Source: Escherichia phage dhabil
Direction: 5' to 3' (one strand)
Length of the DNA stretch: 64,000 nucleotides
Sequence record: MN850621.1
Numbering within the stretch: the stretch's first letter is position 1; the number at the start of each line of letters is the position of its first letter. Made by a program: the position numbers and the translations under genes. Shown piece after piece: positions 1 through 64,000 of this stretch. The notes beneath the pieces are model-generated. The model worked only from the letters and a program-made list of their open reading frames with translations. It did not search any database and was not told the origin of the DNA.

Positions 1-224
1 TCACCTGTAGCCACCAGTCCATCACCAGATTTTTCGATGAATCCTTTCTTAATCAATACACCAATGTTAGAGTTAACTACCGCAGCACTAAATTGTTCAC
101 TCAGGGCTTCGCGGACTTCGCCTGAAGTGATGAAGTTATTCTTGATGATATGTACTAAGATAGAAGCCGTTTTTTCATTCAGGACGTCTTCAGAAGCTTT
201 GATGATATAAGTAATTTTAGACAT
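1..224 (-). CDS. motA: MotA middle-transcription activator, N-terminal ~74 codons; rest of gene lies left of the window
   Basis: ATG at 222-224 with GGAG upstream; translation MSKITYIIKASEDVLNEKTAS...NSNIGVLIKKGFIEKSGDGL matches the T4 MotA N-terminal domain as I recall it. Confidence 0.8.
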   Translation of the reverse strand, partial: MSKITYIIKASEDVLNEKTASILVHIIKNNFITSGEVREALSEQFSAAVVNSNIGVLIKKGFIEKSGDGLVATG

Positions 225-247
225 TTTAATCTCCGATAACCATTTAT

Positions 248-287
248 TTGATAGGTCTATAGTATCATGTTTAAAGCAGAAGTAAAC
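248..287 (-). promoter_or_regulatory. T4-early-type promoter cassette for motA
   Basis: Minus strand GTTTAC (282-287), 17-nt spacer, TACTAT (259-264); contains the 20-mer core TTGATAGGTCTATAGTATCA. Confidence 0.6.
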
Positions 288-328
288 TTTATTTTGAGCT
301 CTTTTCCAAGAGCTCTGGTAAAAATTAC

Positions 329-544
329 TTAGATTGATAGGTCTTTAATCTCGGCGATTAAAGCGGCTTTTCCTTCACGAAGTTTTTCCAGTTCACGACC
401 ATTAGAGCCGCGAACTACTAAGGAATTTATCTCCACTTCCAGCCAATTTAGTTTTTCAACTAGTTCTTTACGTTTAGCATTCATACCAGGTTTAACTTTA
501 CCGAAACGGATGGTAGCGTTTTGGGTATTTTTCATCTTATTCAT
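329..544 (-). CDS. hypothetical protein, 71 aa, basic
   Basis: ATG at 542-544, SD GGAG; sits between motA and gene 52. Confidence 0.5.
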   Translation of the reverse strand: MNKMKNTQNATIRFGKVKPGMNAKRKELVEKLNWLEVEINSLVVRGSNGRELEKLREGKAALIAEIKDLSI

Positions 545-572
545 TTTTGTATCTCCATTTCACTCTGTTGTT

Positions 573-612
573 TTGATAGGTCTATAGTATCATGTTTAAA
601 GCAGATGTAAAT
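573..612 (-). promoter_or_regulatory. T4-early-type promoter cassette
   Basis: Same 20-mer core as 248-267; minus-strand ATTTAC-N17-TACTAT; near-identical 40-bp copy of the element at 248-287. Confidence 0.55.
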
Positions 613-627
613 ACTTTTTTGCACTAA

Positions 628-652
628 ACCAAAAAAGGAACCCGAAGGTTCC
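628..652 (-). terminator. intrinsic terminator, GC stem with UUCG loop plus U-tract
   Basis: Stem GGAACC/GGTTCC at 637-652 with loop cgaa (UUCG on minus), followed on minus strand by TTTTTTGG. Confidence 0.65.
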
Positions 653-757
653 TTACTTTTTAAAGTGTGCTGCTATTAAACCTATAGCTAAGCCCGTCGC
701 CAGGCCTAGGATAACAGCAAAGATACAGAGTAACAAGAACTCGACTCCAAGGCTCAT
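653..757 (-). CDS. small hydrophobic peptide, 34 aa
   Basis: ATG overlaps the gene 52 stop (ATGA); translation MSLGVEFLLLCIFAVILGLATGLAIGLIAAHFKK; below ORF-track size cut-off. Confidence 0.3.
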   Translation of the reverse strand: MSLGVEFLLLCIFAVILGLATGLAIGLIAAHFKK

Positions 758-2133
758 AGAGCCTCCAAATCTTTAACATACTCAGTTACAACATCAGTGG
801 TTTTCCAGTATTGATGCTCTTCTTTCTTAGCCTTGGCTTCCAAAGCCAGTTTCTTAGCTTCATCGGACGTGATATGGAAAATGTTCATTGCTACGAGTTT
901 ATCAGCATATTCACCGTAGACTTTATTACCGGCCAATTCTTCGGTTAAAACCTTACGGGTCTTACCTTGGATAACCACTACACCGTCAATAACATCTTTA
1001 ATGAATGTAGCTTTAGCCAATGCCAGTTTGAAAGCTTCTTCGGTTTCGATGATTTTACCATCAATACGTTTTTGTACAAAGGTCTTACGGACCTCAACGA
1101 AATCACGAATCAGTTCAACTGCATCTTCGTAAACCTTAAGTTTACCTTTCTCATTAATGACGGTCAGGTTTTGCGAACGACGTTCGATTAACCCGAAGTC
1201 CTTCATGATTTTTTCGTGCTTCTTATTTTCTTCAGTAGGCAATTCATATTCTTTACGAATCTTAACCTTGAAGCCGAAACCATTCTCGTCACAGTCGTCA
1301 TCATACGTGATATACCCTTTGTCTTCTAAAGGGTCCAACACCTTAGCCACGTATGTTTCACGGTCATATTTGTACGGGATTTCTGTAATATGCATTTGGG
1401 TTCGAGAGGTGAACTTATACGTTCCACGAATCTCATAACTTCCAGGTTCAATCTCAACAACTTCACCACGGAATTCCGGATAAGCTACCTTAGGCTTGGT
1501 TACGCGTTTTTCTTGAAGAACCTGCAATACAGCTTTCTTAACAGAATCAAAACTATGAGGAAGAATATTAGTTGCATAACCAGTTGCAATACCGGAAATA
1601 CCATTAAGAAGAACAGTAGGAATAATAGGCAGATAAAAAGCTGGTGGCTTATGTTCGACATCCGCATGAACCGGAGCATATTCTGTATCCTTATAAACCT
1701 TTGCGAAATTAGTTCCAATTCGTGCAAAAATATAACGAGAGGCTGCAGCCTTTTGAACTAATCGAGAACCAAAGTTACCTTGGCCATCCAACAGTGGGAA
1801 GTTGTTGTTCCATGTGTTAGCCATCAAAGCCCCTGCTTCCTGAGCAGAACCTTCACCATGGTGATATCCAAGGTCGGCTACACCACCTGCAATAGAAGCT
1901 AGTTTGTGGAATTTTTCTTTATTACCACGAGCCATATCAAGACAACGAGCAACTACAAAACGTTGTACAGGTTTAAAGCCATCAATCATATTTGGAATGG
2001 CGCGGTTTTCGACAGTATACATTGCGTAAGCCAGCGCTTCGTTGTCGATAATGCTTTTTAAGTCACGACGAGTAAAAGCGTCATCGTAAACATCTAAGGA
2101 TTGTTTAAAAAGGGTATCAATTACATCAGCCAT
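754..2133 (-). CDS. 52: DNA topoisomerase II medium subunit (GyrA-like)
   Basis: 459-aa ORF, ATG at 2131-2133; type II topoisomerase A-subunit-like; position downstream of ac/stp as in T4. Confidence 0.9.
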   Translation of the reverse strand: MADVIDTLFKQSLDVYDDAFTRRDLKSIIDNEALAYAMYTVENRAIPNMIDGFKPVQRFVVARCLDMARGNKEKFHKLASIAGGVADLGYHHGEGSAQEAGALMANTWNNNFPLLDGQGNFGSRLVQKAAASRYIFARIGTNFAKVYKDTEYAPVHADVEHKPPAFYLPIIPTVLLNGISGIATGYATNILPHSFDSVKKAVLQVLQEKRVTKPKVAYPEFRGEVVEIEPGSYEIRGTYKFTSRTQMHITEIPYKYDRETYVAKVLDPLEDKGYITYDDDCDENGFGFKVKIRKEYELPTEENKKHEKIMKDFGLIERRSQNLTVINEKGKLKVYEDAVELIRDFVEVRKTFVQKRIDGKIIETEEAFKLALAKATFIKDVIDGVVVIQGKTRKVLTEELAGNKVYGEYADKLVAMNIFHITSDEAKKLALEAKAKKEEHQYWKTTDVVTEYVKDLEAL

Positions 2134-2137
2134 AATT

Positions 2138-2278
2138 TTACCATACTAGTGAATGAATAACCATAATAACATCGGAAATAAAAAGCACAACTTGGATAAG
2201 ACCGAATATTACTCCATAATACAGCGCTACTAATAAAGCAGCAAGGGCTACAGAGTAGCCCAAGATTTTCTTAATCAT
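2138..2278 (-). CDS. small membrane protein, 46 aa
   Basis: ATG at 2276-2278; hydrophobic MIKKILGYSVALAALLVALYYGVIFGLIQVV...; overlaps the preceding gene end by 8 nt. Confidence 0.4.
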   Translation of the reverse strand: MIKKILGYSVALAALLVALYYGVIFGLIQVVLFISDVIMVIHSLVW

Positions 2279-2432
2279 TTTTAATCATCTTAAGTAAACC
2301 GACAAAAGTAGAAAGAACCCAGCCAATAAACAGAAAACTTAAGAATACCGGACCAGGGGTCCATACACCTAAAAAGAAGCAAACTGAACAGACCATAGCC
2401 ATAATAAGTTCAATAAAAACTAGGATAATCAT
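2271..2432 (-). CDS. small membrane protein, 53 aa, at the position of T4 ac
   Basis: ATG at 2430-2432 preceded by AGGAAAAT; two predicted transmembrane segments; between stp and gene 52. Confidence 0.45.
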   Translation of the reverse strand: MIILVFIELIMAMVCSVCFFLGVWTPGPVFLSFLFIGWVLSTFVGLLKMIKND

Positions 2433-2442
2433 ATTTTCCTCA

Positions 2443-2520
2443 TTAGCGTCCGAAGACGCCTTTAGTTTTAAGATTGTTACGATAGAACTGCATCACATGT
2501 TCGTTATGGAAATTACTCAT
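2443..2520 (-). CDS. stp: Stp peptide, 25 aa
   Basis: Translation [25 protein letters not shown] matches T4 Stp as I recall it; ATG overlaps the upstream stop (TAATG). Confidence 0.8.
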
Positions 2521-2969
2521 TAGTAAGCCTGCAGAACGAATTTGAAGTTATCGGCCAACATACGGTTCATTTCTTCCAGTGTCTGGAGGTCTGAACTATG
2601 GTTGCGAGTGAAAGCCATAGCGATTTGACCTTTACCGAAGCCTGTAGTCAGTGGTTTCATTTTAGAAGCCGGCACATAAAGAACTTCATACACAACACCA
2701 TTCACTGCCATAGTGCGAGCTGATTGTGAACGTTTCTTACGAATGTTAGCTACGATACCATCAAGACCTTGAGCTGAACGTTGGTTGCCGACATAAAAGC
2801 GTGCAGCTACGACACGAGAATCTGCTTCACCTTTAACAAAGAAGTAGAAGCCTGGCTGGGCTGAGATTTCTTTAGAAGGCTTACCATTTTGGTATTCGCC
2901 ATTCTTAACATAAGCAACAGTAGTAGCACCAGCAGACAGAACGTTACCGCGAGTCATATAAGTATTCAT
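2520..2969 (-). CDS. ndd: Ndd-like nucleoid disruption protein
   Basis: 149 aa, ATG at 2967-2969; size and position immediately upstream of stp match T4 ndd. Confidence 0.55.
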
Positions 2970-3010
2970 ATCAATTTCCTCAGTAGATTAATGTTTTGTT
3001 ATCCAGTCAA

Positions 3011-3047
3011 CGAGAACCATTATAACATGATTCTCGAGGTTGTAAAC
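3011..3047 (-). promoter_or_regulatory. early promoter with flanking inverted repeat
   Basis: Minus GTTTAC (3042-3047), N17, TATAAT (3019-3024); arms cgagaa/ttctcg flank the -10. Confidence 0.55.
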
Positions 3048-3391
3048 TATTTTTGTAGCTGTTCTAAAATAAATCCGCTAGTATAAAAGGGAGCATTATA
3101 AACCTTGTTCAGTGGGTTCAAAGCCTGTCCGTAAGTATCACGTAGTTCTTTGATAACGTTTTCATAACTCACGTAGTAAGCACTATGATAACCAGGGTCC
3201 ATACTCATACGAAATTTAATGAACCGATAAAAGCCTGTTTCCGGGTCTTGAACGAAAACGAAATCAGCACTCGTCATAATCTTTGAATGTACGCCGGGAA
3301 TCATACTTTGATTGAATGCCACCGATGCATCCTGAAGGCTGAGTTGTTTAAAGAACATTACCTTAGCATTACCAAAAAAGATTTTAGACAT
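3047..3391 (-). CDS. hypothetical protein, 114 aa
   Basis: ATG at 3389-3391; no motif recognised. Confidence 0.45.
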   Translation of the reverse strand: MSKIFFGNAKVMFFKQLSLQDASVAFNQSMIPGVHSKIMTSADFVFVQDPETGFYRFIKFRMSMDPGYHSAYYVSYENVIKELRDTYGQALNPLNKVYNAPFYTSGFILEQLQK

Positions 3392-3405
3392 GATAATTTC
3401 CTCAA

Positions 3406-3651
3406 TTATTCAGGGTCAACTGCGCCATCCCACAGGTCAACTTCTTCTGATGATTCCATCAGTTCATCAACTGTGAAGCACTCAGTATTATTTTCAATAG
3501 CAAAACGCTTTTGATAAAAAGGATAATCCAAACAGTTTTCAGTACGAATAGGCCGCTCGCTATTATCCATTAAAGGAGAAATACGAATCAATTGTTGACC
3601 ATTACCTAAGACAAATTTTTCACCAACTGCGATATCTTTAAAAAGTTTCAT
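3406..3651 (-). CDS. hypothetical protein, 81 aa
   Basis: ORF-track start is TTG at 3693; moved to ATG 3649-3651 with SD GAGGAAAA. Confidence 0.4.
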   Translation of the reverse strand: MKLFKDIAVGEKFVLGNGQQLIRISPLMDNSERPIRTENCLDYPFYQKRFAIENNTECFTVDELMESSEEVDLWDGAVDPE

Positions 3652-3777
3652 AATATTTTCCTCAGAAGTTAAAGAATACACGTACATGGTCAATCATAAA
3701 AACTATTGGGAAAATGCTCAATACAACCAATAACACAAACATGTTCCAAATTGCTTTAAGTAAGTTTTTCATAATCA

Positions 3778-3827
3778 TCTCCATTAGTTGATAGGTCTAT
3801 AATATCATGTCTAATGGAGATGTAAAC
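3778..3827 (-). promoter_or_regulatory. promoter cassette with RBS-pairing stem
   Basis: Minus GTTTAC (3822-3827), N17, TATTAT (3799-3804); 10-bp arms 3778-3787 / 3811-3820, right arm contains the SD GGAG. Confidence 0.6.
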
Positions 3828-4225
3828 ATTGATTGTTATCATTATTACTGGAAATAATATCACTCATATTAAGCGCCAGAACCTACTCAAACCCTGCGCT
3901 CCCAATTTCAAGGTTAGAGCGGTTGTCAAAGATTTTGCACCGACCTTTAACCTGGCTGGATGCGTAGAACTCCGCAGTTTCTTGAACATCAAAAGCATAC
4001 AACCTTGTTTCTAAATCGCGATAACGTGGTTCGCCGTTAAGTTCAAACCAAATCATAATAGTTACTGGGATCATTTTCGGGTTCCTTGTTTGTTGGTGTA
4101 TGAGTACTATAACATGCTAAATCTGAGATGTAAACTGATTTATGCTAATTTCCACAACAATAAACTAAAGCATATACAAATAATTGGAATACAAGTCATC
4201 CAAATAAGGCACCACGTTTTGCTAC

Positions 4226-4491
4226 TCAAAACACCACCTCTTTTATCTCAATCAATCCCCTGTGCAATGCGGTGCGAAGGTCATAAAGGATATCTATACC
4301 GTCAACATTATCCAGTTTACCGTCGATAAGTTTTTGTAAATCTTTTTTTGACGCTATCAAAGGGCGGAGAAATTTACATTCAGAAAGAGATAACTCTGTA
4401 GTAACATCATCACCTTCACCTGATGCATCATACATAGCGGCGACAACCATACCCGTAACTTTGTGTTTAGCGTAATATAATTTGATATCCA
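4226..4491 (-). CDS. hypothetical protein, 88 aa
   Basis: ORF-track start 4552 runs through the promoter; moved to ATG 4489-4491 with SD GAGGAG. Confidence 0.45.
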
Positions 4492-4509
4492 TTTTGTTCT
4501 CCTCATTAG

Positions 4510-4550
4510 TTGATAGGAAGATAGTAACACCATCCATGGCGTATGTAAAC
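4510..4550 (-). promoter_or_regulatory. T4-early-type promoter cassette
   Basis: Minus GTTTAC (4545-4550), N18, TACTAT (4521-4526); TTGATAGG core variant. Confidence 0.5.
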
Positions 4551-4563
4551 ACTTATTTTAAAA

Positions 4564-5040
4564 TTATAAGGCGAGATACCAGCCGTTGTAATTACTCTTA
4601 CGGACTAGCTTTTTGATGGATTCTCTGTCACCAGAGAACTTAGGAGTGAACAGGACGTCGCCTGCCTCATTTACTGAAGTGTCGAATATAATTATACAGT
4701 CTGCAACTTTATGATTCAAGAGCGGTCCCAGGTTTATCCCTGTTCCATAAGGGAAGTCACCCGAGTATCCTGTAGTGCAGGAAATCCACTTAGAATCAGA
4801 TTGGTGGGTCTTGACCTCTACACGTAGTCCGCAGTACATAGGATGGGCTAAAACATCCCAGGCGTAGGTATAAGGGTCGTCATGGTCTTCCAGACCACTG
4901 TTGACATATCCTTTCAACCAATCAGCAACCATGTACTCTGCATACGTTGCAATAACACACCGAGTCAATACTTCTTTCTTATCTTGGGAGGGGTCTTGGC
5001 TTAAGGAATATAATACGGTATCCTTAATCTTGACCTTCAT
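4564..5040 (-). CDS. hypothetical protein; start uncertain
   Basis: In-frame ATGs at 5082 and 5040; 5040 chosen for SD GGTGA and no overlap; region corresponds positionally to T4 denB/ndd.x. Confidence 0.4.
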   Translation of the reverse strand: MKVKIKDTVLYSLSQDPSQDKKEVLTRCVIATYAEYMVADWLKGYVNSGLEDHDDPYTYAWDVLAHPMYCGLRVEVKTHQSDSKWISCTTGYSGDFPYGTGINLGPLLNHKVADCIIIFDTSVNEAGDVLFTPKFSGDRESIKKLVRKSNYNGWYLAL

Positions 5041-5053
5041 TTCACCCGTTAAA

Positions 5054-5353
5054 TCAGATGTCTTCAGGGTAAATGTCGGCATCGCTGCCAATCGGAGTAA
5101 CCCCGGGTTCGTCTTCACCATAAATGCCTCGAATATGAAGTTCACCATAATAAATTCGGTCGTTTGGTTCTAAAATATCGGAATCAATTAAAGGAAATTC
5201 ACCTTCGACCACCTCATCACATTCTAGAAAAGCGTAATGGACATCGCCAGGATGTTTAACGAGCTTAGCACAATAAACAGTACCTGCTCGATGGAACCCA
5301 CGCAAATTAGAAATCTTGATATCACGTTCACCGACATTTAGGTAATTAATCAT
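5054..5353 (-). CDS. hypothetical protein, 99 aa
   Basis: ORF-track start is GTG at 5362; ATG at 5351-5353 chosen. Confidence 0.4.
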   Translation of the reverse strand: MINYLNVGERDIKISNLRGFHRAGTVYCAKLVKHPGDVHYAFLECDEVVEGEFPLIDSDILEPNDRIYYGELHIRGIYGEDEPGVTPIGSDADIYPEDI

Positions 5354-5354
5354 T

Positions 5355-5552
5355 TTACTCACCGAAATAAGAAATACGAACCTCTAAACAATGCGCATAT
5401 GCACCCATCGCATCCAGTTGGGCAATCAGTAACCCTTGTTGACGGATATCAAGAGTTTCAAAAACACCACCTTTAATAAACTCTTCGAGAGCATTAATTT
5501 TCAGGACCAGTTGGTCGTATTCTTCAATTACACGTGCTTGGAAACCTAACAT
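5355..5552 (-). CDS. hypothetical protein, 65 aa
   Basis: ATG at 5550-5552 with SD GAGGAA; immediately downstream of rIIB. Confidence 0.45.
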   Translation of the reverse strand: MLGFQARVIEEYDQLVLKINALEEFIKGGVFETLDIRQQGLLIAQLDAMGAYAHCLEVRISYFGE

Positions 5553-5590
5553 AATTCCTCATTAGGAGGCCGAAGCCTCCATTTATTAAT

Positions 5591-6559
5591 TTAGTATTTG
5601 TATTCGTTTGCGAACTGTTCAGTGACGTCTTCCAGAACTTCATAATAACATACACGCATTTTAGCATCACCGTAATCGACTGGGATACTAACAACATCAC
5701 GTGGGTTAACTTTACATGAAACTACTTTACAGTTAGAGTTACCAAAATGACCGATATAGCTACGAGAGCAAACATGCAGACCCGTTGAACAAGTTACTTC
5801 GTCGTCATCATTTACACGCGAACGAGGCATTTTAACTGGCTTACCTGGCGAGTTATCAAACGTACCAGTACGGCAGTCGGTGTAATCGGAGTTAACAACT
5901 TTCCATGCGATAAAGTGGCCGTCTTCAGTGATTTTGATATCGTTCGCGACCAGGAAGTCGAACAGACGCTGTACGGCTTTTTCGCTTGGGTTTTCTAACA
6001 GATTCTCAAGGAACGGCAGGTAGAATTCAAAATCTTCGCCATTTTCCATTGAGGTGATAATACGGTCAATCAACCCTGAACGTAATTCAATACCTTGATA
6101 AACCAGACGTCCACCTTCAATACGAACGTTACCTTTAACGAAAGCCTTGACAGCTTCTTTAATGGAAATCAGTTTAATCGCATCATCAAAACGGGATTCT
6201 TTAAGAGCCTGTACGATGGCATCAAAATGTTTGTTCTTATTAGTAGTGTTCCATACTGTACGACCTTCAGTGATGGATACGAATTTAGAACTGGCGTTCC
6301 AGATAATTTCTGGACGAGAACCGCCGATAGTAATATCCACCGGAACAAATCGAGGTTCGTTAGGAACCGTTACTTTGATATTTCCGGTAATAACCACTTG
6401 AGAACGTTTAGCTTCTTCAGCATTTTTCAGGACTTTACGGATGCTATCAACCGAGACACTGTACCGGTCGGCCAACTCATTCTGGGTATAATTACCAGAA
6501 GTATATAACTTAACGATGTCGACTTGTTCGGATTTAGTCAAACACTTAATATTGTACAT
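5591..6559 (-). CDS. rIIB: rIIB protector from prophage-induced early lysis
   Basis: 322 aa; N-terminus MYNIKCLTKSEQVDIVKLYTSGNYTQ matches T4 rIIB as recalled; adjacent to rIIA. Confidence 0.9.
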   Translation of the reverse strand: MYNIKCLTKSEQVDIVKLYTSGNYTQNELADRYSVSVDSIRKVLKNAEEAKRSQVVITGNIKVTVPNEPRFVPVDITIGGSRPEIIWNASSKFVSITEGRTVWNTTNKNKHFDAIVQALKESRFDDAIKLISIKEAVKAFVKGNVRIEGGRLVYQGIELRSGLIDRIITSMENGEDFEFYLPFLENLLENPSEKAVQRLFDFLVANDIKITEDGHFIAWKVVNSDYTDCRTGTFDNSPGKPVKMPRSRVNDDDEVTCSTGLHVCSRSYIGHFGNSNCKVVSCKVNPRDVVSIPVDYGDAKMRVCYYEVLEDVTEQFANEYKY

Positions 6560-6573
6560 AATATTTCCTTAGA

Positions 6574-8784
6574 TTAAGCCGCTTCCACGGCTTTCATGAA
6601 TTTAACGATTTGAGCTACAGAAGCCTCGGTAATGGATGTTCCACGACGATACATGTAATCCGAAACTAAATGGTAATCGGATTCAAACTGTACAGTCATT
6701 TTATCATTGTTACTTGAAGCATTATTGGTTAGCGTATTGAACGTCGTGTTACAGATTTTCTTGATAACAGAAAGTTTGTCATCAGTGATATACCCATGGA
6801 AATTCATATAACGGAATATATCATAGAAATTGCTCAGACGAGTATATGCTTCAGACACCGGCTTATCACTGAAATATTTAGTCATAAAACCAAGCTCAGG
6901 GAACTTAGCAATAATTTCAAGATAATACCTTGCACGGGTATTACTACCAATATAATCATCAATATCTACAGCATCTAGTGCTTCGGCATAAGCTTCTAAC
7001 GTGGTTTCCATCAAGCATTCACATTGGCCTAACTTTTTAATCTTTTTGGCAATCTGAGGGCGAATGATATGGAATTCGGTAGCACCAATCAAATTAGCCA
7101 TACGGCACATGGTAGTGGTGTTGATGTCAAAGATACCATAAGCTTCATCCATTCCCATGATATCAGAACGACTACCAAACAATACGTACCCTGTAATTTC
7201 TTCTGCTTCTGCAGCAGTTAAGTATAAGGTCTCTTGTTGCCAACGCCCGTCTTTAATGAACCAACGATAAGCACTTGGTGTTTTAGGACGAGGTTCGGAT
7301 GAACGAACAGTAACCGGAATCCACGGCTTAACAATTTTATTCAGTTCAGAGACTTTATAAAAATGAATTGTGTCGCCTTTAAAAAGTTCTTTAACCTTTT
7401 CAAGTTGTTGCATTTGCAACATTGAATTCGGGTCAACAAAAATAAGGTCTGTTCTGTATTTAGGAATATTGTGCTCTTTAACAATTTTCTTGGCCGAAGC
7501 GCTGTTGTCCATTGCTAAGGCCCAAAGTCCTCGAACTAATGGCACACGACCCTTTTCATCATCATAAACAATATGGATTTCTTTATTATTAATACCTAAT
7601 AGGCCACTAAGTCCTGCTACCGAAGAAGTATTACCACTCGGCTTAATTCGTTTCAAACGTGGGTCCATACAAACTTCGTAAACAACACCCAAATTAATAA
7701 GGTCGTTTTGAAGTGTATAACGTTGGTACAATTTCTCGTATGTTAATTTTTCAGTTGTGAACTCTTTAGTAACGCCTCTTTTAGAAAGATAGTCGCGAGC
7801 ACTATAACCTAGGTTAGAAAGGTCACGATAAACATGACGTGGATTATCAGATTCAACCCATTCCTGTGTATCGTTTTTAAAGACCAATGCATCCAAGGCT
7901 TCGATACGAGTTGCGATATTTTCCATTGTGCGTTTATCAAGAGACAGCACTTCACGAGATGGAGCGATATCTAACGAACCCATAGGGAACTTAATATAAA
8001 CTACATCATGGCGAGTACGCATCCATGTGCCTTTAATATAAGCCGAATCCAATGGATAAACAATACCACCATAAACGGCATAAAGCCCTGAACGTTCAAA
8101 ATCACCGTAGCCGGTATCGGTTACAGCATAGTAGTCATCAAATTCAGGGAAATAATCAACTTCGGCCCCATCAACATCACCAAGCCCAATGAACGGGCGC
8201 ATGATATATCGAACTTCAGTTTCAAACTTACGGAAATCTTCTTCGTCGACAGGAACCGTGATTTCGATACCTGTTTTGTCGCCTGGTTGCATTGGTTCAA
8301 CGAATGTAGGTTTAATCTGCGGCCCGTCACCATCCATATAAGCTACATAACCGCGAACTTCACCATTATGCCAGGATGTAATATTAAACGTTTCGGTATA
8401 ACTGAACGGGGATTTAGAACCAAGGCCAAATCCACCAATGAAATCGTTAGAAGCAGTTTTAGATGATGCGAAATAAGAGTTATACAAACCGGTTTCGTTT
8501 TCATCACCACGAATCTGGAAATCGCTCATACCTGGACCGAAATCACGACACACAAAGCGTGGGTCGAGCTTACCAGGAACCTGTACTTTCCAACGTTCTT
8601 TATTACCATTCAGAATATGAGCATCGATCATGTTGGTAATTAGTTCACGAACTACAGCACGCACCTTATTACTATAAAGGTCTGATGAAAGAATTTTAAA
8701 GACCTTAGGTGAGGCCTGGATAGTAAATCCTGTGGACTTAGCACCATTACCAATGATTTGTTCTTTTTCGGTTTCAATAATCAT
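6574..8784 (-). CDS. rIIA: rIIA protector from prophage-induced early lysis (GHKL-type ATPase fold)
   Basis: 736 aa; N-terminus MIIETEKEQIIGNGAKS...VVRELITNMIDAH matches T4 rIIA as recalled. Confidence 0.9.
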   Translation of the reverse strand: MIIETEKEQIIGNGAKSTGFTIQASPKVFKILSSDLYSNKVRAVVRELITNMIDAHILNGNKERWKVQVPGKLDPRFVCRDFGPGMSDFQIRGDENETGLYNSYFASSKTASNDFIGGFGLGSKSPFSYTETFNITSWHNGEVRGYVAYMDGDGPQIKPTFVEPMQPGDKTGIEITVPVDEEDFRKFETEVRYIMRPFIGLGDVDGAEVDYFPEFDDYYAVTDTGYGDFERSGLYAVYGGIVYPLDSAYIKGTWMRTRHDVVYIKFPMGSLDIAPSREVLSLDKRTMENIATRIEALDALVFKNDTQEWVESDNPRHVYRDLSNLGYSARDYLSKRGVTKEFTTEKLTYEKLYQRYTLQNDLINLGVVYEVCMDPRLKRIKPSGNTSSVAGLSGLLGINNKEIHIVYDDEKGRVPLVRGLWALAMDNSASAKKIVKEHNIPKYRTDLIFVDPNSMLQMQQLEKVKELFKGDTIHFYKVSELNKIVKPWIPVTVRSSEPRPKTPSAYRWFIKDGRWQQETLYLTAAEAEEITGYVLFGSRSDIMGMDEAYGIFDINTTTMCRMANLIGATEFHIIRPQIAKKIKKLGQCECLMETTLEAYAEALDAVDIDDYIGSNTRARYYLEIIAKFPELGFMTKYFSDKPVSEAYTRLSNFYDIFRYMNFHGYITDDKLSVIKKICNTTFNTLTNNASSNNDKMTVQFESDYHLVSDYMYRRGTSITEASVAQIVKFMKAVEAA

Positions 8785-8791
8785 ATTTTTC

Positions 8792-8995
8792 TCAATTCAG
8801 GTTACGTTTAAAAATATCTGCTACTTCAAGGAGCTCTTCCTTAGTAGCGATGTCGTTGAGTATTTTATACCGTATTTCCTTAAAGCGTTCTTTAAAATCT
8901 TCAGCTGCATTGATATCAAAAAATCTCTGGATTAGCCGGAATTCTTTATGGACAGCTTTATCGAACAAATCAATGTTGACTTTAAAGTTTGTCAT
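8792..8995 (-). CDS. hypothetical protein, 67 aa
   Basis: ATG at 8993-8995; position of T4 rIIA.1. Confidence 0.45.
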   Translation of the reverse strand: MTNFKVNIDLFDKAVHKEFRLIQRFFDINAAEDFKERFKEIRYKILNDIATKEELLEVADIFKRNLN

Positions 8996-9305
8996 TTTTA
9001 ACTACCTCATGTTGAACATATTCTCTGGTAGAACCTAGTTCAGCCAGAATTCTTCTCATAGAACCCATTGTACTTTTGTGCTCTCTGTGGCGATACAATA
9101 TCTCTAGAACCTTTTCCTGGACAACGGGAGAGAGCGCCTGGTTATCTTTAATCTTTAAGGCAATAGATTTTACAGCCTTAAGGTATTCTAGTCCCTTACC
9201 GCTTGTAATCACTACTCCTTCATCTTTACAGTTACGAATAGCGGTTTCCATAAAGGATAAAGCCAAGTTGTCAGTGTTCACTATACTATTATCTTGCATA
9301 ATCAT
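8982..9305 (-). CDS. hypothetical protein, 107 aa
   Basis: ATG at 9303-9305; own promoter upstream. Confidence 0.45.
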   Translation of the reverse strand: MIMQDNSIVNTDNLALSFMETAIRNCKDEGVVITSGKGLEYLKAVKSIALKIKDNQALSPVVQEKVLEILYRHREHKSTMGSMRRILAELGSTREYVQHEVVKNDKL

Positions 9306-9324
9306 ATTCTCACCTCTTAGAGAA

Positions 9325-9353
9325 TCATATCACACTTTTAATCTGTTGTAAAC
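9325..9353 (-). promoter_or_regulatory. sigma70-like early promoter
   Basis: Minus GTTTAC (9348-9353), N17, TGaTATGAT extended -10 (9325-9330). Confidence 0.5.
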
Positions 9354-9375
9354 CCCGAAAAGGGCCCGTAGGCCC
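9352..9375 (-). terminator. intrinsic terminator
   Basis: Stem GGGCC/GGCCC 9362-9375 followed on minus strand by TTTTCGGGG. Confidence 0.5.
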
Positions 9376-9575
9376 TTAATTATTCAATTTTGTAGACTTG
9401 ACCTCGAACTTGATAAAATTCGCCTTCCCAGGTTTCTACCATAATGGTCACATACTCTGCGAACAAAGGTCTCTTCTCGGCCCAGAGGTATCCAAATTCA
9501 CCGGTGGCTAGCGTTATCCAGTACTTTCTCATAAAGTCTCCTAATTGTATGGCACTCATGTACCATACATATTTA

Positions 9576-11393
9576 TTACGACATCCAGGCCTTACGGAGT
9601 TGAGGGTCGTTCCCGAGGAGCATTTCGAACTGTTCTTTCCAATCTTCAGGCAATTGAACTACATCAAATTTAGGGTCTTGAATCATTCGACGGTATTCAG
9701 CTTTCTCAAGAGAACCTAAACCTTTAATATATCGAATAGAATGTTTCGGTAGAGAGTCCTTGGCTTTGGTATAACTAGGAACATCATAAAACCATTCTTG
9801 TTCTTTACCGACCTGGGCAATAATCACCGGAGTTTTACAGAATCTCACTCGACCTTGTTCGAACAATTCAGGCCATTGACTAAAGAAGGCTAGCAATGAT
9901 GGATAAATCGAACCAGTACCATCCACATCAGCATCGGTCATAATGGCGATATTACGATAGTTGGTTTTATCTGCAGGTTCGCCAATAACCAATCCAGTGA
10001 TTGCACAGATATCAAATAGTTCCTTATTCTTCATGATATCTGTTGCTGTCATTCCCCAGGTATTCATAACCTTACCACGTAATGGATAACCACCTTGAAG
10101 GTCTTTATTACGGACTTCAATGAAAGGACCCATAGCGGAATCACCTTCAGTCAAGAACAGGGTTGTATCGGCATCTTTACCGTATAAGTTAGCTTTAATA
10201 TGCTTATGGACCTTGGCTTTAGAAGCTTTCTTAGCAGCTTTAGTTTCAGCAGCCTTTTCAGCTGCTAATTTACGTGCTAAAGCAGCTTCGACGATAGGCA
10301 TAATAAGCCCTTCGTTTTTAAGAATATACTGTGAGATTTTCTTTGCATCAATTTGAATATGATTACGAATTTCACCGAATGGTGACGTCAAACGCTCTTT
10401 AGTCTGGGAATCAAAACGCATATTACTCATATCACGAATGAACATTACCATCGTAAGGCATTCTTTAACACGAGCCTTTGTTACTTCAATTCCACGATAT
10501 TTCTTTTTAATACCAGGCAGAAGGTGCTCACAAATATCATCGAATACACATTCAACGTGGTGACCACCATTCTTAGTGTGGATATTGTTTACATAAGTCA
10601 GTTGACGGAAACCATCTGGAGATGTAGTAAATGCCATTGAGACATTATCGGTTTCTTGAATTACTACATCTTTACCAAATTGATTAGCATACTTTTTAAA
10701 GTTACCATCTACTTTTTTACCATTAAAAGTAAATTGGATACTAGGATAAATTACAGCTAGGGTTTTAAGACGATCTAAAGTAATATCCAGATAAATTTGG
10801 GTCAAACTATTTTCTTCGAAATGGTTAAAGTCTGGAGTGAATATAACCGAAGTGCCTTTATCTTTGGATTTCTTAGTAGTCCAACCTTTGTTTTCCATTC
10901 CGTTAGAACAGTTAACAGTAATCTCATTCTCACCATCAGAGGTGATGCCTGTGAACAAAACGGAGAAGATATTAGTTAAACTACTACCGACACCATTCAT
11001 GCCACCTGTCTTACGCTCTGCGTCATCTCCAAAGTTACCACCAGCCTTTGGAATAGTCCATGCAGCTACAGGACCTGGAATTTGTTCACCGTTTTGGTCA
11101 GTAACCATTGCTTGTGGAATACCACGGCCATTATCAGAAACTGAAACCTGATTATTCTTAATTCGGACATCAATTTTGTTTGCGAATTTAAAATTAGTAC
11201 GAATAGCTTCATCGACAGAGTTATCAATGATTTCATCAATTAATTTAACTAGCCCTGGAACATAGTTCACCTGTGTAAAATTACCGAACAGGAATCGACC
11301 ATGGGCTTCATTAGCACTAGAGCCAATATACATCCCACTACGTTTTTTGATATGTTCAATGTCGGACAGTACTTTAATTTCATTCTTAATCAT
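9576..11393 (-). CDS. 39: DNA topoisomerase II large subunit (GyrB-like ATPase), continuous 39+60 ORF
   Basis: 605 aa, ATG at 11391-11393; GHKL ATPase plus TOPRIM region; length equals the sum of T4 gp39 and gp60, with no interruption. Confidence 0.9.
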   Translation of the reverse strand: MIKNEIKVLSDIEHIKKRSGMYIGSSANEAHGRFLFGNFTQVNYVPGLVKLIDEIIDNSVDEAIRTNFKFANKIDVRIKNNQVSVSDNGRGIPQAMVTDQNGEQIPGPVAAWTIPKAGGNFGDDAERKTGGMNGVGSSLTNIFSVLFTGITSDGENEITVNCSNGMENKGWTTKKSKDKGTSVIFTPDFNHFEENSLTQIYLDITLDRLKTLAVIYPSIQFTFNGKKVDGNFKKYANQFGKDVVIQETDNVSMAFTTSPDGFRQLTYVNNIHTKNGGHHVECVFDDICEHLLPGIKKKYRGIEVTKARVKECLTMVMFIRDMSNMRFDSQTKERLTSPFGEIRNHIQIDAKKISQYILKNEGLIMPIVEAALARKLAAEKAAETKAAKKASKAKVHKHIKANLYGKDADTTLFLTEGDSAMGPFIEVRNKDLQGGYPLRGKVMNTWGMTATDIMKNKELFDICAITGLVIGEPADKTNYRNIAIMTDADVDGTGSIYPSLLAFFSQWPELFEQGRVRFCKTPVIIAQVGKEQEWFYDVPSYTKAKDSLPKHSIRYIKGLGSLEKAEYRRMIQDPKFDVVQLPEDWKEQFEMLLGNDPQLRKAWMS

Positions 11394-11417
11394 GTTATTT
11401 CCTCATGTAGTAGGAGA

Positions 11418-11442
11418 ATATTATCCCATTTCACTTAAAGCA
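11418..11442 (-). promoter_or_regulatory. MotA-dependent middle promoter for gene 39
   Basis: Minus ttTATGCTTTA (MotA box TGCTTTA, plus 11436-11442), 12 bp, TAATAT (11418-11423), then SD GAGGAAA and ATG. Confidence 0.55.
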
Positions 11443-11459
11443 TAAAAGGGCCGAAGCCC
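11441..11459 (-). terminator. intrinsic terminator, UUCG loop
   Basis: Stem GGGC/GCCC 11448-11459 with loop cgaa, followed on minus strand by TTTTAT. Confidence 0.5.
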
Positions 11460-11720
11460 TTAATCAAATCGGATGGTCGACTTTTTAAAGAATAACCCAG
11501 AACAAACTGTTCCTTCAACCCTTTTACCTGTCGGACCTACAGCAATAAAGCCTGTACGTTGGAAATCATCTTCAGAACAGCCAAATAGGTTGTATCCTGT
11601 GATTTGGATTTGTTTGTAGCCATTTGCATCCAATACACGGGCGGCATTATCGGCATCAGTACAACCAACCAACGAAACTGCTAGTACCAGAGCTGCAATA
11701 GAACGATTAACGTATTTCAT
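11460..11720 (-). CDS. putative lipoprotein, 86 aa
   Basis: Signal peptide with lipobox LVGC near the N-terminus. Confidence 0.5.
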   Translation of the reverse strand: MKYVNRSIAALVLAVSLVGCTDADNAARVLDANGYKQIQITGYNLFGCSEDDFQRTGFIAVGPTGKRVEGTVCSGLFFKKSTIRFD

Positions 11721-11904
11721 AATTTCTCACTTAGTCAGCAGGTCGTAAAAACCGCCATTAACATGTTTAGGGGCCGAGACTAACCGAACAGCCAGCCGAT
11801 GGCAATCAGGACAAACATCGTTATCTCTTTCAGAGATTTTCTTGATTTTTTCGTATTCTTTTGCACAGTCTTCAGATTGGCATTTGTAATCATAAAGTGG
11901 CATG

Positions 11905-12342
11905 TTATTCCTTAAAGTGTGCTTTCAGCATCTGGTAAACGGTCCAGGCTTCAGAGTTATTAGAGATAGTGATTTTAGTCAAAGGGAAATCACTCGGTTC
12001 ATATGGGGCTGCATCTTCAGACTGGTCTTCGTCTTCAGAGAAACCATCTTCGGCCCATTCGTCTTCACTGTCAACTACAACCATTTCCGTAAAGAATTTA
12101 CGCTCGCTTGGATATAAAACCATATCAATGTTATCGCCATAAGCCAAGTCTGCATTAAATACATATCCAGCCGATACTCTAACAGGGCAAAAACCTTCAG
12201 AATTGACAATAATATCTGCTATAGAAGAATTATCAGGATTTCTAATATTATGGGAATTCAGCTTACGGAATTCAGCTTCTGCCGCGTCATCTTTAAAATA
12301 GTACCATTTACCTTTTTCAAATTCGAGTTCTTGATTAAGCAT
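11905..12342 (-). CDS. hypothetical acidic protein, 145 aa
   Basis: ORF-track start 12435 overlaps the upstream gene; moved to ATG 12340-12342 with SD GGAAGGAAA. Confidence 0.4.
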   Translation of the reverse strand: MLNQELEFEKGKWYYFKDDAAEAEFRKLNSHNIRNPDNSSIADIIVNSEGFCPVRVSAGYVFNADLAYGDNIDMVLYPSERKFFTEMVVVDSEDEWAEDGFSEDEDQSEDAAPYEPSDFPLTKITISNNSEAWTVYQMLKAHFKE

Positions 12343-12553
12343 TGTAAGTTTCCTTCCAGAAGTCGGTGCCTTCAGCAGTGATTTCACGGAACACTGCATA
12401 GATAGGGTTTTTATCGCCTTGATTTTCGTATACATAAACCGACGATAAATGAGAAAACGTATCAGAATGTTCCTTTTGAACCACGATTAAATCAGGGTTG
12501 AACAGAACGTCTTCAAATTCTTCACGAGTCGAGTTCACAGTAACTTTAGCCAT
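12335..12553 (-). CDS. hypothetical protein, 72 aa
   Basis: ATG at 12551-12553. Confidence 0.45.
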   Translation of the reverse strand: MAKVTVNSTREEFEDVLFNPDLIVVQKEHSDTFSHLSSVYVYENQGDKNPIYAVFREITAEGTDFWKETYNA

Positions 12554-12572
12554 TTTATTTTCCTCTCATTTG

Positions 12573-12613
12573 TTGATAAGGTAATAGTATCACTACCCTA
12601 CCGTATTGTATAC
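12573..12613 (-). promoter_or_regulatory. promoter cassette variant with degenerate -35
   Basis: Core TTGATAAGGTAATAGTATCA with TACTAT -10; -35 is GTATAC at N18. Confidence 0.35.
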
Positions 12614-12626
12614 TGTTTTTTTAAAC

Positions 12627-13190
12627 TTATGCACGATGAATATTAGCATACTCGACAATAAAGCTTTCAGGAACCACCTTAAAAGTTCCAAGGAACACGA
12701 TGTTATAAAGCTTAACGCCTTCTTCAACCCACTGGTCTGTGATGTAACCGGACATGCTGGTGGTTTCATAAGTACCGAAAAGTTCGTCATCGTATTCAAA
12801 CGGCTTAGGGGAAACGAAAAAGACACCTTGACCTAATTCCCATTTAAAATCAACACCCACATGAGACTGGTCGATAGTTTCAACGTCTTGAGCTACTACG
12901 CCACGGATATCATTGCTTTCACATACATACCCATCATGGGATTCAACTTCTTCAACCACTGGGGTATGAACAAGTTCAGGAACTATTGGACGCGCTTTCC
13001 AGCCCTTAGAAATCAAAGTGACATAGCGTTCTTTAACATAACCTACAGTTGAAGAAACGAAACCACTGGAACGAAATGCCTGGACTTTAACAAGACCACG
13101 AGAGAAATTGAATCCAATAATAATACATTTTTTACCAGCAACTTTAGATTTAGAATCTTCGGAAACCGATACGATATCACCAATTTTCAT
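12627..13190 (-). CDS. hypothetical protein, 187 aa; paralog of 13268-13816
   Basis: C-terminal motif GYITDQWVEEGVKLYNIVFLGTFKVVP shared with the next gene (WVTDQWIEDGVELLNVVHAGDFSVVP). Confidence 0.5.
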   Translation of the reverse strand: MKIGDIVSVSEDSKSKVAGKKCIIIGFNFSRGLVKVQAFRSSGFVSSTVGYVKERYVTLISKGWKARPIVPELVHTPVVEEVESHDGYVCESNDIRGVVAQDVETIDQSHVGVDFKWELGQGVFFVSPKPFEYDDELFGTYETTSMSGYITDQWVEEGVKLYNIVFLGTFKVVPESFIVEYANIHRA

Positions 13191-13230
13191 AATATTACCT
13201 TTTGTTTAGGAATTAGGTTTATTCTCCATA

Positions 13231-13265
13231 AGAGCCATTATAACATGGCTCTCGATAAAGTAAAC
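13231..13265 (-). promoter_or_regulatory. early promoter with flanking inverted repeat
   Basis: Minus GTTTAC (13260-13265), N17, TATAAT (13237-13242); arms agagccat/atggctct. Confidence 0.55.
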
Positions 13266-13267
13266 TA

Positions 13268-13816
13268 TTAATTCAATACATTAACCACTGCACTACGAGG
13301 TACTACGCTAAAATCACCAGCATGTACAACGTTCAGCAGCTCAACACCATCTTCAATCCACTGGTCTGTTACCCAACCACAGATAGGATTATCAAAAGGA
13401 CGACGGATAGCCACAGCAGCACACAACAGGTCGGTAGGGCCTTGTTCTTCAACTTCTTGGAACAGGATGAACTCATCTTCATAAACCAGGTTTTTCTCTA
13501 TTTTGTTATTATCTAACCGGCGACCGTGGATGACGTAAGATTTGTCAAACCACTCACTTTTGGCGAATTCTTCAACAATAAATTCGCCTTCGCCAAAAAC
13601 ATAAGTCAGAGTTTTATAACCGGAAATCAGGGCCTTAGTTTTAAATTCAGGTTCAACCAGTTTGTAGGTTTTGCCGATTTCGATAGTCTGAGTAGTCATA
13701 GTGGGTTCCTTAATTTCCAATGGTTTAATAGGGGCTACATAAGTGCTTAAAACATCAAAATCAATCAATTTGGCCGCCGGGTTCGGTGTGTATTTGGGAT
13801 TATAATTAAATTTCAT
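13268..13816 (-). CDS. hypothetical protein, 182 aa; paralog of 12627-13190
   Basis: ATG at 13814-13816; shared C-terminal domain with the downstream gene. Confidence 0.5.
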   Translation of the reverse strand: MKFNYNPKYTPNPAAKLIDFDVLSTYVAPIKPLEIKEPTMTTQTIEIGKTYKLVEPEFKTKALISGYKTLTYVFGEGEFIVEEFAKSEWFDKSYVIHGRRLDNNKIEKNLVYEDEFILFQEVEEQGPTDLLCAAVAIRRPFDNPICGWVTDQWIEDGVELLNVVHAGDFSVVPRSAVVNVLN

Positions 13817-13818
13817 AA

Positions 13819-14322
13819 TTATCTCATTTCAATAAAATCTACGAGTTCAGCATGGGATTTGCGGAACATTACTTGGCGGTCACCAATGACTACCTCATCT
13901 TCAGGTATTTCGTAAACAGCAAGATAGAATCCTTTAGAAGATAATTCTTCGCGCTCTTCACGAGTGAACCAGCGCATCATATCATACTCGCTGGCAAAAG
14001 CAAAATGGTAGAGGTTAACAAACCAACCCGGAATATAATCGTCACAGTCTTCATAATCAGGTCGTTTCCACTTAGTTCTAATGGCTTTATTAGAATTTTC
14101 TACCAACAACTTATCTTGACTTGGTAGTGGGATATTTTTATTAATGCTATGATGATGTCTAAAAATAGGTCTGTCCAAACCTACTTCCAATAACCAGCCT
14201 TCACTCCATGAGTCTGTTGTACTTCTATACGGGGTCATTTGAGTACAGAGGTCTCGTCGTATTGTGATAGCGTTTCCATCATCTAAGATACTGAACGATG
14301 ACTCAACTCGATAAATTTTCAT
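13819..14322 (-). CDS. hypothetical protein, 167 aa
   Basis: ATG at 14320-14322 with SD GAGGAG. Confidence 0.45.
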   Translation of the reverse strand: MKIYRVESSFSILDDGNAITIRRDLCTQMTPYRSTTDSWSEGWLLEVGLDRPIFRHHHSINKNIPLPSQDKLLVENSNKAIRTKWKRPDYEDCDDYIPGWFVNLYHFAFASEYDMMRWFTREEREELSSKGFYLAVYEIPEDEVVIGDRQVMFRKSHAELVDFIEMR

Positions 14323-14329
14323 TTTGTTC

Positions 14330-14378
14330 TCCTCATGTTGATAGGGTAGATAATATCATGTCATGAGGAGAAGTAAAC
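14330..14378 (-). promoter_or_regulatory. promoter cassette with RBS-pairing stem
   Basis: Minus GTTTAC (14373-14378), N17, TATTAT; arms tcctcatg / catgagga. Confidence 0.55.
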
Positions 14379-14382
14379 ACTT

Positions 14383-15057
14383 TTATCGATTTTTTACACT
14401 TAATGGGTCTGGATTCTCAGGAACATCTTCTAGGTTTAAAGCATATCGTTGGGCATATTTCAGCATCAAGATATCCTTAGCACAGTCATGGATAGAGTCA
14501 TGAGCAACAAAACCATTCAATGTTCCGTTAGGCAGAGGGCACATGCTCAATCCTCGCGTCAGTGAATACGCTTCAATAGCTGTACGGATATCACGTTGGT
14601 TCCAGAATTTAACCGGTTCCAACTTGGTGGTATCGATTTCGTTCTCAGGAACACCTTCAGAACGATAAGCATCGCGAATAAGGTCCACTAAGATTGGAAA
14701 GTCAAAGGACATTCCGCGACACCACATCTGGGATTTCCATTGGTCCACTTCGTTTTTACGACAGTATTCCAGGAAATTACCAAGGCCGATAGAAGTAGTC
14801 ACATCAATTTCGGACGGAGCCAGGTTTTTACGTGCTTCAGGTCCTTGTTCTTTCCACCACTGCAATGTGCTTTTAGAGAACAGACGTTTATCACGTTGAG
14901 AAGCCAAATCGAATTTAATACGAAGGCCGCGTTGAGTAAGCTCTTCAAAAGATTCTACTACCTCTGGATTAGGGTCATAAGCAATTACGGCGAGGTCAAT
15001 AACTGCTGCATTTTGGGTAGTGGCAAAGGTTTCAAAGTCAATAATTATATCTTTCAT
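14383..15057 (-). CDS. dexA: exonuclease A (DnaQ-like 3'-5' exonuclease)
   Basis: 224 aa; N-terminal IIIDFETF acidic exonuclease motif; size and position as T4 dexA. Confidence 0.75.
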   Translation of the reverse strand: MKDIIIDFETFATTQNAAVIDLAVIAYDPNPEVVESFEELTQRGLRIKFDLASQRDKRLFSKSTLQWWKEQGPEARKNLAPSEIDVTTSIGLGNFLEYCRKNEVDQWKSQMWCRGMSFDFPILVDLIRDAYRSEGVPENEIDTTKLEPVKFWNQRDIRTAIEAYSLTRGLSMCPLPNGTLNGFVAHDSIHDCAKDILMLKYAQRYALNLEDVPENPDPLSVKNR

Positions 15058-15344
15058 TTAACGTACCTCATAAGGTCTCGGATTTGGCCAACAGTATAGT
15101 CTTCAATATAAACCGAAGAGATATTGTCATCCATCAGTTTTTGCACTGCAATAAAATCGCTTTCAATCTCTTTAAGTGAATGCAAGACCTTATGAGCCTT
15201 GCCACGGATATTTGTATCGTCTGGGTCGACCTTAATAATATATTCCGTCTCGAATTTCAACTTATAAAATTGGTCTTTAGTTACTTTAATCATATTTTCC
15301 TCAAACATAATAGGCATCAGTACGAGCACGGGTAATACTAACAT
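15054..15344 (-). CDS. hypothetical protein, 96 aa
   Basis: ATG at 15342-15344; between dexA and dda. Confidence 0.45.
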   Translation of the reverse strand: MLVLPVLVLMPIMFEENMIKVTKDQFYKLKFETEYIIKVDPDDTNIRGKAHKVLHSLKEIESDFIAVQKLMDDNISSVYIEDYTVGQIRDLMRYVK

Positions 15345-16632
15345 AAGCCAGCTGTGAAGCTAAATTCGCATCAGCCATGTGCATACACGGAGTATAGATG
15401 AAACTGTTTTGGACAGTAAGGCCCTGTGATTTATGAACAGTGCTCACCGGAAGAGCTCTAACCTTAGTGAACATTCGCTTGGCTTTCCAGAAATCAGCCC
15501 ACTTAGGTTTCTTACCGGTTCCACGCATAGCCTTGTACTCAGTAGCCACCTTAGCCAAGAAATAATGGAACTTCTCAACTGAAGCCTCATCAATAACTTT
15601 CAAGTGTTCTACATAGTACTCGTCATCCTCATCAATAGATTCAACCTGGAGGTCCCAGTAATTAATCATCTGGCGAGTGCCTACATCCTTGGCAGACAAG
15701 AACAATGAGGTATGGTTCACATCTAAAATACGAACCATTTGCCCGTTATTAAAAATGGTTTCAGAGAATTTCTTACCGTCGTATTCAAGCTCCTTCATAA
15801 AAGGCTCTTGCATCACGAGGATTTCACCCTTGATATAAGGCGCATCGGTTTCATAAAGCTTTTTACGAATAATGCTATTCAGCTTTTCAACCGATTTATT
15901 CGTATAAGCAAACATCCGGTTCTCAAACAAGGCATCGGCATCTTTTACGATGGAAAAATAATTCATCATAAAATCTTTTAAGGCTGTTTGAGATTTGAAA
16001 CCATGGACACCATGGCCTTCGAATATACAATCTCGGAACCATCCACCATTACGGATTTCAGTAGCAACCTCAATGATAGGAGCATTACTACGCATTACTT
16101 CAGTAAGGTGTAGCTGTTTAATTTTAGGGTGGGTAAAGAATGGAGACAACTGAGGACTACCATCACTTCCAGGTTCTACTGGCTGTAACTGAGCTCGGTC
16201 GCCAATCCCTAGTACAGTGCACCATGGTGGAACCGATGCTTCGATAATCTTAAACAACTTACCGTCAATCATTGAGCCTTCGTCGACCACAAGAACATTA
16301 CATTTGCTCAAGTCAGGAGCTTCACGCTGTTCAAAAATATCCTGGTCTTCGTATGTAGTCGGGTTAATCTTTAAGATTCGGTGGATTGTCGATGCTTCTT
16401 GGCCTGCGAGTTTCGACAATACCTTCTTGGCCGCGTGTGTGGGTGCGGTCAAAATAACTCCGAGTTCGCCATTCTTGACTAAGTGGTCAAGAATAAATTT
16501 AGTAAGGGTCGTTTTACCTGTACCGGCAGGACCATTCAATGTAATCCATTCGCCCTTACGTCGTTTAATAGCTTCAATGATTTCTTTAAAGGCCGTCCTC
16601 TGGCCGATGTTCAAGTCTTCAAATGTAATCAT
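15301..16632 (-). CDS. dda: Dda SF1 DNA helicase
   Basis: 443 aa; Walker A GPAGTGKTT; N-terminus collinear with T4 Dda as recalled. Confidence 0.9.
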   Translation of the reverse strand: MITFEDLNIGQRTAFKEIIEAIKRRKGEWITLNGPAGTGKTTLTKFILDHLVKNGELGVILTAPTHAAKKVLSKLAGQEASTIHRILKINPTTYEDQDIFEQREAPDLSKCNVLVVDEGSMIDGKLFKIIEASVPPWCTVLGIGDRAQLQPVEPGSDGSPQLSPFFTHPKIKQLHLTEVMRSNAPIIEVATEIRNGGWFRDCIFEGHGVHGFKSQTALKDFMMNYFSIVKDADALFENRMFAYTNKSVEKLNSIIRKKLYETDAPYIKGEILVMQEPFMKELEYDGKKFSETIFNNGQMVRILDVNHTSLFLSAKDVGTRQMINYWDLQVESIDEDDEYYVEHLKVIDEASVEKFHYFLAKVATEYKAMRGTGKKPKWADFWKAKRMFTKVRALPVSTVHKSQGLTVQNSFIYTPCMHMADANLASQLAYVSITRARTDAYYV

Positions 16633-16925
16633 GCCAATTTTACTCGCTTAACATATAAAGTGTCTAAAACTAATTTCAATTCTCGTGCATGTTCTTCAGT
16701 CGGAAAAACAGTTTTTGTTTCCCACTTATCAAACCACCATTTTCTAGGTGTGCATACTGTTTCAATACGTCCCATGCGTAAATATCGGTTTGTAGTATAT
16801 GAATAGTTGGCAAGTTCATATTCTGCGCCCGCTTTTGTGGTGTATAAGGTCACCTTTCCGTCATATTCTAGCGGATGTTCGTACCCATCTTTGTCTTTGT
16901 GAACTAATACGTATGCATAGTACAT
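16629..16925 (-). CDS. hypothetical protein, 98 aa
   Basis: ORF-track start is GTG at 16928; ATG at 16923-16925 chosen. Confidence 0.4.
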   Translation of the reverse strand: MYYAYVLVHKDKDGYEHPLEYDGKVTLYTTKAGAEYELANYSYTTNRYLRMGRIETVCTPRKWWFDKWETKTVFPTEEHARELKLVLDTLYVKRVKLA

Positions 16926-16929
16926 CACG

Positions 16930-17679
16930 TTAACCTCTAATCAGTGAAAAAATTGAAGCATTCAATGGAAGACCTTTTTTCAACTTCAATTTGTCAATAA
17001 AAGAAAGGTGTTCTAAACGCTCCAGACCTTGAATAATTTTATCATACATATCGTAACGCGTTTCTGCTTCAGACAATTTAAACTTGACACGCCAATCAGG
17101 CCCACCAATTAAAGATTTAAGACCTTTTTCCATAGTACCGATTGAAGCGTTAGAACCGTGGATACGGGCCTTAACTGCGATAACAGAAGGAGTCTTATCA
17201 GTAGCTCCTGATTTAATAAGGTCTTTAAGACGTTTTTCACGTTTTTTAAGACCTCTTTGGGTATCTTTTATATTTTTAACGATTTTACGGATTTTATAAT
17301 AGTTATCAGGAGTAACTTTAAAACTATTAGGCATTTTAGAACTACCTGAAATACGAACTGCTAAACGAGTCTGAGCACGTTTCAGTTCATCAAGGGACAA
17401 ATCGGCACGTAAGCTGTTATACTTAACTTTAACTGGGATTACATTACCCTCAATATAGCCGATATCGTTGTTAAAACGTTCAAATGAAATCTTGTCATTA
17501 ACTGAATTTTCATCAAAGTACTCGCCCGAATAAGCGCACACTTTTTGTTCGAGAAGTCTACGAACATACTTACTAGACAGATTGAAGTCCTTACCGCGTT
17601 TACAAGCAGAAGCTTTGGTGTGTTTGCGGCGGTTGTAAACCTTTAACTCAAATTCATCGTTAGTTTTAATAGTAGGCAT
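16930..17679 (-). CDS. hypothetical basic protein, 249 aa, at the position of T4 srd
   Basis: ATG at 17677-17679; Lys/Arg-rich C-terminal half; assignment by position and size only. Confidence 0.4.
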   Translation of the reverse strand: MPTIKTNDEFELKVYNRRKHTKASACKRGKDFNLSSKYVRRLLEQKVCAYSGEYFDENSVNDKISFERFNNDIGYIEGNVIPVKVKYNSLRADLSLDELKRAQTRLAVRISGSSKMPNSFKVTPDNYYKIRKIVKNIKDTQRGLKKREKRLKDLIKSGATDKTPSVIAVKARIHGSNASIGTMEKGLKSLIGGPDWRVKFKLSEAETRYDMYDKIIQGLERLEHLSFIDKLKLKKGLPLNASIFSLIRG

Positions 17680-17708
17680 GATATTTTTCTCATCTTACGG
17701 ACGATTAG

Positions 17709-17748
17709 TTGATAGGTCTATAGTATCATGTTGCTTAATAAAGTAAAC
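17709..17748 (-). promoter_or_regulatory. T4-early-type promoter cassette
   Basis: Exact core TTGATAGGTCTATAGTATCA; minus GTTTAC (17743-17748), N17, TACTAT. Confidence 0.6.
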
Positions 17749-17817
17749 ACTTTTTTGCTTTAAATTTTCGACGGTATAATGAATCAAGGACTTTGCCTTT
17801 CAATTAAACCGGGTGGT

Positions 17818-18432
17818 TCAGTAAGAAAGAACGGAAAGATTCCATAATGTATAATCTTGCCATCCACAAACTCTCTCAATAGAGTCTACGCGTAGCGTAG
17901 TTCCCGCAGGGAACATCATCTCATCTTCATCGTTTACTAATTGCAAGTTTGAAGTACGAGTTATTTCTGGATATGGCCCGTTGAACTCTTCGGGAGGAGC
18001 GCCACAAATCATTTTAAAGATTGCTTCCTGGTAATCAAATGCAAAAGGTGCATCATTAATACAGAAAATATTTTTGGTTCCGTAAAAATTATATGAAGCA
18101 AAGTTACGGGCCACCTTAAAATCTTTAGAGAAGCTCATTACTCTGTCAAATTCAATTGTGGCACCAACACATCCTACCGATTCGAGGTATTTCAAAGTTT
18201 TCTTAGAAATTCCACGGTACAGTTTGTCAGGCACTACAGAAGTTAGATTCTTACGAATGATTTTGTTCAAAGTTTCTTGGATAGAATCAGGTTTATTTTC
18301 CATGCACTGCCAGAGGACACTCTGTTCTAAATCAGAGTACTGCCCGTCTATTTCACCCTGAATGTTTTCACGGAAATCATCACATTTAACATTGTCATAG
18401 AACTCTGATAATTTATGATTTGGATATAACAT
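17818..18432 (-). CDS. modA: ModA-like ADP-ribosyltransferase
   Basis: 204 aa; R-S-E pattern (LYRGIS, SFSKD, DEDEMMF); paralog of the adjacent gene; position as T4 modA. Confidence 0.55.
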   Translation of the reverse strand: MLYPNHKLSEFYDNVKCDDFRENIQGEIDGQYSDLEQSVLWQCMENKPDSIQETLNKIIRKNLTSVVPDKLYRGISKKTLKYLESVGCVGATIEFDRVMSFSKDFKVARNFASYNFYGTKNIFCINDAPFAFDYQEAIFKMICGAPPEEFNGPYPEITRTSNLQLVNDEDEMMFPAGTTLRVDSIERVCGWQDYTLWNLSVLSY

Positions 18433-18446
18433 ATTATTCTCCTCAG

Positions 18447-18487
18447 TTGATAGAAAGATAGTACCACAAGCATCCTTGCCTGTAAAC
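18447..18487 (-). promoter_or_regulatory. T4-early-type promoter cassette variant
   Basis: Minus GTTTAC (18482-18487), TACTAT (18457-18462), spacer about 19. Confidence 0.4.
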
Positions 18488-19056
18488 TAAAAATCTAACA
18501 TTTTTAAATGAATTATTTTGTACTCGATTTCGTATGGGTCTCTTTTGATAGTTTCGATTTCCACAATCTCGAACCGTGATAGACTAGAGACCATGAACTC
18601 ACATTCAGTTTCGACCATATCATAGAGGTCTATCCGGGTTTCATCTATTTCAAGTTCGTCCACATTCCCTGCAAGAACAAGGTCGATAGCATGATTGTAG
18701 TAGTCGAAAATGAACGGTGCATTCCTGAGACTTAAGATGGTTTTAGTTCCATATTCCCACGCCCCTGCGAACTGACGAGCCTGAGAGTATTGTGTACTAA
18801 AAGAAGTAACACGGCCGGGAGACCACTGGCATCCGACAGAAAGAACTTCAAGTTGCTCAAGTTCTCTTGGAGTAATCCCACGATAAAGCTCTACCGGAAC
18901 GACCGAAGTAACATGCTTACGAACTAGTTTGTCTAGGTCATAATGGAAGTTAGGGTCTTTTTTGGCATCCAGACATTTCTCTAACAACGCTTGTTCAGAT
19001 TTTGAAAATTTAGAATTGATTCGGTCTTGATAAAGACATTTTTGTTCGATGTTCAT
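18487..19056 (-). CDS. modB: ModB-like ADP-ribosyltransferase
   Basis: 189 aa; LYRGIT, SFSTQ, ECEFMV motifs parallel to the 17818-18432 paralog. Confidence 0.55.
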   Translation of the reverse strand: MNIEQKCLYQDRINSKFSKSEQALLEKCLDAKKDPNFHYDLDKLVRKHVTSVVPVELYRGITPRELEQLEVLSVGCQWSPGRVTSFSTQYSQARQFAGAWEYGTKTILSLRNAPFIFDYYNHAIDLVLAGNVDELEIDETRIDLYDMVETECEFMVSSLSRFEIVEIETIKRDPYEIEYKIIHLKMLDF

Positions 19057-19058
19057 AT

Positions 19059-19109
19059 GACCTCCAGTGATTTAGAGGTCATTATAACATGAAGGGAGGA
19101 GGTGTAAAC
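19059..19109 (-). promoter_or_regulatory. early promoter with RBS-proximal hairpin
   Basis: Minus GTTTAC (19104-19109), N17, TATAAT (19081-19086); inverted repeat gacctc/gaggtc next to the start codon. Confidence 0.6.
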
Positions 19110-19363
19110 TACTTAAACACACCAAGTGGGACGCCAAACACTGCAATGTCAGCAGCTTGGCCTGTTAAGGATTGGGTATATGAAGTATAAGAGCTTTTTG
19201 GTTGATAAGAGCTTTTTATTTCCGGCGCCTTGGTCATAATCTTAGGAGCTTTTGCCTGAATATTTTTTTGCTCGATTTCCTTACGAGCTTGTTTACGGTC
19301 TATATCTAATGCCGATGTAGGTATATTTGTTAGCCAATTCATTATTTTACCCAAGGTGCCCAT
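19109..19363 (-). CDS. hypothetical protein, 84 aa
   Basis: ATG at 19361-19363. Confidence 0.4.
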   Translation of the reverse strand: MGTLGKIMNWLTNIPTSALDIDRKQARKEIEQKNIQAKAPKIMTKAPEIKSSYQPKSSYTSYTQSLTGQAADIAVFGVPLGVFK

Positions 19364-19530
19364 GGTGGAGGGTCTTGATAGTAAGAAGCTAGGTCGGCCA
19401 GGGCATCTTTAGGCAACTTAAAGCCGTGCTTCTGTATAATCATATCAAGTTCATTGACAAGGTCAATAGGCGGCTCCTGAGTTGTTTCAGGCTCAGGGTC
19501 CGGAATGACGAACATATCAAATAAGTCCAT
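19342..19530 (-). CDS. hypothetical acidic protein, 62 aa
   Basis: ATG at 19528-19530. Confidence 0.4.
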   Translation of the reverse strand: MDLFDMFVIPDPEPETTQEPPIDLVNELDMIIQKHGFKLPKDALADLASYYQDPPPWAPWVK

Positions 19531-20021
19531 TAGTAACCACCGATAGGACCATAACCATACATACGAGCTCGTAACTTAGCATCACGAATAGCTTCTTCAG
19601 TCATAGTAAAACGTAAGCCAATATCAAAGTGTTTCCAAATCTGTCGTTCGACTTCAGTAAGGTCTTCGGTGGTGGAAATCAAATATGTACGACCTTTAAG
19701 ACGTTCGTTGGACATTCTATCAGTATCTTTATAGAAAATATCCATTGTTCCTTCGGCATATGGGTCCGCCGGATAACGATAACCCTTGATATGTAATGCT
19801 TCAGCCAGGCTAAAAGGACACCCCTCAGCAACATCAACATTTTTATTATGATATGCCTTCATTAGAATATTTTCTGGCAGCTTAATATCTTTTAATCGTG
19901 TTTCTAATTGGGTGATAGAATTCATGCCGTTGTCAACAAGGATAAGGGCAGCCGTGGCATCATAAGGCAGCGTTTGACCGGATGAATCACGCACATGGAA
20001 TTCTAGTTCATAAACTTTCAT
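19530..20021 (-). CDS. hypothetical protein, 163 aa
   Basis: ATG at 20019-20021; position of T4 mrh. Confidence 0.45.
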
Positions 20022-20171
20022 TATGTTTTCCTCTTTTTAGTTTACCTACTAAAGGGCCATCCGGAATTTTATTTTCCTGGATGTATTTCTCGTTTTCTTC
20101 CATCATTTTACTACCAATTTTAAGAAGCAAATCCATTGCCTCTTTAGTACGTGCTTCAGCTTCTTCAATAG

Positions 20172-20372
20172 TCATGATTTATCCCCATAGATATCACGCA
20201 TAATCCTAAGGGCCTCGCGTTCTAATTTCTTTTCGCGTTCTTCACGGATACCTTTAAGAATCCATTCCTCAGATTCATGTTTCATTTCTGCGTTAGCTTG
20301 GTCTAACCAACCGTCATCAAGATAATCACCAGGACGGTCTAGCCAATCTTTAAGCCATGATAAAGGTTTCAT
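20172..20372 (-). CDS. hypothetical protein, 66 aa
   Basis: ATG at 20370-20372. Confidence 0.4.
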
Positions 20373-20689
20373 TAATCACACGAGCTTGACGAAGAGTCAC
20401 AGCTTCCTGAGTCAGAATAAGACGAATCGCCGGTCCAAGAACTAACGGCAGCCGCAACCATAATAGGAGTGGTATCAATATGGTTTGTACGACGAGTTTC
20501 TAGGTGTTCTTTTAACTTTTTAGAATTCAGTGGTAACGCACCAACACCAACATTACCTGCTTTTTCAGGCTGACGGATAACTTCTTCCATCATACCATCA
20601 CCCATGTAAACGTATTCCTTTGGGCCCGAGATAGGAACCATCCCTTCACCAGGTTTGGTCTTGAAAAAATTCTTAAGCCAACGAATCAT
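20372..20689 (-). CDS. hypothetical protein, 105 aa
   Basis: ATG at 20687-20689; Ser/Asp/Cys-rich C-terminus. Confidence 0.4.
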   Translation of the reverse strand: MIRWLKNFFKTKPGEGMVPISGPKEYVYMGDGMMEEVIRQPEKAGNVGVGALPLNSKKLKEHLETRRTNHIDTTPIMVAAAVSSWTGDSSYSDSGSCDSSSSSCD

Positions 20690-20895
20690 AGGAAACCTCG
20701 TTTAAATTCAACTTTATCAATATCATCAGTCTCGTGACGGATTTCGGCATTAAATTCGACAGAACCGTCTTCATGCATCATAAATGAATGGACAATAACT
20801 TCGGTATACCAAGGAGTATAGAAGTACTTTTTCAATACGTGATTAGCGATAATTTCATCCAAAGTTTTATTTGGTTTAATCCAACGATTTAACAT
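20686..20895 (-). CDS. hypothetical protein, 69 aa
   Basis: ATG at 20893-20895, ATGA overlap with the downstream gene. Confidence 0.4.
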   Translation of the reverse strand: MLNRWIKPNKTLDEIIANHVLKKYFYTPWYTEVIVHSFMMHEDGSVEFNAEIRHETDDIDKVEFKRGFL

Positions 20896-20960
20896 AGTGT
20901 TCTCCTCTATAAGATAGGTCTATCTTAACTCGGTCCAATAAGAAAGTAAACCATTAAAAA

Positions 20961-20984
20961 CGAAAAAAGGAACCCGAAGGTTCC
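20961..20984 (-). terminator. intrinsic terminator, UUCG loop
   Basis: Stem GGAACC/GGTTCC 20969-20984, loop cgaa, minus-strand TTTTTTCG; same stem as the terminator at 637-652. Confidence 0.65.
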
Positions 20985-20990
20985 TTATAA

Positions 20991-21224
20991 TTAAACAATA
21001 TCAGTTGGCGTAAACATCGCCGCGTTCTTAGTTCGCCAATCAGCAGCATCAGTAACTACGGTTGAGTAGGCCGCAACTGCAGAAGGGAAAGTCTGATAAT
21101 GAGAATTAGCGATACGATGCTCATTAGAATAGATTTCAAACGGAACCGAAACCTCAGTACCTTTAACTTCTTTACCTTCACCAGCTGGATGCGTAAAGGT
21201 TTTTATATTAACGAAACCACCCAT
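20991..21224 (-). CDS. soc: small outer capsid protein Soc
   Basis: 77 aa; VNIKTF...SHYQTFPSAVAAYSTV matches T4 Soc as recalled. Confidence 0.8.
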   Translation of the reverse strand: MGGFVNIKTFTHPAGEGKEVKGTEVSVPFEIYSNEHRIANSHYQTFPSAVAAYSTVVTDAADWRTKNAAMFTPTDIV

Positions 21225-21392
21225 AATTAACTCCTTTGTTGTTTAATTACAGGCGTATTTATTACTTTGAATTCGCCAAAGCTTCAATGATTTCTCTGTC
21301 TATTTCTTTAGTTATTTCGTTACGTAATAAAATAGCGGCCGAAGCCCTTTTCTTATTCAACTTTTTGAGTTGACGTTTATTTAAACGAGGCA

Positions 21393-21914
21393 TTAATAAC
21401 CTCGGTCTTGACGAGCAAAGTTCTCGGCATTTTTCAGATAATACAGTTTAAAGATTTCTTCAGCGGTCAGTCCAAGACCCTGGAACATATTAAGAACAAA
21501 GTGCAGAATATCAATCATCTCGAATTTGATTTCGAGCTGGTCTTCAGGAGACAACTCGTCAATACGACGATTACGGAATTCAGCATGTTGGGCTTTCCAA
21601 GGCTTCCACACACTAGAGGCAGCTTTTTCGCCATTACTCATACCGCCAAGAGAAGTCAGCAGTTCACGGAATTCATCATCAATATAATCTTTCTGGTTGC
21701 GAAGCCAATCAACAACTTGACCTGCTGTAGCTAGTTCATCAGGATTGGTGTTGAATTCCGATTTTTCAGTGGCCAGACGAACCTGTAATGATTTCTGCAT
21801 ATCAAGCATAACTTGCAGAGGGTCTTTATCTTCGTGAATCAGAGCATTAAAATAAGCTTCTTCAGCTTTATCAGCACCAGCAATAAGTTGAGAACATTCA
21901 TTAAAATGAGCCAT
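21393..21914 (-). CDS. 56: dCTP pyrophosphatase (gene 56)
   Basis: 173 aa; size and position between soc and 61 as T4 gp56. Confidence 0.65.
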   Translation of the reverse strand: MAHFNECSQLIAGADKAEEAYFNALIHEDKDPLQVMLDMQKSLQVRLATEKSEFNTNPDELATAGQVVDWLRNQKDYIDDEFRELLTSLGGMSNGEKAASSVWKPWKAQHAEFRNRRIDELSPEDQLEIKFEMIDILHFVLNMFQGLGLTAEEIFKLYYLKNAENFARQDRGY

Positions 21915-22005
21915 TATATTTTTCCTTTTTCAATTCATTAATAAGTTAGATAATTATAAACTGTTAGACTAAAGCGAATAAATATTAATTTAACAGGAGG
22001 ATAAC

Positions 22006-22206
22006 ATGGGCAGTATTTTTTACCAAATCTGGAAATTGGCAGAAAAGAAAGACAAGAAAATGATGTTAGGTTTTCTTGCGCTAGACGTATTCCTTTGGAA
22101 TCTTCTAGTAGTCCCTGTAGCCGCTAGCCAAGGGGTAATTTTACCAGCGGTTACAATGGAACACGTGTTAAGCATAATTGGATTCTTTAGCGGAGTTCCT
22201 GTCTAA
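22006..22206 (+). CDS. hypothetical membrane protein, 66 aa; only plus-strand candidate with a strong RBS
   Basis: AGGAGG at 21995-22000, 5-nt spacer, ATG at 22006; hydrophobic C-terminal half; lies in the 56-61 intergenic gap. Confidence 0.4.
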   Translation: MGSIFYQIWKLAEKKDKKMMLGFLALDVFLWNLLVVPVAASQGVILPAVTMEHVLSIIGFFSGVPV

Positions 22207-23231
22207 ATTTTAGAATATTTTGAAAGCCTCATTTTTGCCATTAACCCTTGGGCTATATTAGCTTTCATATATGCCAATACATCATTTATATCAGCTTTAT
22301 CTTTCATAACCATATCATTTATATCTTTAGAAGGCCACGGAGCCTTGTCCCAGAATAGAACCCTTTCGCCAGCATCAACTAGGCGTTGCATACGCTTAAT
22401 TGTGTCAGGATGACGGGGTTCATTGTCCATTACCCACGCTCTTGTTTCTTTACATGGAACTACTGATAAGTCTAATGACCCACCAGTAATTGCTATGGCA
22501 TTAGGGACAAATAAAGAATCAATAGGACCTTCCATTACCCACACCAATTGACGTTCGTCAACTGTATCCATTCCATATATTTTTGTAGCTTGGTCATGAG
22601 CTTTTATTGTAATATATTTTTGTGGAGCATCTTTACGTAAGGCTCGGCCCTGAAAACTTTCTATTTGTTTATCCTTATTGAAAATAGGAATAACCAAACG
22701 AGGCTCAGGCATTTCTTTAGAATAGGTTCCTGGATTAACTGAGTTAACCAATGCAGGCCATTCTTTAGTAAACCATAACCGATTCCATTTATTTTCAGGA
22801 ATGCACCGCAACGTCACATATTTGATAATAGGATGGTCCTTCGGCATTCTATCTAATCGTTCGCAGAAATTAAGCTTTTCAATGACAGGCATCTTAGCTT
22901 TAATTTTTTCAGATATCTCCACCTTAGGTGCAGCTTGTCTCCCGAACGATTGCTCTTTATGTTTCTCAAGAATATATTCCCGATATAAATCAGGTTCGTA
23001 TTCGTATAGGTACTTCTTAATTCCTGCCGAATAATCACAGTTAAAACAGTGTAGCATTACAGAGCCGTCATTGGCCGGATAGGCCCAGAATCGAGCTTTG
23101 TTTTCATCTTTTTGGGAGTCACCACATACACGGCAACGACAGTTTAATTTAAAATCACTACCAGTTACTTGTCTGAATTTAGGTTGGTAATTCAAGGCAC
23201 GTACAGCAAATTCTCTATCGACATATGACAT
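22203..23231 (-). CDS. 61: DNA primase (gene 61)
   Basis: 342 aa; zinc ribbon CRCRVCGD...CFNCD and TOPRIM EGPIDS; same length as T4 gp61. Confidence 0.9.
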   Translation of the reverse strand: MSYVDREFAVRALNYQPKFRQVTGSDFKLNCRCRVCGDSQKDENKARFWAYPANDGSVMLHCFNCDYSAGIKKYLYEYEPDLYREYILEKHKEQSFGRQAAPKVEISEKIKAKMPVIEKLNFCERLDRMPKDHPIIKYVTLRCIPENKWNRLWFTKEWPALVNSVNPGTYSKEMPEPRLVIPIFNKDKQIESFQGRALRKDAPQKYITIKAHDQATKIYGMDTVDERQLVWVMEGPIDSLFVPNAIAITGGSLDLSVVPCKETRAWVMDNEPRHPDTIKRMQRLVDAGERVLFWDKAPWPSKDINDMVMKDKADINDVLAYMKANIAQGLMAKMRLSKYSKI

Positions 23232-23269
23232 TATTTTTCCTTGGGCTCTAAATTAATAGAGCCATTATA

Positions 23270-23431
23270 TCATTCGTTTTCGGATTTTTCTTTACGCTTT
23301 TTAGATGGGATTTGTTCAGGCCCTTTGTTGACGACTGCGCCTGAGGTAGTTCCGGAGGCAATATTAGATGGATTTCCATCAGCATCGCCTGCGACCATAT
23401 CTTCGTTCATAACTTCTTTAAAAGATTTCAT
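23270..23431 (-). CDS. small charged protein, 53 aa
   Basis: ATG at 23429-23431 with SD AGGAG; TATAAATA 14 nt upstream. Confidence 0.35.
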   Translation of the reverse strand: MKSFKEVMNEDMVAGDADGNPSNIASGTTSGAVVNKGPEQIPSKKRKEKSENE

Positions 23432-23444
23432 AGGCTCCTGGCCT

Positions 23445-23452
23445 TATTTATA
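23445..23452 (-). promoter_or_regulatory. T4 late-promoter-like TATAAATA box
   Basis: Exact minus-strand TATAAATA (plus tatttata) upstream of the 53-aa ORF. Confidence 0.45.
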
Positions 23453-23639
23453 TTACGAAAATAGCTTTATCACCATTTGCATCAGTGACTTCATACGTAT
23501 CTTCGTGGTAAAGTGGAATAATCCAAGTTAAGCCATCACCTGCAATAATATGGATAGCTTCTTGGTCTTTTGATACGATTTCATATTCTTCGAACAGTTC
23601 GAATACAGAAATCTTAGAGCCTGTACACATTGCAGTCAT
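23448..23639 (-). CDS. hypothetical protein, 63 aa
   Basis: ATG at 23637-23639; 61.x interval. Confidence 0.4.
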   Translation of the reverse strand: MTAMCTGSKISVFELFEEYEIVSKDQEAIHIIAGDGLTWIIPLYHEDTYEVTDANGDKAIFVI

Positions 23640-23640
23640 A

Positions 23641-24081
23641 TTAACCTCGGTTCATAAAGGCATTAAAAATCTGGTCGTCGATTGAATAAACCGGAGCTTC
23701 CAGAATTTTCAACAGACTGTTTTTGATATACTTGCTAGGGATATCCATATTAACGGCATCATTCAATTCGTTGTCCCGGAGGATATCTTTAAATTCAAAC
23801 CCTTCAAACTCAACCTTGTCAGGAATACCATCAGAGAAAAAATAAACCAATTGGTGCATTGTATTACATGAAAATAATTTAGACTTCACTGCAATAAGTT
23901 CTTCCCAGTGGTTTAATTCTCTATTAAGAAGTTTATGGGCAAATATAATCCTATCATCACTATCAACAAGAAAATAACCTAGGTACTGGTGGTCGTCGCT
24001 CCAAAACATCCTGTATGCTTGTGCATTTGGATTTTTACAACGAAGCTTTTTGATAACTAAATTTCTGTTAATCTTATTCAC
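23641..24081 (-). CDS. hypothetical protein, 146 aa
   Basis: Starts at GTG 24079-24081 with SD AGAGGTGA; no in-frame ATG near the start. Confidence 0.4.
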   Translation of the reverse strand: MNKINRNLVIKKLRCKNPNAQAYRMFWSDDHQYLGYFLVDSDDRIIFAHKLLNRELNHWEELIAVKSKLFSCNTMHQLVYFFSDGIPDKVEFEGFEFKDILRDNELNDAVNMDIPSKYIKNSLLKILEAPVYSIDDQIFNAFMNRG

Positions 24082-24367
24082 CTGTCACCTCTTTAACAAT
24101 ATTTTTGTTATCGAAATTAGCATCACAGTACAGAACATAGTTATACTGCATAACACCACTAGAAGCCAATTGGTCAGATACTTCTTTAACCATATCAGGA
24201 CGGTCGCGTTTAGTGATGTTCATGATATCAGCGTAAATCTGATGTTCAACTGACTCTTGGTCTGCAGTCATAGACCATTCACAAAGGTCTTTATCCAATC
24301 CGGCAGTTACCGGAGCCGTGCCACATGATGCTACTGTAAGGATTGCTGCGATTAATAACTTTTTCAT
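24074..24367 (-). CDS. sp: Spackle-like periplasmic protein
   Basis: 97 aa with signal peptide MKKLLIAAILTVASCGTAP; size and position between 61 and dmd as T4 sp. Confidence 0.6.
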   Translation of the reverse strand: MKKLLIAAILTVASCGTAPVTAGLDKDLCEWSMTADQESVEHQIYADIMNITKRDRPDMVKEVSDQLASSGVMQYNYVLYCDANFDNKNIVKEVTGE

Positions 24368-24384
24368 TTTTAACTCCTCATTAG

Positions 24385-24426
24385 TTGATAAGGCCTATAG
24401 TATCACTACCATAGACCGTTGTAAAC
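24385..24426 (-). promoter_or_regulatory. T4-early-type promoter cassette
   Basis: Minus GTTTAC (24421-24426), N18, TACTAT (24397-24402); TTGATAAGG core variant. Confidence 0.5.
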
Positions 24427-24427
24427 T

Positions 24428-24667
24428 TTATTTTAACGAATCTTCTAAATAAATTTTACGGAATTTACGTTTGGTCTGACGAATCTGACGCTTAGTAGGC
24501 TTCACAGGAAATTCGAAGAACTCTACATATTCCTGTTCATAATCATTATGACCTACTGAAAGAACTAGTTCCCAGCTGCTTACGGTGCGTTGGATAAACA
24601 TATTATGTTTACCAAAAGATTTATTCCAAAAAGAGCTAGGGGTTGGCTTCATTAATACAATATTCAT
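24428..24667 (-). CDS. hypothetical protein, 79 aa
   Basis: ATG at 24665-24667. Confidence 0.4.
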   Translation of the reverse strand: MNIVLMKPTPSSFWNKSFGKHNMFIQRTVSSWELVLSVGHNDYEQEYVEFFEFPVKPTKRQIRQTKRKFRKIYLEDSLK

Positions 24668-24808
24668 TTATTCCTCGTCTTCGTGTTTATGAGCAATTTC
24701 TTCGTATTCGCTATTGCAGTCTAAACAAGTTGCGTTGTCCCAAGCATCAAATACCGCCTGGTCTTCACATACCGAACAACCACATACTACACATTCAACC
24801 TCTTCCAT
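24668..24808 (-). CDS. zinc-ribbon protein, 46 aa
   Basis: MEEVECVVCGCSVCEDQ...CLDCNSEY; two Cys pairs; below ORF-track cut-off. Confidence 0.4.
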   Translation of the reverse strand: MEEVECVVCGCSVCEDQAVFDAWDNATCLDCNSEYEEIAHKHEDEE

Positions 24809-25012
24809 TTAGATTTCCTCAATGCGGGCATCATATTCAAAAACTTTATTGTCATTAACAAAGGCTTTCACCAGTGCATTATTCACTTCTGCATACTGCA
24901 CTGTAACCCATTCAATCATTTTTTGGTCACTAACATCCAGCGCAGTTTCTTTGGTAAACATATTACCGTTTTCAAACCAACCAATAAACACTACGTTCTC
25001 TAATTTATACAT
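24809..25012 (-). CDS. dmd: Dmd-like antitoxin (inhibitor of RnlA/LsoA)
   Basis: 67 aa; VVFIGWFENGNMFTKE...YAEVNNALVKAF resembles T4 Dmd as recalled; position beside gene 41. Confidence 0.55.
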   Translation of the reverse strand: MYKLENVVFIGWFENGNMFTKETALDVSDQKMIEWVTVQYAEVNNALVKAFVNDNKVFEYDARIEEI

Positions 25013-25330
25013 TTAGATTTCCTCACAGAAGGCCCATTCAGCGTGATAAACCGTAGCGCCTTTGGTATCATTTAAACAAACCACATCTACCGGAGCAATT
25101 ACACGATAAAGACGAGGTTCTCCTCCCACCGAACGAGCAGCTCGTCCAGCATAAATCTTAGCCAAACCAATGTCCTCAGTAAAGAACACACGATTTAGGT
25201 TTTTCTTACGACCAGTTTCAGACAGAACTCCTGTTTCCTCAGGAGGACAAAGCATATTACCAATATTAGCAACACTACAACTTCCATGATAATACACTTT
25301 ATATTCTGCTTTACAGTCGATGGTTTTCAT
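25013..25330 (-). CDS. hypothetical protein, 105 aa
   Basis: ORF-track start 25342 lies in the promoter; moved to ATG 25328-25330 with SD GGAGAA; contains YYHGS motif. Confidence 0.4.
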   Translation of the reverse strand: MKTIDCKAEYKVYYHGSCSVANIGNMLCPPEETGVLSETGRKKNLNRVFFTEDIGLAKIYAGRAARSVGGEPRLYRVIAPVDVVCLNDTKGATVYHAEWAFCEEI

Positions 25331-25334
25331 TTTG

Positions 25335-25383
25335 TTCTCCAAGTTGATAGGTCTATAGTATCATGCCTACAGGAGAAGTAAAC
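25335..25383 (-). promoter_or_regulatory. promoter cassette with RBS-pairing arms
   Basis: Exact 20-mer core; minus GTTTAC (25378-25383), N17, TACTAT; arms ttctcc/ggagaa. Confidence 0.6.
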
Positions 25384-25390
25384 CCTTAAA

Positions 25391-25412
25391 ACAAAAAAGG
25401 AGCCGAAGCTCC
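25391..25412 (-). terminator. intrinsic terminator, UUCG loop
   Basis: Stem GGAGC/GCTCC 25399-25412, loop cgaa, minus-strand TTTTTTG; directly after the gene 41 stop. Confidence 0.6.
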
Positions 25413-26852
25413 TTAAAATTTGATAGATGCTGCTAAATCGTCTAAATCGCTTCTATTAACACGCGACTGGCGATTGACCTCTGCTTGGCGGTTCATTTCA
25501 CCTGTAGCCTCACGAACGGTGTTCACTGGACCTGGGTTAGAATCGTCTTCAACTTCATACCAACGCTGGTTTCCTTTCTTAACACCAATCTTAAATTTGT
25601 TGTAGTAGCTCTTATCGCCATAACGAGATTTAAGCTGCTTAACCATCTGCATACCCATCTGAGCAAACTCTTCTGTCTCGACCACACCTAACATGAAGTC
25701 TGCCGTATGTGCAATACCAAAGGATTCAGCAATATCGGCCATATCGATTTCGGCCGCAACATTCGCACCACGAGTAGTCTGGGCTGCAGTCCACAGCAAT
25801 AATTTCTTCTCTACTGCAAGGCCACGTAGTTCTTCGGCAACCATCTTAATCAATCCGTAACTGTTTTCAGAGAAAACTTTCGTACGAGATGAAGCACAGA
25901 TAGCCAAGTAGTCGACGATAACGACCTGTGGGACAAAGTTTTGTTTGAGCTTGTATTCGTTTAATAATGCACGGAATGTATCGGCATTAGCACCACCAGT
26001 AGGGTACTGTTTAATCTTTAAACGACCTAAAGTAGCAGTTGAACGCCACTTATCCATCTTAGCTTTATATTCAGGCCATGAGACGTGACCATCATCAATA
26101 TCATCCAGTGATACATCCAGAAGGTTGGCATCGATACGCTTAGCACATACTTCCTCTGCCATCTCCATGGAGATATAAAGAACATCATAACCGGATTGAA
26201 GGTAATCAGCAGCCAATGAACATAGTCCAAGAGACTTACCTACGTTTGTTCCTGCCAACAATACGTTTTCAGTACCAAACTCAGCGCCACCCTTGGTAAT
26301 CTTATTCAGAATATTAAGACGGAATGGAACCTTACGGGCTTTATCAGAATAACTTTTAAAACGTTCTTCATAGTCATCCATCCAGTCATGGCCTAATTCA
26401 GAATCGAAACAAATCGATAATGCATCGCGCATGATATCCGGAATGGCACCAATACCTGGGAGTTTTCTATTTTGTTGCTCAACCGGAAGGTCGGCATTAG
26501 TTTGAATTTCAATAATTTTTGAAGTGGCATTATACATCGCTGCCTTCTGAACATATTTCTCTGTCTCTTTAACCAACCATTCTTGGTCTTCAGGGCCTGC
26601 ATTCAGAGAATTTAAAAGCTCTTTAGCTCCTTGGTGTTCAACTTCTGAAAGGGTGCTGTTATCTAATGCAATACTCAAAGCATTTTTAGAAGGCACCGCA
26701 TTATATTCATTGACATGTTTTTTTATTTCTTTGAAAAGGGTCTTTGCCGGACCCTGGTCAAAATAAGAATCATTCATATAAGGCCAGACCTTAGTGAAAT
26801 AATCACTATTGCCTAGCAGTTGAGCCAAAATAGTTTCTACCACTTCCACCAC
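25413..26852 (-). CDS. 41: replicative DNA helicase (gene 41, DnaB-like)
   Basis: 479 aa; starts with GTG; Walker A GTNVGKSLG; N-terminus MVEVVETILAQL parallels T4 gp41. Confidence 0.9.
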   Translation of the reverse strand: MVEVVETILAQLLGNSDYFTKVWPYMNDSYFDQGPAKTLFKEIKKHVNEYNAVPSKNALSIALDNSTLSEVEHQGAKELLNSLNAGPEDQEWLVKETEKYVQKAAMYNATSKIIEIQTNADLPVEQQNRKLPGIGAIPDIMRDALSICFDSELGHDWMDDYEERFKSYSDKARKVPFRLNILNKITKGGAEFGTENVLLAGTNVGKSLGLCSLAADYLQSGYDVLYISMEMAEEVCAKRIDANLLDVSLDDIDDGHVSWPEYKAKMDKWRSTATLGRLKIKQYPTGGANADTFRALLNEYKLKQNFVPQVVIVDYLAICASSRTKVFSENSYGLIKMVAEELRGLAVEKKLLLWTAAQTTRGANVAAEIDMADIAESFGIAHTADFMLGVVETEEFAQMGMQMVKQLKSRYGDKSYYNKFKIGVKKGNQRWYEVEDDSNPGPVNTVREATGEMNRQAEVNRQSRVNRSDLDDLAASIKF

Positions 26853-27166
26853 CTCTTAGATTTAATTTTATCCAGTTCTTCTTGTATTTGCATTGTAACA
26901 CATTTTTCTACATGAAGCGCTAGCTCTTCTTTTCGGTCTTCGGAAGGAGTTCCGAAATCAACCGACACTTTTCCATCTTTCTCAATAACAATATTCATCA
27001 CATAAATGATGTGAGCAGTGCCATCGGGTAATGTAAGCATAATTTCCTGCTTAACAGAACCCATTGACTTACGGATTATATCTAACGATTTCTCATAATA
27101 ACGAGGGTCACTAGGACCCTCTTCAGTATCTTTAACAAAATTATCTAAATCAGATAAATCAGTCAT
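26837..27166 (-). CDS. hypothetical protein, 109 aa, at the position of T4 gene 40
   Basis: ATG at 27164-27166; between uvsX and 41. Confidence 0.45.
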   Translation of the reverse strand: MTDLSDLDNFVKDTEEGPSDPRYYEKSLDIIRKSMGSVKQEIMLTLPDGTAHIIYVMNIVIEKDGKVSVDFGTPSEDRKEELALHVEKCVTMQIQEELDKIKSKRWWKW

Positions 27167-28331
27167 CTAAATCCATCTCTTCTAAATCGTTTTCGATATC
27201 AGCAGCACTTTGAGCGTCACCACTCAATTTAACTGCAACGTTCTTAGAGACACGAGAGTTAATAAGGTCGTTCACGGCATCATCGACTTCTTTAATAGAA
27301 TTAATTGCACCAAGCTTATACTTATTCTCGATTGCTTCACGGAACGGGGCATGTTTAAACAGCGGTCCCCAGAACTCGACACAATCGGTAGCTTTAGCAC
27401 GCCATGATTTTTCTTCTTGAACCATTTCACCTGTAGTTTCGTCAAGGAATGCACGATTATACCAACCAGCTTTAGGTTTCACGACAAAGCCAATATCAGT
27501 AGCCATTTCAAGCAGACCACTAAACGGGTCGATACCACCTTCAAAGTTCACAGTAATTGGGAACGTTGATTTCTCTTTAACAGTACGAGATTTTTCGGCC
27601 TTCAGGGTGAAGTCATAACCAGTGAGCTCAGTACCATCTTTAACCTGACGTTTAGAGATAAAGAATACGGTAGAAGCAGAGTACAGAATACCAGTACCAC
27701 CACCCATAATCTCTTTAGGATACATTCCACCAATTTCCATAGCCGTATGGTTAATTGCTACGCAAGGAATGTCCTTGATAGTCAAATAAGGTGTTACGAT
27801 ACGGAACAGAGATTTCAGAGACTTAGCACGAGTCATATCACCTACAACTTTCTCGTTCAAAGCATCTTCGGTTTCTTTCTTAGAAGCGGTGTTACCGATG
27901 GAGTCGATAAAGATAATAACCTTTTCACCACGAGTAATTTCTTCCAATTGGTTGGTCATGTCAACCTTCAGTTGTTCGACTGACTGGATTGGCGTATGAA
28001 CCACACGTTCCAGGTCAACACCCATTGAACGGAAATAAGATTCTGAAGCACCGAACTCAGAGTCATAGAACAAGCAAATTGCGTCTGGATATTTCTTCAT
28101 ATATGCCGCAACCATAGTTAATCCAAACAACGTTTTAAAGTGTTTAGACGGTGCAGCAAAGATTGTCAAACCTGATTGTAAGCCTGCATTCAACGCACCA
28201 CCCAATGCAATATTAAGCATAGGAATACGAGTAGGAACTTCGTCACGACCATTAAACAATTTAGATTTGGTCAGATCGGCAGTCATTTTAGAAGTAGAAG
28301 CTTTAATCAAACGGGATTTTAAATCGGACAT
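27159..28331 (-). CDS. uvsX: UvsX recombinase (RecA-like)
   Basis: 390 aa; RecA-fold Walker A region; same size and position as T4 UvsX. Confidence 0.9.
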   Translation of the reverse strand: MSDLKSRLIKASTSKMTADLTKSKLFNGRDEVPTRIPMLNIALGGALNAGLQSGLTIFAAPSKHFKTLFGLTMVAAYMKKYPDAICLFYDSEFGASESYFRSMGVDLERVVHTPIQSVEQLKVDMTNQLEEITRGEKVIIFIDSIGNTASKKETEDALNEKVVGDMTRAKSLKSLFRIVTPYLTIKDIPCVAINHTAMEIGGMYPKEIMGGGTGILYSASTVFFISKRQVKDGTELTGYDFTLKAEKSRTVKEKSTFPITVNFEGGIDPFSGLLEMATDIGFVVKPKAGWYNRAFLDETTGEMVQEEKSWRAKATDCVEFWGPLFKHAPFREAIENKYKLGAINSIKEVDDAVNDLINSRVSKNVAVKLSGDAQSAADIENDLEEMDLDD

Positions 28332-28409
28332 TATATTTTTCCATAGGCACCATTATATTTTTCTCACGTTTTTAAGATAGGGTAATTATATCACTTCACA
28401 GCTATAGCA

Positions 28410-28541
28410 TTACTTAATTCCTCGGTTGATAGCCTTATCGACTATCTTCCGAACTTCTCGTTTCTCGAGCCAGCATAATACTAGAAGGGCTCCGAAAGAG
28501 AATAATAACAAACCTATAAAAAGCAATAGAGGACCTAGCAT
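28410..28541 (-). CDS. small membrane protein, 43 aa
   Basis: ATG at 28539-28541 with SD GAGGACG; hydrophobic MLGPLLLFIGLLLFSFGALLVLCW; below ORF-track cut-off. Confidence 0.3.
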   Translation of the reverse strand: MLGPLLLFIGLLLFSFGALLVLCWLEKREVRKIVDKAINRGIK

Positions 28542-29428
28542 ACTACGTCCTCATAACGTGGCATTTCGTACTCAGAATGAATATGGGCACCGAAATAAAT
28601 GAATTCAGCCAGACCAGGATGGAATACTAAACCTGGGTTCTCATGATAAATGATATGTGGTCTTGATTTCAGAATCTGATAATATTCAACCTTACTCGGT
28701 TTGAATTTAACAATCTCTACATCAGGACGATAGTCTTCACGCTTAAATGAATCATTCGGGTCGGTGATATAAAGACGAGCACCTTCAGCGGCAGCTTGGT
28801 CTACAACTCTTTCGAATTGATAGCACTTATCCGAAATACGGAATGGATGGAAAATACCATCAATTTTAATAGGCGCTAGACCATCAGAGTAACGCTCAAT
28901 TACTGCAGGATTAATTACCTTTTGGTCTACAAAAATCTTATCAGAGGATGCACCTCGTGACACCAGGACGTCTTTCTGGCATTGATTCAGGACTGTAGTA
29001 TAAAGTGAACGTTCAACTGAAGCCACATCAATATCAATGAACTCATCGATATAATAACGAGGAACTTCAGGGTCCATTGTGATATTAAAGTTGAATTGTA
29101 CAGTATGAGCACCATCATAACCGGTGATATCGGTTACCAGTCCTGAGCAATCATAGTATTCGATTAGTGAATCGACTACAAACTCATTTTCGGACCAGAA
29201 ATGTTTACGGGTTTCATAAGCATTTTCTTTATACCAAAGTGGTACGAAATTCAGTTCTGGGAATAATTCAATGCATTCTTTGATATCGCTCGAATTTCTA
29301 GGATAAGCCAGATAATCACCTGGACGAGCACGATTTAAATGGAGTTGAAAATTACCGTCCTTAAGGACGGCATATTCACCTGTTTCGTAACTACGCATAC
29401 TGAAAATAGGAACGATAAACAAACTCAT
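28535..29428 (-). CDS. hypothetical protein, 297 aa, at the beta-glucosyltransferase locus; candidate modification transferase
   Basis: ATG overlaps the stop of the ThyA-family gene (ATGA); no motif recognised; sits where T4 has beta-gt. Confidence 0.5.
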   Translation of the reverse strand: MSLFIVPIFSMRSYETGEYAVLKDGNFQLHLNRARPGDYLAYPRNSSDIKECIELFPELNFVPLWYKENAYETRKHFWSENEFVVDSLIEYYDCSGLVTDITGYDGAHTVQFNFNITMDPEVPRYYIDEFIDIDVASVERSLYTTVLNQCQKDVLVSRGASSDKIFVDQKVINPAVIERYSDGLAPIKIDGIFHPFRISDKCYQFERVVDQAAAEGARLYITDPNDSFKREDYRPDVEIVKFKPSKVEYYQILKSRPHIIYHENPGLVFHPGLAEFIYFGAHIHSEYEMPRYEDVVC

Positions 29429-30123
29429 TTCAGGAAACCTCGGACGTAGTCAAAATCACGTTCAAACACGTGTGCACTTACCATGGTGTGGGAATACGTA
29501 CCTAAACCGACACCACACTGTTCGGCAATAAATGCCATCAGTTTACCCTGCAGATAGAAATCCAGCTGCATAACAACAGCGCAGTTTTGTGAACGCATAT
29601 GGGTATGTGCGTACAAACGACCATCACGAATATAATACGTTACTGAATCGGTGCACGGGTATTCTAAGGATTCGTCAGAATCAAGGAGGGCTTGGTCTTG
29701 TTCTTGGAGAATCTGGAACACAACTCTTCGCGAGTTAGCCTTTTCTTTAAGCTCTTTAAGTAGGGCTGGGAGCTGGGCCACAATTCGAGGTCCATAGAAA
29801 GTGTTGAAGTTTGCAGGCAATACGTCACTTTTCGGCTTATCAATGAACTTAGCAACATTAGGGTATTCCTTAAATGCTTCGGCAGCGTCAGTACCACCAG
29901 AAATCATAAATTTCCAAAAGGATTCGGCATATTCATAACTGATACGATTGATACGTGGGTCGGTGAATTTATAGGTGCTGGCATCCAGTACTTCTACTGA
30001 AGCAGAACCAATTTCATAACAGCGTCCGATACGAGAATCAACTGCAAACTGTGGAGCTTCCAGGATTTCTTCGTTCATTTGTTTAAATGCGTTTTCAAAA
30101 CTAACAGCGGTAATGTGTTTCAT
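29425..30123 (-). CDS. 42: ThyA-family pyrimidine hydroxymethylase, dCMP hydroxymethylase-like
   Basis: 232 aa; SRR phosphate loop, Cys nucleophile in YPCTD, Asp 31 residues after the Cys (QLDFY), the position that is Asn in thymidylate synthase and Asp in dCMP hydroxymethylase. Confidence 0.65.
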   Translation of the reverse strand: MKHITAVSFENAFKQMNEEILEAPQFAVDSRIGRCYEIGSASVEVLDASTYKFTDPRINRISYEYAESFWKFMISGGTDAAEAFKEYPNVAKFIDKPKSDVLPANFNTFYGPRIVAQLPALLKELKEKANSRRVVFQILQEQDQALLDSDESLEYPCTDSVTYYIRDGRLYAHTHMRSQNCAVVMQLDFYLQGKLMAFIAEQCGVGLGTYSHTMVSAHVFERDFDYVRGFLK

Positions 30124-30656
30124 TTATTCACCTTATTTTCAATATATTCGTTCAGACGTTTTAATTCTACCATATCAACATTAAGCAAATTATTATGACC
30201 GTCATGATTTAAGATTTTAAACACGTTTTCAAAACATGTTTCGTATTGCTGGATAGTTAGGTTGAACTCATCTTTGGTTAATTTAATAAGGTCATCTTCG
30301 AAGTCTTCGTCTAATGGGTTGCGAGTTAAAATAACCTCGATAACGTTAAATTCAGATTTAAACCCTTTCCAATCTTCCAGTTCTACATAAGGGTCCATTT
30401 CACCACGAAGGAATCCTGAGTAAACAATATTACTTGGATAACCACGGTCAAGGATATAAACGAAATTAGGGTCTAAAAACTTATACAGAGTTTCAACTAA
30501 AGCCTTATCGTTATCAGTTCCTAATGAAATACACTTGCCATTAATCTTTTTAGGAAAATCAATAAGGCGGTATTTCTTATTGGATAACAGATTTTTAATT
30601 AAAGTGGACTTCCCGGAATTATCCGGGCCGTCTATAACAATGATTTTTGGATTCAT
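30120..30656 (-). CDS. P-loop nucleotide kinase, thymidylate-kinase-like
   Basis: 178 aa; Walker A IDGPDNSGKST; DR[YH] motif LDRGYPSNIVYSG; ATGA overlaps on both sides. Confidence 0.55.
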   Translation of the reverse strand: MNPKIIVIDGPDNSGKSTLIKNLLSNKKYRLIDFPKKINGKCISLGTDNDKALVETLYKFLDPNFVYILDRGYPSNIVYSGFLRGEMDPYVELEDWKGFKSEFNVIEVILTRNPLDEDFEDDLIKLTKDEFNLTIQQYETCFENVFKILNHDGHNNLLNVDMVELKRLNEYIENKVNK

Positions 30657-31051
30657 GGATGATAGGCCTTATAACTATCAAGAGTTCCTTCACGAACCAA
30701 TTCTTTAAAGTGGTCAGGACGGATTGCTCGGTCATCGATGATAAAAGTATAACTCGGCTTGTGTGTAAGCAAATTGTGATATTTCAATCCAATTTTTTCA
30801 AGATTCTTAACCAATGCAGGAACTACTTCAACCAAGATTCGACCTGGGCCACATGAAGTCATGCCACGGGCAGTGAACAATGTAATCTCGTACCCTTCAT
30901 CATAAAGCTTATTAATCATGGACACCATTTCGGTGTCCGGTTTAAAGTTCTCATAATCACGGTCATGGTTCCAAATCGTGATTGTGTTATCGATATCAAA
31001 ACATAAATGTGGCTTATTTTCTACTCGATGCGACATTAAATTTTCTTCCAT
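30653..31051 (-). CDS. HAD-superfamily phosphatase
   Basis: 132 aa; motif I FDIDNTIT (DxDxT), motif II LFTARG, motif IV FIIDDR. Confidence 0.6.
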   Translation of the reverse strand: MEENLMSHRVENKPHLCFDIDNTITIWNHDRDYENFKPDTEMVSMINKLYDEGYEITLFTARGMTSCGPGRILVEVVPALVKNLEKIGLKYHNLLTHKPSYTFIIDDRAIRPDHFKELVREGTLDSYKAYHP

Positions 31052-32709
31052 TGTTTGTGGAGTTCAGTAGAACCTGTAGGTTTATATTTTACACCAGTTT
31101 CCTGGTCAAGCAAAACCCACTTATCAGGACAACGAGTAATAATTTGAGCCGTAATAGGGTCACGAACTTCATCGACAAATTCACCCGTAATAAGCTTACG
31201 CTTACGAGGATGCCGCTTCAGCAGCACACTCAGTTGATACAAACCATTATAATAAGCACCCAGAGCTTTCAGAGGGTTATTCTTAAAGTAACCTGCCAGA
31301 GCCATCCAAATAACGGCAATCCAGAGCTTGTGCTTAAATGTGCACATAGGGATATCGTCTAAAGGCATAACCTTTTCGATATCAACGAATACACGAGTTC
31401 CGTTACGAGTTAATCCACCCCATAGAGGGTCTGAGTTAAATTTATCATAGCCATCGATAGAATAAAGCACCTTAGCTTCATCATAAATCGCAGGGCCTTT
31501 AGAACTATTACCGAAATAACCGCGTGGGTCGATGATTTTAATATCACCTTCGTCCGACAGCATAATATTACTGTAGTGCGGGTCGCCATGAATAAGTTGG
31601 TATGGTTCTTTATGTTCAGACAGAATTTCTAGTGCATGGCGGAGAAGTTTTTCAGGGTCGCCTACTTTGAAATCGTTAACGTGGGTAATGCCTTGTGGAG
31701 CAAAGCCTTCAATCAATCCAGCAATAGAAGCATTACGAATAAGGACCTTGTCCAATACTTCTTTCTTAACATCAGAATACCATTGTTCATCGGACGGATT
31801 ATCGATAGTTCCACCAAATGAACGTAATGCACTAATGACCTTATAAACCATGAGGACTTTAGTTTCTTTGGACATAAAGCGGTAGGCATCTGCCATGGTA
31901 CGACCAAAGATACGTTCCATTTTAATGAATTCGCCTGGAGAAAAGTCCACAATACTAGGAACAAATTCAGAATCAATAGAATTATACCAATTGATTTCTT
32001 TAGATTGAATTTCTTTACCTAATTCGTTAGTTGGTACTTTAATGGCCAGATTCTCAGTGAATTCTAATTTATTAAATTCACGATTGATTTCAGATTCTTC
32101 ATGGGCCTTAGCCAGTTTCAATTTGTCACCGACATCAACTACAAAGTCTAGTTTACGTTCGGTCAAATAGACCATTGAATCCAGGTTATCAGCAAGGTCT
32201 TCACCATAATTAGAACGGTCGAAACCTGTCCAGTTAGCCACCTGATACAAACCAACTACGCCACCACCAGTACCAATTTCACGTAAATATGGTTCTTCGA
32301 ATGTAAAACGACAGTCGGTTCCATAGGTATAACAGTAGTCGTTACCCCATTCAACTTTATGACCGATAGGAATGATGTCACACCAGTTAAACAAGACATT
32401 ATGGCCAATGATATCTTCGGCAATGCAATCGATAGCATGGGCCGAACCATTAGCAACATCAACGTTACGAATAGTGAATTTAGGCTTATCGCCAGTAATC
32501 ATGTTAATGGATTTAATATAGCCTTTAACGAGGTCGTTAAATTTGCTGTGGATAACCAGAATAATTTCATCTGATTGGTTACTATACAAATCATACAAAT
32601 GTTTTAATACAGTATGTTGTTTGTAGTTAACCAATACCTTCGGGATTTCGTTAGTAATTGGATACAACCGTGAGCCAAGACCTGCGCCTAAAATAACAAC
32701 CTTTTTCAT
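31036..32709 (-). CDS. bifunctional sugar-1-phosphate nucleotidyltransferase / APH-ChoK-family kinase
   Basis: N-terminus VVILGAGLGSRLYPIT (RmlA/GlmU/LicC-type loop); C-terminus HGDPHYSNIM and IIDPRG (kinase catalytic loop); start moved from 32739 to ATG 32707-32709 with SD GAGGAA. Confidence 0.6.
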   Translation of the reverse strand: MKKVVILGAGLGSRLYPITNEIPKVLVNYKQHTVLKHLYDLYSNQSDEIILVIHSKFNDLVKGYIKSINMITGDKPKFTIRNVDVANGSAHAIDCIAEDIIGHNVLFNWCDIIPIGHKVEWGNDYCYTYGTDCRFTFEEPYLREIGTGGGVVGLYQVANWTGFDRSNYGEDLADNLDSMVYLTERKLDFVVDVGDKLKLAKAHEESEINREFNKLEFTENLAIKVPTNELGKEIQSKEINWYNSIDSEFVPSIVDFSPGEFIKMERIFGRTMADAYRFMSKETKVLMVYKVISALRSFGGTIDNPSDEQWYSDVKKEVLDKVLIRNASIAGLIEGFAPQGITHVNDFKVGDPEKLLRHALEILSEHKEPYQLIHGDPHYSNIMLSDEGDIKIIDPRGYFGNSSKGPAIYDEAKVLYSIDGYDKFNSDPLWGGLTRNGTRVFVDIEKVMPLDDIPMCTFKHKLWIAVIWMALAGYFKNNPLKALGAYYNGLYQLSVLLKRHPRKRKLITGEFVDEVRDPITAQIITRCPDKWVLLDQETGVKYKPTGSTELHKQWKKI

Positions 32710-32769
32710 TATCTGTTCCTCAAGTGAATGTAGATACATTATACACTATTTTTAATAAATTTCTATTGC

Positions 32770-33270
32770 TTAAATCTTATCTTTACCGTATTCCATGCAC
32801 TGTTCTACTGCAGCAGGCACTTTGGTCTTAAGCTTGTTGATTTGTTTCTTATAATCGCGCGCCTTATCGAAGCTCTCGGTTTCGAGCATTTCGTAATAAC
32901 GGGCCTCGTGGACGGAAATCTGTAGATTGATATGGTTTACACACATCGCGTACAGTTTCTGCTTTTTGTACAAATCATCTTGGCGCTTCATTTCTGCCTG
33001 GTGTTTGGCTAGTACCGCTTCACGCTTAGACTCTTGTTCACGTTGGAATTCGATTTCCCTTTGAGCATATTTTGCACAGTTATTACCACATTGATTATTA
33101 GCTCGGGTATACACAAGTCCAGAACCAGCACGGAATTTCATTTCGCCGTCGAATTGTTTCTGTTCAGCTGCAATACGAGCTTTACCAACTTCATCAGCCG
33201 AAACTGCATCGCCGTATTGGACCGCGCAACCTGATAGGAGCATACTCATTGCGATAATTAACTTTTTCAT
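32770..33270 (-). CDS. putative lipoprotein, 166 aa
   Basis: Signal peptide with lipobox LLSGC; coiled-coil-like remainder. Confidence 0.5.
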   Translation of the reverse strand: MKKLIIAMSMLLSGCAVQYGDAVSADEVGKARIAAEQKQFDGEMKFRAGSGLVYTRANNQCGNNCAKYAQREIEFQREQESKREAVLAKHQAEMKRQDDLYKKQKLYAMCVNHINLQISVHEARYYEMLETESFDKARDYKKQINKLKTKVPAAVEQCMEYGKDKI

Positions 33271-33288
33271 AATATCCTCAATTAAAAC

Positions 33289-33415
33289 AGTTATACTTAA
33301 TTTGTGCTATAAGAATAATCCATCCCATGATTAATGTTGGAATCATTGGAGGAATTGCCACTGCCCAATAAATGGTAAAGGCAACCATTATAAGAAATAA
33401 AATAATTATCTTCAT
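33289..33415 (-). CDS. small membrane peptide, about 41 aa
   Basis: ATG overlaps the imm stop (ATGA); MKIIILFLIMVAFTIYWAVAIPPMIPTLIMGWIILIAQIK. Confidence 0.3.
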
Positions 33416-33648
33416 TGTTTAACGATAATGATTTGTGCGTTTGATTTACGTTCAGCGACGATAGCCCAGATTAAAGCCACTACCCAACCAATCATCGTCC
33501 ATCCTAACAGGAGATTAAGGAAGAAGATTCCGACATTGCTACGAGTGCCTCGCAGAAGAGCCAGAATCCATGGTAAAAAGTAACCAATGAACATAATAAC
33601 CAGAGAACCGAATCCTAAAACACCAGCACTAACGATTAAAGCTTCCAT
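33412..33648 (-). CDS. imm: Imm-like superinfection immunity membrane protein
   Basis: 78 aa, two predicted transmembrane helices; directly downstream of gene 43 as T4 imm. Confidence 0.6.
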   Translation of the reverse strand: MEALIVSAGVLGFGSLVIMFIGYFLPWILALLRGTRSNVGIFFLNLLLGWTMIGWVVALIWAIVAERKSNAQIIIVKQ

Positions 33649-33666
33649 TATAATTTCCTCATGTAG

Positions 33667-33708
33667 TTGATAGGAAGGATACTACCACGTTCCATGTGGT
33701 ATGTAAAC
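33667..33708 (-). promoter_or_regulatory. T4-early-type promoter cassette variant
   Basis: Minus GTTTAC (33703-33708), N18, TAGTAT. Confidence 0.45.
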
Positions 33709-33710
33709 AC

Positions 33711-36422
33711 TTAAAAGTCAAACATGTCAAATAATGTTGCTTTTTTCTCGTAGTCGATTTTAGCAGACTCAGTAAAACCGGTCAGAGGTTTGATAAAGGT
33801 CTTTTGGAACAGTACATTGTAGTCCATCCAACGGAGGACTTGGTCACGAATCTGAATCGGAAGTTCAATACCTGACGGCCATGCCATACAAGCTTCACCG
33901 AACGGGTTGCCTTCTTTAAGTGGCAGTACATATACCTTTTCACCATCAACGATACGAGGCATAGTCAAATCACCGGCAGAAGCACGCATGTAAGCTAAGC
34001 AACCTTTGATGTGGTACGGACATTTAGAACCAGGGAAACCGCCTTCATTATATTTCTCGATGTTGTTAGCACTGGATACTGCAGCAATGCTTACATAGTC
34101 TAGTTCGTTAAATTCCTTATTAAACTGTTTGAAATATTCTTGCAAAGAGGCCTCGCCTTCTTGAAGCATACGTCGGATACATTCTTTCAGAGCTTTCTGA
34201 ACCGCTTTAGGTGTACTTGATTTCTGGGTTTCGAGACCCATGATTTTCAAGTGTGGTTCGGCATAGCGAGTACCTTCCATGTCCCAAACGTTCAGTGCAT
34301 AACGTTTCTTGCCTGTCCAGAATCCACCAAGACCTTTAGAACCAAGTGGAGGACCAGCGATAGCTTCTCGGTCCATGAACATCAAGTGCTGTTTATTGTT
34401 CATGTATTCACACATCTCACGGAAGCCTGCATCAATAGCTGGTTCCATACGTTCACGTGCAAATTTATCTAAGAAGTCGACCCAGTGGTTGGTATCACGG
34501 AATTTGTCTTCGCCTACTTTATTGATGATTGCATCGGCCTTAACATAAATGGAGTCGGTATCACCATAGAGCACGAACTTCTGGTTTTCAGTCTTGCACA
34601 CACCATTCAGATATTCGTTAACCTTACGTTCAATCCATTGGAGGGCCATTTGACCAAACAATGTTATTGCAGTTGCGTTCCTGAGGTCATAGTAACGGAA
34701 CCATACGTTACCAAGTGCACCATAAAGGGAGTTGATAAGCAATTTACGGTTAATCTGAGCAGTCATACCTGCGACTTCAGTACGTTCGGCTTTGAACAAC
34801 ATTTCTTTTAAAGAAGAGGCTGACAATTTTTTAATCTGGGCTTTGACTTCGTCAGAGAAGTCGAAACGATAATCAACATCCAATGGACTATCAACAGACA
34901 GATTAGGATTTTCTAATGCTTCTTTAATTAACTCACCATTACGTTGAGCTGCAAGCATATAACCTTTATGTTCTTTACGTTGTAAGAACACCTTCGTGAT
35001 TTCTGTAGGAATCACACCATCACGGTCTTTATAGTACATCATGCCGTTAGGAGAGCAACTGTAGGTGTCGCTAGGACGCGGAGCAGTTCCGGCAATATAT
35101 TCATGTATCGGCGCGTTTGCGAATGTCCCTGCGATGGTCTCTGGGCTTATATTCACTTGTCGAATGATACTCGGGTACAGAGATGTAAGGTCGAAACTCA
35201 TTACATATTTGTACGCGTTAGGAATAGGTTCCTTAACGAAAGCGCCTGGATAAGGTTGAACCGCATGCGATTTGGCCTGAGGAATAACTTTACCCTGTTC
35301 TTTAAGGCTATTAAAGATAATAGCGTCCCAAGTCTTAATTGGACTGAACACCGACTGAATCTGCATCTTGGCATAGTAACCCATGTCCAGACTAAGAAGA
35401 ATGAACTGGCGTTTCATATCAATCTGCACAACACGATATACGTCGATAATGTTATAGGAAATATATCGTTGGTGGTTCGTCTCACGTAACTTGGAGATAG
35501 GACCATCATATTTCAACTTACCTACTTTCAATTCATATTCAGAAACGTAATCCAGAGAATAAGAAGGCTGGTTAGTAAAGCTGAATTTTTTATAAAGGTC
35601 GATATAATCCAGAACAGAGATACCGAACAGTGTAATAATTTCGCGAGCGCCGTACATGTTCTCGATAACTTTAACACGAGTCTTACGATGCGGGCTTAAT
35701 CGCTTAGCAGTGTTCTCACCAAACAGATTTTTCAGACGGTTATAAACGTATGGCACGTCAAATGATTCAACGTTCCATCCAGTCAAAATCACAGGAGTTT
35801 TCTGTTGCCAGAAATTAAGATACTCAAGCATCATTTCTTCTTCAGAATTAAACGGAAGATAAACGATTTTGTCAATGATTTCCTGTGGAACTTCGTCACC
35901 ACCTTCGTCTTGGAGTTTCTCAGCGATTTTAATCGACCACTCTTCGACCGTACCATAAGGTGAAACTAAAAGGTCGAATACATAGAATTTATCATCAATC
36001 GAGTCGTAGTGAGTAATGGCATCGATAGGATGTTTAGCCTGGGCAGGTTCAGGGAATCCATCAGGAGATGTTACCTCGATGTCGAAGTTAGCAATACGAA
36101 TCTTAGAAGAATCATACTTGATTTCTTTACGATAGGTATCAGACAAATAGGCTAATTTATAGTCATCCATACCAAGGGCTTCGAGACCCATATCGTCCAT
36201 GCGCTTCATCCACTGAGAAGCATCGCGCATTGAATCGAATTCTTTCTTAACACAGCCCTTACCGTAGATGTCAATATATTTTACGGCTTGCTCTGGGTTA
36301 GCATGCATAAACATTGTAGGCTTGTAAGGAACTTCACGACTACGTTCGTTACCATTTTTATCGATGTAACGTTCGAGAATATTATCACCGATTTGTTCGA
36401 CTGTCAAATAGAATTCTTGCAT
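33711..36422 (-). CDS. 43: DNA polymerase (gene 43, family B)
   Basis: Near-collinear with T4/RB69 gp43 as recalled (YGDTDS and other family-B motifs); ORF-track TTG start at 36482 rejected; ATG at 36420-36422 (MQEFYLTVEQ) with SD AAAGGA. Confidence 0.95.
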   Translation of the reverse strand: MQEFYLTVEQIGDNILERYIDKNGNERSREVPYKPTMFMHANPEQAVKYIDIYGKGCVKKEFDSMRDASQWMKRMDDMGLEALGMDDYKLAYLSDTYRKEIKYDSSKIRIANFDIEVTSPDGFPEPAQAKHPIDAITHYDSIDDKFYVFDLLVSPYGTVEEWSIKIAEKLQDEGGDEVPQEIIDKIVYLPFNSEEEMMLEYLNFWQQKTPVILTGWNVESFDVPYVYNRLKNLFGENTAKRLSPHRKTRVKVIENMYGAREIITLFGISVLDYIDLYKKFSFTNQPSYSLDYVSEYELKVGKLKYDGPISKLRETNHQRYISYNIIDVYRVVQIDMKRQFILLSLDMGYYAKMQIQSVFSPIKTWDAIIFNSLKEQGKVIPQAKSHAVQPYPGAFVKEPIPNAYKYVMSFDLTSLYPSIIRQVNISPETIAGTFANAPIHEYIAGTAPRPSDTYSCSPNGMMYYKDRDGVIPTEITKVFLQRKEHKGYMLAAQRNGELIKEALENPNLSVDSPLDVDYRFDFSDEVKAQIKKLSASSLKEMLFKAERTEVAGMTAQINRKLLINSLYGALGNVWFRYYDLRNATAITLFGQMALQWIERKVNEYLNGVCKTENQKFVLYGDTDSIYVKADAIINKVGEDKFRDTNHWVDFLDKFARERMEPAIDAGFREMCEYMNNKQHLMFMDREAIAGPPLGSKGLGGFWTGKKRYALNVWDMEGTRYAEPHLKIMGLETQKSSTPKAVQKALKECIRRMLQEGEASLQEYFKQFNKEFNELDYVSIAAVSSANNIEKYNEGGFPGSKCPYHIKGCLAYMRASAGDLTMPRIVDGEKVYVLPLKEGNPFGEACMAWPSGIELPIQIRDQVLRWMDYNVLFQKTFIKPLTGFTESAKIDYEKKATLFDMFDF

Positions 36423-36480
36423 TTCATTTCCTTTATAGACGAGTGATTGTCTTTTGTTTGTTGATGAATCATTATACTCC

Positions 36481-36500
36481 AAAAAAGGGACCGAAGTCCC
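36481..36500 (-). terminator. intrinsic terminator, UUCG loop
   Basis: Stem GGGAC/GTCCC 36487-36500, loop cgaa, minus-strand TTTTTTGG, followed by TATAAT. Confidence 0.6.
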
Positions 36501-36505
36501 TTTGC

Positions 36506-36721
36506 TTAAATTTCTATTGTCAAACGTTTAATAGTCGGATTGCCATCTTCGCCTTTAGTTCTAATCATAGCCTGGAAGACTTGCTGACCTGGATGTAGTA
36601 ACTTATGGAGGTCCTTTTGAAATTCTATTTGGAGCTCTTCGGAAAGGTCAAAAACAGTTTGAGTTGGTGAAAGCCCGTACACCTCTTTAAGACGTTCACA
36701 CATTTCAATTTCAAGAATCAT
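36506..36721 (-). CDS. hypothetical protein, 71 aa
   Basis: ORF-track version overlaps regA; ATG at 36719-36721, 1 nt after the regA stop. Confidence 0.4.
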   Translation of the reverse strand: MILEIEMCERLKEVYGLSPTQTVFDLSEELQIEFQKDLHKLLHPGQQVFQAMIRTKGEDGNPTIKRLTIEI

Positions 36722-36722
36722 A

Positions 36723-37085
36723 TTAATTACCAATGGTATACTTAGACAATAGTTCCCAGTCATTTTTCTGTTTAAAGGAAATGACACGGAAATTATTAGT
36801 AATTTCGAACAATTCAGAATCGTCTACAATATCAATAAGTCCCCAATCCTTAAGAAGCTGGGCGATAGAATCGCGGCGTTGGTAGTCTTCACCATCGATA
36901 TCTACCTGGCGACCGTCCATACGCAACATCTCTTTAAAGTGGACAATATAATACCGTCCTTGCTTTTGCAAAATGTGGCAGGATTGATATAGTTTCTTTT
37001 CTTTATTATTAGCGATACCCATACGAGTCAGGGTCTCTTTCACTTTTAGGAAGTCTTCAGGTTGCTTCAGAGTAATTTCAATCAT
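36723..37085 (-). CDS. regA: RegA translational repressor
   Basis: 120 aa; MIEITLKQPEDFLKVKETLTRMGIANNK...NNFRVISFKQK matches T4 RegA as recalled. Confidence 0.85.
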   Translation of the reverse strand: MIEITLKQPEDFLKVKETLTRMGIANNKEKKLYQSCHILQKQGRYYIVHFKEMLRMDGRQVDIDGEDYQRRDSIAQLLKDWGLIDIVDDSELFEITNNFRVISFKQKNDWELLSKYTIGN

Positions 37086-37091
37086 TTTAAT

Positions 37092-37664
37092 TTACCATTC
37101 CAATGCTTTCTTTTTCAAGTCTTTTTGTTCTTTCACATTTTTAGTTACGGATTTCAGGAACTCGTCCGTAACCAACCCTTTCATCTTCTTAAGCATCGCC
37201 GGAAGATGGCCTTTAATTTTATAAGTCTCGAGATAACGATAAGCGTCATCATTATTAATTGAATGGTATTTCATTAATAAACGAGTAATAAAAACTACAC
37301 TAACTTCATCATCATGGGCCTTAGCCCATTTACCAAATCTCTTACCCTTAGGAACAGCATGTAAAAGATAGTTGAAGTGGCTTTGGTCGTCAAGTTTAAG
37401 ACAGTTAACCATCGCGGCTTGCATAATGCAATCTACGTGTTGGCTCAAACTATTATCTAGCCAAAATTGATTATAGTTTTCTGATTGAGCCAGGTTACGT
37501 TGTTTTTTACCGTATGTGATATCGTTCATAATGGCAAACAATTCGTTTTCAGCCTTTTCTTTAAATGAATCGGCTAAGGCTTGAATAGCAGCGTCGTTAC
37601 GTTGTTTCCAAGCAACTTCATGTTCATTCAGTTCAACGTCATCATCAAAAAGACTTATAGCCAT
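37092..37664 (-). CDS. 62: clamp loader small subunit (gene 62)
   Basis: 190 aa; between regA and 44 as in T4. Confidence 0.75.
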   Translation of the reverse strand: MAISLFDDDVELNEHEVAWKQRNDAAIQALADSFKEKAENELFAIMNDITYGKKQRNLAQSENYNQFWLDNSLSQHVDCIMQAAMVNCLKLDDQSHFNYLLHAVPKGKRFGKWAKAHDDEVSVVFITRLLMKYHSINNDDAYRYLETYKIKGHLPAMLKKMKGLVTDEFLKSVTKNVKEQKDLKKKALEW

Positions 37665-38614
37665 TGGAGCTCCAGAGCAAGTTGGATAAAAAGATAAGTC
37701 AGGTGAATTTCTGGGTTAGCAGCAATACCATGGTATTGGTTATTTTCACCGACGATTTCATACATTCTAACAATGCTTGGCCCAGGCAATTTACCATAGA
37801 GTTCGTTAGCCAATGTCATAATAAAGTTGGTATAATCATTGACATGACGTGGAGCTAATGCACGGAGTTCTTTAAAGTTTTTATCTTTCAGTGCAGCCAC
37901 TACTTCATCAATAGGCGAATTGGTATTCATTACAATACTCAAAATGCCTGTATCGATTTTACCACTTGAGGAATAACGGTCTAGTTGGTTAACTGTTTTA
38001 CGGAAGTCAGGGAAGTTTTGTTTAACTAAAGCAGCAATAACTTTAAGGTCTTCGACTTCGATATTTTCGTTTTTACAAATTGCTACTGCACGATGAATCA
38101 TTTCTTTCATCATGGTTGTTTGGTCAGCTGGAGTGGCTTCACCAAATTTAATTACGCGACAACGAGATTGAAGTGGACCGATAATACCGTCAATATTGTT
38201 TGCTGTAATAATTACAGAACAGTTTGAGGAATAGGCCTCTAAGAATGAACGAAGGTGGCGTTGAGCTTCAGCAACACCAGCACGGTCGAATTCGTCAATA
38301 ACAATTACCTTACGTTTACCTTCGATAGATTTAGAAGATGCAAAACGAGTAAGTTCGTTACGAACGAAATCAATACGACAGTCGGAACCGTTAACAAACA
38401 ACATGTCTGAATTTGTATCAGCACACAATGCTTTAGCCACGGTAGTTTTACCTGTGCCTGGTGAAGCAGAGACTAGGATAATGTTAGGGATTAGGCCCTT
38501 ATTAACAATGGCTTGGAGAGTTTCTTTATCATGAGCAGGCAGAATACATTCAGATAAAGTACCTGGACGATATTTCTGTTCCCACATGAATTCATTATTA
38601 TTTACTGTAAGCAT
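37655..38614 (-). CDS. 44: clamp loader large subunit (gene 44, AAA+)
   Basis: 319 aa; Walker A SPGTGKTT, Walker B VIVIDEFD. Confidence 0.9.
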   Translation of the reverse strand: MLTVNNNEFMWEQKYRPGTLSECILPAHDKETLQAIVNKGLIPNIILVSASPGTGKTTVAKALCADTNSDMLFVNGSDCRIDFVRNELTRFASSKSIEGKRKVIVIDEFDRAGVAEAQRHLRSFLEAYSSNCSVIITANNIDGIIGPLQSRCRVIKFGEATPADQTTMMKEMIHRAVAICKNENIEVEDLKVIAALVKQNFPDFRKTVNQLDRYSSSGKIDTGILSIVMNTNSPIDEVVAALKDKNFKELRALAPRHVNDYTNFIMTLANELYGKLPGPSIVRMYEIVGENNQYHGIAANPEIHLTYLFIQLALELQWL

Positions 38615-38675
38615 ATTAATTTCCTCAGGTTTGTTTTTACATTATACTCCAAGGGAGGAATTTCCTCCCTATGCT

Positions 38676-39374
38676 TTAGAACGAGTGGCTTGAGCCTGCT
38701 TCCATAGCTAATACATAAGAAGCTTGTGTACCTTCAAACTTAGCTGCAAATCGAGCATCCTGACCTTCACCACGAGCCCATAGCAATACATGATAATCGG
38801 CTGGCATCATTTTCATATTGGTTTTGTTAATGATGAACTTAAAGTCAGGACCGTCATGATCGGCTACTACCAAAGAATACAGTGGACGAGTTAATTCTTT
38901 ATCGTCGACTTGTTTATAACCGTTGATAACAATTTTACCATCGTCTACAGTGATTGCAAATGTATCAATACTCAGACCAGAGGACACACGCATCAACTGT
39001 TGATAATCTTCGGCTTTCAGGTCGAAAATAACTTCAGCCACAGGGAACGGGATAGCTTTACTTGGGAATGCGATTGTGCTTGGGTCAGCAATAGGCCACT
39101 TAATTGTTGAACGTTGGTCTTTAATAATTAATGTGGTTTGGTCTTCACTTACCGAAACTTCAGCACTTTCTGATACCAAAGACAGAATACTTAAGAAGCC
39201 ATTCAAATCATAGATTGCTGCTTCGATATCGAAGGTATCACTTACAGTAGCTTCACCATAACTTGCACCGGTAACAGATCGGGTCAGAATGGTGTTACCT
39301 GGTTTAAGCATAATGCCCGGGTTAATACCAGAGAAGTTTTTAAGAATGTTCAGGGTTTCTTTAGAGAATTTCAT
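38676..39374 (-). CDS. 45: sliding clamp (gene 45)
   Basis: 232 aa; N-terminus ...LKNFSGINPGIMLK and C-terminus ...FEGTQASYVLAMEAGSSHSF match T4 gp45 as recalled. Confidence 0.9.
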   Translation of the reverse strand: MKFSKETLNILKNFSGINPGIMLKPGNTILTRSVTGASYGEATVSDTFDIEAAIYDLNGFLSILSLVSESAEVSVSEDQTTLIIKDQRSTIKWPIADPSTIAFPSKAIPFPVAEVIFDLKAEDYQQLMRVSSGLSIDTFAITVDDGKIVINGYKQVDDKELTRPLYSLVVADHDGPDFKFIINKTNMKMMPADYHVLLWARGEGQDARFAAKFEGTQASYVLAMEAGSSHSF

Positions 39375-39396
39375 AATGTTTCCTTATCAAGTCAAA

Positions 39397-39816
39397 TTAA
39401 GCAATTACGATCATTTGTTTACGGATTGATTCAGGCAGAGATTCAATATACTCTGGAATCTGGGAAGCAACCATAGCACCGGCTTCAAGCAACTGCTCAT
39501 CAGGGTCGACGCAATAATCATCTTCTAAACGTTCAGAACCGTCGCGGTCGATAACAAGTTTAGCACCTGCGGCCAGTGAATCATTATAATGGCGACGCAT
39601 GATTTCTACCCACTTATCAGATACGTCGTTATCAATAATACCGTAGAGCATGAACTTAGTTTCTTGTGGAAGAGACTGCAGTCGACGGGCAGAGTTGGTA
39701 TCAATATTCAGCACCCATGATTTACGGATACGGTTCTGATTATGCGGGTTGGAATCAGTACGGATGGTTTTAACTTGGATATCTTTAACTGTAACGCCAT
39801 TAGAAGTAGCAAACAT
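39397..39816 (-). CDS. hypothetical protein, about 139 aa, at the position of T4 rpbA
   Basis: ORF-track start is TTG at 39858; in-frame ATGs at 39831 and 39816; start uncertain. Confidence 0.35.
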   Translation of the reverse strand: MFATSNGVTVKDIQVKTIRTDSNPHNQNRIRKSWVLNIDTNSARRLQSLPQETKFMLYGIIDNDVSDKWVEIMRRHYNDSLAAGAKLVIDRDGSERLEDDYCVDPDEQLLEAGAMVASQIPEYIESLPESIRKQMIVIA

Positions 39817-39872
39817 AATATTTTCTCTCATTTGGTTGGTAAATGTATTATAAATCAATATTTTAAAGCAAT

Positions 39873-40064
39873 TTAATCAAAGTACTCGTAGACAAACCAT
39901 GCTGGATTTCTATTTGACATGATTTTATCATATTCTGACTTAAAAGCATTTTGGAGATAATCTTCAGTAACAAGATGTTCGTCTCCAGAGAAGTTGTTAA
40001 CTAAAACATATCTCTTTATTTCCGGAACGGCCAACAAATGCTGGCCTGTTATAAAATCACTCAT
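39873..40064 (-). CDS. hypothetical protein, 63 aa
   Basis: ATG at 40062-40064, ATGA overlap with the gene 46 stop. Confidence 0.4.
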   Translation of the reverse strand: MSDFITGQHLLAVPEIKRYVLVNNFSGDEHLVTEDYLQNAFKSEYDKIMSNRNPAWFVYEYFD

Positions 40065-41743
40065 TCCATCACCGTGAATCGTCCAACTTTCTTCATTTGG
40101 AGATGTTGGCCATAAGCTTGTGGGTCATGGTCTCGGTGAGAGATAATGAACACGTTCGTATCCTCAAGGCTATTCAAGATGGTTGCAATGCTCTTAACGC
40201 CTTCAGCGTCAGTTGCACTGTCAAATACCTCATCAAGAATCAGTGTGGATATATTAACACCTGATACCCTAGAAGCAATATCACGCCATGTAAAAAGAAG
40301 TGCGATATCAATACGTGCTTTCTCACCCTGTGAAAATGAAGCATAACTAAAGTCTTCACGTCCACGTGATTTAATCGTCTCATTGAATTCTTCGTCTAGA
40401 GTAAAGACGTAGTCCGCTTCCATAATCTTCAAATAAGAATTAATCTGCTTATTAAAGATAGGAATGTATTTCTTAATAATGGAACCTTTAATACCGGTAT
40501 CCTTCAACATTTCTGTCAGAATTCCACGATGATATTTTTCCATTACCAAGGACGATTTGGTAGAGACGATTTTATCAAGCTCCGCTTGAAGCGTAGCAAT
40601 CTCTTCAGCATTACTTACGAACTCAGCTGCTGCCTGGTCAATTAATACCTTAACCTTTTTAGCTTTCTCTACAGCAGTAATGGCTTGCTGCTTATGAGTA
40701 GCTATCTGAGATTTAATAGCCAAAGCTTTATTGCGTTGTTCGGTTACTTGGTCTTTAATGAGCTTGAGTTCTTGGTATTGCTCATTAATCTTATCCAAAG
40801 ATTTTTGAAGCTCAAAGTTTTTATCCTTAATTTTAGTAAGGATATTACCATGCTCTTCTAACCCTTGCATACACGTAGGACAATGGCCACCGGTTTCGTA
40901 TAACTTAATTACCTTTGTAAAGGTTGCCATATCATTTTTGATTGCAAATCCTTTATTACTCAGGTCACTCATGGAGTTGCTAGGGTCATCATCTACGATA
41001 ACATTGAGTAATTCATCAGTCAGGGATTCTATGCTCGCCTTCGCAGTCCTGGCTTCTTTAACGAGCTCATCATACATTAATTGTAGACGGGCAGCGTTCT
41101 CGCCGGATAATTTACGTTGACGTTCTTCGTTGTCGTTATAAATTTTAATTTGTTGGGTAATAGAATCTTGCTTAACGTCTATTACTTGGATTTGGCTATT
41201 AGTCTCACGAATCAAAGATTTGTTCAACTTATCCATATCCGCTAATACAGAAACCTCTAAGAGGTCTTCGACGAGTTTTCTTCTTGCAGGAGTGGATAGG
41301 CCCATAAAAGGGGTATATCCAGCTGTGCCGAGTACGACAATTTGTTTAAAGCTTGCGTAGGACATTCCGATAAGCTGTTCAAATTCCGCTTGGAAGTCTT
41401 TACTGCTGGCAGATTCATCAAGACGTTCACCGTCACAAGAGATTTCAAAAACGTTGGGTTTTTGCCCGCGTTTGATATAGTATTCTTTGCCATCATATTC
41501 CATCCACAGTTCGACCAAAAGGTCTTTCTTGTTACTTGAGTTAATCAACTGCCCTTTCTTAACATCACGAAAAGGCTTACCAAACAGAGCAAATGTTACA
41601 GCTTCAAGGAATGTTGATTTCCCTGCACCATTTTTACCTGTGACTAAGGTCTTTTGGACCTTATCAAGTTGGATTGTAATAGGCTGCTGCCCTACCGACA
41701 TAATATTTTTATACGTTACTTTATTTAACTTAAACGTTTTCAT
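40061..41743 (-). CDS. 46: recombination endonuclease ATPase subunit (gene 46, Rad50/SbcC-like)
   Basis: 560 aa; Walker A GKNGAGKST; zinc hook GGHCPTC; coiled-coil middle. Confidence 0.9.
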   Translation of the reverse strand: MKTFKLNKVTYKNIMSVGQQPITIQLDKVQKTLVTGKNGAGKSTFLEAVTFALFGKPFRDVKKGQLINSSNKKDLLVELWMEYDGKEYYIKRGQKPNVFEISCDGERLDESASSKDFQAEFEQLIGMSYASFKQIVVLGTAGYTPFMGLSTPARRKLVEDLLEVSVLADMDKLNKSLIRETNSQIQVIDVKQDSITQQIKIYNDNEERQRKLSGENAARLQLMYDELVKEARTAKASIESLTDELLNVIVDDDPSNSMSDLSNKGFAIKNDMATFTKVIKLYETGGHCPTCMQGLEEHGNILTKIKDKNFELQKSLDKINEQYQELKLIKDQVTEQRNKALAIKSQIATHKQQAITAVEKAKKVKVLIDQAAAEFVSNAEEIATLQAELDKIVSTKSSLVMEKYHRGILTEMLKDTGIKGSIIKKYIPIFNKQINSYLKIMEADYVFTLDEEFNETIKSRGREDFSYASFSQGEKARIDIALLFTWRDIASRVSGVNISTLILDEVFDSATDAEGVKSIATILNSLEDTNVFIISHRDHDPQAYGQHLQMKKVGRFTVME

Positions 41744-41946
41744 GTATTGTTCTCACGAATTGTTTGTTCAGCATATTCTAGCATTTCTTCGGAAGAAGCA
41801 AACACGTCGTCAAGTTCCATGGCCCATGAAACACCTTCAGAATATTCAGAAGTGACATACATAGTTCCGGTATACCAAGAACCATCCACGTCCCATTCTA
41901 CATTACCGAACCAGCCATCGCCAATATGAAAATCATGTTTATACAT
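41740..41946 (-). CDS. hypothetical protein, about 68 aa
   Basis: ORF-track start overlaps the upstream gene; ATG at 41944-41946 used. Confidence 0.35.
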   Translation of the reverse strand: MYKHDFHIGDGWFGNVEWDVDGSWYTGTMYVTSEYSEGVSWAMELDDVFASSEEMLEYAEQTIRENNT

Positions 41947-42202
41947 TTTCATCATTATAAGCATCCTTGATGCATGATTCAGCCATATGAATTAATGCCT
42001 CTGGAGTATCATCTTCCATTACATTAAAACTAAATTCTACAGCCCAATCGGTAGCAACATAAACTTTAATAAGCTCGCCGGTATCACGAGTGCTCACGGC
42101 TTCAAACCAGAACTTAATTGTACTAGGTTGACCATCATCATCAATAACTATACAGTCGTGTTCCAGTTCAAGTCCCGATTTTTTGAATTCATCTAAAGTC
42201 AT
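41939..42202 (-). CDS. hypothetical protein, 87 aa
   Basis: ATG at 42200-42202, ATGA overlap with the gene 47 stop. Confidence 0.4.
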   Translation of the reverse strand: MTLDEFKKSGLELEHDCIVIDDDGQPSTIKFWFEAVSTRDTGELIKVYVATDWAVEFSFNVMEDDTPEALIHMAESCIKDAYNDENV

Positions 42203-43221
42203 CGTGTAACCTCATTATAAAGTTGTGCAGCCATAGTCTTAAGGGCTTTAACATCGGCTTCAGTGTGGCCATCAGGAAGGGCGTCGATATAATCATACAT
42301 CATATCCAAGAGAGATTTAACTTCATCTTCCTCTTCAGAATCATCGATATAAACACTATTATCTACCTTAGACACAATACGTAAAGAGTGAACAACCTTT
42401 TCAAGCTCTGATTCGAACTTAGTAAGGCCATCATCAATTTTATCGACTATAACACGAACTGCGATATTTGTAAAATCTTTGTAATCGATAGTCGCGTTAG
42501 GGTAATGAATCTTACGATGCCAACAGGTTTCATTAATGATGAAATCCATTTTATGAGTTTCGGTATCAAAAATCCAGAAACCACGGGGGTCGTTCTCATC
42601 ACCTGCAGTCAGGGTCCATGGAGTACCAATGTACTTAACGTTTGCTGCATCAGAAATAGTGTGGAAGTGACCAGACCAAACTTGCTTATACTTTTTAAGG
42701 AAATCAGGTTCTAAACCATGGGATTTCATTCCTTTATAGAAATAGAAACCATTTAATTCCCAATGACCAATACAGAAATCTGCTGTGGTATTTTTGATAT
42801 GGTCCATGATATCGGTCGTGTTTTCTTCACACATCCATGGAATCAAATCAATTTCGGTGCCATCAAAGTTAACCGTAGTAGGTTTTTCAATAACCTTGAT
42901 ATGGTCATATTTACCCAGAACTTCAGAAGCAGCATTAGGAGTTAAGGTATTTTTGTAGTGCATATCATGATTACCAACAACAGTATACATGGTAATGCCA
43001 TTAGCTTTAAGCAAATCAGAGATTTCGCGAGCGAATTCCATACACTTATGGGTAATTGCTTTACGAACGTCAAAGATATCACCATACTGAATCCATACAG
43101 TAATACCATTTGCTTTAGAATAATTGATGGCGTCTTTAATGCCCGACAATTGAATGTTTTGCACCCAAGGGTCGTCGTTCTTAACTCCAAGGTGCCAGTC
43201 ACCTGTGTTTAATATTTTCAT
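42199..43221 (-). CDS. 47: recombination endonuclease nuclease subunit (gene 47, Mre11/SbcD-like)
   Basis: 340 aa; calcineurin-like phosphoesterase motifs GDWHLG, GDIFD, GNHD. Confidence 0.9.
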   Translation of the reverse strand: MKILNTGDWHLGVKNDDPWVQNIQLSGIKDAINYSKANGITVWIQYGDIFDVRKAITHKCMEFAREISDLLKANGITMYTVVGNHDMHYKNTLTPNAASEVLGKYDHIKVIEKPTTVNFDGTEIDLIPWMCEENTTDIMDHIKNTTADFCIGHWELNGFYFYKGMKSHGLEPDFLKKYKQVWSGHFHTISDAANVKYIGTPWTLTAGDENDPRGFWIFDTETHKMDFIINETCWHRKIHYPNATIDYKDFTNIAVRVIVDKIDDGLTKFESELEKVVHSLRIVSKVDNSVYIDDSEEEDEVKSLLDMMYDYIDALPDGHTEADVKALKTMAAQLYNEVTR

Positions 43222-43244
43222 AATATCCTCGCTTAATTAAACCT

Positions 43245-43270
43245 ATTTTATCATCCATTCAGAAAGCAAA
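43245..43270 (-). promoter_or_regulatory. MotA-dependent middle promoter for gene 47
   Basis: Minus TTTGCTTTC (MotA-box-like), 13 bp, TAAAAT (plus 43245-43250), then SD GAGGA and ATG. Confidence 0.45.
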
Positions 43271-43287
43271 AAAGGAGCCTAAGCTCC
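43268..43287 (-). terminator. intrinsic terminator
   Basis: Stem GGAGC/GCTCC 43274-43287, loop ctaa, minus-strand TTTTTTGC. Confidence 0.55.
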
Positions 43288-43510
43288 TTTACCAATTAAT
43301 ACGCCATACAGAGGTTCATGAGAAGACCTGAACTTGATTTTCTTATAAGTAATAGTACCTTCATTTTCCGCTTTAATACGAGCAGCTTCAAATTTAAGTA
43401 TCATCTCATTTTTGTCAGATTTAATCTTATCAAAATCCATCGAATTCGTCATTCATAAAACCTCTTAAAAATCAGGATGTTCGTCTTTCATTAGCCACCT
43501 GTCCATGTTA

Positions 43511-43711
43511 TCATCGTTGCCACCATTTCTTAAGTTGGTGCGAATCCACCCAAACCTTGGCTACAGGCTCAATCCGAAAAATTTCATCGGAATATTGCCC
43601 AACCATTTTATATTCGGTTTCAGTCTGCTTAATACAAATATTACCGTATGAGCGAAGTCTGAAGGCGGCTCCAATAAGAAGCCGTTTAAAGGGTTTATTT
43701 ACTAGCGCCAT
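43511..43711 (-). CDS. hypothetical protein, about 66 aa
   Basis: ORF-track start 43795 overlaps the upstream gene; ATG at 43709-43711 used. Confidence 0.35.
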   Translation of the reverse strand: MALVNKPFKRLLIGAAFRLRSYGNICIKQTETEYKMVGQYSDEIFRIEPVAKVWVDSHQLKKWWQR

Positions 43712-44006
43712 TGATAATTTCCCAAATCTGTTTACGCGTAGTTTCCCACATAACTCTAACGATTTCGTCAGTAGTTGGTTGACGGTAAATACCACGTAAT
43801 TTAATTATAGCATATTTGTAAGCTTCGAAATTGTTTTCGAGAACAGCGCCCTGAGCATGTGTATTAAGACGCTTAATTTCACGGGCATTCTTTTTAAGAA
43901 TTTTGGCAGCTTGAGAAGCGGCTTCTTTAGCATTATTCTCTTCTAAACGCTTCTGGGCTTCTTCAATTTGCTCTTCGGTCAATTGAGAAATGTCGGTGCT
44001 TTGCAT
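43695..44006 (-). CDS. hypothetical protein, 103 aa
   Basis: ATG at 44004-44006; charged, helical-looking. Confidence 0.4.
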   Translation of the reverse strand: MQSTDISQLTEEQIEEAQKRLEENNAKEAASQAAKILKKNAREIKRLNTHAQGAVLENNFEAYKYAIIKLRGIYRQPTTDEIVRVMWETTRKQIWEIINGASK

Positions 44007-44007
44007 A

Positions 44008-44235
44008 TTAATCCTTGTAATTCAGTTTTATATAAAAATCTTCGTCGGTAACGTGATAGTTATAAGTTAATGTTCCTTTTTCAGCTTTAATTTCTACCGA
44101 ATCAGGGTGTTTTGGGTCTATTACAATAGGAAGCTTGGCAATATCCTTAAGATACATTTTAAGAACATAAGGAATTGCCGAATACTCTCCATCTACTTCT
44201 TCTAAAAGGCCTACCAGGTTAATCTTGAGTTCCAT
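44008..44235 (-). CDS. hypothetical protein, about 75 aa
   Basis: ORF-track start is TTG at 44256; ATG at 44233-44235 used. Confidence 0.35.
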
Positions 44236-44776
44236 ATAAAAAATCCAGCTCACCAACTTTAGATTCGGCGCTCTTATCAGACCCTGGCGCTTTAACTAAA
44301 GAGGTTTCATACTGAGTCATTTTGTCGTAAATATCCTGGATAAAAGTTTCATCTGCGATACCTACCATGTCGTCGTCATTAGCGTCATAAACGTTATGGA
44401 CGAAGTAGCTGTATTTCTTTGCCATTTCTTTGCGTTCTTTCTTGATACGCTGAACAAAGGCATTAAAACAAGCCATAGTGATATATGCATGTGGGTTGTC
44501 GTATTTTGTTTCGTCGAAGTTGTGAAGACCTTTAATAGAAGCTTCGATTCCATCAGCAATCATTTCTTGCTTCCAAGATTGGGTATACCCGGAGAAGTTG
44601 AAACGCTTAGAAAGGCCTTCAGCAATGAGCATAATAGCCAAGCCGATAACATCGTTCTGACGAACTATTTTATTAGGATCGGTATTTTCTCGGAGCTCTG
44701 TTTTCCACTGGGTAATGGCTTTCAGAAGCTCCTTATTATTTACATAGTTATTTTTAGTCAGTTTAATTTCGGTCAT
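44219..44776 (-). CDS. 55: late sigma factor (gene 55)
   Basis: 185 aa; same size as T4 gp55; position between the gene 47 side and gene 49 side. Confidence 0.8.
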
Positions 44777-44842
44777 TGTTACCTCAGATAACTCAAATCA
44801 TAGGTCTATTATATCATAGTATTTGAAGACCCGTTTAAAGCA

Positions 44843-45106
44843 TCAACGGAGTAAGCAATAAGCCTGAAATACTGTTTCAAGAATTTTTTTGAACTCTTCG
44901 AAGGAAGGGGCTCCTTCAAATCCTTGGCTTTGAATATAAAGGCAGAATTGTTGGTAAAGGACTAAATATTCGGATTGGTTGTATTTGGAAATATGAGACT
45001 TCCACACTTCAGAAGTCTCTCCGCAAATAAACTCAACATTCATATAGTTATCTATTAAGAAAAATCCTAAGCCTTCATAAGCCAATGTTATGGATACAGG
45101 CGTCAT
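44843..45106 (-). CDS. hypothetical protein, 87 aa
   Basis: ATG at 45104-45106. Confidence 0.4.
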   Translation of the reverse strand: MTPVSITLAYEGLGFFLIDNYMNVEFICGETSEVWKSHISKYNQSEYLVLYQQFCLYIQSQGFEGAPSFEEFKKILETVFQAYCLLR

Positions 45107-45369
45107 TGTAGGAATCGGGCTCCTTCTAGTGCATCATCAAGATTATCAAACTCGTCAACGTAATCAATACCGCCGACCTCATCTTTAGCGTATAGCCAGT
45201 ACCGTTTAAATTCATATTCGATAATAAAGTGGTCACCCTCAATCTGGAGAACCCCATCACTATTAAATTGAACTGCATAACCTGTAAAGCGGACATCATT
45301 CAAGAGTTCTTCTTTCATAGCAATCATTTCCAAGTTTTTATCGTAATTAGAGAGTTTTATTTTAATCAT
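45103..45369 (-). CDS. hypothetical protein, 88 aa
   Basis: ATG at 45367-45369. Confidence 0.4.
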   Translation of the reverse strand: MIKIKLSNYDKNLEMIAMKEELLNDVRFTGYAVQFNSDGVLQIEGDHFIIEYEFKRYWLYAKDEVGGIDYVDEFDNLDDALEGARFLQ

Positions 45370-45610
45370 TTAAATAATCCTCAAATTCATTTAATGTCAT
45401 GCCTTCGTCCCAAGCTATTTTAGGATCGGGCATTTTCATATAAGTGGTCTTAGAGCTTATAGGAAATATCCTGAAATCGCGATGACTTCCACTTAACATA
45501 TTAGCCGCTTTTATAATAGTTTCACTATTATTCATCATAGGGGTACGTTGGAAACCGGCTAAAGATTTAAGGACTATTATAACCGATACATCTTCAGGCA
45601 AATTACTCAT
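45362..45610 (-). CDS. hypothetical protein, 82 aa
   Basis: ATG at 45608-45610. Confidence 0.4.
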   Translation of the reverse strand: MSNLPEDVSVIIVLKSLAGFQRTPMMNNSETIIKAANMLSGSHRDFRIFPISSKTTYMKMPDPKIAWDEGMTLNEFEDYLND

Positions 45611-45936
45611 TTAGCAGCCTTAACAATTTTCAGGTCAACGAATTTTTTCTTACGTTGATTCTTCATACGACGGATGGTTTTGTCCGTGATTTCACCCGGG
45701 CACCAAGCTTTAGATTCGACACCAAAGGCGGCCACATCAAACTCGTCGAGAATATATTGAACCAGGATTTCACGAATACCGTTCTTACCAATTTTTTGGT
45801 CTTTAGAGTGCATGATTGGTAACAGTTCAGCAACCCATTGGTCAAGAACCTGAGGAGTTACAAAGCCGGTTTTCATCAGTTCGTTAACTTTATCGAAAGC
45901 GAAAGAGTTCAGTACGTTTTTAATAGCTTGTGACAT
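45607..45936 (-). CDS. hypothetical protein, 109 aa
   Basis: ATG at 45934-45936; initiation region identical to that of the gene at 52456-53301. Confidence 0.45.
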   Translation of the reverse strand: MSQAIKNVLNSFAFDKVNELMKTGFVTPQVLDQWVAELLPIMHSKDQKIGKNGIREILVQYILDEFDVAAFGVESKAWCPGEITDKTIRRMKNQRKKKFVDLKIVKAAK

Positions 45937-45966
45937 AATAATTTCCTCAGTTTAAAATTTATAATC

Positions 45967-46005
45967 CGTGGGACCATTATACTCTGGTCCCAAGAGTTTG
46001 TAAAC
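45967..46005 (-). promoter_or_regulatory. early promoter with flanking inverted repeat
   Basis: Minus GTTTAC (46000-46005), N18, TATAAT (45976-45981); arms gggacc/ggtccc. Confidence 0.5.
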
Positions 46006-46205
46006 TATTTTTGTGCTAATGCACCTTTCCAACCTTCATACATCATCGCGGCCGATATTAATATTGCTCCTGAGCATTTTGAATATTTGTTATTCCAAAA
46101 CCAGTTTAGAAAAACTTCGTCATCAATACCTTGAGCTATCATATTTTCAAAGAACTGACGACGAGCTTCAGCAATTCGTTGTGATAATTTAGATTCAGGA
46201 TTCAT
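46005..46205 (-). CDS. hypothetical protein, 66 aa
   Basis: ATG at 46203-46205. Confidence 0.4.
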   Translation of the reverse strand: MNPESKLSQRIAEARRQFFENMIAQGIDDEVFLNWFWNNKYSKCSGAILISAAMMYEGWKGALAQK

Positions 46206-46337
46206 TTAAATTTTCCAGTTACCGTTTTCATCAATAAATTCAATCCAGTCATTTACTGACCACTTAGTCGTATCGCCTTTTGGAGCAACATTTAAAGTGT
46301 ATAATCCTTGTTTAAAAAGCATACGTTTGATATTCAT
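46206..46337 (-). CDS. hypothetical protein, about 43 aa
   Basis: ORF-track start overlaps the upstream gene by 86 nt; ATG at 46335-46337 with SD GAGGAAA used. Confidence 0.35.
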   Translation of the reverse strand: MNIKRMLFKQGLYTLNVAPKGDTTKWSVNDWIEFIDENGNWKI

Positions 46338-46344
46338 ACTTTCC

Positions 46345-46638
46345 TCAGCTGTAACGATAGCATTCGTTTGATTTACGTTTTGCAACTCGATGAGAAGTAT
46401 TGTAATCAGGTTCATCGTAGTTGTAAACATCTTTTTTCAGTTTTCTTACTTCTTTACGAAGTTGGCGGTTCATTTCATTCTTAACTTCAGAATCAACGCC
46501 ACGCATACGTTTCCACTTGTCAGATCGGAAGATATTTTCTTCAACTCGTTCCTGACTTACGCCATCTGGTGCTTTACGGCGTCCGGAATAATAAAAATCT
46601 TTTACAGACAATTCTTTACGACGGATAGTTTTACCCAT
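46345..46638 (-). CDS. hypothetical basic protein, 97 aa
   Basis: ATG at 46636-46638. Confidence 0.4.
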   Translation of the reverse strand: MGKTIRRKELSVKDFYYSGRRKAPDGVSQERVEENIFRSDKWKRMRGVDSEVKNEMNRQLRKEVRKLKKDVYNYDEPDYNTSHRVAKRKSNECYRYS

Positions 46639-46640
46639 AG

Positions 46641-46895
46641 TTACCTCAACAGTTTGTATCCAATAAGATTTTTAATATACTGGATATCTTTGATATCCAA
46701 ATCCAACTTAAGGTCTTTCAGACGGTCGGCCAGGGTCAAAAAGGTTACATGCTTCCAATTCTTCACTGGGCAGCAATAAGTCTTAGGACCATTTGCAATT
46801 TCAATATTCTTATCAGTGATGGTGAGAAAAATCAAACGTTCATCATCAAGATTAAGGGTGATGACATTTTTCATTGAATGCAATTTCAGGCTCAT
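46641..46895 (-). CDS. hypothetical protein, 84 aa
   Basis: ATG at 46893-46895. Confidence 0.4.
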   Translation of the reverse strand: MSLKLHSMKNVITLNLDDERLIFLTITDKNIEIANGPKTYCCPVKNWKHVTFLTLADRLKDLKLDLDIKDIQYIKNLIGYKLLR

Positions 46896-47085
46896 AATTT
46901 AATTTCCTTAGCTATCGAACAAAATACACCACGGTCACAAATCATTTTAATATTAAGGTCAATTATGGTATACCACACGTCCAGGCTAGATATTTCAGTT
47001 ACTAGAACAGCTTTGCCGTTGATTGAATAATACTGGTTGACTTTAATTTCTTTATCTTGGATAGTCATAATGTTCTCCTCATGTG

Positions 47086-47126
47086 TTGATAGGATAGACT
47101 ATAACACGTGAGGAGAGGAAGTAAAC
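47086..47126 (-). promoter_or_regulatory. promoter cassette with RBS-pairing arms
   Basis: Minus GTTTAC (47121-47126), TATAGT at N16; arms cctcatgtg / cacgtgagg. Confidence 0.5.
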
Positions 47127-47127
47127 A

Positions 47128-47445
47128 CTAATCTTCAATTAAATCTCGGTCATAGCCAAGCTCAATCAAAAGGGATTTGAAGGCAGGAATATTTTCTATT
47201 TTCTTATTATCAACAAAGATTACAGGATAGCGTATAGCTAAGCTCTTGAAGCCTGCACGTTTGGCCAATGATACTATAAGAGGCTTGTCATATACTGCGC
47301 CTGACGGCGTCTGATTAATCACAGGATAGAAAGTATGTGGGATAGAAAGGGAATTTAGGAGCGATAGAACTGCAATGCACCCTGGACAGCGCATGACTGT
47401 CTCAGGTATACCGTAAATCTCAATTTTAGTTAACTTTTGGTCCAC
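47128..47445 (-). CDS. thioredoxin-fold redox protein with CPGC active site (glutaredoxin/NrdH-like)
   Basis: Beta-strand KIEIYGIPE followed by CPGC; likely GTG start at 47443-47445 with SD AAGGAG; the 159-aa ORF-track form overlaps the upstream gene. Confidence 0.5.
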   Translation of the reverse strand: MDQKLTKIEIYGIPETVMRCPGCIAVLSLLNSLSIPHTFYPVINQTPSGAVYDKPLIVSLAKRAGFKSLAIRYPVIFVDNKKIENIPAFKSLLIELGYDRDLIED

Positions 47446-47722
47446 AGGAAATAACTCCTTGGTAGTCCCAAGTTTTGATAACTTCGTCTTCATTAGTTCC
47501 ATATGGGATGTAAATCTGGATAAGGAACCCGGTATCATCAAAAGAGAAGTAGACCGTAGGTTTAATACCGTGAATCTCTGACAGAGCATAGATGTCCTTG
47601 AGGTCATCTTCCTTATCTTTAAAGAATTCTGGGTTCAGGTCACAGTCATGGAAGTACCATTCTTGGCCAAACTTGTCCCAAGCACCCCAATCAGTAGCTA
47701 CATATTCTTCAAAACGTTTCAT
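47426..47722 (-). CDS. hypothetical protein, 98 aa
   Basis: ATG at 47720-47722. Confidence 0.4.
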   Translation of the reverse strand: MKRFEEYVATDWGAWDKFGQEWYFHDCDLNPEFFKDKEDDLKDIYALSEIHGIKPTVYFSFDDTGFLIQIYIPYGTNEDEVIKTWDYQGVISCGPKVN

Positions 47723-47934
47723 TCTTTAACCTTCATCATTTTAGAAATAACACTATGGACAGACTGGATTCGTTTTTCGAACTCAGACTCTTCAAGACCC
47801 TTTTCAGTACTCAGCGCACCAATCATCACAAACAGCAATCCGAATGGGATGACCAGGATTAAAAGACACACAATAAACAGGACAAATGTAATATTGGCCA
47901 GGATATCAGAAACAGCGTTACGAAATTTATTCAT
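47719..47934 (-). CDS. small membrane protein, about 71 aa
   Basis: ORF-track start is GTG at 47946; ATG at 47932-47934 used; one transmembrane helix. Confidence 0.35.
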   Translation of the reverse strand: MNKFRNAVSDILANITFVLFIVCLLILVIPFGLLFVMIGALSTEKGLEESEFEKRIQSVHSVISKMMKVKE

Positions 47935-48055
47935 TAAAGAACCCACATATTAGTTACAACAAATAACCATTGAGCAGGATACTCAACACCCATAATACGC
48001 CCTGCATCGTTCAGAGATTCAACTAGAGCATAGAATGTGTAGCCATAAAAATTAA

Positions 48056-48529
48056 TCATTTAAGCGATTTCCTCAGTTGTTTTTTAAATGAATCAACCAT
48101 TTGTTTTTTGGTATCAGATTCATTATAAGTCATTCCGTGTGAAAGCATTTCAGCAATCATTTCTTCCTTACCTAATCTACTGAACTCTTTGGTTTTATCA
48201 GGAACGAAATTAGGATGGATATTGTTTTCGGTATAATCAGCTTTTAGATAGACCAGCAAATTCTCTAACCATTCGAGGTAGTCAACGTTTTGACCTTTAA
48301 GACCAGAACGGTTGAACTTATGCTTCATTTGTCCTTCTGCAGCATTGCACAGGTTACATAGTAAACCACGAACCTTACCGGCTTTTGGCCCGTTCAATTC
48401 ATGGTCGTGGTCAAGGTGGTTACTTTGAACATCAGGGTTTAATTCACGTTTACAAATCAAACACTTACCATGTTGTGCATCATAAAGTTTTTGTTTTTCT
48501 TCTTTGTATAGTTTGCCAGTCAACAACAT
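48056..48529 (-). CDS. 49: endonuclease VII, Holliday junction resolvase (gene 49)
   Basis: 157 aa; HLDHDHELNGPKAGKVRGLLCNLCNAAEGQ matches T4 endonuclease VII as recalled. Confidence 0.9.
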   Translation of the reverse strand: MLLTGKLYKEEKQKLYDAQHGKCLICKRELNPDVQSNHLDHDHELNGPKAGKVRGLLCNLCNAAEGQMKHKFNRSGLKGQNVDYLEWLENLLVYLKADYTENNIHPNFVPDKTKEFSRLGKEEMIAEMLSHGMTYNESDTKKQMVDSFKKQLRKSLK

Positions 48530-49030
48530 AATAAACCCTTACCATTATTAGATAAGGGTATTTATTAAACGTTATAAAATGAGCGATGCAACCTTTTAAA
48601 TTGACGAATCATCTTTTTGGTAGGACGGGTATATAATCCTACACAAGTGGCCATAAACTGGTCAGTAGGACTTCCTTTGATAAGAAGTTTCCAGACCTTG
48701 TCACCATTTAACTTTTCGGTATAGACTAATTTAGTTTTCATCAGAAGACCTCGTCAGAAAAGCGGAGTTGCGCTTCAAGCCAATGGATATAATCGGCTGC
48801 AGCTTTAATCAAATCAGACTCTAGGTCAGGTAAAGAACCCGAATCCGATAACTCGTAAAGCGAATGTTCAATCAGACGGCCTTTATGACGGCCAATTTCA
48901 ATTTTGGTACTCATATCCAAACTCCATATCGATTAAATCATTGTTTGAAGGTTCATTATACTCTATTTCGGAATCGTTGTAAACCGGTTCCTCTGGCTCG
49001 GTAGTTTCCCACCGAGCGACATACCACGGC

Positions 49031-49339
49031 TTAACGGTCACACCACCAACTACTTACTTCAAAATCAGGCTCGCCGTTTTCCCAATACCAAGGGCCAACC
49101 GGATGCCAATCACCATGCTCATCTTCTTCAAATTCTTCGGATTCGAGCCCGACGTATTGCCATTGAACTTCATAAGCAGTGCCACCAATTACAACAGTAT
49201 TCTCACCATACGGATTAGCCACAGCAAAGTCAATACCTTCTGCTTTAGCCAACCAAACCATGTATTCATAGAGTTTATATTCTAGGTCGTCTTCGGTGCC
49301 ATCACCTAGAAAAATGGTTTGTTCGTTTAACCCAATCAT
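49031..49339 (-). CDS. hypothetical acidic protein, 102 aa
   Basis: ATG at 49337-49339; Trp/Glu-rich. Confidence 0.4.
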   Translation of the reverse strand: MIGLNEQTIFLGDGTEDDLEYKLYEYMVWLAKAEGIDFAVANPYGENTVVIGGTAYEVQWQYVGLESEEFEEDEHGDWHPVGPWYWENGEPDFEVSSWWCDR

Positions 49340-49508
49340 AATTCCACCATAAATTCAAATAACTGGTCGCGTACACAAGTATCAGTCCAACCCCATTCGT
49401 TGGCTTCTTCTTTTAACCAATCCGGGAGATTTGCTAATACGGTTTCTTTACTAGGGGCAGGAGTATCAAACTCTCCTGCACAGGTTTTATAGGCCATATC
49501 AAATTTGG

Positions 49509-49772
49509 TCATTTGAAATACGCCCGCAGTTGGTCAAAGCCACCAATAGAAGTTCCATCAGGAGCAAATACCTGAGGCATAGTCAAACCTACTTGAGATT
49601 CACGACCAAGAGCAGTCAAGAGTTCAGCAATCTTCTCATCATCAAATACACCTTTTTCCGGCATCACGTTAATGAATTCGTAAGGTTGTTTCTTAACATC
49701 AAGTAGACGTTTGGCATTATCACAGAAAACACAACGGTGAATATTTGAATCGTAACCATAAACTTTAAACAT
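49509..49772 (-). CDS. nrdC: phage thioredoxin/glutaredoxin NrdC
   Basis: 87 aa; MFKVYGYDSNIHRCVFCDNAKRLL...GGFDQLRAYFK, CVFC active site, matches T4 NrdC as recalled. Confidence 0.85.
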   Translation of the reverse strand: MFKVYGYDSNIHRCVFCDNAKRLLDVKKQPYEFINVMPEKGVFDDEKIAELLTALGRESQVGLTMPQVFAPDGTSIGGFDQLRAYFK

Positions 49773-49773
49773 T

Positions 49774-50010
49774 TTAAATTCCTAATACTTGTTTGAATGC
49801 TTCAGAACGGTCAAGTTCTGTTCCATATTTTTCGAGGTGTTCGTATTTTAAATCATAAACATCAGATAGTATATTATTATACGAACGAGTTAAAGCAGAT
49901 TTCAATACTGAATAACTGTCCGGGAATTTACCATGCTCTTTATAATAAGCCAAAGTAAGTTCGCGAACCGCCTTATCGGCGGCCTCTACATATTCTTTAC
50001 GCTTTGCCAT
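49774..50010 (-). CDS. hypothetical protein, about 78 aa
   Basis: ORF-track start is TTG at 50025; ATG at 50008-50010 used. Confidence 0.35.
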
Positions 50011-50218
50011 TTTCGTCTCGCTCAAATTTGTGCTTACAATGACGGCATTTATACTGAAGCGGATTATGACGCCATTGAATCAACTGGACCTGTTCAGTTC
50101 CACATTCAGGACAATTTGGAACATTCTTAGAAGCTCGTTCGCGACGTTCGACAATTTTAATAATTTGATTCCAATCAGGAATAGTTTGGTCGATATCATC
50201 GGCTAATTGATATTTCAT
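49997..50218 (-). CDS. zinc-ribbon protein, 73 aa
   Basis: CPECG...CRHCKHKF, four-Cys ribbon. Confidence 0.45.
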
Positions 50219-51225
50219 TTCAACAGCTCCAGAGCTTGTTCAAGACGGTCTAAACGATTGGTAGACTCTTCCCAAAGTTTCTTGGCAGCGGTATATTGGC
50301 CAGTCAGTTTTTTGTTAATAGCAAGGGCATCTTTATACGCTTTTTCTAAGGCAACGATTTCCGGTAACTTGGATTTAGTAATTGGTGTAGGAGCCATGAT
50401 AGGGCTATTCAAGTCATTAATCAAGTCTTCTAATGTAGCAGGCTCTTTATCGGTGTTCACAATTTCCTCACATTTTTCTTGGTAAATTTCAGCATCGGTT
50501 TTTGGAACAGGACATTTGATTTCGCGGACTTTTACTAAGACCTCGTATCCTTTCCAGCCATAGAAATGTTTTACTTCTTGAGTCTCATATTTCTCTACTG
50601 TATCCATAAAAGCTAAGGCTTGTTCGATAATATTCAAGGTGTCGTAAGCAATATCTTGATACTTTACAACTTCCGCGTCATCTTTAGGTTTCCTATTAGG
50701 TGACCAAATAACAGAAATAATAGCTTTTCCTTTATAACTATTTGTTTTAATCATGCAATTAGCCATAGGGTGAATAGTACGGGAATCACCAGAAACTATG
50801 GTTTTAGAGGCCGCTTTGAGAATTAATGCAGAGTTAGCCTTAAATTCGCTAGTCCAACGCTGTGGAAATAGACCACTAGGATCCATACCTTTCATTTTGA
50901 TATAGCTTTTTAAAACATCACCAAACCATTGGTAGCTAACAACGTGGCTGGAACCTGGGTGTTTCTCTTTGCCAAACTCTGAAAGGATATCCTTATTAAC
51001 CAGCCGCGAAAGCAGTCGAGAACCTTTAAATGTATCTATGATATCAGGGATAAACAAACGCCCTGCAATCTTTTCTATTTCAGATTTAAAATACAGCGAC
51101 AAATCTTCGTCAATTTGGTCTACCCATTTATTGATATTAGAAACTATCACCTCATATGGGGTTAATGGAGGGGTATTGTCAGTGATATACGTAGTAAAGG
51201 CATTGATGTATTCAGTACGGGTCAT
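50215..51225 (-). CDS. hypothetical protein, about 336 aa
   Basis: ORF-track start 51285 lies in the promoter; moved to ATG 51223-51225 with SD AGGAG; C-terminal coiled-coil-like tail. Confidence 0.45.
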   Translation of the reverse strand: MTRTEYINAFTTYITDNTPPLTPYEVIVSNINKWVDQIDEDLSLYFKSEIEKIAGRLFIPDIIDTFKGSRLLSRLVNKDILSEFGKEKHPGSSHVVSYQWFGDVLKSYIKMKGMDPSGLFPQRWTSEFKANSALILKAASKTIVSGDSRTIHPMANCMIKTNSYKGKAIISVIWSPNRKPKDDAEVVKYQDIAYDTLNIIEQALAFMDTVEKYETQEVKHFYGWKGYEVLVKVREIKCPVPKTDAEIYQEKCEEIVNTDKEPATLEDLINDLNSPIMAPTPITKSKLPEIVALEKAYKDALAINKKLTGQYTAAKKLWEESTNRLDRLEQALELLK

Positions 51226-51242
51226 GATATTCTCCTCAGTAG

Positions 51243-51283
51243 TTGATAAAAGGATTATACTCCATCCGTCCTTGGATGTAAAC
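51243..51283 (-). promoter_or_regulatory. T4-early-type promoter cassette variant
   Basis: Minus GTTTAC (51278-51283), N18, TATAAT (51254-51259). Confidence 0.5.
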
Positions 51284-51284
51284 A

Positions 51285-52178
51285 TTATTTTAGAGCTAAT
51301 AGTGCCGCGCGAAGCTTGTCACGCTGGTTTTCCATATTCTTGATGCGATTAAGAACGTCTTGAATACTCTTTTTCTCATCTTCAATCTGGCCATTTAAAC
51401 GATGGATTGATTCCTGGATGCTATCTGCATAATAGGTCTCAATAGGTTTCATCGTAGGGTTAGTAACAACCAAAGAATTATCGGGTTTAATTTTCCAATG
51501 ATACGGTTCGGAATTGAATGGACTGGGCACCGCGGTGGTTTTGAATTTGTCATAGGCTGCATACTGGCCTACGCTGTCACATGATACTGCAGAGATACGA
51601 CGTTCCATTTGTGGGTCCTTTTGTTGGGATTGATAAGGGGCATAAGATAAAAGATATTCGCGAGTTAGTTTAACTCTTATATACACTGCATCGGCTTGCC
51701 CTGAACAATCGGCATATTCATCGGTTGTAACTTTATACGATTCTACTGCCTTAATACGGGTCATTGCTTCCCTAAATAAGGTTTCGAATGCTTCACGAAG
51801 GGCCTTATTACCTTTTGAGGTAGGACGGAAACGAACTTGGATACCGTCAGCCAGAATATTAATGACCAGGTTACGAGCCGTAAAATTAATATTCTTGATA
51901 TTAACAGGAACCGTAGAAATACGTCCTGCGGTAGCCAAGAGGTCTTTGATATTAGCTCGTAATGTTGCACCAAACAGGTGGGCTGGGCGACGGCAATAAT
52001 CGTTCAAAGAAGAAATATAAGTTCCTTTACGACCTACGCCATAAGTATAATTACCATTACAAATATGACCAAAGTCAGCTAGCCGATCGATAGCGATACG
52101 ACGAGTCGTGTCATGGTCGTATATAGAGTATTCTTTACGTGTTTTAATATTCATATTAAAGTCCAAATAATTTTTCAT
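51285..52178 (-). CDS. hypothetical protein, 297 aa
   Basis: ATG at 52176-52178; alternative coupled start at 52152-52154; no motif recognised. Confidence 0.45.
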   Translation of the reverse strand: MKNYLDFNMNIKTRKEYSIYDHDTTRRIAIDRLADFGHICNGNYTYGVGRKGTYISSLNDYCRRPAHLFGATLRANIKDLLATAGRISTVPVNIKNINFTARNLVINILADGIQVRFRPTSKGNKALREAFETLFREAMTRIKAVESYKVTTDEYADCSGQADAVYIRVKLTREYLLSYAPYQSQQKDPQMERRISAVSCDSVGQYAAYDKFKTTAVPSPFNSEPYHWKIKPDNSLVVTNPTMKPIETYYADSIQESIHRLNGQIEDEKKSIQDVLNRIKNMENQRDKLRAALLALK

Positions 52179-52371
52179 AGAATTTAGCGATAGGCCAAAA
52201 CACCATCATAATGACCAAAACAACCCAAAGTAGGGGCCATACTAGTGTAATGAATACTGCATCATAGCTTGATTCAATTTCGATTGGATTCCAATCACCT
52301 GATTTATGAATGATAAAGGTCGTCATAAATCCTAGCACAAAGTAAAGGAGAATAAAACCTAAGATTTCCAT
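52156..52371 (-). CDS. small membrane protein, 71 aa
   Basis: ATG at 52369-52371; two hydrophobic segments. Confidence 0.45.
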   Translation of the reverse strand: MEILGFILLYFVLGFMTTFIIHKSGDWNPIEIESSYDAVFITLVWPLLWVVLVIMMVFWPIAKFYEKLFGL

Positions 52372-52455
52372 ATTAACCTATAATGTTTGAGAAAATTAGC
52401 CACAGAACACCCGTGGCTACGATTACATATCCAAGAACAGCGAGCCATTCCATAA

Positions 52456-53301
52456 TTAATCCTTAAGAAGATTTAGGATATCGATATATTTCCGGCGTTC
52501 AGCCTTAGCTTTGGCATTCAGACCAGAGAGTCGGAAAATCTCATCATCTTGTTGTTGGATTGTAACATTCAAGCAAGTAAGCAAATTGCTAAAATACTCA
52601 ATCTGGGCTTGATGTTTCTCATTGCTGCGCACTGGTACAGGTTCCATTTTAGGAGCTTGTTCTGAATGCTCTTCAGCCAGGTCTTTAATTTTATAAAGTT
52701 TAATACGTTGGCCTACTCCAGTTTCAGCATCACCAAAACTAAGAACACCGTGTTGTTCTAATTCAGACAGGGCCAAGCGCAGATGGAACTTCCAGTTGTC
52801 ATATTGACAACCACTAAAAGTTGAAATGGTATACTCATTTTCATTTCCAGGGTGGTTAACAATATTAAAGATAATCCAATCACCTGAACCGTTAGTCTTA
52901 AATGTCATTTGTTTATCAAGACCTTTTGCAAGTCGAGCGCCAAGAGCCAGTAGACGTCGTTGGTTGGCATGAAGGTCTTGAACAACTTCACCAAATGACA
53001 TCGCCGGGATTAAACGACCATAAAGGTCGTAGCCTTTGTTATAATTTTTAAGAATAATTTTGGCATTAGCACGAGACAACATACCTGTTTTACGAAGAGT
53101 TTTCATGACCCGGTCTTCTAACGTAAACGAACCTTTAGTCTTGTCAAAGATTTTAATAAAGTCATCTTTAACAGTACAAACATTGAACTTGTCCCACATC
53201 ATATATAGGACCTTTTCAACCACTTCTTTAGAACTAGGAATACGACCAAATTTAACAACTTTTTTAACTTCAGAACGAATTTGATTAATTGCTTGTGACA
53301 T
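52456..53301 (-). CDS. hypothetical protein, 281 aa
   Basis: ATG at 53299-53301; first codons MSQAI and the 25-bp initiation region are identical to 45926-45950. Confidence 0.45.
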   Translation of the reverse strand: MSQAINQIRSEVKKVVKFGRIPSSKEVVEKVLYMMWDKFNVCTVKDDFIKIFDKTKGSFTLEDRVMKTLRKTGMLSRANAKIILKNYNKGYDLYGRLIPAMSFGEVVQDLHANQRRLLALGARLAKGLDKQMTFKTNGSGDWIIFNIVNHPGNENEYTISTFSGCQYDNWKFHLRLALSELEQHGVLSFGDAETGVGQRIKLYKIKDLAEEHSEQAPKMEPVPVRSNEKHQAQIEYFSNLLTCLNVTIQQQDDEIFRLSGLNAKAKAERRKYIDILNLLKD

Positions 53302-53364
53302 AATAATTTCCTCAGTAAGTAATTAAGAACCTAGAACCATTATACCATCCTTGGTATAAAGCGT

Positions 53365-53889
53365 TTATGCGAGAACCGTCTTTAAACGCTCTTCAAATTT
53401 CTGAAGCAGAGCTTGGCGTTCAGCTCGTTGTGATTTGTACTGCTCGATACGACCTGAAGTGAGGGCGTACTGTTCGTTTACTGATTCCCGCATAAATTCA
53501 GGAATCTCTTTACAAGCTTTGATTTCGTCAAACTTATCAATAACCGCTTGTTGTTCGGCAATTAAGTTATCAAAATAAGCGATATCTGATTTAACGTTTG
53601 CCAGGTCAGATTCAGTAGGCATTAAACGTTTATTACGCTCAGCTTGATAAGCTTGGTTGGTTTCACGACTCCAGTGAAGAGTACGTTTTTTGTTGGTGTT
53701 TTTGTAGAGCTCTACAATACCAACTGAATCGATGACAGCAATCCAGTTCCAACGGCTTTTGTAAATCTCTCCTCCAGATACGGTAATCTCATTACCACAA
53801 GCAACGTCATTAAAGAACTTGCTTTGTTTTTCGGATTTGAAATTACCATTGTTAAAATTAATCAGTGAAAAAATATCTTTAGCGTTCAT
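53365..53889 (-). CDS. hypothetical protein, 174 aa
   Basis: ATG at 53887-53889; coiled-coil-like C-terminus. Confidence 0.45.
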   Translation of the reverse strand: MNAKDIFSLINFNNGNFKSEKQSKFFNDVACGNEITVSGGEIYKSRWNWIAVIDSVGIVELYKNTNKKRTLHWSRETNQAYQAERNKRLMPTESDLANVKSDIAYFDNLIAEQQAVIDKFDEIKACKEIPEFMRESVNEQYALTSGRIEQYKSQRAERQALLQKFEERLKTVLA

Positions 53890-53895
53890 GATAAC

Positions 53896-53944
53896 CTCCA
53901 GTAGTTGATAGGTCTATAGTATCATTTCTACTGGAGATGTAAAC
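53896..53944 (-). promoter_or_regulatory. promoter cassette with RBS-pairing stem
   Basis: Exact 20-mer core; minus GTTTAC (53939-53944), N17, TACTAT; 9-bp arms ctccagtag / ctactggag. Confidence 0.6.
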
Positions 53945-53946
53945 AA

Positions 53947-54288
53947 CTAATAAAAACTTTTTTCACCGGCTTGTCCACTAAACCATGCGGATTGGGTGTT
54001 CTCTTTCCGTTGATGTTTAATACGAATAAGGTATTCATTCCTGATGGCACAGAGTTCATCTCTGAAGTCGCCTGCCAACTTAACCTGCTTACGGTCTAGA
54101 TTTATTAAGGCTTGGGTCTTCGCTGCCAAGAGCAGTCTCTTGTAGTCTCCTTCTTCACAATCGGTTTTGTAAACCTTCTCAGCGAATTGGTGTTTAAATT
54201 CATTATCATAGTCTTCAATAGACTGTTTCATGGCATTAGAGTATTTCAACTCTGCTTTTATAAGGTCATAACTAAATTGTTCGAACAT
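53947..54288 (-). CDS. hypothetical protein, 113 aa
   Basis: ATG at 54286-54288. Confidence 0.4.
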   Translation of the reverse strand: MFEQFSYDLIKAELKYSNAMKQSIEDYDNEFKHQFAEKVYKTDCEEGDYKRLLLAAKTQALINLDRKQVKLAGDFRDELCAIRNEYLIRIKHQRKENTQSAWFSGQAGEKSFY

Positions 54289-54298
54289 AATTTCACCT

Positions 54299-55279
54299 TT
54301 ATTTCAGAAGTGTAACTTCAGCGATTTCGCTCCAGTCATTTTTATCGGTGGCAATGAAGTCCGCCAGGTAAAGAGCCGTGCGTAATGATACGTTACGAAG
54401 ACGAGATACATTGGCCTTCATCCATGCTAGAGCTTGATAAGTCTCAGCATCAGTCAGACCTCGGTTTTGCATCATATCAGTGGACAGGATAACGTCTTCA
54501 ACACGAACCATAATCTCTTCATTCGAGTGAACTCCGAGGTCTAAGTAAACCGAACGAGATACTAAAGCCTGGAGGTGTGGAGCAAGTTTAGTTCCACGCT
54601 CTAATTCACGGTCAATGTCAACGTTGGTGATGAACACGATGGTGCCTTCGTATTCGAATTCTTTATCGATATTTTTATCATCGAGATAAGAACTTGAAGT
54701 GCTCCAGCACACCTTACGTTTCTCACCGGTATCCAATGCGGCTTTAAGAAGGTTCAGGATATCCATGTCAGAGAATACATCAACATCATCAATAAGAAGA
54801 ACACTATTAGGGCCGCGGTTATTCCAAAGCTGCTCGTAAAGACCGATTCCACTAATCTTTCCGTTGATTGATTTATATTCGATAGTTTCATTTTCGTGGG
54901 CATTTTGTAATGCTTTATCTAAAGAGTAGGTTTTACCAATACCTGCGGCACCAGAGATGATAAGGGAACGAATTTTACCATCGATGATTCCGTTAGTCAT
55001 CATGTTCATTACTTTAAAACGTTTGTTGATGCGATGTTTCATTTCTTCAGAGGATTCGGTAACCATTACAGGAGCTTCAGCACCTTCCATTTCAACGTCA
55101 CATTTGAACACCCACACACCACGTTCAACACCATCAATCTGTACGAATACCTTGCCATCACCGAGGTGAGCTTCAGATTCATGAATTTTATTAGGGAACC
55201 AGGTTTTACCTGAACTCATGAACGTACCAGAGATTTCATTACCGCGATAGATACCTTTGTTGATTTTGATAGTTAACAT
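54299..55279 (-). CDS. P-loop NTPase (AAA-like), about 326 aa
   Basis: Walker A ISGAAGIGKTYS, Walker B VLLIDDVD; start moved from 55366 (inside the promoter) to ATG 55277-55279 with SD GGAGAA. Confidence 0.55.
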   Translation of the reverse strand: MLTIKINKGIYRGNEISGTFMSSGKTWFPNKIHESEAHLGDGKVFVQIDGVERGVWVFKCDVEMEGAEAPVMVTESSEEMKHRINKRFKVMNMMTNGIIDGKIRSLIISGAAGIGKTYSLDKALQNAHENETIEYKSINGKISGIGLYEQLWNNRGPNSVLLIDDVDVFSDMDILNLLKAALDTGEKRKVCWSTSSSYLDDKNIDKEFEYEGTIVFITNVDIDRELERGTKLAPHLQALVSRSVYLDLGVHSNEEIMVRVEDVILSTDMMQNRGLTDAETYQALAWMKANVSRLRNVSLRTALYLADFIATDKNDWSEIAEVTLLK

Positions 55280-55306
55280 TATATTCTCCGTTTCACTCAG
55301 TAGATT

Positions 55307-55345
55307 TGATAGGTCCATAATAACATGCTCTACGAGAGGGTAAAC
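55307..55345 (-). promoter_or_regulatory. T4-early-type promoter cassette
   Basis: Core TTGATAGGTCCATAATAACA; minus GTTTAC (55340-55345), N17, TATTAT. Confidence 0.55.
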
Positions 55346-55362
55346 TCTTTTTTGCACTAAAC

Positions 55363-55386
55363 CCAAAAAAGGACCCCGAAGGGTCC
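55363..55386 (-). terminator. intrinsic terminator, UUCG loop
   Basis: Stem GGACCC/GGGTCC 55371-55386, loop cgaa, minus-strand TTTTTTGGG; with the adjacent promoter it repeats the 573-652 cassette. Confidence 0.65.
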
Positions 55387-55581
55387 TAAATTGCGCTCCA
55401 ATAATTATGGAAGCGGATATTATTGATAGCCCAGTTAATACACCGTCTTATCTGCTTAGACGTAGGCTTGCATACGTACTTGAAATTGATTCGTCTACCG
55501 GTTTCTCTACAAACTACTTCAAGATACCAACGACAGGTTTTATGAGGTCTTCCATATGACAGGAAAACCTTGATTTCTTCT

Positions 55582-56592
55582 TTAGCGGTAATAAGAGTTG
55601 TGGTTGTCAAGATACACCTCTTCGACGAACTTGTCCCAGAACTTCATGTCCACCTTCTCAGGTATACCGTTCTTATGAGCTTGTACAGCCAGGACTTCAA
55701 CTTCATCAACAATGTTTTCTAGCAGCCCTTGGACCACTTTAAAAGGCATATCACCTGCTTTTATTGCTTTAATAATAGAAGCATTTTTAAGTGGATAAAC
55801 CAAATCGCCTGTTTGATAGATTTCCTTCAACTGATATCCAGCACGATAAGCGTGGCTCAGAGCTTTCCAGTCAATACCTTCATTGGCTTCGGCCTTACGA
55901 GCACGTTCACCATATTCGGCATCAAGTTTATTCAGAGATTGCTTGAGCTCGATTAATGACAAAGTAGTTTGGTATTTACGACCGAGGACGGTATAGAACG
56001 TTTGAGGACCTGTTTTCTCGTGGTTATGAAATACCCATTCACAGAACTCATTTTCAGGGAGCCGGTGCTTAATATCTTCTACCTTAGTACGTCGTTGCTT
56101 AGTAGAACCATCTTCTTGATAATCAACCCACTGTTCAGGAATCTGGTTAACAATTGCCAGTACACCACGTAAAGCAGCCAGTCGAGAACCCTTAACACCA
56201 TATTTAGAAGCTTGCTTACGGACGTACCCTAAATAGGCTTTCATGTTGGTTGTATAGAAACGCGAACGGTTATCTTGGATAAATTTCCATACATCAGGTA
56301 AATCAGATTTAACCACCATTTCAGGCGGAGTGTGGAGCATATCCAGAGCAACGGTTTCGCCTTCAGCAGCCAGTTTAAAGAAATATTTCAGACTGTAAAG
56401 CTCATGGTCAACATCATCTTTAGTGTTTTTGGAAGCAGTGTTATTCGTGTTCAGGTTGGTATGGTTCATTGCCGTACCTAACAGAATATCACGCGGATGT
56501 GGAACAAAGATTTCTTTAAAATCGACATCAGATTCCGGAGTACTTGTTCCATAAAGGTGGCTACCGAAGTAGCCTTTCATAACTGTTCTCAT
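55582..56592 (-). CDS. Pol-beta superfamily nucleotidyltransferase
   Basis: 336 aa; N-terminal GSHLYGTSTPESDVDF fits the [GS]-x(9-13)-D-x-[DE] nucleotidyltransferase motif; ATGA overlap with the upstream membrane-protein gene. Confidence 0.6.
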   Translation of the reverse strand: MRTVMKGYFGSHLYGTSTPESDVDFKEIFVPHPRDILLGTAMNHTNLNTNNTASKNTKDDVDHELYSLKYFFKLAAEGETVALDMLHTPPEMVVKSDLPDVWKFIQDNRSRFYTTNMKAYLGYVRKQASKYGVKGSRLAALRGVLAIVNQIPEQWVDYQEDGSTKQRRTKVEDIKHRLPENEFCEWVFHNHEKTGPQTFYTVLGRKYQTTLSLIELKQSLNKLDAEYGERARKAEANEGIDWKALSHAYRAGYQLKEIYQTGDLVYPLKNASIIKAIKAGDMPFKVVQGLLENIVDEVEVLAVQAHKNGIPEKVDMKFWDKFVEEVYLDNHNSYYR

Positions 56593-57041
56593 TTCTTAGC
56601 CTCAAAATGGATTACCGGACACATCTTAGATTTACGAGCTTTAATATATTGAATGAAAACATTTTCTTTAATTTCCTTTCCTTCACGTTTAGCTTTAATG
56701 CGTTCCCATTCTTTTTCTTCTTTACGTAAATCGTACCGGGCCCATAAATTCATTAGACCATACACCAAACCAAAAGCTACCGCTAGAATAAGGGCTATTA
56801 TAATCAGTCCTAAAATAAAACCTAAACTTAAACCAACAGGAGTACTCAATACAAAGAACTGCTCCAATATACCGGCACCTGCAACAGTTAAGCCGAAAAT
56901 AGTACTACCTGCAAGCACAGAACACATAAAGCACACCCAAACCATTTTCCAGAAGTATGCGCATAATGATCGCGGACGCGAATAACTGGCATAAAAGCGG
57001 TCATGTAATTTAACATGCCAAGAGTTTTCATTGATAATCAT
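56589..57041 (-). CDS. integral membrane protein, 150 aa
   Basis: Three hydrophobic segments then a Lys/Glu-rich tail; translationally coupled to the nucleotidyltransferase. Confidence 0.5.
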   Translation of the reverse strand: MIINENSWHVKLHDRFYASYSRPRSLCAYFWKMVWVCFMCSVLAGSTIFGLTVAGAGILEQFFVLSTPVGLSLGFILGLIIIALILAVAFGLVYGLMNLWARYDLRKEEKEWERIKAKREGKEIKENVFIQYIKARKSKMCPVIHFEAKK

Positions 57042-57050
57042 AATATTTCC

Positions 57051-57611
57051 TTAAGAGTTCATAGTTGGGATAACAGAGTTCAGATAAGATACTAAAACTT
57101 TTAGCTCGTCCTTCGTAAATACAACTTCATTTTCACCGTCGTGTCTTTGGACCAAGGATAGCAAATCACGGCCCTGGTGTTGATACACGGTTAGTTCGGT
57201 ATCATAATCCATTTCTTCTTCATCACCTTCAAATGTTTCACTAGAACGAATTACGGCATCTTGACCAGGGACTTTCCATTCAACTTCCGGCTTGCATTCT
57301 TCCTGGAACAGTTTAAAAATACATTTAAAGAAATTACTAGAATCGCTAATGCTCAGACATTCTCCGTCTGTTTCCAAATTAAACCCTTTGTCATGGTTAT
57401 AAATCTGGGCCCATAAACCATCATTAATATCAAATACACCTCTAAATCTGCCATTAAGATATTCGTGTTTGTCCAAAACCTTTAAATCATAAAGCGGCTT
57501 GATATCTTGGATAGTCAGTACGATTTTATCGTCTTCTTGTGAAAGCACAATTGCATTATCAACTACTTCAGCAGTCAGGTCACCAAACAGCCCAGATGTT
57601 TCAATAATCAT
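57051..57611 (-). CDS. hypothetical acidic protein, 186 aa
   Basis: ATG at 57609-57611. Confidence 0.45.
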   Translation of the reverse strand: MIIETSGLFGDLTAEVVDNAIVLSQEDDKIVLTIQDIKPLYDLKVLDKHEYLNGRFRGVFDINDGLWAQIYNHDKGFNLETDGECLSISDSSNFFKCIFKLFQEECKPEVEWKVPGQDAVIRSSETFEGDEEEMDYDTELTVYQHQGRDLLSLVQRHDGENEVVFTKDELKVLVSYLNSVIPTMNS

Positions 57612-57621
57612 TTTCCGTTCC

Positions 57622-57804
57622 TCATTTCACATTTTGTTTAATAAAATTTAGCAATTCTTTAAGGGCTTTATCTTCTTCTTTAGAAAGCCTAGTACAATCA
57701 TCAACCGAGTAATGGTGACAAAATGCTGTTTCGAATCTGGCAACTGTACCAGCATAGGCCTCGATAAGCTCTTCAAGCTTTAAGTGCTTTTCTTTGGTTT
57801 TCAT
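57622..57804 (-). CDS. hypothetical protein, 60 aa
   Basis: ATG at 57802-57804. Confidence 0.4.
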   Translation of the reverse strand: MKTKEKHLKLEELIEAYAGTVARFETAFCHHYSVDDCTRLSKEEDKALKELLNFIKQNVK

Positions 57805-57807
57805 AAA

Positions 57808-58017
57808 TCACCGGTTATGTTTTAAAATACTATAAAGCTCTTCGACTTGGCTTGCATCCAGATAAATGACCTCGTCATCTTGTTCCAGGACAATTCCGCC
57901 TTTAATAAGATTCCACTCTACCACTTCAACAGTCATATCATCACCTGAACCTGCTAATGTTTCAGGTTTCAAAACAATAACACCATCTTCAGAATTACCA
58001 CTCGGGTCGTATAACAT
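57808..58017 (-). CDS. hypothetical acidic protein, about 69 aa
   Basis: ORF-track start is TTG at 58092; ATG at 58015-58017 with SD GAGGAA used. Confidence 0.35.
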   Translation of the reverse strand: MLYDPSGNSEDGVIVLKPETLAGSGDDMTVEVVEWNLIKGGIVLEQDDEVIYLDASQVEELYSILKHNR

Positions 58018-58108
58018 TACAGTTTCCTCGCTAACCGTGAAAAGAATAAACCTATTAAAACTGGACCAATAAGCATTGTAAGCCAAGCCCAAGGTTCAAG
58101 ATAGTAAA

Positions 58109-58366
58109 TCATCTCATGCTCCTATGCCAACAGTTACGTGGCTCACGTTTAAAAATTTCATCATGCATTGACTGACAACCTACACAGTATATCACACCCT
58201 TAATAGCTTGACGTCGTGCTTCAGGAATCTCTTCATCACAATCAAAACAATATTTAGCCGATTCACGTTCAACTGCTACTTGCTTACGGGCGTGTACTAT
58301 AGCGGCCTGTACGACCGCTTCCATTTCGAGCTGTTCGGCCCCGTCCTTAGCAAATCCAACGGCCAC
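58109..58366 (-). CDS. TraR/DksA-family C4 zinc-finger protein
   Basis: CFDCDEEIPEARRQAIKGVIYCVGCQ (CxxC-N17-CxxC); start is GTG at 58366 or ATG at 58324. Confidence 0.5.
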   Translation of the reverse strand: MAVGFAKDGAEQLEMEAVVQAAIVHARKQVAVERESAKYCFDCDEEIPEARRQAIKGVIYCVGCQSMHDEIFKREPRNCWHRSMR

Positions 58367-58548
58367 TATGCTTTCAACCCATTAAGATACTCAACCAAGG
58401 CTGCTTTAGAGTTAGCCAAATCTCGTTTACACTGCTCTATTCCGGAATACGAATAACCTTCACAATATTCAACAGCCAGGTCATTGGATGCGTTTTCAAT
58501 GTGCTGGGCGAGTTTGATAATTTTCTCAATCTGTTCGGTAGTTAACAT
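58366..58548 (-). CDS. hypothetical protein, 60 aa
   Basis: ATG at 58546-58548. Confidence 0.4.
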   Translation of the reverse strand: MLTTEQIEKIIKLAQHIENASNDLAVEYCEGYSYSGIEQCKRDLANSKAALVEYLNGLKA

Positions 58549-58561
58549 AATATTTTCCTCA

Positions 58562-58792
58562 TTAAATTTTTTCGAATAATGCCAAAGCTTTTTCGATAGC
58601 TACAGATTTAGTACCAATAACCATTTTAGGCTGTGATTGGAACTTAGTAGCTTCATAAACTTCTAAACCAGTTACTTTACCGTTTTGTTCGATAATAGCA
58701 AAGGTAGCGTTTTCAAAATCTTCAGCTTTAACTTTAAGTGCTTTAGAAGCTTTAGCGATATCGATAACTTTCAGGTTGGTGATGGTTTTCAT
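58562..58792 (-). CDS. hypothetical protein, 76 aa
   Basis: ATG at 58790-58792; first gene after the promoter at 58801-58849. Confidence 0.45.
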   Translation of the reverse strand: MKTITNLKVIDIAKASKALKVKAEDFENATFAIIEQNGKVTGLEVYEATKFQSQPKMVIGTKSVAIEKALALFEKI

Positions 58793-58800
58793 TTTATTCT

Positions 58801-58849
58801 CCTCATTAGTTGATAGGTCTATAGTATCACGTTCCTAGAGGATGTAAAC
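58801..58849 (-). promoter_or_regulatory. T4-early-type promoter cassette
   Basis: Exact 20-mer core; minus GTTTAC (58844-58849), N17, TACTAT. Confidence 0.6.
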
Positions 58850-58858
58850 ACTAAAACG

Positions 58859-58884
58859 AAAAAAGGTCCCACCGAAGTGAGACC
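58859..58884 (-). terminator. intrinsic terminator, UUCG loop
   Basis: Stem GGTCCCAC/GTGAGACC (one mismatch) 58865-58884, loop cgaa, minus-strand TTTTTTCG. Confidence 0.55.
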
Positions 58885-58889
58885 TTTGA

Positions 58890-59276
58890 TTATTCTAACG
58901 TTAACAAATACTTAGTCTGGTAAAAGACACCAGTGATGTCGTCCAAAGTCGATTGGATGGCCTTAGGAAGATTTTTGTAGATTTTATCAGACGCTTTAAT
59001 AAGTTCATCAAGAAAATCTATGGGGTCTTTAGGCAGTTCTGAAGCAGACGGTAGTGATGCTTTATATTCTTTGCCACTAAATCCTAAATACTGTTCACTG
59101 AACTGGTCTAGTGGTCCTTGAACTTCTGTATAATAGAAGTCATATGCTTTGTGTCTTGCATAGCTTTTGGTTTCCAAATGGGCTGACTTAAAATAGGCTA
59201 AAGAAACCAACAGCCAGCCAATATAAGAATCTACTTCAGTCCCTCGACTAAGTACGAAATCATTGAATTTCATCAT
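58890..59276 (-). CDS. hypothetical protein, 128 aa, at the position of T4 rI.-1
   Basis: ATG at 59274-59276. Confidence 0.45.
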   Translation of the reverse strand: MMKFNDFVLSRGTEVDSYIGWLLVSLAYFKSAHLETKSYARHKAYDFYYTEVQGPLDQFSEQYLGFSGKEYKASLPSASELPKDPIDFLDELIKASDKIYKNLPKAIQSTLDDITGVFYQTKYLLTLE

Positions 59277-59553
59277 CTACCTTCATTAGTTTAGCGTATC
59301 GTTCTCCGATAGCCCGACCTTCAATCGAGCAAGACTCTATTGTATTGCAATTTGAAATTTTCCAAGAAGCAGTTACATAAGCCCAGTAGTCTTCGGAAGC
59401 CTTTACACTAGGTTTACTCATTTGCGCATAAACTGGCATCGCACTACTAGCAAAGGCATCCATCAATTTAGGGTCGGATTTGTTTGCTAGTGAAGATGTC
59501 GGGCTTAAACATCCAATCATAAGGATACAAGCCACTGTACGGAAAATACCCAT
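59260..59553 (-). CDS. rI: RI-like lysis inhibition regulator (signal-anchored periplasmic protein)
   Basis: 97 aa; N-terminal hydrophobic anchor; C-terminal EGRAIGERYAKLM resembles T4 RI as recalled; position near tk. Confidence 0.5.
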   Translation of the reverse strand: MGIFRTVACILMIGCLSPTSSLANKSDPKLMDAFASSAMPVYAQMSKPSVKASEDYWAYVTASWKISNCNTIESCSIEGRAIGERYAKLMKVDDEIQ

Positions 59554-59646
59554 ACAAAAGTCCTTTGTTATTTTATACGAATTTGCCTTTCGGCCTTAAC
59601 CGATAGCGATTACCAAAAGCTAAAGCTCTACGGTTAGTATTACTAT

Positions 59647-59925
59647 TTATAGCTTTTTAAGCTTACGACAATAAGAATAGAACACGTCGTTAAAATTATA
59701 TTCAACCCAATTCCTCTGTATAGGCGAGGTAATGGAAAGCATATAATGCGCTTTAATTAAATCCATTCCATTTTTATTAGGACATTCTTTATTATTAGCA
59801 TTATACGTCGCTGCTACAACTTCTATCTCTCTTTTGTAAGCCACATCATCCATGATGGGCGAAAGAACAATATAAGAGATGGCCACAGCGAACGCTAGAA
59901 TTAAAATCTTTGAATTTAGGTCCAT
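59647..59925 (-). CDS. signal-anchored periplasmic protein, 92 aa
   Basis: N-terminal transmembrane segment with VLSP motif; adjacent to tk. Confidence 0.45.
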   Translation of the reverse strand: MDLNSKILILAFAVAISYIVLSPIMDDVAYKREIEVVAATYNANNKECPNKNGMDLIKAHYMLSITSPIQRNWVEYNFNDVFYSYCRKLKKL

Positions 59926-59932
59926 AGTACCC

Positions 59933-60505
59933 TCAACTCGTTATTTCTATCCAGTGCTTCCTGCACAATGACACGTAAGAATCGTTGCCACCTATAGAAA
60001 CTTGGGCTCCGTCCTTAATTGCGATACCATCTTGGACCCTAGCAGTCATAGTAGCTTTACGGCCGCAATGGCACACACCTTTGTACTCAACGAGTTTATC
60101 TGCTGTAGCGAGTAATTCAGCAGAACCAGGAAACAGTTTACCCTGAAAATCAGTTCTTAGCCCATAGCACATAACTGGAACATTATAATTGTCTACTATC
60201 TTTGCCAGTTGTTTTATCTGTGCAGGTTCTAAGAACTGTGCTTCATCCACAAACACACAGTGGATATCTTTTTGAGATTCAGCCCAACGATAGAACTCGT
60301 ATAGGTCCATATCCGGAGTCACTGCATTAGCCTCTTGACTAATCCCTATACGAGACGAAATGGTATGGCTTGATTCTCTATTGTCTATCGCAGGCTTTAA
60401 AAGGAGCACGCCCATACCACGTTCTTTGTAGTTATGAGCCGCTGTTAGCAATGAAGCGGTCTTACCTGAGTTCATTGCCGCATAGTGAAAATAAAGTTGA
60501 GCCAT
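59933..60505 (-). CDS. tk: thymidine kinase
   Basis: 190 aa; P-loop AAMNSGKT; C-terminal zinc ribbon CHCGRKATMTAR...SLCRKH typical of type II thymidine kinase. Confidence 0.9.
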   Translation of the reverse strand: MAQLYFHYAAMNSGKTASLLTAAHNYKERGMGVLLLKPAIDNRESSHTISSRIGISQEANAVTPDMDLYEFYRWAESQKDIHCVFVDEAQFLEPAQIKQLAKIVDNYNVPVMCYGLRTDFQGKLFPGSAELLATADKLVEYKGVCHCGRKATMTARVQDGIAIKDGAQVSIGGNDSYVSLCRKHWIEITS

Positions 60506-60514
60506 ATTACCTTC

Positions 60515-60700
60515 TTAAAGACTATTCACATAAGCAATTAATTCGTTTTCTTTCGCATCAAATCTATTAGCAAATTCTTCCTGATGTTCGGCATCTATTG
60601 GGCCGTATTCATCGTAAAAAGCGTTTGCTTCTGTATGCTCATCCAAAAGCTCATGGATAAGCTCAAACAATCTACTTTTCTGACTAATACTTAAACTCAT
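60515..60700 (-). CDS. hypothetical acidic protein, 61 aa
   Basis: ATG at 60698-60700. Confidence 0.4.
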   Translation of the reverse strand: MSLSISQKSRLFELIHELLDEHTEANAFYDEYGPIDAEHQEEFANRFDAKENELIAYVNSL

Positions 60701-60903
60701 TTAGGTTCACCATATCGCACAAATTTAGGATGTTCGCAATAACCAGAATGAAAACCTTCACCCTTATGATTAGAGCAGCCTTTATTAGAGCAATACCACC
60801 AGTAATCATATTCGCAATTCATTTCATCGTTGCATAAAGCTGCGATTACAGGCCATTCACATTTTTCACATTTGGCCGTTTTAAGAATTCGCACTTGACT
60901 CAT
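60697..60903 (-). CDS. Cys/His-rich putative metal-binding protein, 68 aa
   Basis: CEKCEW...CNDEMNCEYDYWWYCSNKGCSNHKGEGFHSGYCEH. Confidence 0.45.
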   Translation of the reverse strand: MSQVRILKTAKCEKCEWPVIAALCNDEMNCEYDYWWYCSNKGCSNHKGEGFHSGYCEHPKFVRYGEPK

Positions 60904-61354
60904 AATCCACCACTATTAAATCAATATCAGGAGTAAACATGTCGATTAATTTAGAAACCTTGTCCCAATCACCACCAGCAATACCACAACCTATGCGCGG
61001 AATATAAATTCTTGGTTTAAACAAAAGGTCATTTGCTTGTAGATTTAATTCTATCATACAGTTTACTAAAGCACCGTAATCAAGATTAGGGCCTGGTTCG
61101 TATTGGGTGTACAAATTATAACACATACCAAACCCAGTAGGCTTATGTTTAAAAACAATAGACATGTCACCTAATTTATCACGAGAACCATATTCAGTAG
61201 TGGTCTTATCAATTTCTAATATTTTAGGATAGGCCCTTGCTAATTGACCAGCCACCCCTGAACCCATAGTATGAAAACAGTTGCACCCGTGTGCAATAAT
61301 ATTACCTTGAAGAAACAGGGCGACGATATCGCCCTTAATATAATCAATAATCAT
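60881..61354 (-). CDS. macrodomain protein, TARG1/DarG-like ADP-ribosyl hydrolase fold
   Basis: 157 aa; GDIVALFLQGNIIAHGCNCFHTMGSGVAGQLARAY and PRIGCGIAGGDW parallel the TARG1 motifs (LAHCISEDCRMGAGIA and PRIGCGLDRLQW) as I recall them. Confidence 0.6.
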   Translation of the reverse strand: MIIDYIKGDIVALFLQGNIIAHGCNCFHTMGSGVAGQLARAYPKILEIDKTTTEYGSRDKLGDMSIVFKHKPTGFGMCYNLYTQYEPGPNLDYGALVNCMIELNLQANDLLFKPRIYIPRIGCGIAGGDWDKVSKLIDMFTPDIDLIVVDYESSANS

Positions 61355-61707
61355 TTAGAGTTTAGCCCTCGGTTGTAAGAGTCAACGAGTCTGTCTACCA
61401 TAGACGCGCACATTTCTTTGTACTTTTTATCAGACGGAACACATTCAGTAACGTTTAGACGTTGCTCGTATCTTTTAGAAAGAGTTTTCTCTTTCATTCG
61501 GCGATGCTCGACGTCGTTCTGTCCATCTTTAAAAGCAGCTGTTATTTTTGAACTGAATTCAATAACGCATTCAGTATTACTCGGATGACAATAATCTTTT
61601 GCTGTACGGGTGGCATACTCGACAATTGAATTATTTGTATCATCAACCTGTGATGCTAATACTCCCGGAGCAATCAACATAAGCGCTATAGTCATCTGTT
61701 TAATCAT
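61351..61707 (-). CDS. secreted protein, 118 aa
   Basis: Signal peptide MIKQMTIALMLIAPGVLAS; four Cys in the mature part. Confidence 0.45.
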   Translation of the reverse strand: MIKQMTIALMLIAPGVLASQVDDTNNSIVEYATRTAKDYCHPSNTECVIEFSSKITAAFKDGQNDVEHRRMKEKTLSKRYEQRLNVTECVPSDKKYKEMCASMVDRLVDSYNRGLNSK

Positions 61708-62247
61708 TTAATATACCGCCTCAAACATCTTTTTAGATTTTAGGTAATTGGCCTTTTCTAGAACTTCGGAAGCATATTTACTGCCTGCTTTGACATTCCA
61801 GCCCGCATTATAAGAAGCAATCGCTTTTCTCAGGTCACCTTTGTGAACATCAATCCAATAAGACAGCTCAATGTAGGCCCAAGAGGCACTGTTCTGTCGT
61901 TTTTGGACCATGCGAATTATTTCTTTGTCTGACATCTTCCAACCTACCTGTTGAACACGACTTCTTAACGTAGGCAAGTAATTTTGGAACATGCCATAAG
62001 CATGGTGCTTATCTTTATTTAAACCTTGATTAATTCCAGCAGATGATTCCTGCCATAATAATCCGGCCATTATATATCCTAATCCTTTTTGATTAGGGTT
62101 TTCTTTGAACTTTCCCGACTTTTGGTATTGTTCACCGAAAGCATACGCATAATGTAAATTATCGAGTTGTTCATTACTGAAAGTAGGCTCTACGCTATAG
62201 GCAGACATACTAACTGTCAATAGTAAAGTGGCTAATACTTTTTTCAT
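61708..62247 (-). CDS. periplasmic lytic-transglycosylase-like (SLT domain) protein
   Basis: 179 aa; signal peptide; SLT signature QESSAG...YGMFQ (ES catalytic pair and GxxQ). Confidence 0.55.
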   Translation of the reverse strand: MKKVLATLLLTVSMSAYSVEPTFSNEQLDNLHYAYAFGEQYQKSGKFKENPNQKGLGYIMAGLLWQESSAGINQGLNKDKHHAYGMFQNYLPTLRSRVQQVGWKMSDKEIIRMVQKRQNSASWAYIELSYWIDVHKGDLRKAIASYNAGWNVKAGSKYASEVLEKANYLKSKKMFEAVY

Positions 62248-62259
62248 GAGACCTCATTA

Positions 62260-62718
62260 TTAAAGATAGATTACTTTCGTGCTGGTTTTACCTTCTAAAC
62301 GTTTAGAATTAACAAATGCCATACGACATTTTAATGAATATCCTTTATCAGGATGTTTACGATCTACGGTCATACCCAACCATAAGGTTTTATCGGTAAT
62401 CTCGAGACGCAGTGGACGATACACTTTACCTGGGACAATTTCAGATTCTATGTCAGGAAGAGGCTCCTGGATTAAAAATTCATGGATTTCTTTAACATGA
62501 TTGTGGAGCTTCTTGAACAAAGAGAAAACATATTTTTCGTCAATTTCACGTTGGATAGCACGGTCCAACAAGTGATTAGAGTACTTAATAAAGAAAGCTG
62601 GGACACCGCTCTTAATGGCGGCTTTTTTGATGGACGCGTTAAGTTCACGAAATTCGGTTTCGAACTGACGACGTAATTTGTTGCGGCGGATGAATACTTC
62701 TGAATTAATTTCTGACAT
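62260..62718 (-). CDS. regB: RegB site-specific endoribonuclease
   Basis: 152 aa; EVFIRRNKLRRQFETEFRELN...HLLDRAIQREIDEKYVF...YRPLRLEITDKTLWLG matches T4 RegB as recalled. Confidence 0.7.
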   Translation of the reverse strand: MSEINSEVFIRRNKLRRQFETEFRELNASIKKAAIKSGVPAFFIKYSNHLLDRAIQREIDEKYVFSLFKKLHNHVKEIHEFLIQEPLPDIESEIVPGKVYRPLRLEITDKTLWLGMTVDRKHPDKGYSLKCRMAFVNSKRLEGKTSTKVIYL

Positions 62719-62726
62719 TTTGTAAT

Positions 62727-62775
62727 CTCCTGTAGTTGATAGGTCTATAGTACCACGTCTACAGGAGATGTAAAC
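62727..62775 (-). promoter_or_regulatory. promoter cassette with RBS-pairing stem, upstream of regB
   Basis: Minus GTTTAC (62770-62775), N17, TACTAT (62747-62752); 9-bp arms ctcctgtag / ctacaggag, right arm contains the SD. Confidence 0.6.
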
Positions 62776-62780
62776 TGCTT

Positions 62781-63059
62781 TTAGTATTTTTCCTCAGGTT
62801 GGAAAACGGAACGACAGGCCCACATGGATGCTTCTTTCAAGCGTTCGATTGCCGTACGAATCTGGGCGAGGCGTTCATGAGTAAGGTCGAATTCTTCATC
62901 ACTCATTTTATCAACACCGGAGCATGTAAAGGCTTCAACATATTCTTCTTCTAATGCTTTAAAGATTAAGCCCAATCGAACTTCAGCATCTTTAATGGCA
63001 TTCACTTTACCGATTTTATCGTCGGTATGTGGCTTGTAACCTTTGATGTCTTCAATCAT
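62781..63059 (-). CDS. hypothetical protein, 92 aa
   Basis: ATG at 63057-63059. Confidence 0.4.
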   Translation of the reverse strand: MIEDIKGYKPHTDDKIGKVNAIKDAEVRLGLIFKALEEEYVEAFTCSGVDKMSDEEFDLTHERLAQIRTAIERLKEASMWACRSVFQPEEKY

Positions 63060-63274
63060 TTCACTTCCTCGCCAGTTGCGATATCATATTCCACCAAACG
63101 AAGGCCTTCAGTCCAACCTTGCACGGAGATATAAGTAGTTGGGTAAACCACTTCTTTACCATTCCACTGACCACCGTCCCAGACTTCCAGAAAGTCTTGT
63201 TCACCCGGCCCATTAAACCATTCAACAAATCTCTTCAGAGCTTCATCAGAGCCTTCAATTGTCAATTTAGACAT
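63056..63274 (-). CDS. hypothetical protein, 72 aa
   Basis: ATG at 63272-63274. Confidence 0.4.
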   Translation of the reverse strand: MSKLTIEGSDEALKRFVEWFNGPGEQDFLEVWDGGQWNGKEVVYPTTYISVQGWTEGLRLVEYDIATGEEVK

Positions 63275-63563
63275 ATTTTTTCCAGTCAGAAATCATATGA
63301 ATCTCTTGGTCATACGTCAAGAGACTGCGAGTAATAATACCCTTACACGGCCCAGAGATGAACTCGAGAGTGAAGTAAGGAACCTGTTTCATTAATCGGA
63401 TGCTTGGGGCGTGGCATCTAAAACGAGAGCCCTTAAAGGGCCCTGACATGAATACATATTCTAATGGATAGAAATAAGCATATTCGAAATTTGTAGTAAG
63501 GTCCTCTCTTCGAACCTTACGTGAGAAATAACAGAACTCAAAAAGCTCTTCATCAGTCATCAT
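63267..63563 (-). CDS. hypothetical protein, 98 aa
   Basis: ATG at 63561-63563. Confidence 0.4.
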   Translation of the reverse strand: MMTDEELFEFCYFSRKVRREDLTTNFEYAYFYPLEYVFMSGPFKGSRFRCHAPSIRLMKQVPYFTLEFISGPCKGIITRSLLTYDQEIHMISDWKKYV

Positions 63564-63979
63564 TGCATTCCTATCACAAAGAACAGTGGCAGAGGTTTAG
63601 AACCCTGGCACATAAATTTATTCATCATTACCTGGTAAGCTTCATAGAACTTATCCATCGCTGGTAGGCGAATAGGCTCTTCAATAATAATCAATAATCG
63701 GGTAACAGACAGTCCACGATACTTATGGAAGTTATCTTCGTCTAAAAATGAACGCACGGTATCATACACAACAAACCCAGGACCTTCTACTTGAAGGTGT
63801 GGTTGGGCCTTAGAAACCCTTTTTATTATATTACAGATTTCTCGTGAGCGATGCGAAGAACTTGACATAACAATCACATCATTACCCTTGGAAACCCAAT
63901 CCGCCGCGAACTGGGCGATGGCACTTGTTTTACCTGTTTGACGCCCGCCGTCAAGTCGAAGAGTACCAAACTCTTGCAT
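63560..63979 (-). CDS. P-loop-containing protein, 139 aa
   Basis: ATG at 63977-63979; Walker-A-like GGRQTGKTS. Confidence 0.45.
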   Translation of the reverse strand: MQEFGTLRLDGGRQTGKTSAIAQFAADWVSKGNDVIVMSSSSHRSREICNIIKRVSKAQPHLQVEGPGFVVYDTVRSFLDEDNFHKYRGLSVTRLLIIIEEPIRLPAMDKFYEAYQVMMNKFMCQGSKPLPLFFVIGMQ

Positions 63980-64000
63980 TCTTGAAGTAGGTTCATACCA

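Follow-up and report, generated by a model that had tools for sequence, protein, structure and literature searches.

Probable ancestral deletion of the nrdD–nrdG cassette from a conserved T4-type gene cluster in Dhakavirus and Gaprivervirus

The data presented here make it very probable that the interval between genes 55 and 49 of Escherichia phage dhabil (MN850621.1) holds an ordinary JS98-type early cluster, that the nrdD–nrdG cassette was deleted from it in the ancestor of Dhakavirus and Gaprivervirus, and that the phage has no other oxygen-independent reductase. We analyzed a stretch of 64,000 nucleotides (the window), which belongs to Dhakavirus, the JS98 group of T4-like coliphages, and is 98.1–99.6% identical to Escherichia phage CLB_P2. 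A preliminary description of the window had stated that T4 carries nrdH, nrdG and nrdD between genes 55 and 49, an order that the T4 annotation confirms, and had reported the anaerobic reductase genes as missing.

Neither NrdD nor NrdG was found between gene 55 (44219–44776) and gene 49 (48056–48529). The longest ORF of the interval in any frame has 159 aa, a length that the NrdH-like ORF reaches only through a spurious extension upstream. When T4 NrdD (604 aa, joined from two exons) and T4 NrdG were searched against the window with tblastn, no match fell below E = 3.7; the best E value for NrdD was 5.4 in the window, and the best for NrdG across the window and CLB_P2 was 1.1. Thus, ORF sizes and tblastn bear out the reported absence of both genes from the interval. 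The class III catalytic subunit NrdD would be marked by homology (∼600 aa) and a C-terminal glycyl-radical motif, and the radical-SAM activase NrdG by homology (∼156 aa) and a CxxxCxxC iron–sulfur motif; no ORF there matches either.

Every gene of the interval lies on the minus strand. Twelve small ORFs fall inside 44843–47946, as had been estimated, and a 13th (41 aa) lies at 47934–48059. The features of the region are as follows.

44219..44776, minus strand: gene 55, late sigma factor, left anchor; 100% amino acid identity to JS98 gp55, 78% to T4 gp55
44843..45106, minus strand: 87-aa ORF, counterpart of JS98 orf64 (annotated RB69 ORF072c-like); 67% identity to JS98 orf64, phrog_1822 E 7e-31
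45103..45369, minus strand: gene 55.1 ortholog; 97% identity to JS98 55.1, 51% to T4 55.1 over residues 18–88
45362..45610, minus strand: extra 82-aa ORF; phrog_5589 E 2e-22, annotated in CLB_P2
45607..45936, minus strand: gene 55.2 ortholog (DUF7570); 65% identity to T4 55.2, Pfam PF24454 E 6e-38
46005..46205, minus strand: gene 55.3 ortholog (DUF5490); 76% identity to T4 55.3, Pfam PF17593
46206..46337, minus strand: gene 55.4 ortholog (DUF5484); 93% identity to T4 55.4, Pfam PF17583
46345..46638, minus strand: gene 55.5 ortholog (DUF5499); 74% identity to T4 55.5, Pfam PF17603
46641..46895, minus strand: 84-aa ORF (DUF7290), counterpart of JS98 orf70 (annotated RB69 ORF079c-like); 98% identity to JS98 orf70, Pfam PF23962
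46892..47068, minus strand: gene 55.6 ortholog; 57% identity to T4 55.6, 100% to JS98 55.6
47128..47445, minus strand: T4 nrdH ortholog, 105-aa glutaredoxin-type redoxin with CPGC site and GTG start; 61% identity to T4 NrdH, E 1e-42
47426..47722, minus strand: 98-aa ORF, counterpart of JS98 orf73 (annotated RB69 ORF082c-like); 97% identity to JS98 orf73, phrog_2749 E 8e-47
47719..47934, minus strand: gene 55.8 ortholog, 71 aa, predicted membrane protein; 42% identity to T4 55.8, phrog_1930
47934..48059, minus strand: conserved 41-aa ORF, abutting gene 49; phrog_3350 E 1.8e-20, profile positions 1–36 of 37
48056..48059, minus strand: deletion junction, ATGA, the gene 49 stop overlapping the small-ORF start; window sequence cgcttaaATGAttaat
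48056..48529, minus strand: gene 49, endonuclease VII, right anchor; 88% identity to T4 gp49, 98% to JS98 gp49
49509..49772, minus strand: nrdC, T4-type thioredoxin/glutaredoxin serving the aerobic reductase, retained; 86% identity to T4 NrdC, Pfam Glutaredoxin 30 bits

Eight of the small ORFs are orthologs of T4 55.1, 55.2, 55.3, 55.4, 55.5, 55.6, nrdH and 55.8, in the same order, and three others (ORF072c-, ORF079c- and ORF082c-like in the JS98 annotation) occupy positions identical to those in RB69. The interval is an ordinary conserved T4-type cluster, 55.1–55.8 plus nrdH, colinear with RB69. Earlier, these small ORFs had been taken to replace the reductase genes; that idea fails, since T4 and RB69 carry the same cluster in addition to nrdG and nrdD. 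The 82-aa ORF has no counterpart among the T4 and JS98 genes of the interval, and the JS98 megablast match splits into two pieces at this point. The annotated start of JS98 55.1 corresponds to an internal ATG near 45318 of the window's 55.1. For 55.8, the GTG at 47946, previously used as the end coordinate of the interval, gives way as start to the ATG at 47934 (MNKFRN...), as the start region ATGAATAAATTTCGTAA lines up with the 55.8 starts of T4 and RB69. Scans of the interval for promoters, terminators and late promoters (TATAAATA) gave nothing above chance.

The CPGC redoxin is the T4 nrdH ortholog. T4 NrdH matches the window at 47131–47436 (tblastn; 61% identity over 103 aa, E 3e-38), and the gene stands between 55.6 and the ORF082c-like/55.8 genes, as in RB69. 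Its coordinates and GTG start had been read correctly and agree with the T4 and VR5 annotations. The protein matches phrog_22 ‘thioredoxin domain’ (E 1.5e-13). The preliminary description named nrdH among the T4 genes of this interval without identifying the redoxin as nrdH. Only nrdG and nrdD, along with T4's selfish mobC and I-TevII, are absent.

The NrdH-like protein appears, from sequence comparison, to be a glutaredoxin-type paralog of NrdC. Against the window's own NrdC, BLASTP gives E 3e-7 at ∼28% identity. We looked for the hallmarks of the thioredoxin/glutaredoxin fold, namely a CxxC that opens helix 1, a conserved proline just ahead of strand 3 and β-α-β-α-β-β-α topology. The CPGC site and a Y-P-V-I-F stretch (cis-proline position) are invariant in five NrdH orthologs, and the alignment with T4 NrdC (1ABA/1AAZ) spans both the CxxC site and the proline strand, with YPVIF in the NrdH-like protein versus MPQVF in NrdC. 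The active site is CPGC in the NrdH-like protein, in contrast to CVFC in the window's NrdC and CVYC in T4 NrdC (1AAZ), and the NrdH-like protein is ∼18 residues longer than T4 NrdC at the C-terminus. T4 glutaredoxin (1ABA/1AAZ) provided the top PDB matches, which are weak (E only 0.1–1). With 24.0 bits against a cut-off of 22.9, T4 NrdH qualifies as Pfam Glutaredoxin, whereas the window protein has no Pfam match at E ≤0.01. A single-sequence AlphaFold model had the right order of elements, with a mean pLDDT of 50 that is too poor for a fold search. Nor did the window protein match bacterial NrdH-redoxin, the class Ib NrdEF donor (TIGR02194, GlrX_NrdH), or any other NCBIfam model at E ≤0.01; the phage name ‘nrdH’ comes from T4 gene nomenclature and is no evidence that the protein belongs to the bacterial NrdH family.

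The 41-aa ORF next to gene 49 belongs to phrog_3350, on the basis of both profile match and conserved place upstream of 55.8. Beyond the window, homologs of 32–42 aa occupy the same place relative to 55.8 in eight phages of six genera (JS98, VR5, VR7, Bp7, RB69, T4 (frameshifted), JD18 and Entb_43), with length differences that are in frame (41 aa in the window, 36–37 aa in JS98 and Bp7, 42 aa in VR5). It is without annotation in the T4, RB69 and JS98 records examined. The small ORF comes directly after nrdG in RB69, T4, JD18 and Entb_43, and directly after gene 49 in the window, JS98, VR5, VR7 and Bp7. We considered whether it might be a fusion relic, but a conserved gene placed after nrdG in other phages rules this out.

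In RB69, the ancestral-type junctions read gtttaaaATGAaaatt (49/nrdD) and ggaaacATGAttaaat (nrdG/small ORF). ATGA occurs at both of these and at the derived junction, and the missing segment begins at the start codon of nrdD and ends precisely where the conserved small ORF starts. The ATGA microhomology amounts to just 4 bases, or up to ∼7 if the A's in front of it are counted; it fits many deletion mechanisms and proves none. When the junction was searched for remnants by local DNA alignment against the nrdD 5′ and nrdG 3′ ends of RB69 and T4, only the end of gene 49 and the start of 55.8 matched. The deletion kept the ATGA-coupled small ORF, which suggests that this micro-ORF may serve a role unrelated to the reductase.

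The window covers 64 kb of a genome of roughly 171 kb, and absence from the other ∼108 kb is inferred from relatives, CLB_P2 being close (0.4–1.9% different) but not identical. Given this, the reductase genes might lie outside the window, or a non-homologous oxygen-independent reductase might be used instead. In the whole CLB_P2 genome, tblastn and motif scans found no class III reductase, the best match to T4 NrdD outside the region of the window having E = 0.055. The glycyl-radical motif R[VIT]xG[YFW] is found in none of the CLB_P2 ORFs >300 aa, and CxxxCxxC in ORFs ≥60 aa occurs only twice, both times antisense to annotated genes. Large unnamed ORFs of CLB_P2 were considered as hidden reductases; by Pfam, they encode a DNA ligase, two Alt-like ADP-ribosyltransferases, a collagen-repeat/CBM protein and fibritin. 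The sole reductase is the aerobic class Ia enzyme, with NrdA at 114643–116898 of the CLB_P2 record (PF02867 E 1e-133, PF00317 and PF03477; ATP-cone plus barrel) and NrdB at 116922–118091 (PF00268 E 2e-38), both outside the window. RefSeq labels T4 gene 49.2 ‘ribonucleotide reductase’. Neither this gene product nor its counterpart in JD18 has a Pfam or NCBIfam match; the label is unsupported, and the lack of 49.2 in the window was left out of the evidence on reductase loss. JS98, JS10, IME08 and VR7 were scored as class I only in an HMM survey (Dwivedi et al. 2013, PMC3653736 Table S1). The absence of nrdD and nrdG in this phage group is already on record and lineage-wide. These data make a reductase elsewhere very unlikely. 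With that alternative of the preliminary description refuted for the closest complete genome, and the survey in agreement, its other alternative, reliance on the host, remains.

The contiguous 55.8–small ORF–49 arrangement was present in 47 of 1131 phage records matching the query. T4 is known to tolerate deletions in non-essential regions, and a single sequence could reflect a laboratory mutant or an assembly artefact. This is hardly credible here, as the junction recurs in 47 independent records, including JS98, VR5 and VR7 (sewage, Lithuania) and CLB_P2 (sewage), and the small ORF diverges in frame between them; together, these two findings effectively refute it.

A total of 2914 phage records contain NrdD, and in Tequatrovirus, Mosigvirus, Jiaodavirus, Karamvirus and one Erwinia phage the matching region overlaps the annotation for endonuclease VII. 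NrdD identity drops gradually to 50–69% in Klebsiella, Aeromonas and Vibrio T4 relatives. This pattern favours ancestral presence. It could be argued instead that the cassette was never in the JS98 lineage and that ancestors of T4, RB69 and others gained it at the site between gene 49 and the small ORF, possibly with the aid of homing endonucleases that target these genes. NrdD of T4 and RB69 is 98.2% identical, compared to 57–92% for flanking proteins, so lateral transfer of nrdD among T4-type genomes does occur. Homing endonucleases are known to target nrdD and nrdG (PMC2988022), and the boundaries fall exactly on gene starts, as those of a cassette would. However, the order 49–nrdD–nrdG–small ORF is found in four genera, identity falls stepwise with taxonomic distance out to the Aeromonas and Vibrio phages, nrdG is among the ‘Quasicore’ genes of T4 relatives (Petrov et al. 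2010, PMC2993671), and a single loss requires fewer events than repeated gains at an identical site. We consider insertion unlikely, with the direction of change judged by parsimony across genera.

Under the deletion model, nrdD and its activase gene nrdG would have stood ancestrally between gene 49 and the small ORF, as in T4, RB69, JD18 and Entb_43. Most likely a single precise deletion, in the ancestor shared by Dhakavirus and Gaprivervirus, would have cut them out with both endpoints at start codons, and the two short ATGA stop/start overlaps probably recombined to produce it. Gene 49 would have stayed translationally coupled to the small ORF and 55.8 that follow it, and the phage would keep NrdC and the NrdH-like redoxin alongside class Ia NrdA/NrdB. 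Formation of the tyrosyl radical in class Ia reductases needs O2. E. coli has an NrdDG enzyme of its own, T4-type phages break host DNA down to dNMPs, and one host chromosome equals ∼27–30 phage genomes (arithmetic from typical E. coli chromosome sizes). Under anoxia, dNTPs would presumably come from the host's pre-made NrdD/NrdG and from nucleotides recycled from degraded host DNA.

JS98-type phages come from stool and sewage. The mouse gut is not uniformly anoxic. CLB_P2 persists there for at least 30 days, the best of three phages compared (PMC3594211), which indicates that the loss is tolerated in the gut and weakens the case for a marked anaerobic growth defect. Host supply of deoxynucleotides would evidently be enough for gut replication. 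Treatment of intestinal E. coli infections is one use for which T4-type phages are candidates, and it was the purpose of work on CLB_P2 and JS98. With an oxygen-requiring reductase alone, a phage in anoxic gut niches has to obtain precursors from host enzymes or recycled host DNA, which could limit burst size or tie efficacy to host physiology. A literature search for ‘Dhakavirus’ and ‘anaerobic’ returned nothing relevant, and a review of phages in anaerobic systems makes no mention of reductases. As the group's lack of these genes is already recorded and its replication in the gut has been documented, the practical effect appears small, and the main value of this work is a corrected reading of the 55–49 interval.

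Might the loss have been advantageous instead of neutral? Without nrdD and nrdG, the genome would no longer offer cleavage sites to the I-TevII, MobC and SegH-type homing endonucleases of co-infecting T-even phages, and it might in this way be protected from marker exclusion. The status of nrdD and nrdG as homing-endonuclease targets (PMC2988022) fits this idea, as does the lack of any homing endonuclease genes in JS98 and JS10 (PMC2993671). Yet RB69, also listed without homing endonucleases (PMC2993671), keeps nrdD and nrdG, and VR7 lacks the cassette despite an HNH endonuclease gene nearby, making this explanation improbable in our estimate. A broader conjecture, which we regard as possible but doubtful, is that JS98-type phages depend strictly on host NrdDG for anoxic replication, or that the loss was selected by removing homing-endonuclease target sites, with the small ORF having its own function. 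If such strict dependence is real, how well these phages work in the gut would hinge, unnoticed, on whether the host carries and expresses nrdDG.

In gene order, lack of nrdG and nrdD, and the 49–small ORF–55.8 junction, the window agrees with JS98, JS10, IME08, VR5, Bp7 and CLB_P2 (Dhakavirus) and VR7 (Gaprivervirus). Unlike JS98, the window has the extra 82-aa ORF (45362–45610) and a divergent ORF072c-like allele (67% identity), and Bp7 differs in having another gene in the place of gene 49. RB69 (Mosigvirus) offers the closest reductase-bearing layout: 55, ORF072c, 55.1, 55.2, 55.3, 55.4, 55.5, ORF079c, 55.6, nrdH, ORF082c, 55.8 and the small ORF. There, in contrast to the window, nrdG–nrdD (∼2.28 kb) lies between the small ORF and gene 49, and ORF075c is also present. 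In T4, the order is 55, 55.1–55.6, nrdH, 55.8, nrdG, mobC, nrdD (intron plus I-TevII) and 49, with flanking genes as in the window, and the small-ORF copy requires a one-base frameshift correction for read-through. T4 differs from the window by a class III reductase and two selfish endonuclease genes. The gene 49 stop and the nrdD start of T4 share an ATGA, and the window's small ORF uses this identical overlap.

All genes in the region between genes 55 and 49 are encoded on the minus strand, and the following features frame the missing reductase genes:

44219-44776, minus strand, gene 55
47934-48059, minus strand, 41-aa ORF (phrog_3350, E = 1.8e-20) between 55.8 and gene 49
48056-48529, minus strand, gene 49

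The preliminary description had proposed, by comparison with the T4 gene order, that nrdD and nrdG, which encode the class III (anaerobic) reductase, are missing here. The T4 record bears out that order: 55, 55.1-55.6, nrdH, 55.8, nrdG, mobC, nrdD (with its intron and I-TevII) and 49. With T4 proteins as queries (NrdD joined from its two exons; NrdG and NrdH as encoded at the T4 locus), tblastn of the 64-kb window returned no NrdD or NrdG match better than E = 3.7. At 159 aa, the longest ORF of the interval in any frame is that of NrdH, spuriously extended upstream. These data confirm the absence of nrdD and nrdG between genes 55 and 49.

To what extent this holds for the rest of the genome was assessed in CLB_P2 (OL770107.1, Dhakavirus, Straboviridae), the closest complete genome. 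In a megablast of window 44000-48600, CLB_P2 matched with 99.6% identity and 100% query cover, followed by phage dhaeg (97.7%) and by JS98, JS10, IME08 and VR5 (90-95%). Identity to CLB_P2 was 98.1% for window 1-25000 and 98.9% for window 49000-64000. Judging from this range across the parts compared (98.1-99.6%), the window is close to, and distinct from, CLB_P2. The G+C content is flat (37-41%) over the whole window. In the parts of CLB_P2 lying outside the window, tblastn found no NrdD or NrdG (best E = 0.055). Among all CLB_P2 ORFs of at least 60 aa, CxxxCxxC occurs in just two, both antisense to annotated genes, and no glycyl-radical motif was found in ORFs >300 aa. The large unnamed ORFs, considered as candidate reductases, are instead a DNA ligase, two ADP-ribosyltransferases, a collagen-repeat protein and fibritin. 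CLB_P2 does carry NrdA, with its ATP-cone, and NrdB. These searches refute, for CLB_P2, the suggestion that nrdD and nrdG lie elsewhere.

Each ORF was then compared by BLASTP with the genes that T4 and JS98 have in this interval. Eight are orthologs of T4 55.1, 55.2, 55.3, 55.4, 55.5, 55.6, nrdH and 55.8 and follow the T4 order, and three match JS98 genes annotated in the JS98 record as similar to RB69 ORF072c, ORF079c and ORF082c. One ORF (45362-45610, minus strand, 82 aa, phrog_5589) matched nothing in the T4 or JS98 interval. The nearest layout is that of RB69, whose genes run colinear with those of the window, except that ORF075c occurs only in RB69 and the 82-aa ORF only in the window, and that RB69 carries nrdG-nrdD between 55.8 and 49, which the window lacks. 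As RB69 has both this layout and the reductase genes, the small ORFs are not replacements for the latter, as had been supposed; they are their usual neighbours. The 82-aa ORF, found in the window and CLB_P2 and missing at that position in JS98 and T4, is an insertion/deletion polymorphism inside the genus. The ORF072c-like gene (44843-45106, minus strand) is 67% identical to its JS98 copy, versus 97-100% for the flanking genes; this has the appearance of local (mosaic) allele replacement.

The CPGC redoxin at 47128-47445, counted earlier among the replacements, is indeed present, but it is nrdH itself: T4 NrdH matches window 47131-47436 with 61% identity (tblastn, E = 3e-38). T4 NrdH scores above the Pfam Glutaredoxin threshold (24.0 vs 22.9 bits). 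For the window protein, no Pfam match was found at E <= 0.01, and the sole profile match is phrog_22, 'thioredoxin domain' (E = 1.5e-13). The NrdC encoded in the window aligns with it at E = 3e-7, T4 glutaredoxin 1ABA/1AAZ gives its top PDB hits (E = 0.1-1), and the bacterial NrdH-redoxin model does not recognise it. A single-sequence AlphaFold model has strands and helices in the order expected, with a mean pLDDT of only 50, so the fold assignment is based on sequence evidence. Retention of nrdH where nrdDG has been lost argues against this redoxin serving the class III enzyme exclusively. That the class III enzymes of E. coli and T4 use formate as reductant fits this view. Records differ in the redoxin start codon (window 47128-47607, minus strand): the protein is 153 aa in CLB_P2, running into the upstream gene, and 88 aa in JS98 and Bp7, starting two residues ahead of the CPGC site, while the GTG used in T4 and VR5, corresponding to 47445, leaves the first beta strand (KIEIYGIP) in the protein.

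At the other end of the interval, the start codon of 55.8 is the ATG at 47934 (MNKFRN...), the start also seen in T4 and RB69, rather than the upstream GTG at 47946. The stop codon of the 41-aa ORF overlaps this start (TAATG), and its start codon overlaps the stop codon of gene 49 (ATGA). The junctions compare as follows:

Junction sequences in RB69 and the window
RB69, gene 49 / nrdD: gtttaaaATGAaaatt
RB69, nrdG / small ORF: ggaaacATGAttaaat
Window, gene 49 / small ORF: cgcttaaATGAttaat

This comparison indicates that the missing stretch runs exactly from the start codon of nrdD to that of the small ORF, about 2.28 kb in RB69 coordinates, with the ATGA overlap retained.

The junction is identical in Dhakavirus genomes and VR7 (Gaprivervirus), and a single deletion in their shared ancestor would be the most parsimonious account. 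A blastn search with window 47719-48529 matched gene 49 and/or 55.8 in 1131 phage records, only 47 of which have 55.8, the small ORF and 49 contiguous. T4 NrdD matches 2914 phage records (tblastn); the match overlaps an endonuclease VII annotation in Tequatrovirus, Mosigvirus, Jiaodavirus, Karamvirus and one Erwinia phage, and identity drops stepwise, to 50-69% in T4 relatives of Klebsiella, Aeromonas and Vibrio. The NrdD proteins of T4 and RB69 (T4 locus record, 5536-8386; RB69 locus record, 7445-9262) are 98.2% identical, compared to 80% for NrdG and 57-92% for other neighbours, which suggests recent lateral exchange of nrdD, perhaps via homing endonuclease-driven co-conversion. Given this likeness, and given that homing endonucleases are known to target nrdD and nrdG (PMC2988022), the cassette is laterally mobile. 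Such mobility keeps alive a scenario of low probability, in which other lineages gained the cassette, as opposed to its deletion here.

In Bp7 (Dhakavirus; its locus record, 4476-5413, minus strand), endonuclease VII (gene 49) is missing from its usual place, which is taken by a 271-aa hypothetical gene and a 35-aa ORF. Gene 49 may be missing in vB_EcoM-E33 too, where the junction query matched over 55.8 and the small ORF only. In the window (48741-48920 and 49031-49512, both minus strand), the Pin-like (Lon protease inhibitor) gene encodes ~58 aa, as in JS98, vs 161 aa in T4, and no gene between 49.1 and 49.3 corresponds to T4 49.2. The RefSeq label of T4 49.2, 'ribonucleotide reductase', has no Pfam or NCBIfam support.

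Class Ia reductase requires oxygen to build its radical. E. coli encodes its own NrdDG, and T4-type phages recycle host DNA, one host chromosome being equivalent to roughly 27-30 phage genomes (by arithmetic, for typical E. coli chromosome sizes). Without a class III enzyme of its own, we infer, the phage in anoxia must draw on pre-existing host NrdDG and/or recycled nucleotides. In colonised mice, CLB_P2 persists for 30 days or more in the gut, longer than two other phages (PMC3594211), and hence loss of the cassette is compatible with gut replication.

In Table S1 of Dwivedi et al. 2013 (PMC3653736), JS98, JS10, IME08 and VR7 appear with nrdB-nrdA and as class I only, so the reductase loss is already on record; annotation of the interval became public with deposition of the JS98 genome. 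The gene loss is clean, lineage-wide and documented, and the small additions here are the precise junction and the conserved small ORF. The phrog_3350 ORF (32-42 aa), between nrdG (or gene 49) and 55.8, is kept in nine phages of six genera, joined to its neighbours through overlapping start and stop codons, and is unannotated in the T4, RB69 and JS98 records used here. It occupies the same place in JS98 (36 aa), Bp7 (37 aa), VR5 (42 aa) and VR7 (126-bp ORF080c), the length differences among these and the window being in frame. Homologs are annotated right after nrdG in JD18 (Jiaodavirus, 32 aa) and Entb_43 (Karamvirus, 35 aa). RB69 has a 37-aa homolog (MIKLNYIMDTINDMIFHFGPEFYSQYSLVLINVWLIN) in that position (RB69 locus record, about 6867-6981, minus strand), whereas in T4 the sequence is broken by a one-base frameshift and needs correction for read-through (T4 locus record, about 4330-4449, minus strand).

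Follow-up and report, generated by a model that had tools for sequence, protein, structure and literature searches.

We analysed a stretch of 64,000 nucleotides from Escherichia phage dhabil (MN850621.1), referred to here as the window, which is 99.6–100% identical to Escherichia phage CLB_P2 and places the phage in Dhakavirus (JS98 group), Tevenvirinae. Two genes of the minus strand were compared. Gene A (45607–45936) encodes a protein of 109 aa (MSQAIKNV...) that is the homologue of T4 55.2 and was assigned to Pfam DUF7570 and to phrog_1475; in T4, the 55.2 product inhibits topoisomerase I of E. coli (PMC4396842). Gene B (52456–53301) encodes a protein of 281 aa (MSQAINQI...), the homologue of T4 nrdC.6, and was assigned to PF26899 (Phage_T4_Y05B) and phrog_2257; gene B was found at ≥60% identity in ~85 records. 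The block between the two gene starts includes gene 49 and nrdC. Dhakavirus genomes have no nrdD/nrdG between gene 49 and the 55.x genes (window positions 47000–48100), while T4, SG1 and the Gapriverviruses, compared through VR20 and EAWsc9, have them there; for this reason the distance from gene A to gene B is 7.4 kb here and 10–12 kb in those phages. Members of the nrdC cluster (50215–51285, 51285–52178, 52456–53301 and 53365–53889) were also observed to have similar heptad-like C-termini (...LEQALELLK, ...LRAALLALK, ...DILNLLKD and ...ERLKTVLA, respectively), which hints at a common coiled-coil tail or at distant paralogy among nrdC.3 to nrdC.8.

The two genes are preceded by promoters of different classes. 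Upstream of gene A, we found an early-type sigma-70 promoter on the minus strand (45976–46004; TTTACA-17 nt-TATAAT, 11/12), the -10 element of which sits in the loop of an inverted repeat, GGGACC...GGTCCC (45970–45991, minus strand). RNAalifold on eight relatives kept five pairs of this inverted repeat, two of them with compensatory changes, at only -1.0 kcal/mol. A candidate hairpin is retained with altered stems (GGGAGT...ACTCCC, GGGTCA...TGACCC) in relatives L059, L134, L135 and L118, the last being the metagenomic contig ena:ERZ27245996:k123_278436, and T4 has a terminator-like hairpin without a promoter at the homologous place. The gene A leader also contains, within GATTATAAATTTTA (45955–45967, minus strand), the motif TATAAATT, which lies between the early promoter and the Shine–Dalgarno (SD) and matches, at 7/8 positions, TATAAATA, which we take to be the T4 late-promoter consensus.

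Upstream of gene B, a middle-type (MotA-box) promoter was assigned on the minus strand (53339–53362), with GCTTTA at 53362–53357 and, after 12 nt, TATAAT at 53344–53339. This element (cGCTTTA-12-TATAAT) was read from the sequence, as the promoter scan found no -35, and the Mot-box consensus behind the call is one that we assumed, in part after PMC4122927. The only stem-loop candidate upstream of gene B was a 5-bp ATACC...GGTAT, invariant in relatives. Window positions 53332–53439, where nrdC.8 ends (3') and the Mot-box promoter lies, are 86–90% identical to T4 and SG1, and the same level of identity was observed across hundreds of Tequatrovirus genomes (~15310–15420 in T4, our L001). The Mot-box promoter precedes nrdC.7 in T4 and SG1, and nrdC.6 in Dhakavirus, Gaprivervirus and L118. 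The break in gene order relative to T4 falls exactly at the gene B leader, where nrdC.7 is missing in Dhakavirus; a 71-aa membrane ORF is found downstream of gene B instead (52156–52371).

A preliminary description of the window had reported an identical 25-bp sequence at the starts of the two genes. This was borne out, and the identity proved to be one base longer. In particular, the 25-mer GCTTGTGACATAATAATTTCCTCAG has exactly two copies in the window (45926–45950 and 53291–53315), there is no third copy in the window when up to three mismatches are allowed, and the number of copies expected by chance is 0 (100 shuffles). The exact identity covers 26 nt (45926–45951 and 53291–53316), and the repeat grows to 32 nt (45920–45951 and 53285–53316) with one mismatch allowed; the two copies are 7.4 kb apart. 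The anatomy of SD, ATG and first codons (MSQA...) given for the two minus-strand genes was also correct. Read on the minus strand, the repeat is aCTGAGGAAATTATTATGTCACAAGC, composed of the SD GAGG, the spacer AAATTATT (8 nt, AU-rich), the ATG and TCA CAA GC, and it covers positions -15 to +11 relative to both ATGs. Copy 1, the gene A initiation region (45926–45951, minus strand), has its SD at 45945–45948 and its ATG at 45934–45936, followed by codons 2–4 (TCA CAA GC). Copy 2, the gene B initiation region (53291–53316, minus strand), has the SD GAGG at 53310–53313 and the ATG at 53299–53301, again followed by codons 2–4.

For the comparison of start pairs, 104 of the 134 starts called in the window were kept (ATG with a credible SD). 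Genes A and B had an in-register identical run of 26 nt, compared with 17 nt for the runner-up pair among these 104 starts, and the run never exceeded 19 nt in column-shuffled start sets. An independent-column model gave 3e-7 such pairs expected, a naive figure because the leader belongs to a preferred class with strong SD. Identity of at least 8 nt after the ATG was reached by three start pairs in the window. We thus confirmed that the repeat is real and that base composition alone is an insufficient explanation for it.

We found no RNA family in the whole window with the Rfam gathering scan. The minimum free energies of the two leaders were -6.2 and -3.9 kcal/mol (z = +0.75 and +1.97 against shuffles); leader folding was therefore no better than in shuffled sequences, and a regulatory hairpin that would hide the SD was rejected. 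Two further candidates were rejected. The SD region of both starts reads CUGAGGAAA, without the GGAG that the RegB endoribonuclease target requires (PMC3014915), and a RegB cleavage site was excluded because of this absence. An antisense promoter on the plus strand (GTGACA-17 nt-TAAAAT, 45930–45958) overlaps copy 1 only, and shuffled sequences would be expected to give as many hits.

Comparison with relatives indicates that both start regions are old and were inherited vertically, each within its own gene family. Gene A starts with MSQAIKNV behind a (C)TGAGGAAATT-type leader in many T4-like genera, including phages with a T4-like nrdC.6, and its pattern, (C)TGAGGAAATT...ATG TCn CAR GCn ATY AAA AAC, shows free synonymous variation. 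Divergent gene A starts were found in T4 (MTIQIKNA) and Gaprivervirus (MTASITN). The gene B start MSQAIN is common to Dhakavirus, Gaprivervirus and a metagenomic relative of 58% identity, and residues 3–4 vary stepwise: CAA GCA here, CAA GTA in L117 (MSQVIN), GTA GCA in SG1 (MSVAIN), and GTA GTA in T4 (MSVVIN; nrdC.6 starts with MSVVINNV). L117 is too short to include gene A and contributes gene B only. Such stepwise variants are what ordinary point evolution would give, more than copying of the coding part as a block. Gapriverviruses retain TGAGGAAATTATTATGTC(A/G)CAAGCAATTAAT at gene B despite a quite different gene A start; EAWsc9, L133 and L134, for example, keep tTGAGGAAATTATTATGTC(A/G)CAAGCAATTAAT while the start of gene A is entirely different. 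At both loci, the region from -15 to +45 is 87–97% identical between lineages whose gene bodies are 40–70% identical in nucleotides.

The identity between genes A and B was absent in T4, where the 55.2 and nrdC.6 leaders differ, and likewise in SG1; it was also absent in Gaprivervirus (VR20, EAWsc9, L134), where gene A starts with MTASITN behind a different leader. Among the nine Dhakavirus-group genomes compared, the exact 25-mer was present at both loci, with a 26-nt run, in CLB_P2 and JS98, while gene B reads CAG for CAA in 6 out of the 9, leaving a run of 23 nt. Phage NC-G, which has GCA in gene A, also has the exact 25-mer at both loci and showed an A/B run of 29 nt. Wobble differences, such as the CAG of gene B, arise freely, and among the genomes compared only these three thus have the exact 25-mer at both loci.

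The leader was also found in front of other genes. GAGGAAA is present in the same register in seven genes of the window, and 6 out of the 7 read GAGGAAATT. The 17-nt leader CTGAGGAAATTANTATG has four copies per genome in each of the five Dhakavirus genomes that were tabulated, where it heads 55.2, nrdC.6, gene 44 and an ORF of 109 aa. In the window, the start region of gene 44, which encodes the clamp-loader large subunit, reads CTGAGGAAATTAATATG (38612–38628, minus strand) and matches the A/B leader and ATG at 16/17 positions. The fourth gene, the 109-aa ORF, lies directly behind another ORF, which resembles what we take to be motA, and has no promoter upstream. Outside the window, this ORF (MNKLNIVNELRR...) was observed at loci L112, L060, L069, L090 and L092 with the identical 17-nt leader CTGAGGAAATTATTATG, after which it reads AACAAGCT, that is, the ACAAGCT of gene A moved by one base. 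In IMG/VR, CTGAGGAAATTANTATG was found ahead of ~35 ORF families that are unrelated to one another and belong to widely differing phages. We infer that the repeat is a generic translation start and probably a strong one.

PeSL elements combine an early promoter with a stem-loop, followed by the SD and start codon, and PmSL elements use a Mot-box promoter; both are repeated, adjoin indels and bring about shuffling in the hyperplastic regions of T4-like phages (Arbiol et al. 2010, PMC2839356; Comeau et al. 2014, PMC4122927). As promoter parts we looked for TTTACW-N17-TAYWAT (sigma-70-like, early) or, for PmSL, a Mot box (TGCTT) with a -10. Early promoter-leader cassettes of the form GTTTAC-N17-TACTATAGACCTATCAAC...GAGGAG...ATG were abundant in the window before unrelated genes, all on the minus strand (235–308, 552–643, 3775–3848, 17688–17779, 25331–25404, 53892–53965, 55285–55376, 58797–58870 and 62723–62796). 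They look like this phage's version of PeSL elements, and most of the remaining long identities among the window's gene starts are due to them. GC-rich, terminator-like hairpins (AAAAAAGGAACCCGAAGGTTCCTT, minus strand) are repeated at 626–655, 20958–20987 and 55360–55389 and adjoin promoter cassettes.

T4-type phages recombine at short homologies, and concerted evolution by gene conversion is a general phenomenon. In L118, the starts of genes A and B are identical over 19 nt and over 38 nt with 3 mismatches, and both contain the lineage-specific block TCATTCAATGAGGAAATTA, which has only these two copies in 20.9 kb (0 expected). No other gene B leader has the 8 nt that this block carries upstream of the SD; Dhakavirus reads TTACTTAC there and Gaprivervirus TAATCTAT. 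At positions -14, +12 and +15, the two genes change together from lineage to lineage. Specifically, gene B agrees with gene A at -14 in Dhakavirus (C/C) and L118 (A/A) but departs from it in Gaprivervirus, which has lost the remaining homology; GCT in gene B is confined to L118, whose gene A likewise reads GCT; GCA in gene A is confined to NC-G and L007, in both of which gene B reads GCA; and gene A has ATT in Dhakavirus, the same as gene B, and ATC in most genera. Changes away from identity were found as well, at -3 and +6 in gene B of L118 and at +9 in gene B of Dhakavirus. The comparison covers ~5 independent lineages: an IMG/VR profile scan for gene B returned only Dhakavirus, Gaprivervirus and T4-type copies, and L118 remained a singleton lineage in a homology search seeded with its protein. 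The co-variation between A and B is suggestive of occasional short-tract ectopic gene conversion, the simplest reading of these lineage-specific agreements (the L118 block and the three tracking positions). The proposal of a recombination junction in the preliminary description therefore stands in part: the co-variation suggests short-tract exchange, but the sequence is not a module boundary that arose in this phage, since both genes have long inherited their start regions vertically.

Several other explanations were weighed. That genes A and B are diverged paralogs, with the identity as a remnant of common ancestry, has hardly any probability. Both products start with MSQAI(K/N), and both families conserve M1 and I5 as well as an Asn at residue 6 or 7; however, BLASTP found no similarity between the two products (E=59), hhalign of family A (21 sequences) against family B (16 sequences) aligned residues 1–8 only, with a probability of 3%, and the proteins differ in length (109 vs 281 aa) and in their Pfam and PHROG families. 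The products otherwise differ, as had been claimed, and the two genes are not full-length paralogs; the refutation that the preliminary description had itself proposed therefore does not apply. A shared operator over the AUG for RegA or another RNA-binding regulator, through which 55.2, nrdC.6, gene 44 and the fourth ORF would be shut off together after the early period, seems unlikely. The window encodes a regA homologue of 120 aa (MIEITLKQPEDFLKVKETLTRMGIANN..., 36723–37085, minus strand) between genes 43 and 62, a candidate trans-acting translational repressor; its assignment draws also on what we take T4 RegA to be, and a 'translation repressor protein' is annotated at the matching position of phage EAWsc9. 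RegA represses ~30 mRNAs at sites that are A+U-rich and unstructured, have a 5' A tract and lie over or directly beside the AUG, and these sites have no discriminating consensus (SELEX consensus aaAAUUGUUAUGUAA; gene 44 site AAAUUAUGAUU); T4 55.2 and nrdC.6 are not named as targets in the review that describes them (PMC3014915). The A/B starts fit this description, the candidate site being A+U-rich, overlapping the AUG, with a 5' A tract and no stable structure. Their sequence GAAAUUAUUAUGUCA matches the SELEX consensus at 12/15 positions, the best of the 104 window starts, although so undiscriminating a consensus makes this a weak criterion. In addition, their leader is nearly that of gene 44, a classical RegA target in T4. 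Against an operator, almost any AU-rich strong start resembles RegA sites, the same 17-mer heads genes of phages unrelated to T4, and the start regions of T4 55.2 and nrdC.6 are different. Other genera vary their leaders and wobble positions freely within GAGGAAA and an AU-rich spacer, which argues against a sequence-specific operator reaching +11. Decidedly unlikely would be a Dhakavirus post-transcriptional regulon (gene 44, 55.2, nrdC.6 and the ORF downstream of the motA-like ORF) with an operator kept uniform by gene conversion, in which RegA or another RNA-binding protein would be the recogniser. If RegA did bind here, a topoisomerase-I inhibitor homologue and a gene of the nrdC cluster would join the RegA regulon, and the site would be an unusually well-defined natural operator.

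The identity could also be the 3' end of a mobile PeSL/PmSL-type cassette moved as a unit, with the two copies as sites at which the intervening 7.4-kb block could be deleted, inserted or exchanged, which we regard as very unlikely. Gene A does have an early promoter whose -10 lies inside an inverted repeat, and gene B a Mot box with a -10, both with SD and start codon at the 3' end; replacement adjoining the element between related phages was found at gene B, whose Mot-box promoter drives nrdC.7 in T4 and nrdC.6 here, and the window holds many copies of another promoter-leader cassette (families D1–D3 and D7). The upstream regions, however, have in common only GTATAATGGT and the start region of 26–32 nt, and outside these parts the A and B cassettes gave no meaningful alignment. 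Since the promoter classes differ and the stretches from the -10 to the SD are unrelated, we filed the pair as start-region microhomology belonging to the same broad phenomenon and not as a PeSL copy pair. Further points against a moved cassette are the fourth gene, which carries the identical 17-mer directly behind another ORF with no promoter, the failure to find any genome with a deletion or hybrid junction between the two repeats, and the presence of gene 49 and nrdC in the intervening block. Finally, coincidence or convergence without copying, in which a preferred strong SD and spacer evolved twice, MSQAI arose by chance and constraint keeps the identity, is possible, though on balance we doubt it. 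It is favoured by the generic leader, found before ~35 unrelated families and at four genes per Dhakavirus genome, by an 8-nt identity after the ATG that is not rare (three window pairs), by the ancestral state of each start in its own family, by the stepwise variants at residues 3–4 of gene B, and by the fact that scanning many windows yields such tails of the distribution. It accounts less well for an identity of leader and coding sequence of 26 nt against an observed maximum of 17 and a shuffled maximum of 19, for the 8 further non-consensus bases that the two L118 starts have in common upstream of the SD, and for the tracking of -14, +12 and +15 between the genes.

We assign a probability of about one half to the reading that a strong start region is kept alike by purifying selection together with occasional short-tract gene conversion. 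On this reading, ribosomes load at the repeat on two unrelated early/middle genes (the 55.2 and nrdC.6 homologues); its GAGG SD, AU-rich spacer of 8 nt, AUG and A-rich first codons lie in an unstructured leader, and the same 17-nt leader also serves gene 44, the fourth Dhakavirus ORF and many unrelated phage genes. Each gene has long retained the segment as a conserved island, both families independently beginning M-S-x-x-I-(K/N). The anatomy, the non-paralogy, the conservation, the distribution of the leader and its lack of RNA structure were shown by the analysis, while strong translation, selection and gene conversion are inferred. The near-perfect identity of A and B would then be an ancient likeness that purifying selection preserves at both starts and that is periodically re-homogenised by short-tract ectopic recombination between sites 7.4 kb apart, a concerted evolution of microhomology akin to that of T4-like promoter/SD cassettes. 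The Gapriverviruses are counter-evidence to the gene-conversion part, since they hold the gene B start without a similar gene A, and selection alone can therefore maintain it. The repeat is a statistically unusual but biologically ordinary feature of T4-like phages and not a new regulatory device. If concerted evolution is the correct explanation, microhomologies as short as a ribosome-binding site and four codons would be exchangeable between unrelated genes of T4-type phages, the shuffling described for PeSL promoter cassettes would extend down to the translation start, and such pairs would be an easy marker of ectopic recombination in genome comparisons. If neither conversion nor RegA recognition holds, the pair would serve as a calibration, indicating that identical 25-nt starts can arise between unrelated genes of AT-rich phages.

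Among known systems, ectopic gene conversion between short repeats resembles the present case in that similarity within a genome exceeds orthologous similarity between genomes at several positions; here the tract is extremely short, the partner genes are non-homologous, and the evidence is comparative. The RegA operators of T4 and RB69 (gene 44, rIIB, dexA; PMC3014915) are likewise AU-rich and unstructured, overlap the AUG and have a 5' A tract, and the near-identity of the A/B leader to the gene 44 leader of this phage, together with the presence of regA, adds to the likeness. RegA would need no identity as far as codon 4, which the A/B repeat, a candidate operator, does have. With PeSL/PmSL elements, the repeat shares the character of a short conserved regulatory sequence that ends in SD and start codon, stands before unrelated genes and is proposed to recombine, one copy lying behind an early promoter with a candidate stem-loop and the other behind a Mot-box promoter. 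It is unlike them in that the common part is limited to SD, ATG and first codons (26–38 nt) and the extended -10, and in that the identity enters two different coding sequences by 8–11 nt; the major cassette family of this genome (GTTTAC...TACTATAGACCTATCAAC...GAGGAG) is, moreover, a different sequence from the A/B repeat. Finally, generic strong start regions of phages (SD GAGG/GGAG, AU-rich spacer of 5–9 nt, A-rich early codons) agree with the repeat in all elements and in their spacing, they likewise have no secondary structure, and unrelated phages have the same 17-mer ahead of genes that are themselves unrelated. Unlike in such starts, a coincidence of 26 nt between two genes, which is rare in one genome, is present here and co-varies between lineages.

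Follow-up and report, generated by a model that had tools for sequence, protein, structure and literature searches.

The region at 54299-57041 of the window (the 64,000-nucleotide stretch of the Escherichia phage dhabil record MN850621.1 analysed here) appears from its sequence to hold four separate, ordinary T4-type accessory genes and not one system. Its nucleotidyltransferase (NTase) corresponds to T4 NrdC.11, a divergent RlaP protein that probably adds NMPs to RNA 3'-OH ends; we assign this reading a probability of about 0.7. The genome is that of a T4-like Dhakavirus, and every feature under study lies on the minus strand:

56589..57041, minus strand: 150-aa inner-membrane protein of the phrog_944 family (ORF call; phrog_944, E=4.4e-54)
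55582..56592, minus strand: 336-aa Pol-beta-superfamily NTase, T4 NrdC.11 ortholog, RlaP (PF10127) (ORF and homology)
55386..55610, minus strand: 74-aa small gene with a TTG start (DUF7279, Pfam E=2.4e-12; phrog_8921, E=4.5e-35)
55370..55387, minus strand: intrinsic terminator with a 7-bp G+C-rich stem and a TTCG loop, then a T run (terminator scan)
55317..55345, minus strand: predicted T4-early-type sigma-70 promoter (sequence inspection)
54299..55279, minus strand: 326-aa T4 NrdC.10 ortholog, beta domain plus AAA+ ATPase (homology)

The first-pass annotation placed these genes in the nrdC-rI accessory region, and this is backed by synteny with T4 and IME341. The gene order mobD.1 / (membrane protein or mobD) / nrdC.11 / nrdC.10 / nrdC.9 / nrdC.8 is conserved. 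The ATGA overlap that it described between the 150-aa membrane ORF and the 336-aa NTase is also present in the sequence (...AAGAAATGAGAACAG..., the TGA stop overlapping the NTase ATG), with a GAGG Shine-Dalgarno sequence 7 nt before that start codon. Such overlaps occur at 21 of the 120 same-strand (minus-strand) ORF junctions in the window, and the 4-nt overlap of the membrane gene and nrdC.11 reflects the usual tight gene packing of this genome.

A terminator after the NTase gene, and then a fresh early promoter before the ATPase gene, had also been proposed. Both signals exist, but the terminator does not directly follow the NTase gene, as a previously missed 74-aa DUF7279 gene intervenes. 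It shares 29 nt with the 3' end of the NTase gene and closes that transcription unit, with the terminator standing 3' of it (AGGACCCTTCGGGGTCCT then TTTTTT, 55387-55370). No other terminator-like site was found in 53800-58200. The promoter at 55317-55345, which we take to resemble the T4 early-promoter consensus, has the elements (G)TTTACC, a 16-nt spacer and an extended -10 TG-n-TATTAT (n = T). About 17 of 78 viral loci have a DUF7279 homolog at the equivalent place; T4, unlike the window, lacks the gene downstream of nrdC.11. PADLOC and NCBIfam assign the DUF7279 protein to no defence or toxin-antitoxin family.

The NTase is 82% identical to T4 NrdC.11 (NP_049709) across all 336 residues without gaps, occupies the equivalent slot between mobD.1 and nrdC.10, and matches phrog_388 "nucleotidyltransferase" (E=8e-131). 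The UniProt entry of T4 NrdC.11 is a Y05K-type "uncharacterized protein in the nrdC-mobD region". The protein was recognised in 2006 as a COG3541 nucleotidyltransferase (PMC1524935), and a T4 nrdC.11-mobD.3 deletion is viable, so that the gene is dispensable in the laboratory (PMC9825161). Our literature search on nrdC.10 and nrdC.11 found no functional study. The GS-x10-DVD motif noted in the first pass holds up and fits the Pol-beta NTase consensus (hG[GS]-x9-13-DxD with a third carboxylate): the catalytic signature comprises G10-S11, 10 residues, D22-V-D24 and a third carboxylate, D84, and G10, S11, D22, D24 and D84 are each at least 90% conserved among 81 homologs.

Among the functions listed for the NTase in the first pass was an RNA-repair or RlaP-like enzyme, and this is the option that the family searches favour. 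In Pfam it matches RlaP (PF10127) with E=1.8e-11 and 44.7 bits, above the curated gathering threshold of 23, but the alignment is limited to the first 127 residues and to positions 25-142 of the 249 in the model. RlaP is matched by 79 of the 81 diverse homologs (best E=2.2e-19), and no other family recurs. The AF2 model (pLDDT 93.6) begins with the NTase domain and ends with a helical domain, in which a YGERA...DWKAxSHAxR motif is conserved; an extra beta subdomain occupies about residues 154-208, and the C-terminal half is divergent. PDB sequence searches, with the single NTase sequence as with a profile of 81 sequences, returned no match in a set that did not contain the PfRlaP coordinates. 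By sequence, then, the NTase is the NrdC.11 ortholog and a phage-type RlaP, divergent within that family.

Two RlaP enzymes from Pseudomonas, PfRlaP and PaRlaP, have been assayed. They add one or two NMPs onto RNA 3'-OH ends in a Mn2+-dependent reaction, do not use DNA or protein as substrates, and favour a nicked-tRNA mimic or damaged tRNA; they also partly restore aminoacylation of a tRNA lacking one nucleotide (PMC12776372). In the PfRlaP crystal structure, the NTase domain (N-terminal) and the helical domain (C-terminal) form a cleft. NrdC.11 resembles the RlaPs of P. fluorescens and P. aeruginosa (encoded between rtcB and rtcA) in its Pfam family, its Pol-beta triad and, judging by the predicted model, the order of NTase and helical domains. 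However, it differs from them in aligning only over its N-terminal half, in its extra beta subdomain, in having no adjacent ligase gene and in its network cluster: a 2025 preprint assigns T4 NrdC.11 to RlaP cluster 5, whereas PfRlaP and PaRlaP belong to cluster 1a (PMC12776372).

The genomic context of the clade was surveyed in 80 cellular loci encoding relatives with 33-51% identity. The commonest neighbour families are Pnkp (6), RtcB (5), Hen1 (3) and Ro60/TROVE (3), although these RNA-repair neighbours together are found in only 13 of the 80 loci. The relatives adjoin RtcB, Pnkp and Hen1 much as Pseudomonas RlaP adjoins rtcB. Across jumbo phages, the distribution of RlaP mirrors that of RNA ligases (PMC7824862). 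No RNA ligase or end-healing gene lies beside the phage NTase gene, whose neighbours encode MobD.1, the membrane protein, DUF7279 and NrdC.10. The near-identical phage dhaeg, whose NTase protein is identical to that of the window, encodes PseT (89% identical to that of T4) and an RnlA-like ligase, both about 88 kb from the NTase gene.

NrdC.11 most likely adds one or two NMPs to RNA 3'-OH ends without a template. That it shares the activity of the Pseudomonas enzymes is our inference, as are its in vivo substrate and a role against trimming anticodon nucleases. In the pathway proposed for a T4-like infection, PseT (Pnkp) would first clear the 2',3'-cyclic or 3'-phosphate that a host anticodon nuclease leaves behind, the NTase would restore the nucleotide trimmed by a "smart" RloC-type ribotoxin, and RnlA, a 5'-P/3'-OH ligase, would then reseal the tRNA.

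The first-pass annotation described the product of the upstream gene as a three-helix membrane protein. Its membrane nature stands, and the helix count is uncertain: the hydrophobic core (about residues 27-103) has K/R-rich flanks on both sides, so that an even helix count (2 or 4) is favoured. A 48-sequence alignment shows an N-terminal SWHxKL...LCxYFW motif and a C-terminal KARKxKxCPxIxF motif flanking a variable hydrophobic core. No Pfam, NCBIfam or PADLOC family scores above threshold. The initial homolog search gave close relatives only; tblastn and local jackhmmer reached other genera, with tblastn detecting homologs in 837 phage records. One record (OM386655) labels the protein "polynucleotide kinase", a possible RNA-repair lead that we rejected as an annotation artefact, since adjacent labels in the record are also implausible.

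The pairing of this gene with the NTase gene is changeable. In the window, the membrane gene sits where T4 has the HNH homing-endonuclease gene mobD, which overlaps the nrdC.11 start in that phage. Of 78 viral loci, 46 carry a membrane-protein homolog no more than 6 kb from the NTase, and the two genes abut directly only in Dhakavirus and some Tequatrovirus genomes. In other lineages the ORF that overlaps the NTase start encodes either an HNH endonuclease or a non-membrane protein of 136-185 aa; these abutting ORFs mostly have no Pfam family, and one of them is the HNH endonuclease. The T4 nrdD-tk region (44-60 kb) contains mobD and no remnant of the membrane gene, and in Aeromonas phage CC2 the two genes are far apart: the membrane gene (near 224 kb) has no NTase within 4 kb, and on a contig of identical length the NTase locus (L079) lies at 62-75 kb. 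About half of the NTase-bearing phage records lack a membrane-protein homolog (1548 records with the NTase versus 837). The membrane protein is only about 31% identical when Dhakavirus is compared with Tequatrovirus, as against 82% for the NTase. In several genera the membrane protein is encoded within about 1 kb upstream of the NTase, a proximity that inherited synteny could explain, but so could a loose functional link. Altogether, the membrane protein looks like a fast-evolving inner-membrane accessory, a changeable neighbour and not a partner, whose position next to the NTase in Dhakavirus and some Tequatrovirus genomes is incidental.

These observations bear on the proposal, made in the first pass, that the NTase and the membrane protein form a signalling-nucleotide, abortive-infection or toxin-antitoxin module, which we do not uphold. 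A Hailong-like or CBASS-like two-gene module, in which an NTase ligand gates or activates the membrane effector for phage-versus-phage exclusion or counter-defence, is in our estimate very unlikely. Hailong HalA-HalB is a membrane channel and an oligo-dA-synthesising NTase encoded in a conserved two-gene operon; the window genes are likewise adjacent, yet their adjacency is specific to some lineages, as T4, CC2 and half of the NTase records show, and a membrane-protein homolog is found in none of the 80 cellular loci. Nor does the ATGA overlap, routine in this window, set the pair apart. HalA forms a tetrameric channel with a cytoplasmic oligo-dA-binding crown, whereas the 150-aa membrane protein has only a charged tail of about 50 aa, without a HalA-like cytoplasmic domain, and no PDB sequence match at E<0.69. 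Pfam assigns the NTase itself to RlaP and not to a signalling NTase family, and no CD-NTase (cGAS/DncV-like) fold or model match was found for it. A Foldseek comparison with HalB gave only a weak, partial match (138 of 336 residues, 12% identity, E of at least 0.015) at the same level as KNTase and 3c18, and it probably reflects the generic minimal-NTase fold. Neither protein matches PADLOC, and PADLOC and NCBIfam place the NTase in no defence-system or toxin-antitoxin family. The first-pass annotation had itself named close homology to T4 nrdC.x proteins as evidence against a module, and such homology was found for the NTase, to NrdC.11, and for the ATPase, to NrdC.10. It is similarly improbable that the membrane protein and the NTase, translationally coupled in Dhakavirus and Tequatrovirus, act together in some other way (for example, with the conserved cytoplasmic Cys-containing motifs sensing or tethering the NTase product or modified RNA end, as a phage-encoded Hailong-like guard or exclusion device), or that the AAA+ protein NrdC.10 is an unrecognised phage RNA-repair accessory factor.

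Other roles for the NTase alone were also weighed. The NTase might modify a protein or small molecule, as an MNT/MntA-type AMPylating antitoxin or an aminoglycoside-NTase-like enzyme, and so neutralise a host HEPN-type toxin or a metabolite. The similarity to the MntA NCBIfam equivalog is a trace of 13.3 bits (cutoff 60, E=0.056) confined to the G-S loop, and any minimal NTase that has a helical domain is generically related to such folds. Given also that the family is RlaP and that the assayed RlaPs left proteins unlabelled, we hold this role to be most doubtful. Somewhat more plausible, though still unlikely, is that the NTase acts on RNA 3' ends for another purpose, either tailing host or phage transcripts to alter their stability or mending toxin-damaged tRNA 3'-CCA ends. 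The characterised RlaPs label rRNA-, tRNA- and cleaved-tRNA-sized RNAs with little NTP specificity (PMC12776372), NrdC.11 falls in a divergent cluster whose extra beta subdomain could change which substrates are used, and the phage gene is not adjacent to rnlA or pseT. On the other hand, cellular relatives of the clade adjoin the end-healing and sealing genes Pnkp, RtcB, Hen1 and Ro60, and Pfam shows no match of the NTase to CCA-adding or poly(A) polymerase families. We therefore prefer to read NrdC.11 as a probable RlaP-type repair enzyme.

The ATPase gene downstream forms a separate transcription unit with its own promoter, as first proposed. Its product is 77% identical to T4 NrdC.10 and is the ortholog of that protein. 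It starts at the ATG at 55279, with GGAG upstream, giving 326 aa, and the PHROG 1250 alignment begins at exactly that residue. The Walker A (GAAGIGKT, residues 110-117) and Walker B (LLIDD, residues 160-165) motifs reported in the first pass are invariant in 53 homologs. A five-stranded N-terminal beta domain (about residues 1-65) is followed by an alpha/beta base and a helical lid of the AAA+ type, which place the protein among the AAA+ ATPases. PADLOC and NCBIfam gave marginal P-loop matches only, and the proteins listed nearest to it are T4 NrdC.10 and generic AAA+ ATPases (MCM, MoxR-type NorQ/CbbQ, sigma-54 activators, Hda/DnaA/Cdc6 and RFC). NrdC.10 is thus an independently transcribed, generic AAA+ ATPase with its own predicted promoter, and its presumed task is to remodel or load a substrate, either protein or nucleic acid. 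The sole link between NrdC.10 and the NTase is synteny within Tevenvirinae and Acinetobacter T4-like phages.

The genes themselves are already known, having long been catalogued as T4 accessory ORFs, with the NTase and the AAA ATPase recognised since 2006 and the NTase put in RlaP between 2016 and 2025. Many GenBank records wrongly name NrdC.10 and NrdC.11 "thioredoxin".

RNA repair was discovered in T4. If NrdC.11 does restore nucleotides trimmed by RloC-type anticodon nucleases, the classic PseT-Rnl1 pathway would gain a third step, and this restoration would account for the retention of the gene in about 1500 sequenced phages (1548 phage records in our search).

The window belongs to a Dhakavirus genome (T4-like, Straboviridae), and the 2.7-kb region shares 98% DNA identity with Escherichia phage dhaeg and 90-96% with other Dhakavirus records. 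Every gene between 52 and 59.5 kb lies on the minus strand. Synteny with T4 and IME341 gives the following arrangement, in transcription order:

57051-57611, minus strand: MobD.1/y05I homolog (Pfam T4_y05I_N and T4_y05I_C)
56589-57041, minus strand: 150-aa membrane protein (phrog_944)
55582-56592, minus strand: 336-aa nucleotidyltransferase (NTase)
55386-55610, minus strand: 74-aa ORF (DUF7279/phrog_8921)
55387-55370, minus strand: intrinsic terminator
55344-55317, minus strand: promoter of the T4 early type
54299-55279, minus strand: 326-aa ATPase
downstream, minus strand: nrdC.9, nrdC.8 and nrdC.6 homologs

All features described in the first-pass annotation were found where it had placed them, including the ATGA stop/start overlap between the membrane protein and NTase genes, the GS-x10-DVD motif of the NTase and the promoter ahead of the ATPase gene. 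The ATPase start (55279) coincides exactly with the beginning of the PHROG 1250 profile match, and its Walker A and B residues are invariant. The terminator is the sole terminator-like site in the 4.4 kb searched, but it does not directly follow the NTase as had been described, since a 74-aa gene between the two was overlooked. This ORF matches phrog_8921 (E=4.5e-35) and, above the Pfam cutoff, DUF7279 (E=2.4e-12). It encodes four cysteines, has a TTG start codon that lies within the terminal part of the NTase gene (29-nt overlap) and stops just ahead of the terminator. About 17 of the 78 related viral loci have a DUF7279 homolog in the corresponding place; T4 lacks the gene.

The NTase is identical to its dhaeg counterpart (100%) and aligns without gaps to T4 NrdC.11 at 82% identity. 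T4 nrdC.11 was named a COG3541 nucleotidyltransferase as early as 2006 (PMC1524935) and is dispensable on laboratory hosts (PMC9825161). Many phage GenBank records call the NrdC.10 and NrdC.11 orthologs "thioredoxin", a mislabel that apparently spread from the gene names. The protein matches the Pfam RlaP family (PF10127) with 44.7 bits (gathering score 23), the model covering only its N-terminal half. In a Pfam scan, 79 of 81 diverse homologs (34-82% identity) matched RlaP and no second family was recurrent. Across the 81 homologs, conservation reaches at least 90% at G10, S11, D22, D24 and D84, the last being a third carboxylate. PMC7824862 and PMC12776372 credit the name, for "RNA ligase-associating Pol-beta", to Burroughs and Aravind. 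Two Pseudomonas RlaPs extend RNA 3'-OH ends by one or two NMPs, prefer Mn2+, favour the 3' end of a nicked anticodon loop and do not use DNA or protein as substrates; tRNA short of one nucleotide partly regains aminoacylation once repaired (PMC12776372). Unlike these assayed enzymes, the phage clade forms a separate cluster in the similarity network and carries an extra subdomain; T4 NrdC.11 falls in cluster 5 of the PF10127 network (PMC12776372, a preprint of December 2025).

The analysis covered 80 cellular loci, from Desulfobacterales, Nitrospirota, Alphaproteobacteria and others, that encode relatives of the NTase clade (33-51% identity). All ORFs within 3.5 kb were clustered, and recurrent clusters were then annotated. 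Most frequent in this set are Pnkp, the bacterial kinase-phosphatase-ligase (6 loci), RtcB (5), Hen1 (3) and Ro60/TROVE (3), which jointly account for 13 of the 80 loci. None of the 80 has the membrane protein, NrdC.10, DUF7279 or MobD.1 among these neighbouring ORFs. Two tandem NTase paralogs occur in 20 of the 80, the second usually just downstream on the same strand (L093, L096, L097, L100, L102, L106, L113, L114, L122 and 11 others), a hint that bacterial NTases of this kind work as heteromers or in two steps. The highest-identity "bacterial" loci, L084 and L085, both lie near a gene for a fused NMNAT-NUDIX protein and may derive from a phage or prophage. Distant T4-like phages (L054-L058, L062, L063, L072) encode a NUDIX or fused NMNAT-like/NUDIX protein of 352-366 aa, 0.5-2 kb upstream of the NTase, and several have a C-5 cytosine DNA methylase downstream.

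The first-pass annotation had emphasised a module in which the NTase is paired with a membrane effector. A membrane-protein homolog does lie within 6 kb upstream of the NTase in 46 of 78 IMG/VR loci (jackhmmer), and the protein's family (phrog_944, E=4.4e-54) is restricted to phages, with 837 phage records against 1548 for the NTase. The ATGA overlap is weakly informative because 21 of 120 minus-strand junctions in the whole window have one (crude ORF map). The pairing itself varies by lineage. Direct contact of the membrane gene with the NTase start, by abutment or overlap, is confined to Dhakavirus and some Tequatrovirus genomes (e.g. RB68). In several other T4-like lineages (loci with 64-73% identity in the NTase) the two genes are separated by a non-membrane ORF of 136-185 aa, of no known family, which itself overlaps the NTase start. 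An HNH endonuclease (mobD) overlaps that start in T4, where tblastn (E<=1) detected no membrane-gene remnant across 44-60 kb, and another adjoins the NTase in viral locus L053. Aeromonas phage CC2 has its membrane gene near 224 kb and lacks an NTase within 4 kb of it; the NTase locus taken as CC2 (L079) is at 62-75 kb. Between Dhakavirus and Tequatrovirus the membrane protein is about 31% identical and the NTase 82%, and by sequence comparison the former evolves much faster. Its conservation is confined to two short Cys motifs, N-terminal SWHxKL...LCxYFW and C-terminal KARKxKxCPxIxF, on either side of a variable hydrophobic core; no relative was found in PDB, Pfam, NCBIfam or PADLOC. The module is not supported: we conclude that inherited synteny and tight gene packing account for the adjacency, though the two proteins may be loosely linked in function.

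In the membrane-protein family (viral loci L005-L075), some members (L036, L040) are extended by about 90 aa at the N terminus. In record OM386655 the membrane protein is annotated as "polynucleotide kinase", and the homologs of nrdC.8 and nrdC.9 as "spanin" and "Rz1". Many non-Dhakavirus loci have a 77-93-aa ORF with 2-4 predicted membrane helices directly downstream of the NTase or DUF7279 gene (about 7008-7446 in viral loci L016-L035), so that nrdC.11 repeatedly has a small membrane-protein gene nearby, but here it lies on the opposite side and belongs to another family. The mobD.1-nrdC.11-nrdC.10 interval is an insertion site used repeatedly: occupants include HNH mobD in T4 (L002, 12430-13209), an HNH_3+AP2 ORF in L053 (5484-6017) and, between the membrane gene and the NTase, a 267-aa ORF without known family in L008 (5198-6001). 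RB68 (L003) has segE after nrdC.10 (6552-7271) and, between mobD.1 and the membrane-protein gene, a tandem MobD.1/y05I paralog, RB68_102 (3477-3998; Pfam T4_y05I_N and T4_y05I_C).

RNA repair by an RlaP-type enzyme, also among the options first listed, is the best-supported reading of the sequence data and the most likely mechanism for the NTase, given its orthology, RlaP membership, intact catalytic core, cellular repair neighbours and the RlaP literature. At a distance of about 88 kb from its NTase gene, dhaeg further carries genes for PseT (89% identical to the T4 protein) and an RnlA-like RNA ligase. As these are known T4 accessory genes, the finding is an ordinary one. T4 PseT and Rnl1 mend tRNA-Lys cut by PrrC, and RloC-type nucleases also remove the wobble nucleotide (PMC12776372, PMC7824862); RnlA is a 5'-P/3'-OH ligase, which matches the RlaP product (PMC12776372). 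By analogy, once PseT has taken off the 3' phosphate, NrdC.11 would restore a nucleotide on the 5' tRNA half and RnlA would ligate the restored tRNA, so that a fraction of the tRNAs hit by trimming anticodon nucleases would be rescued.
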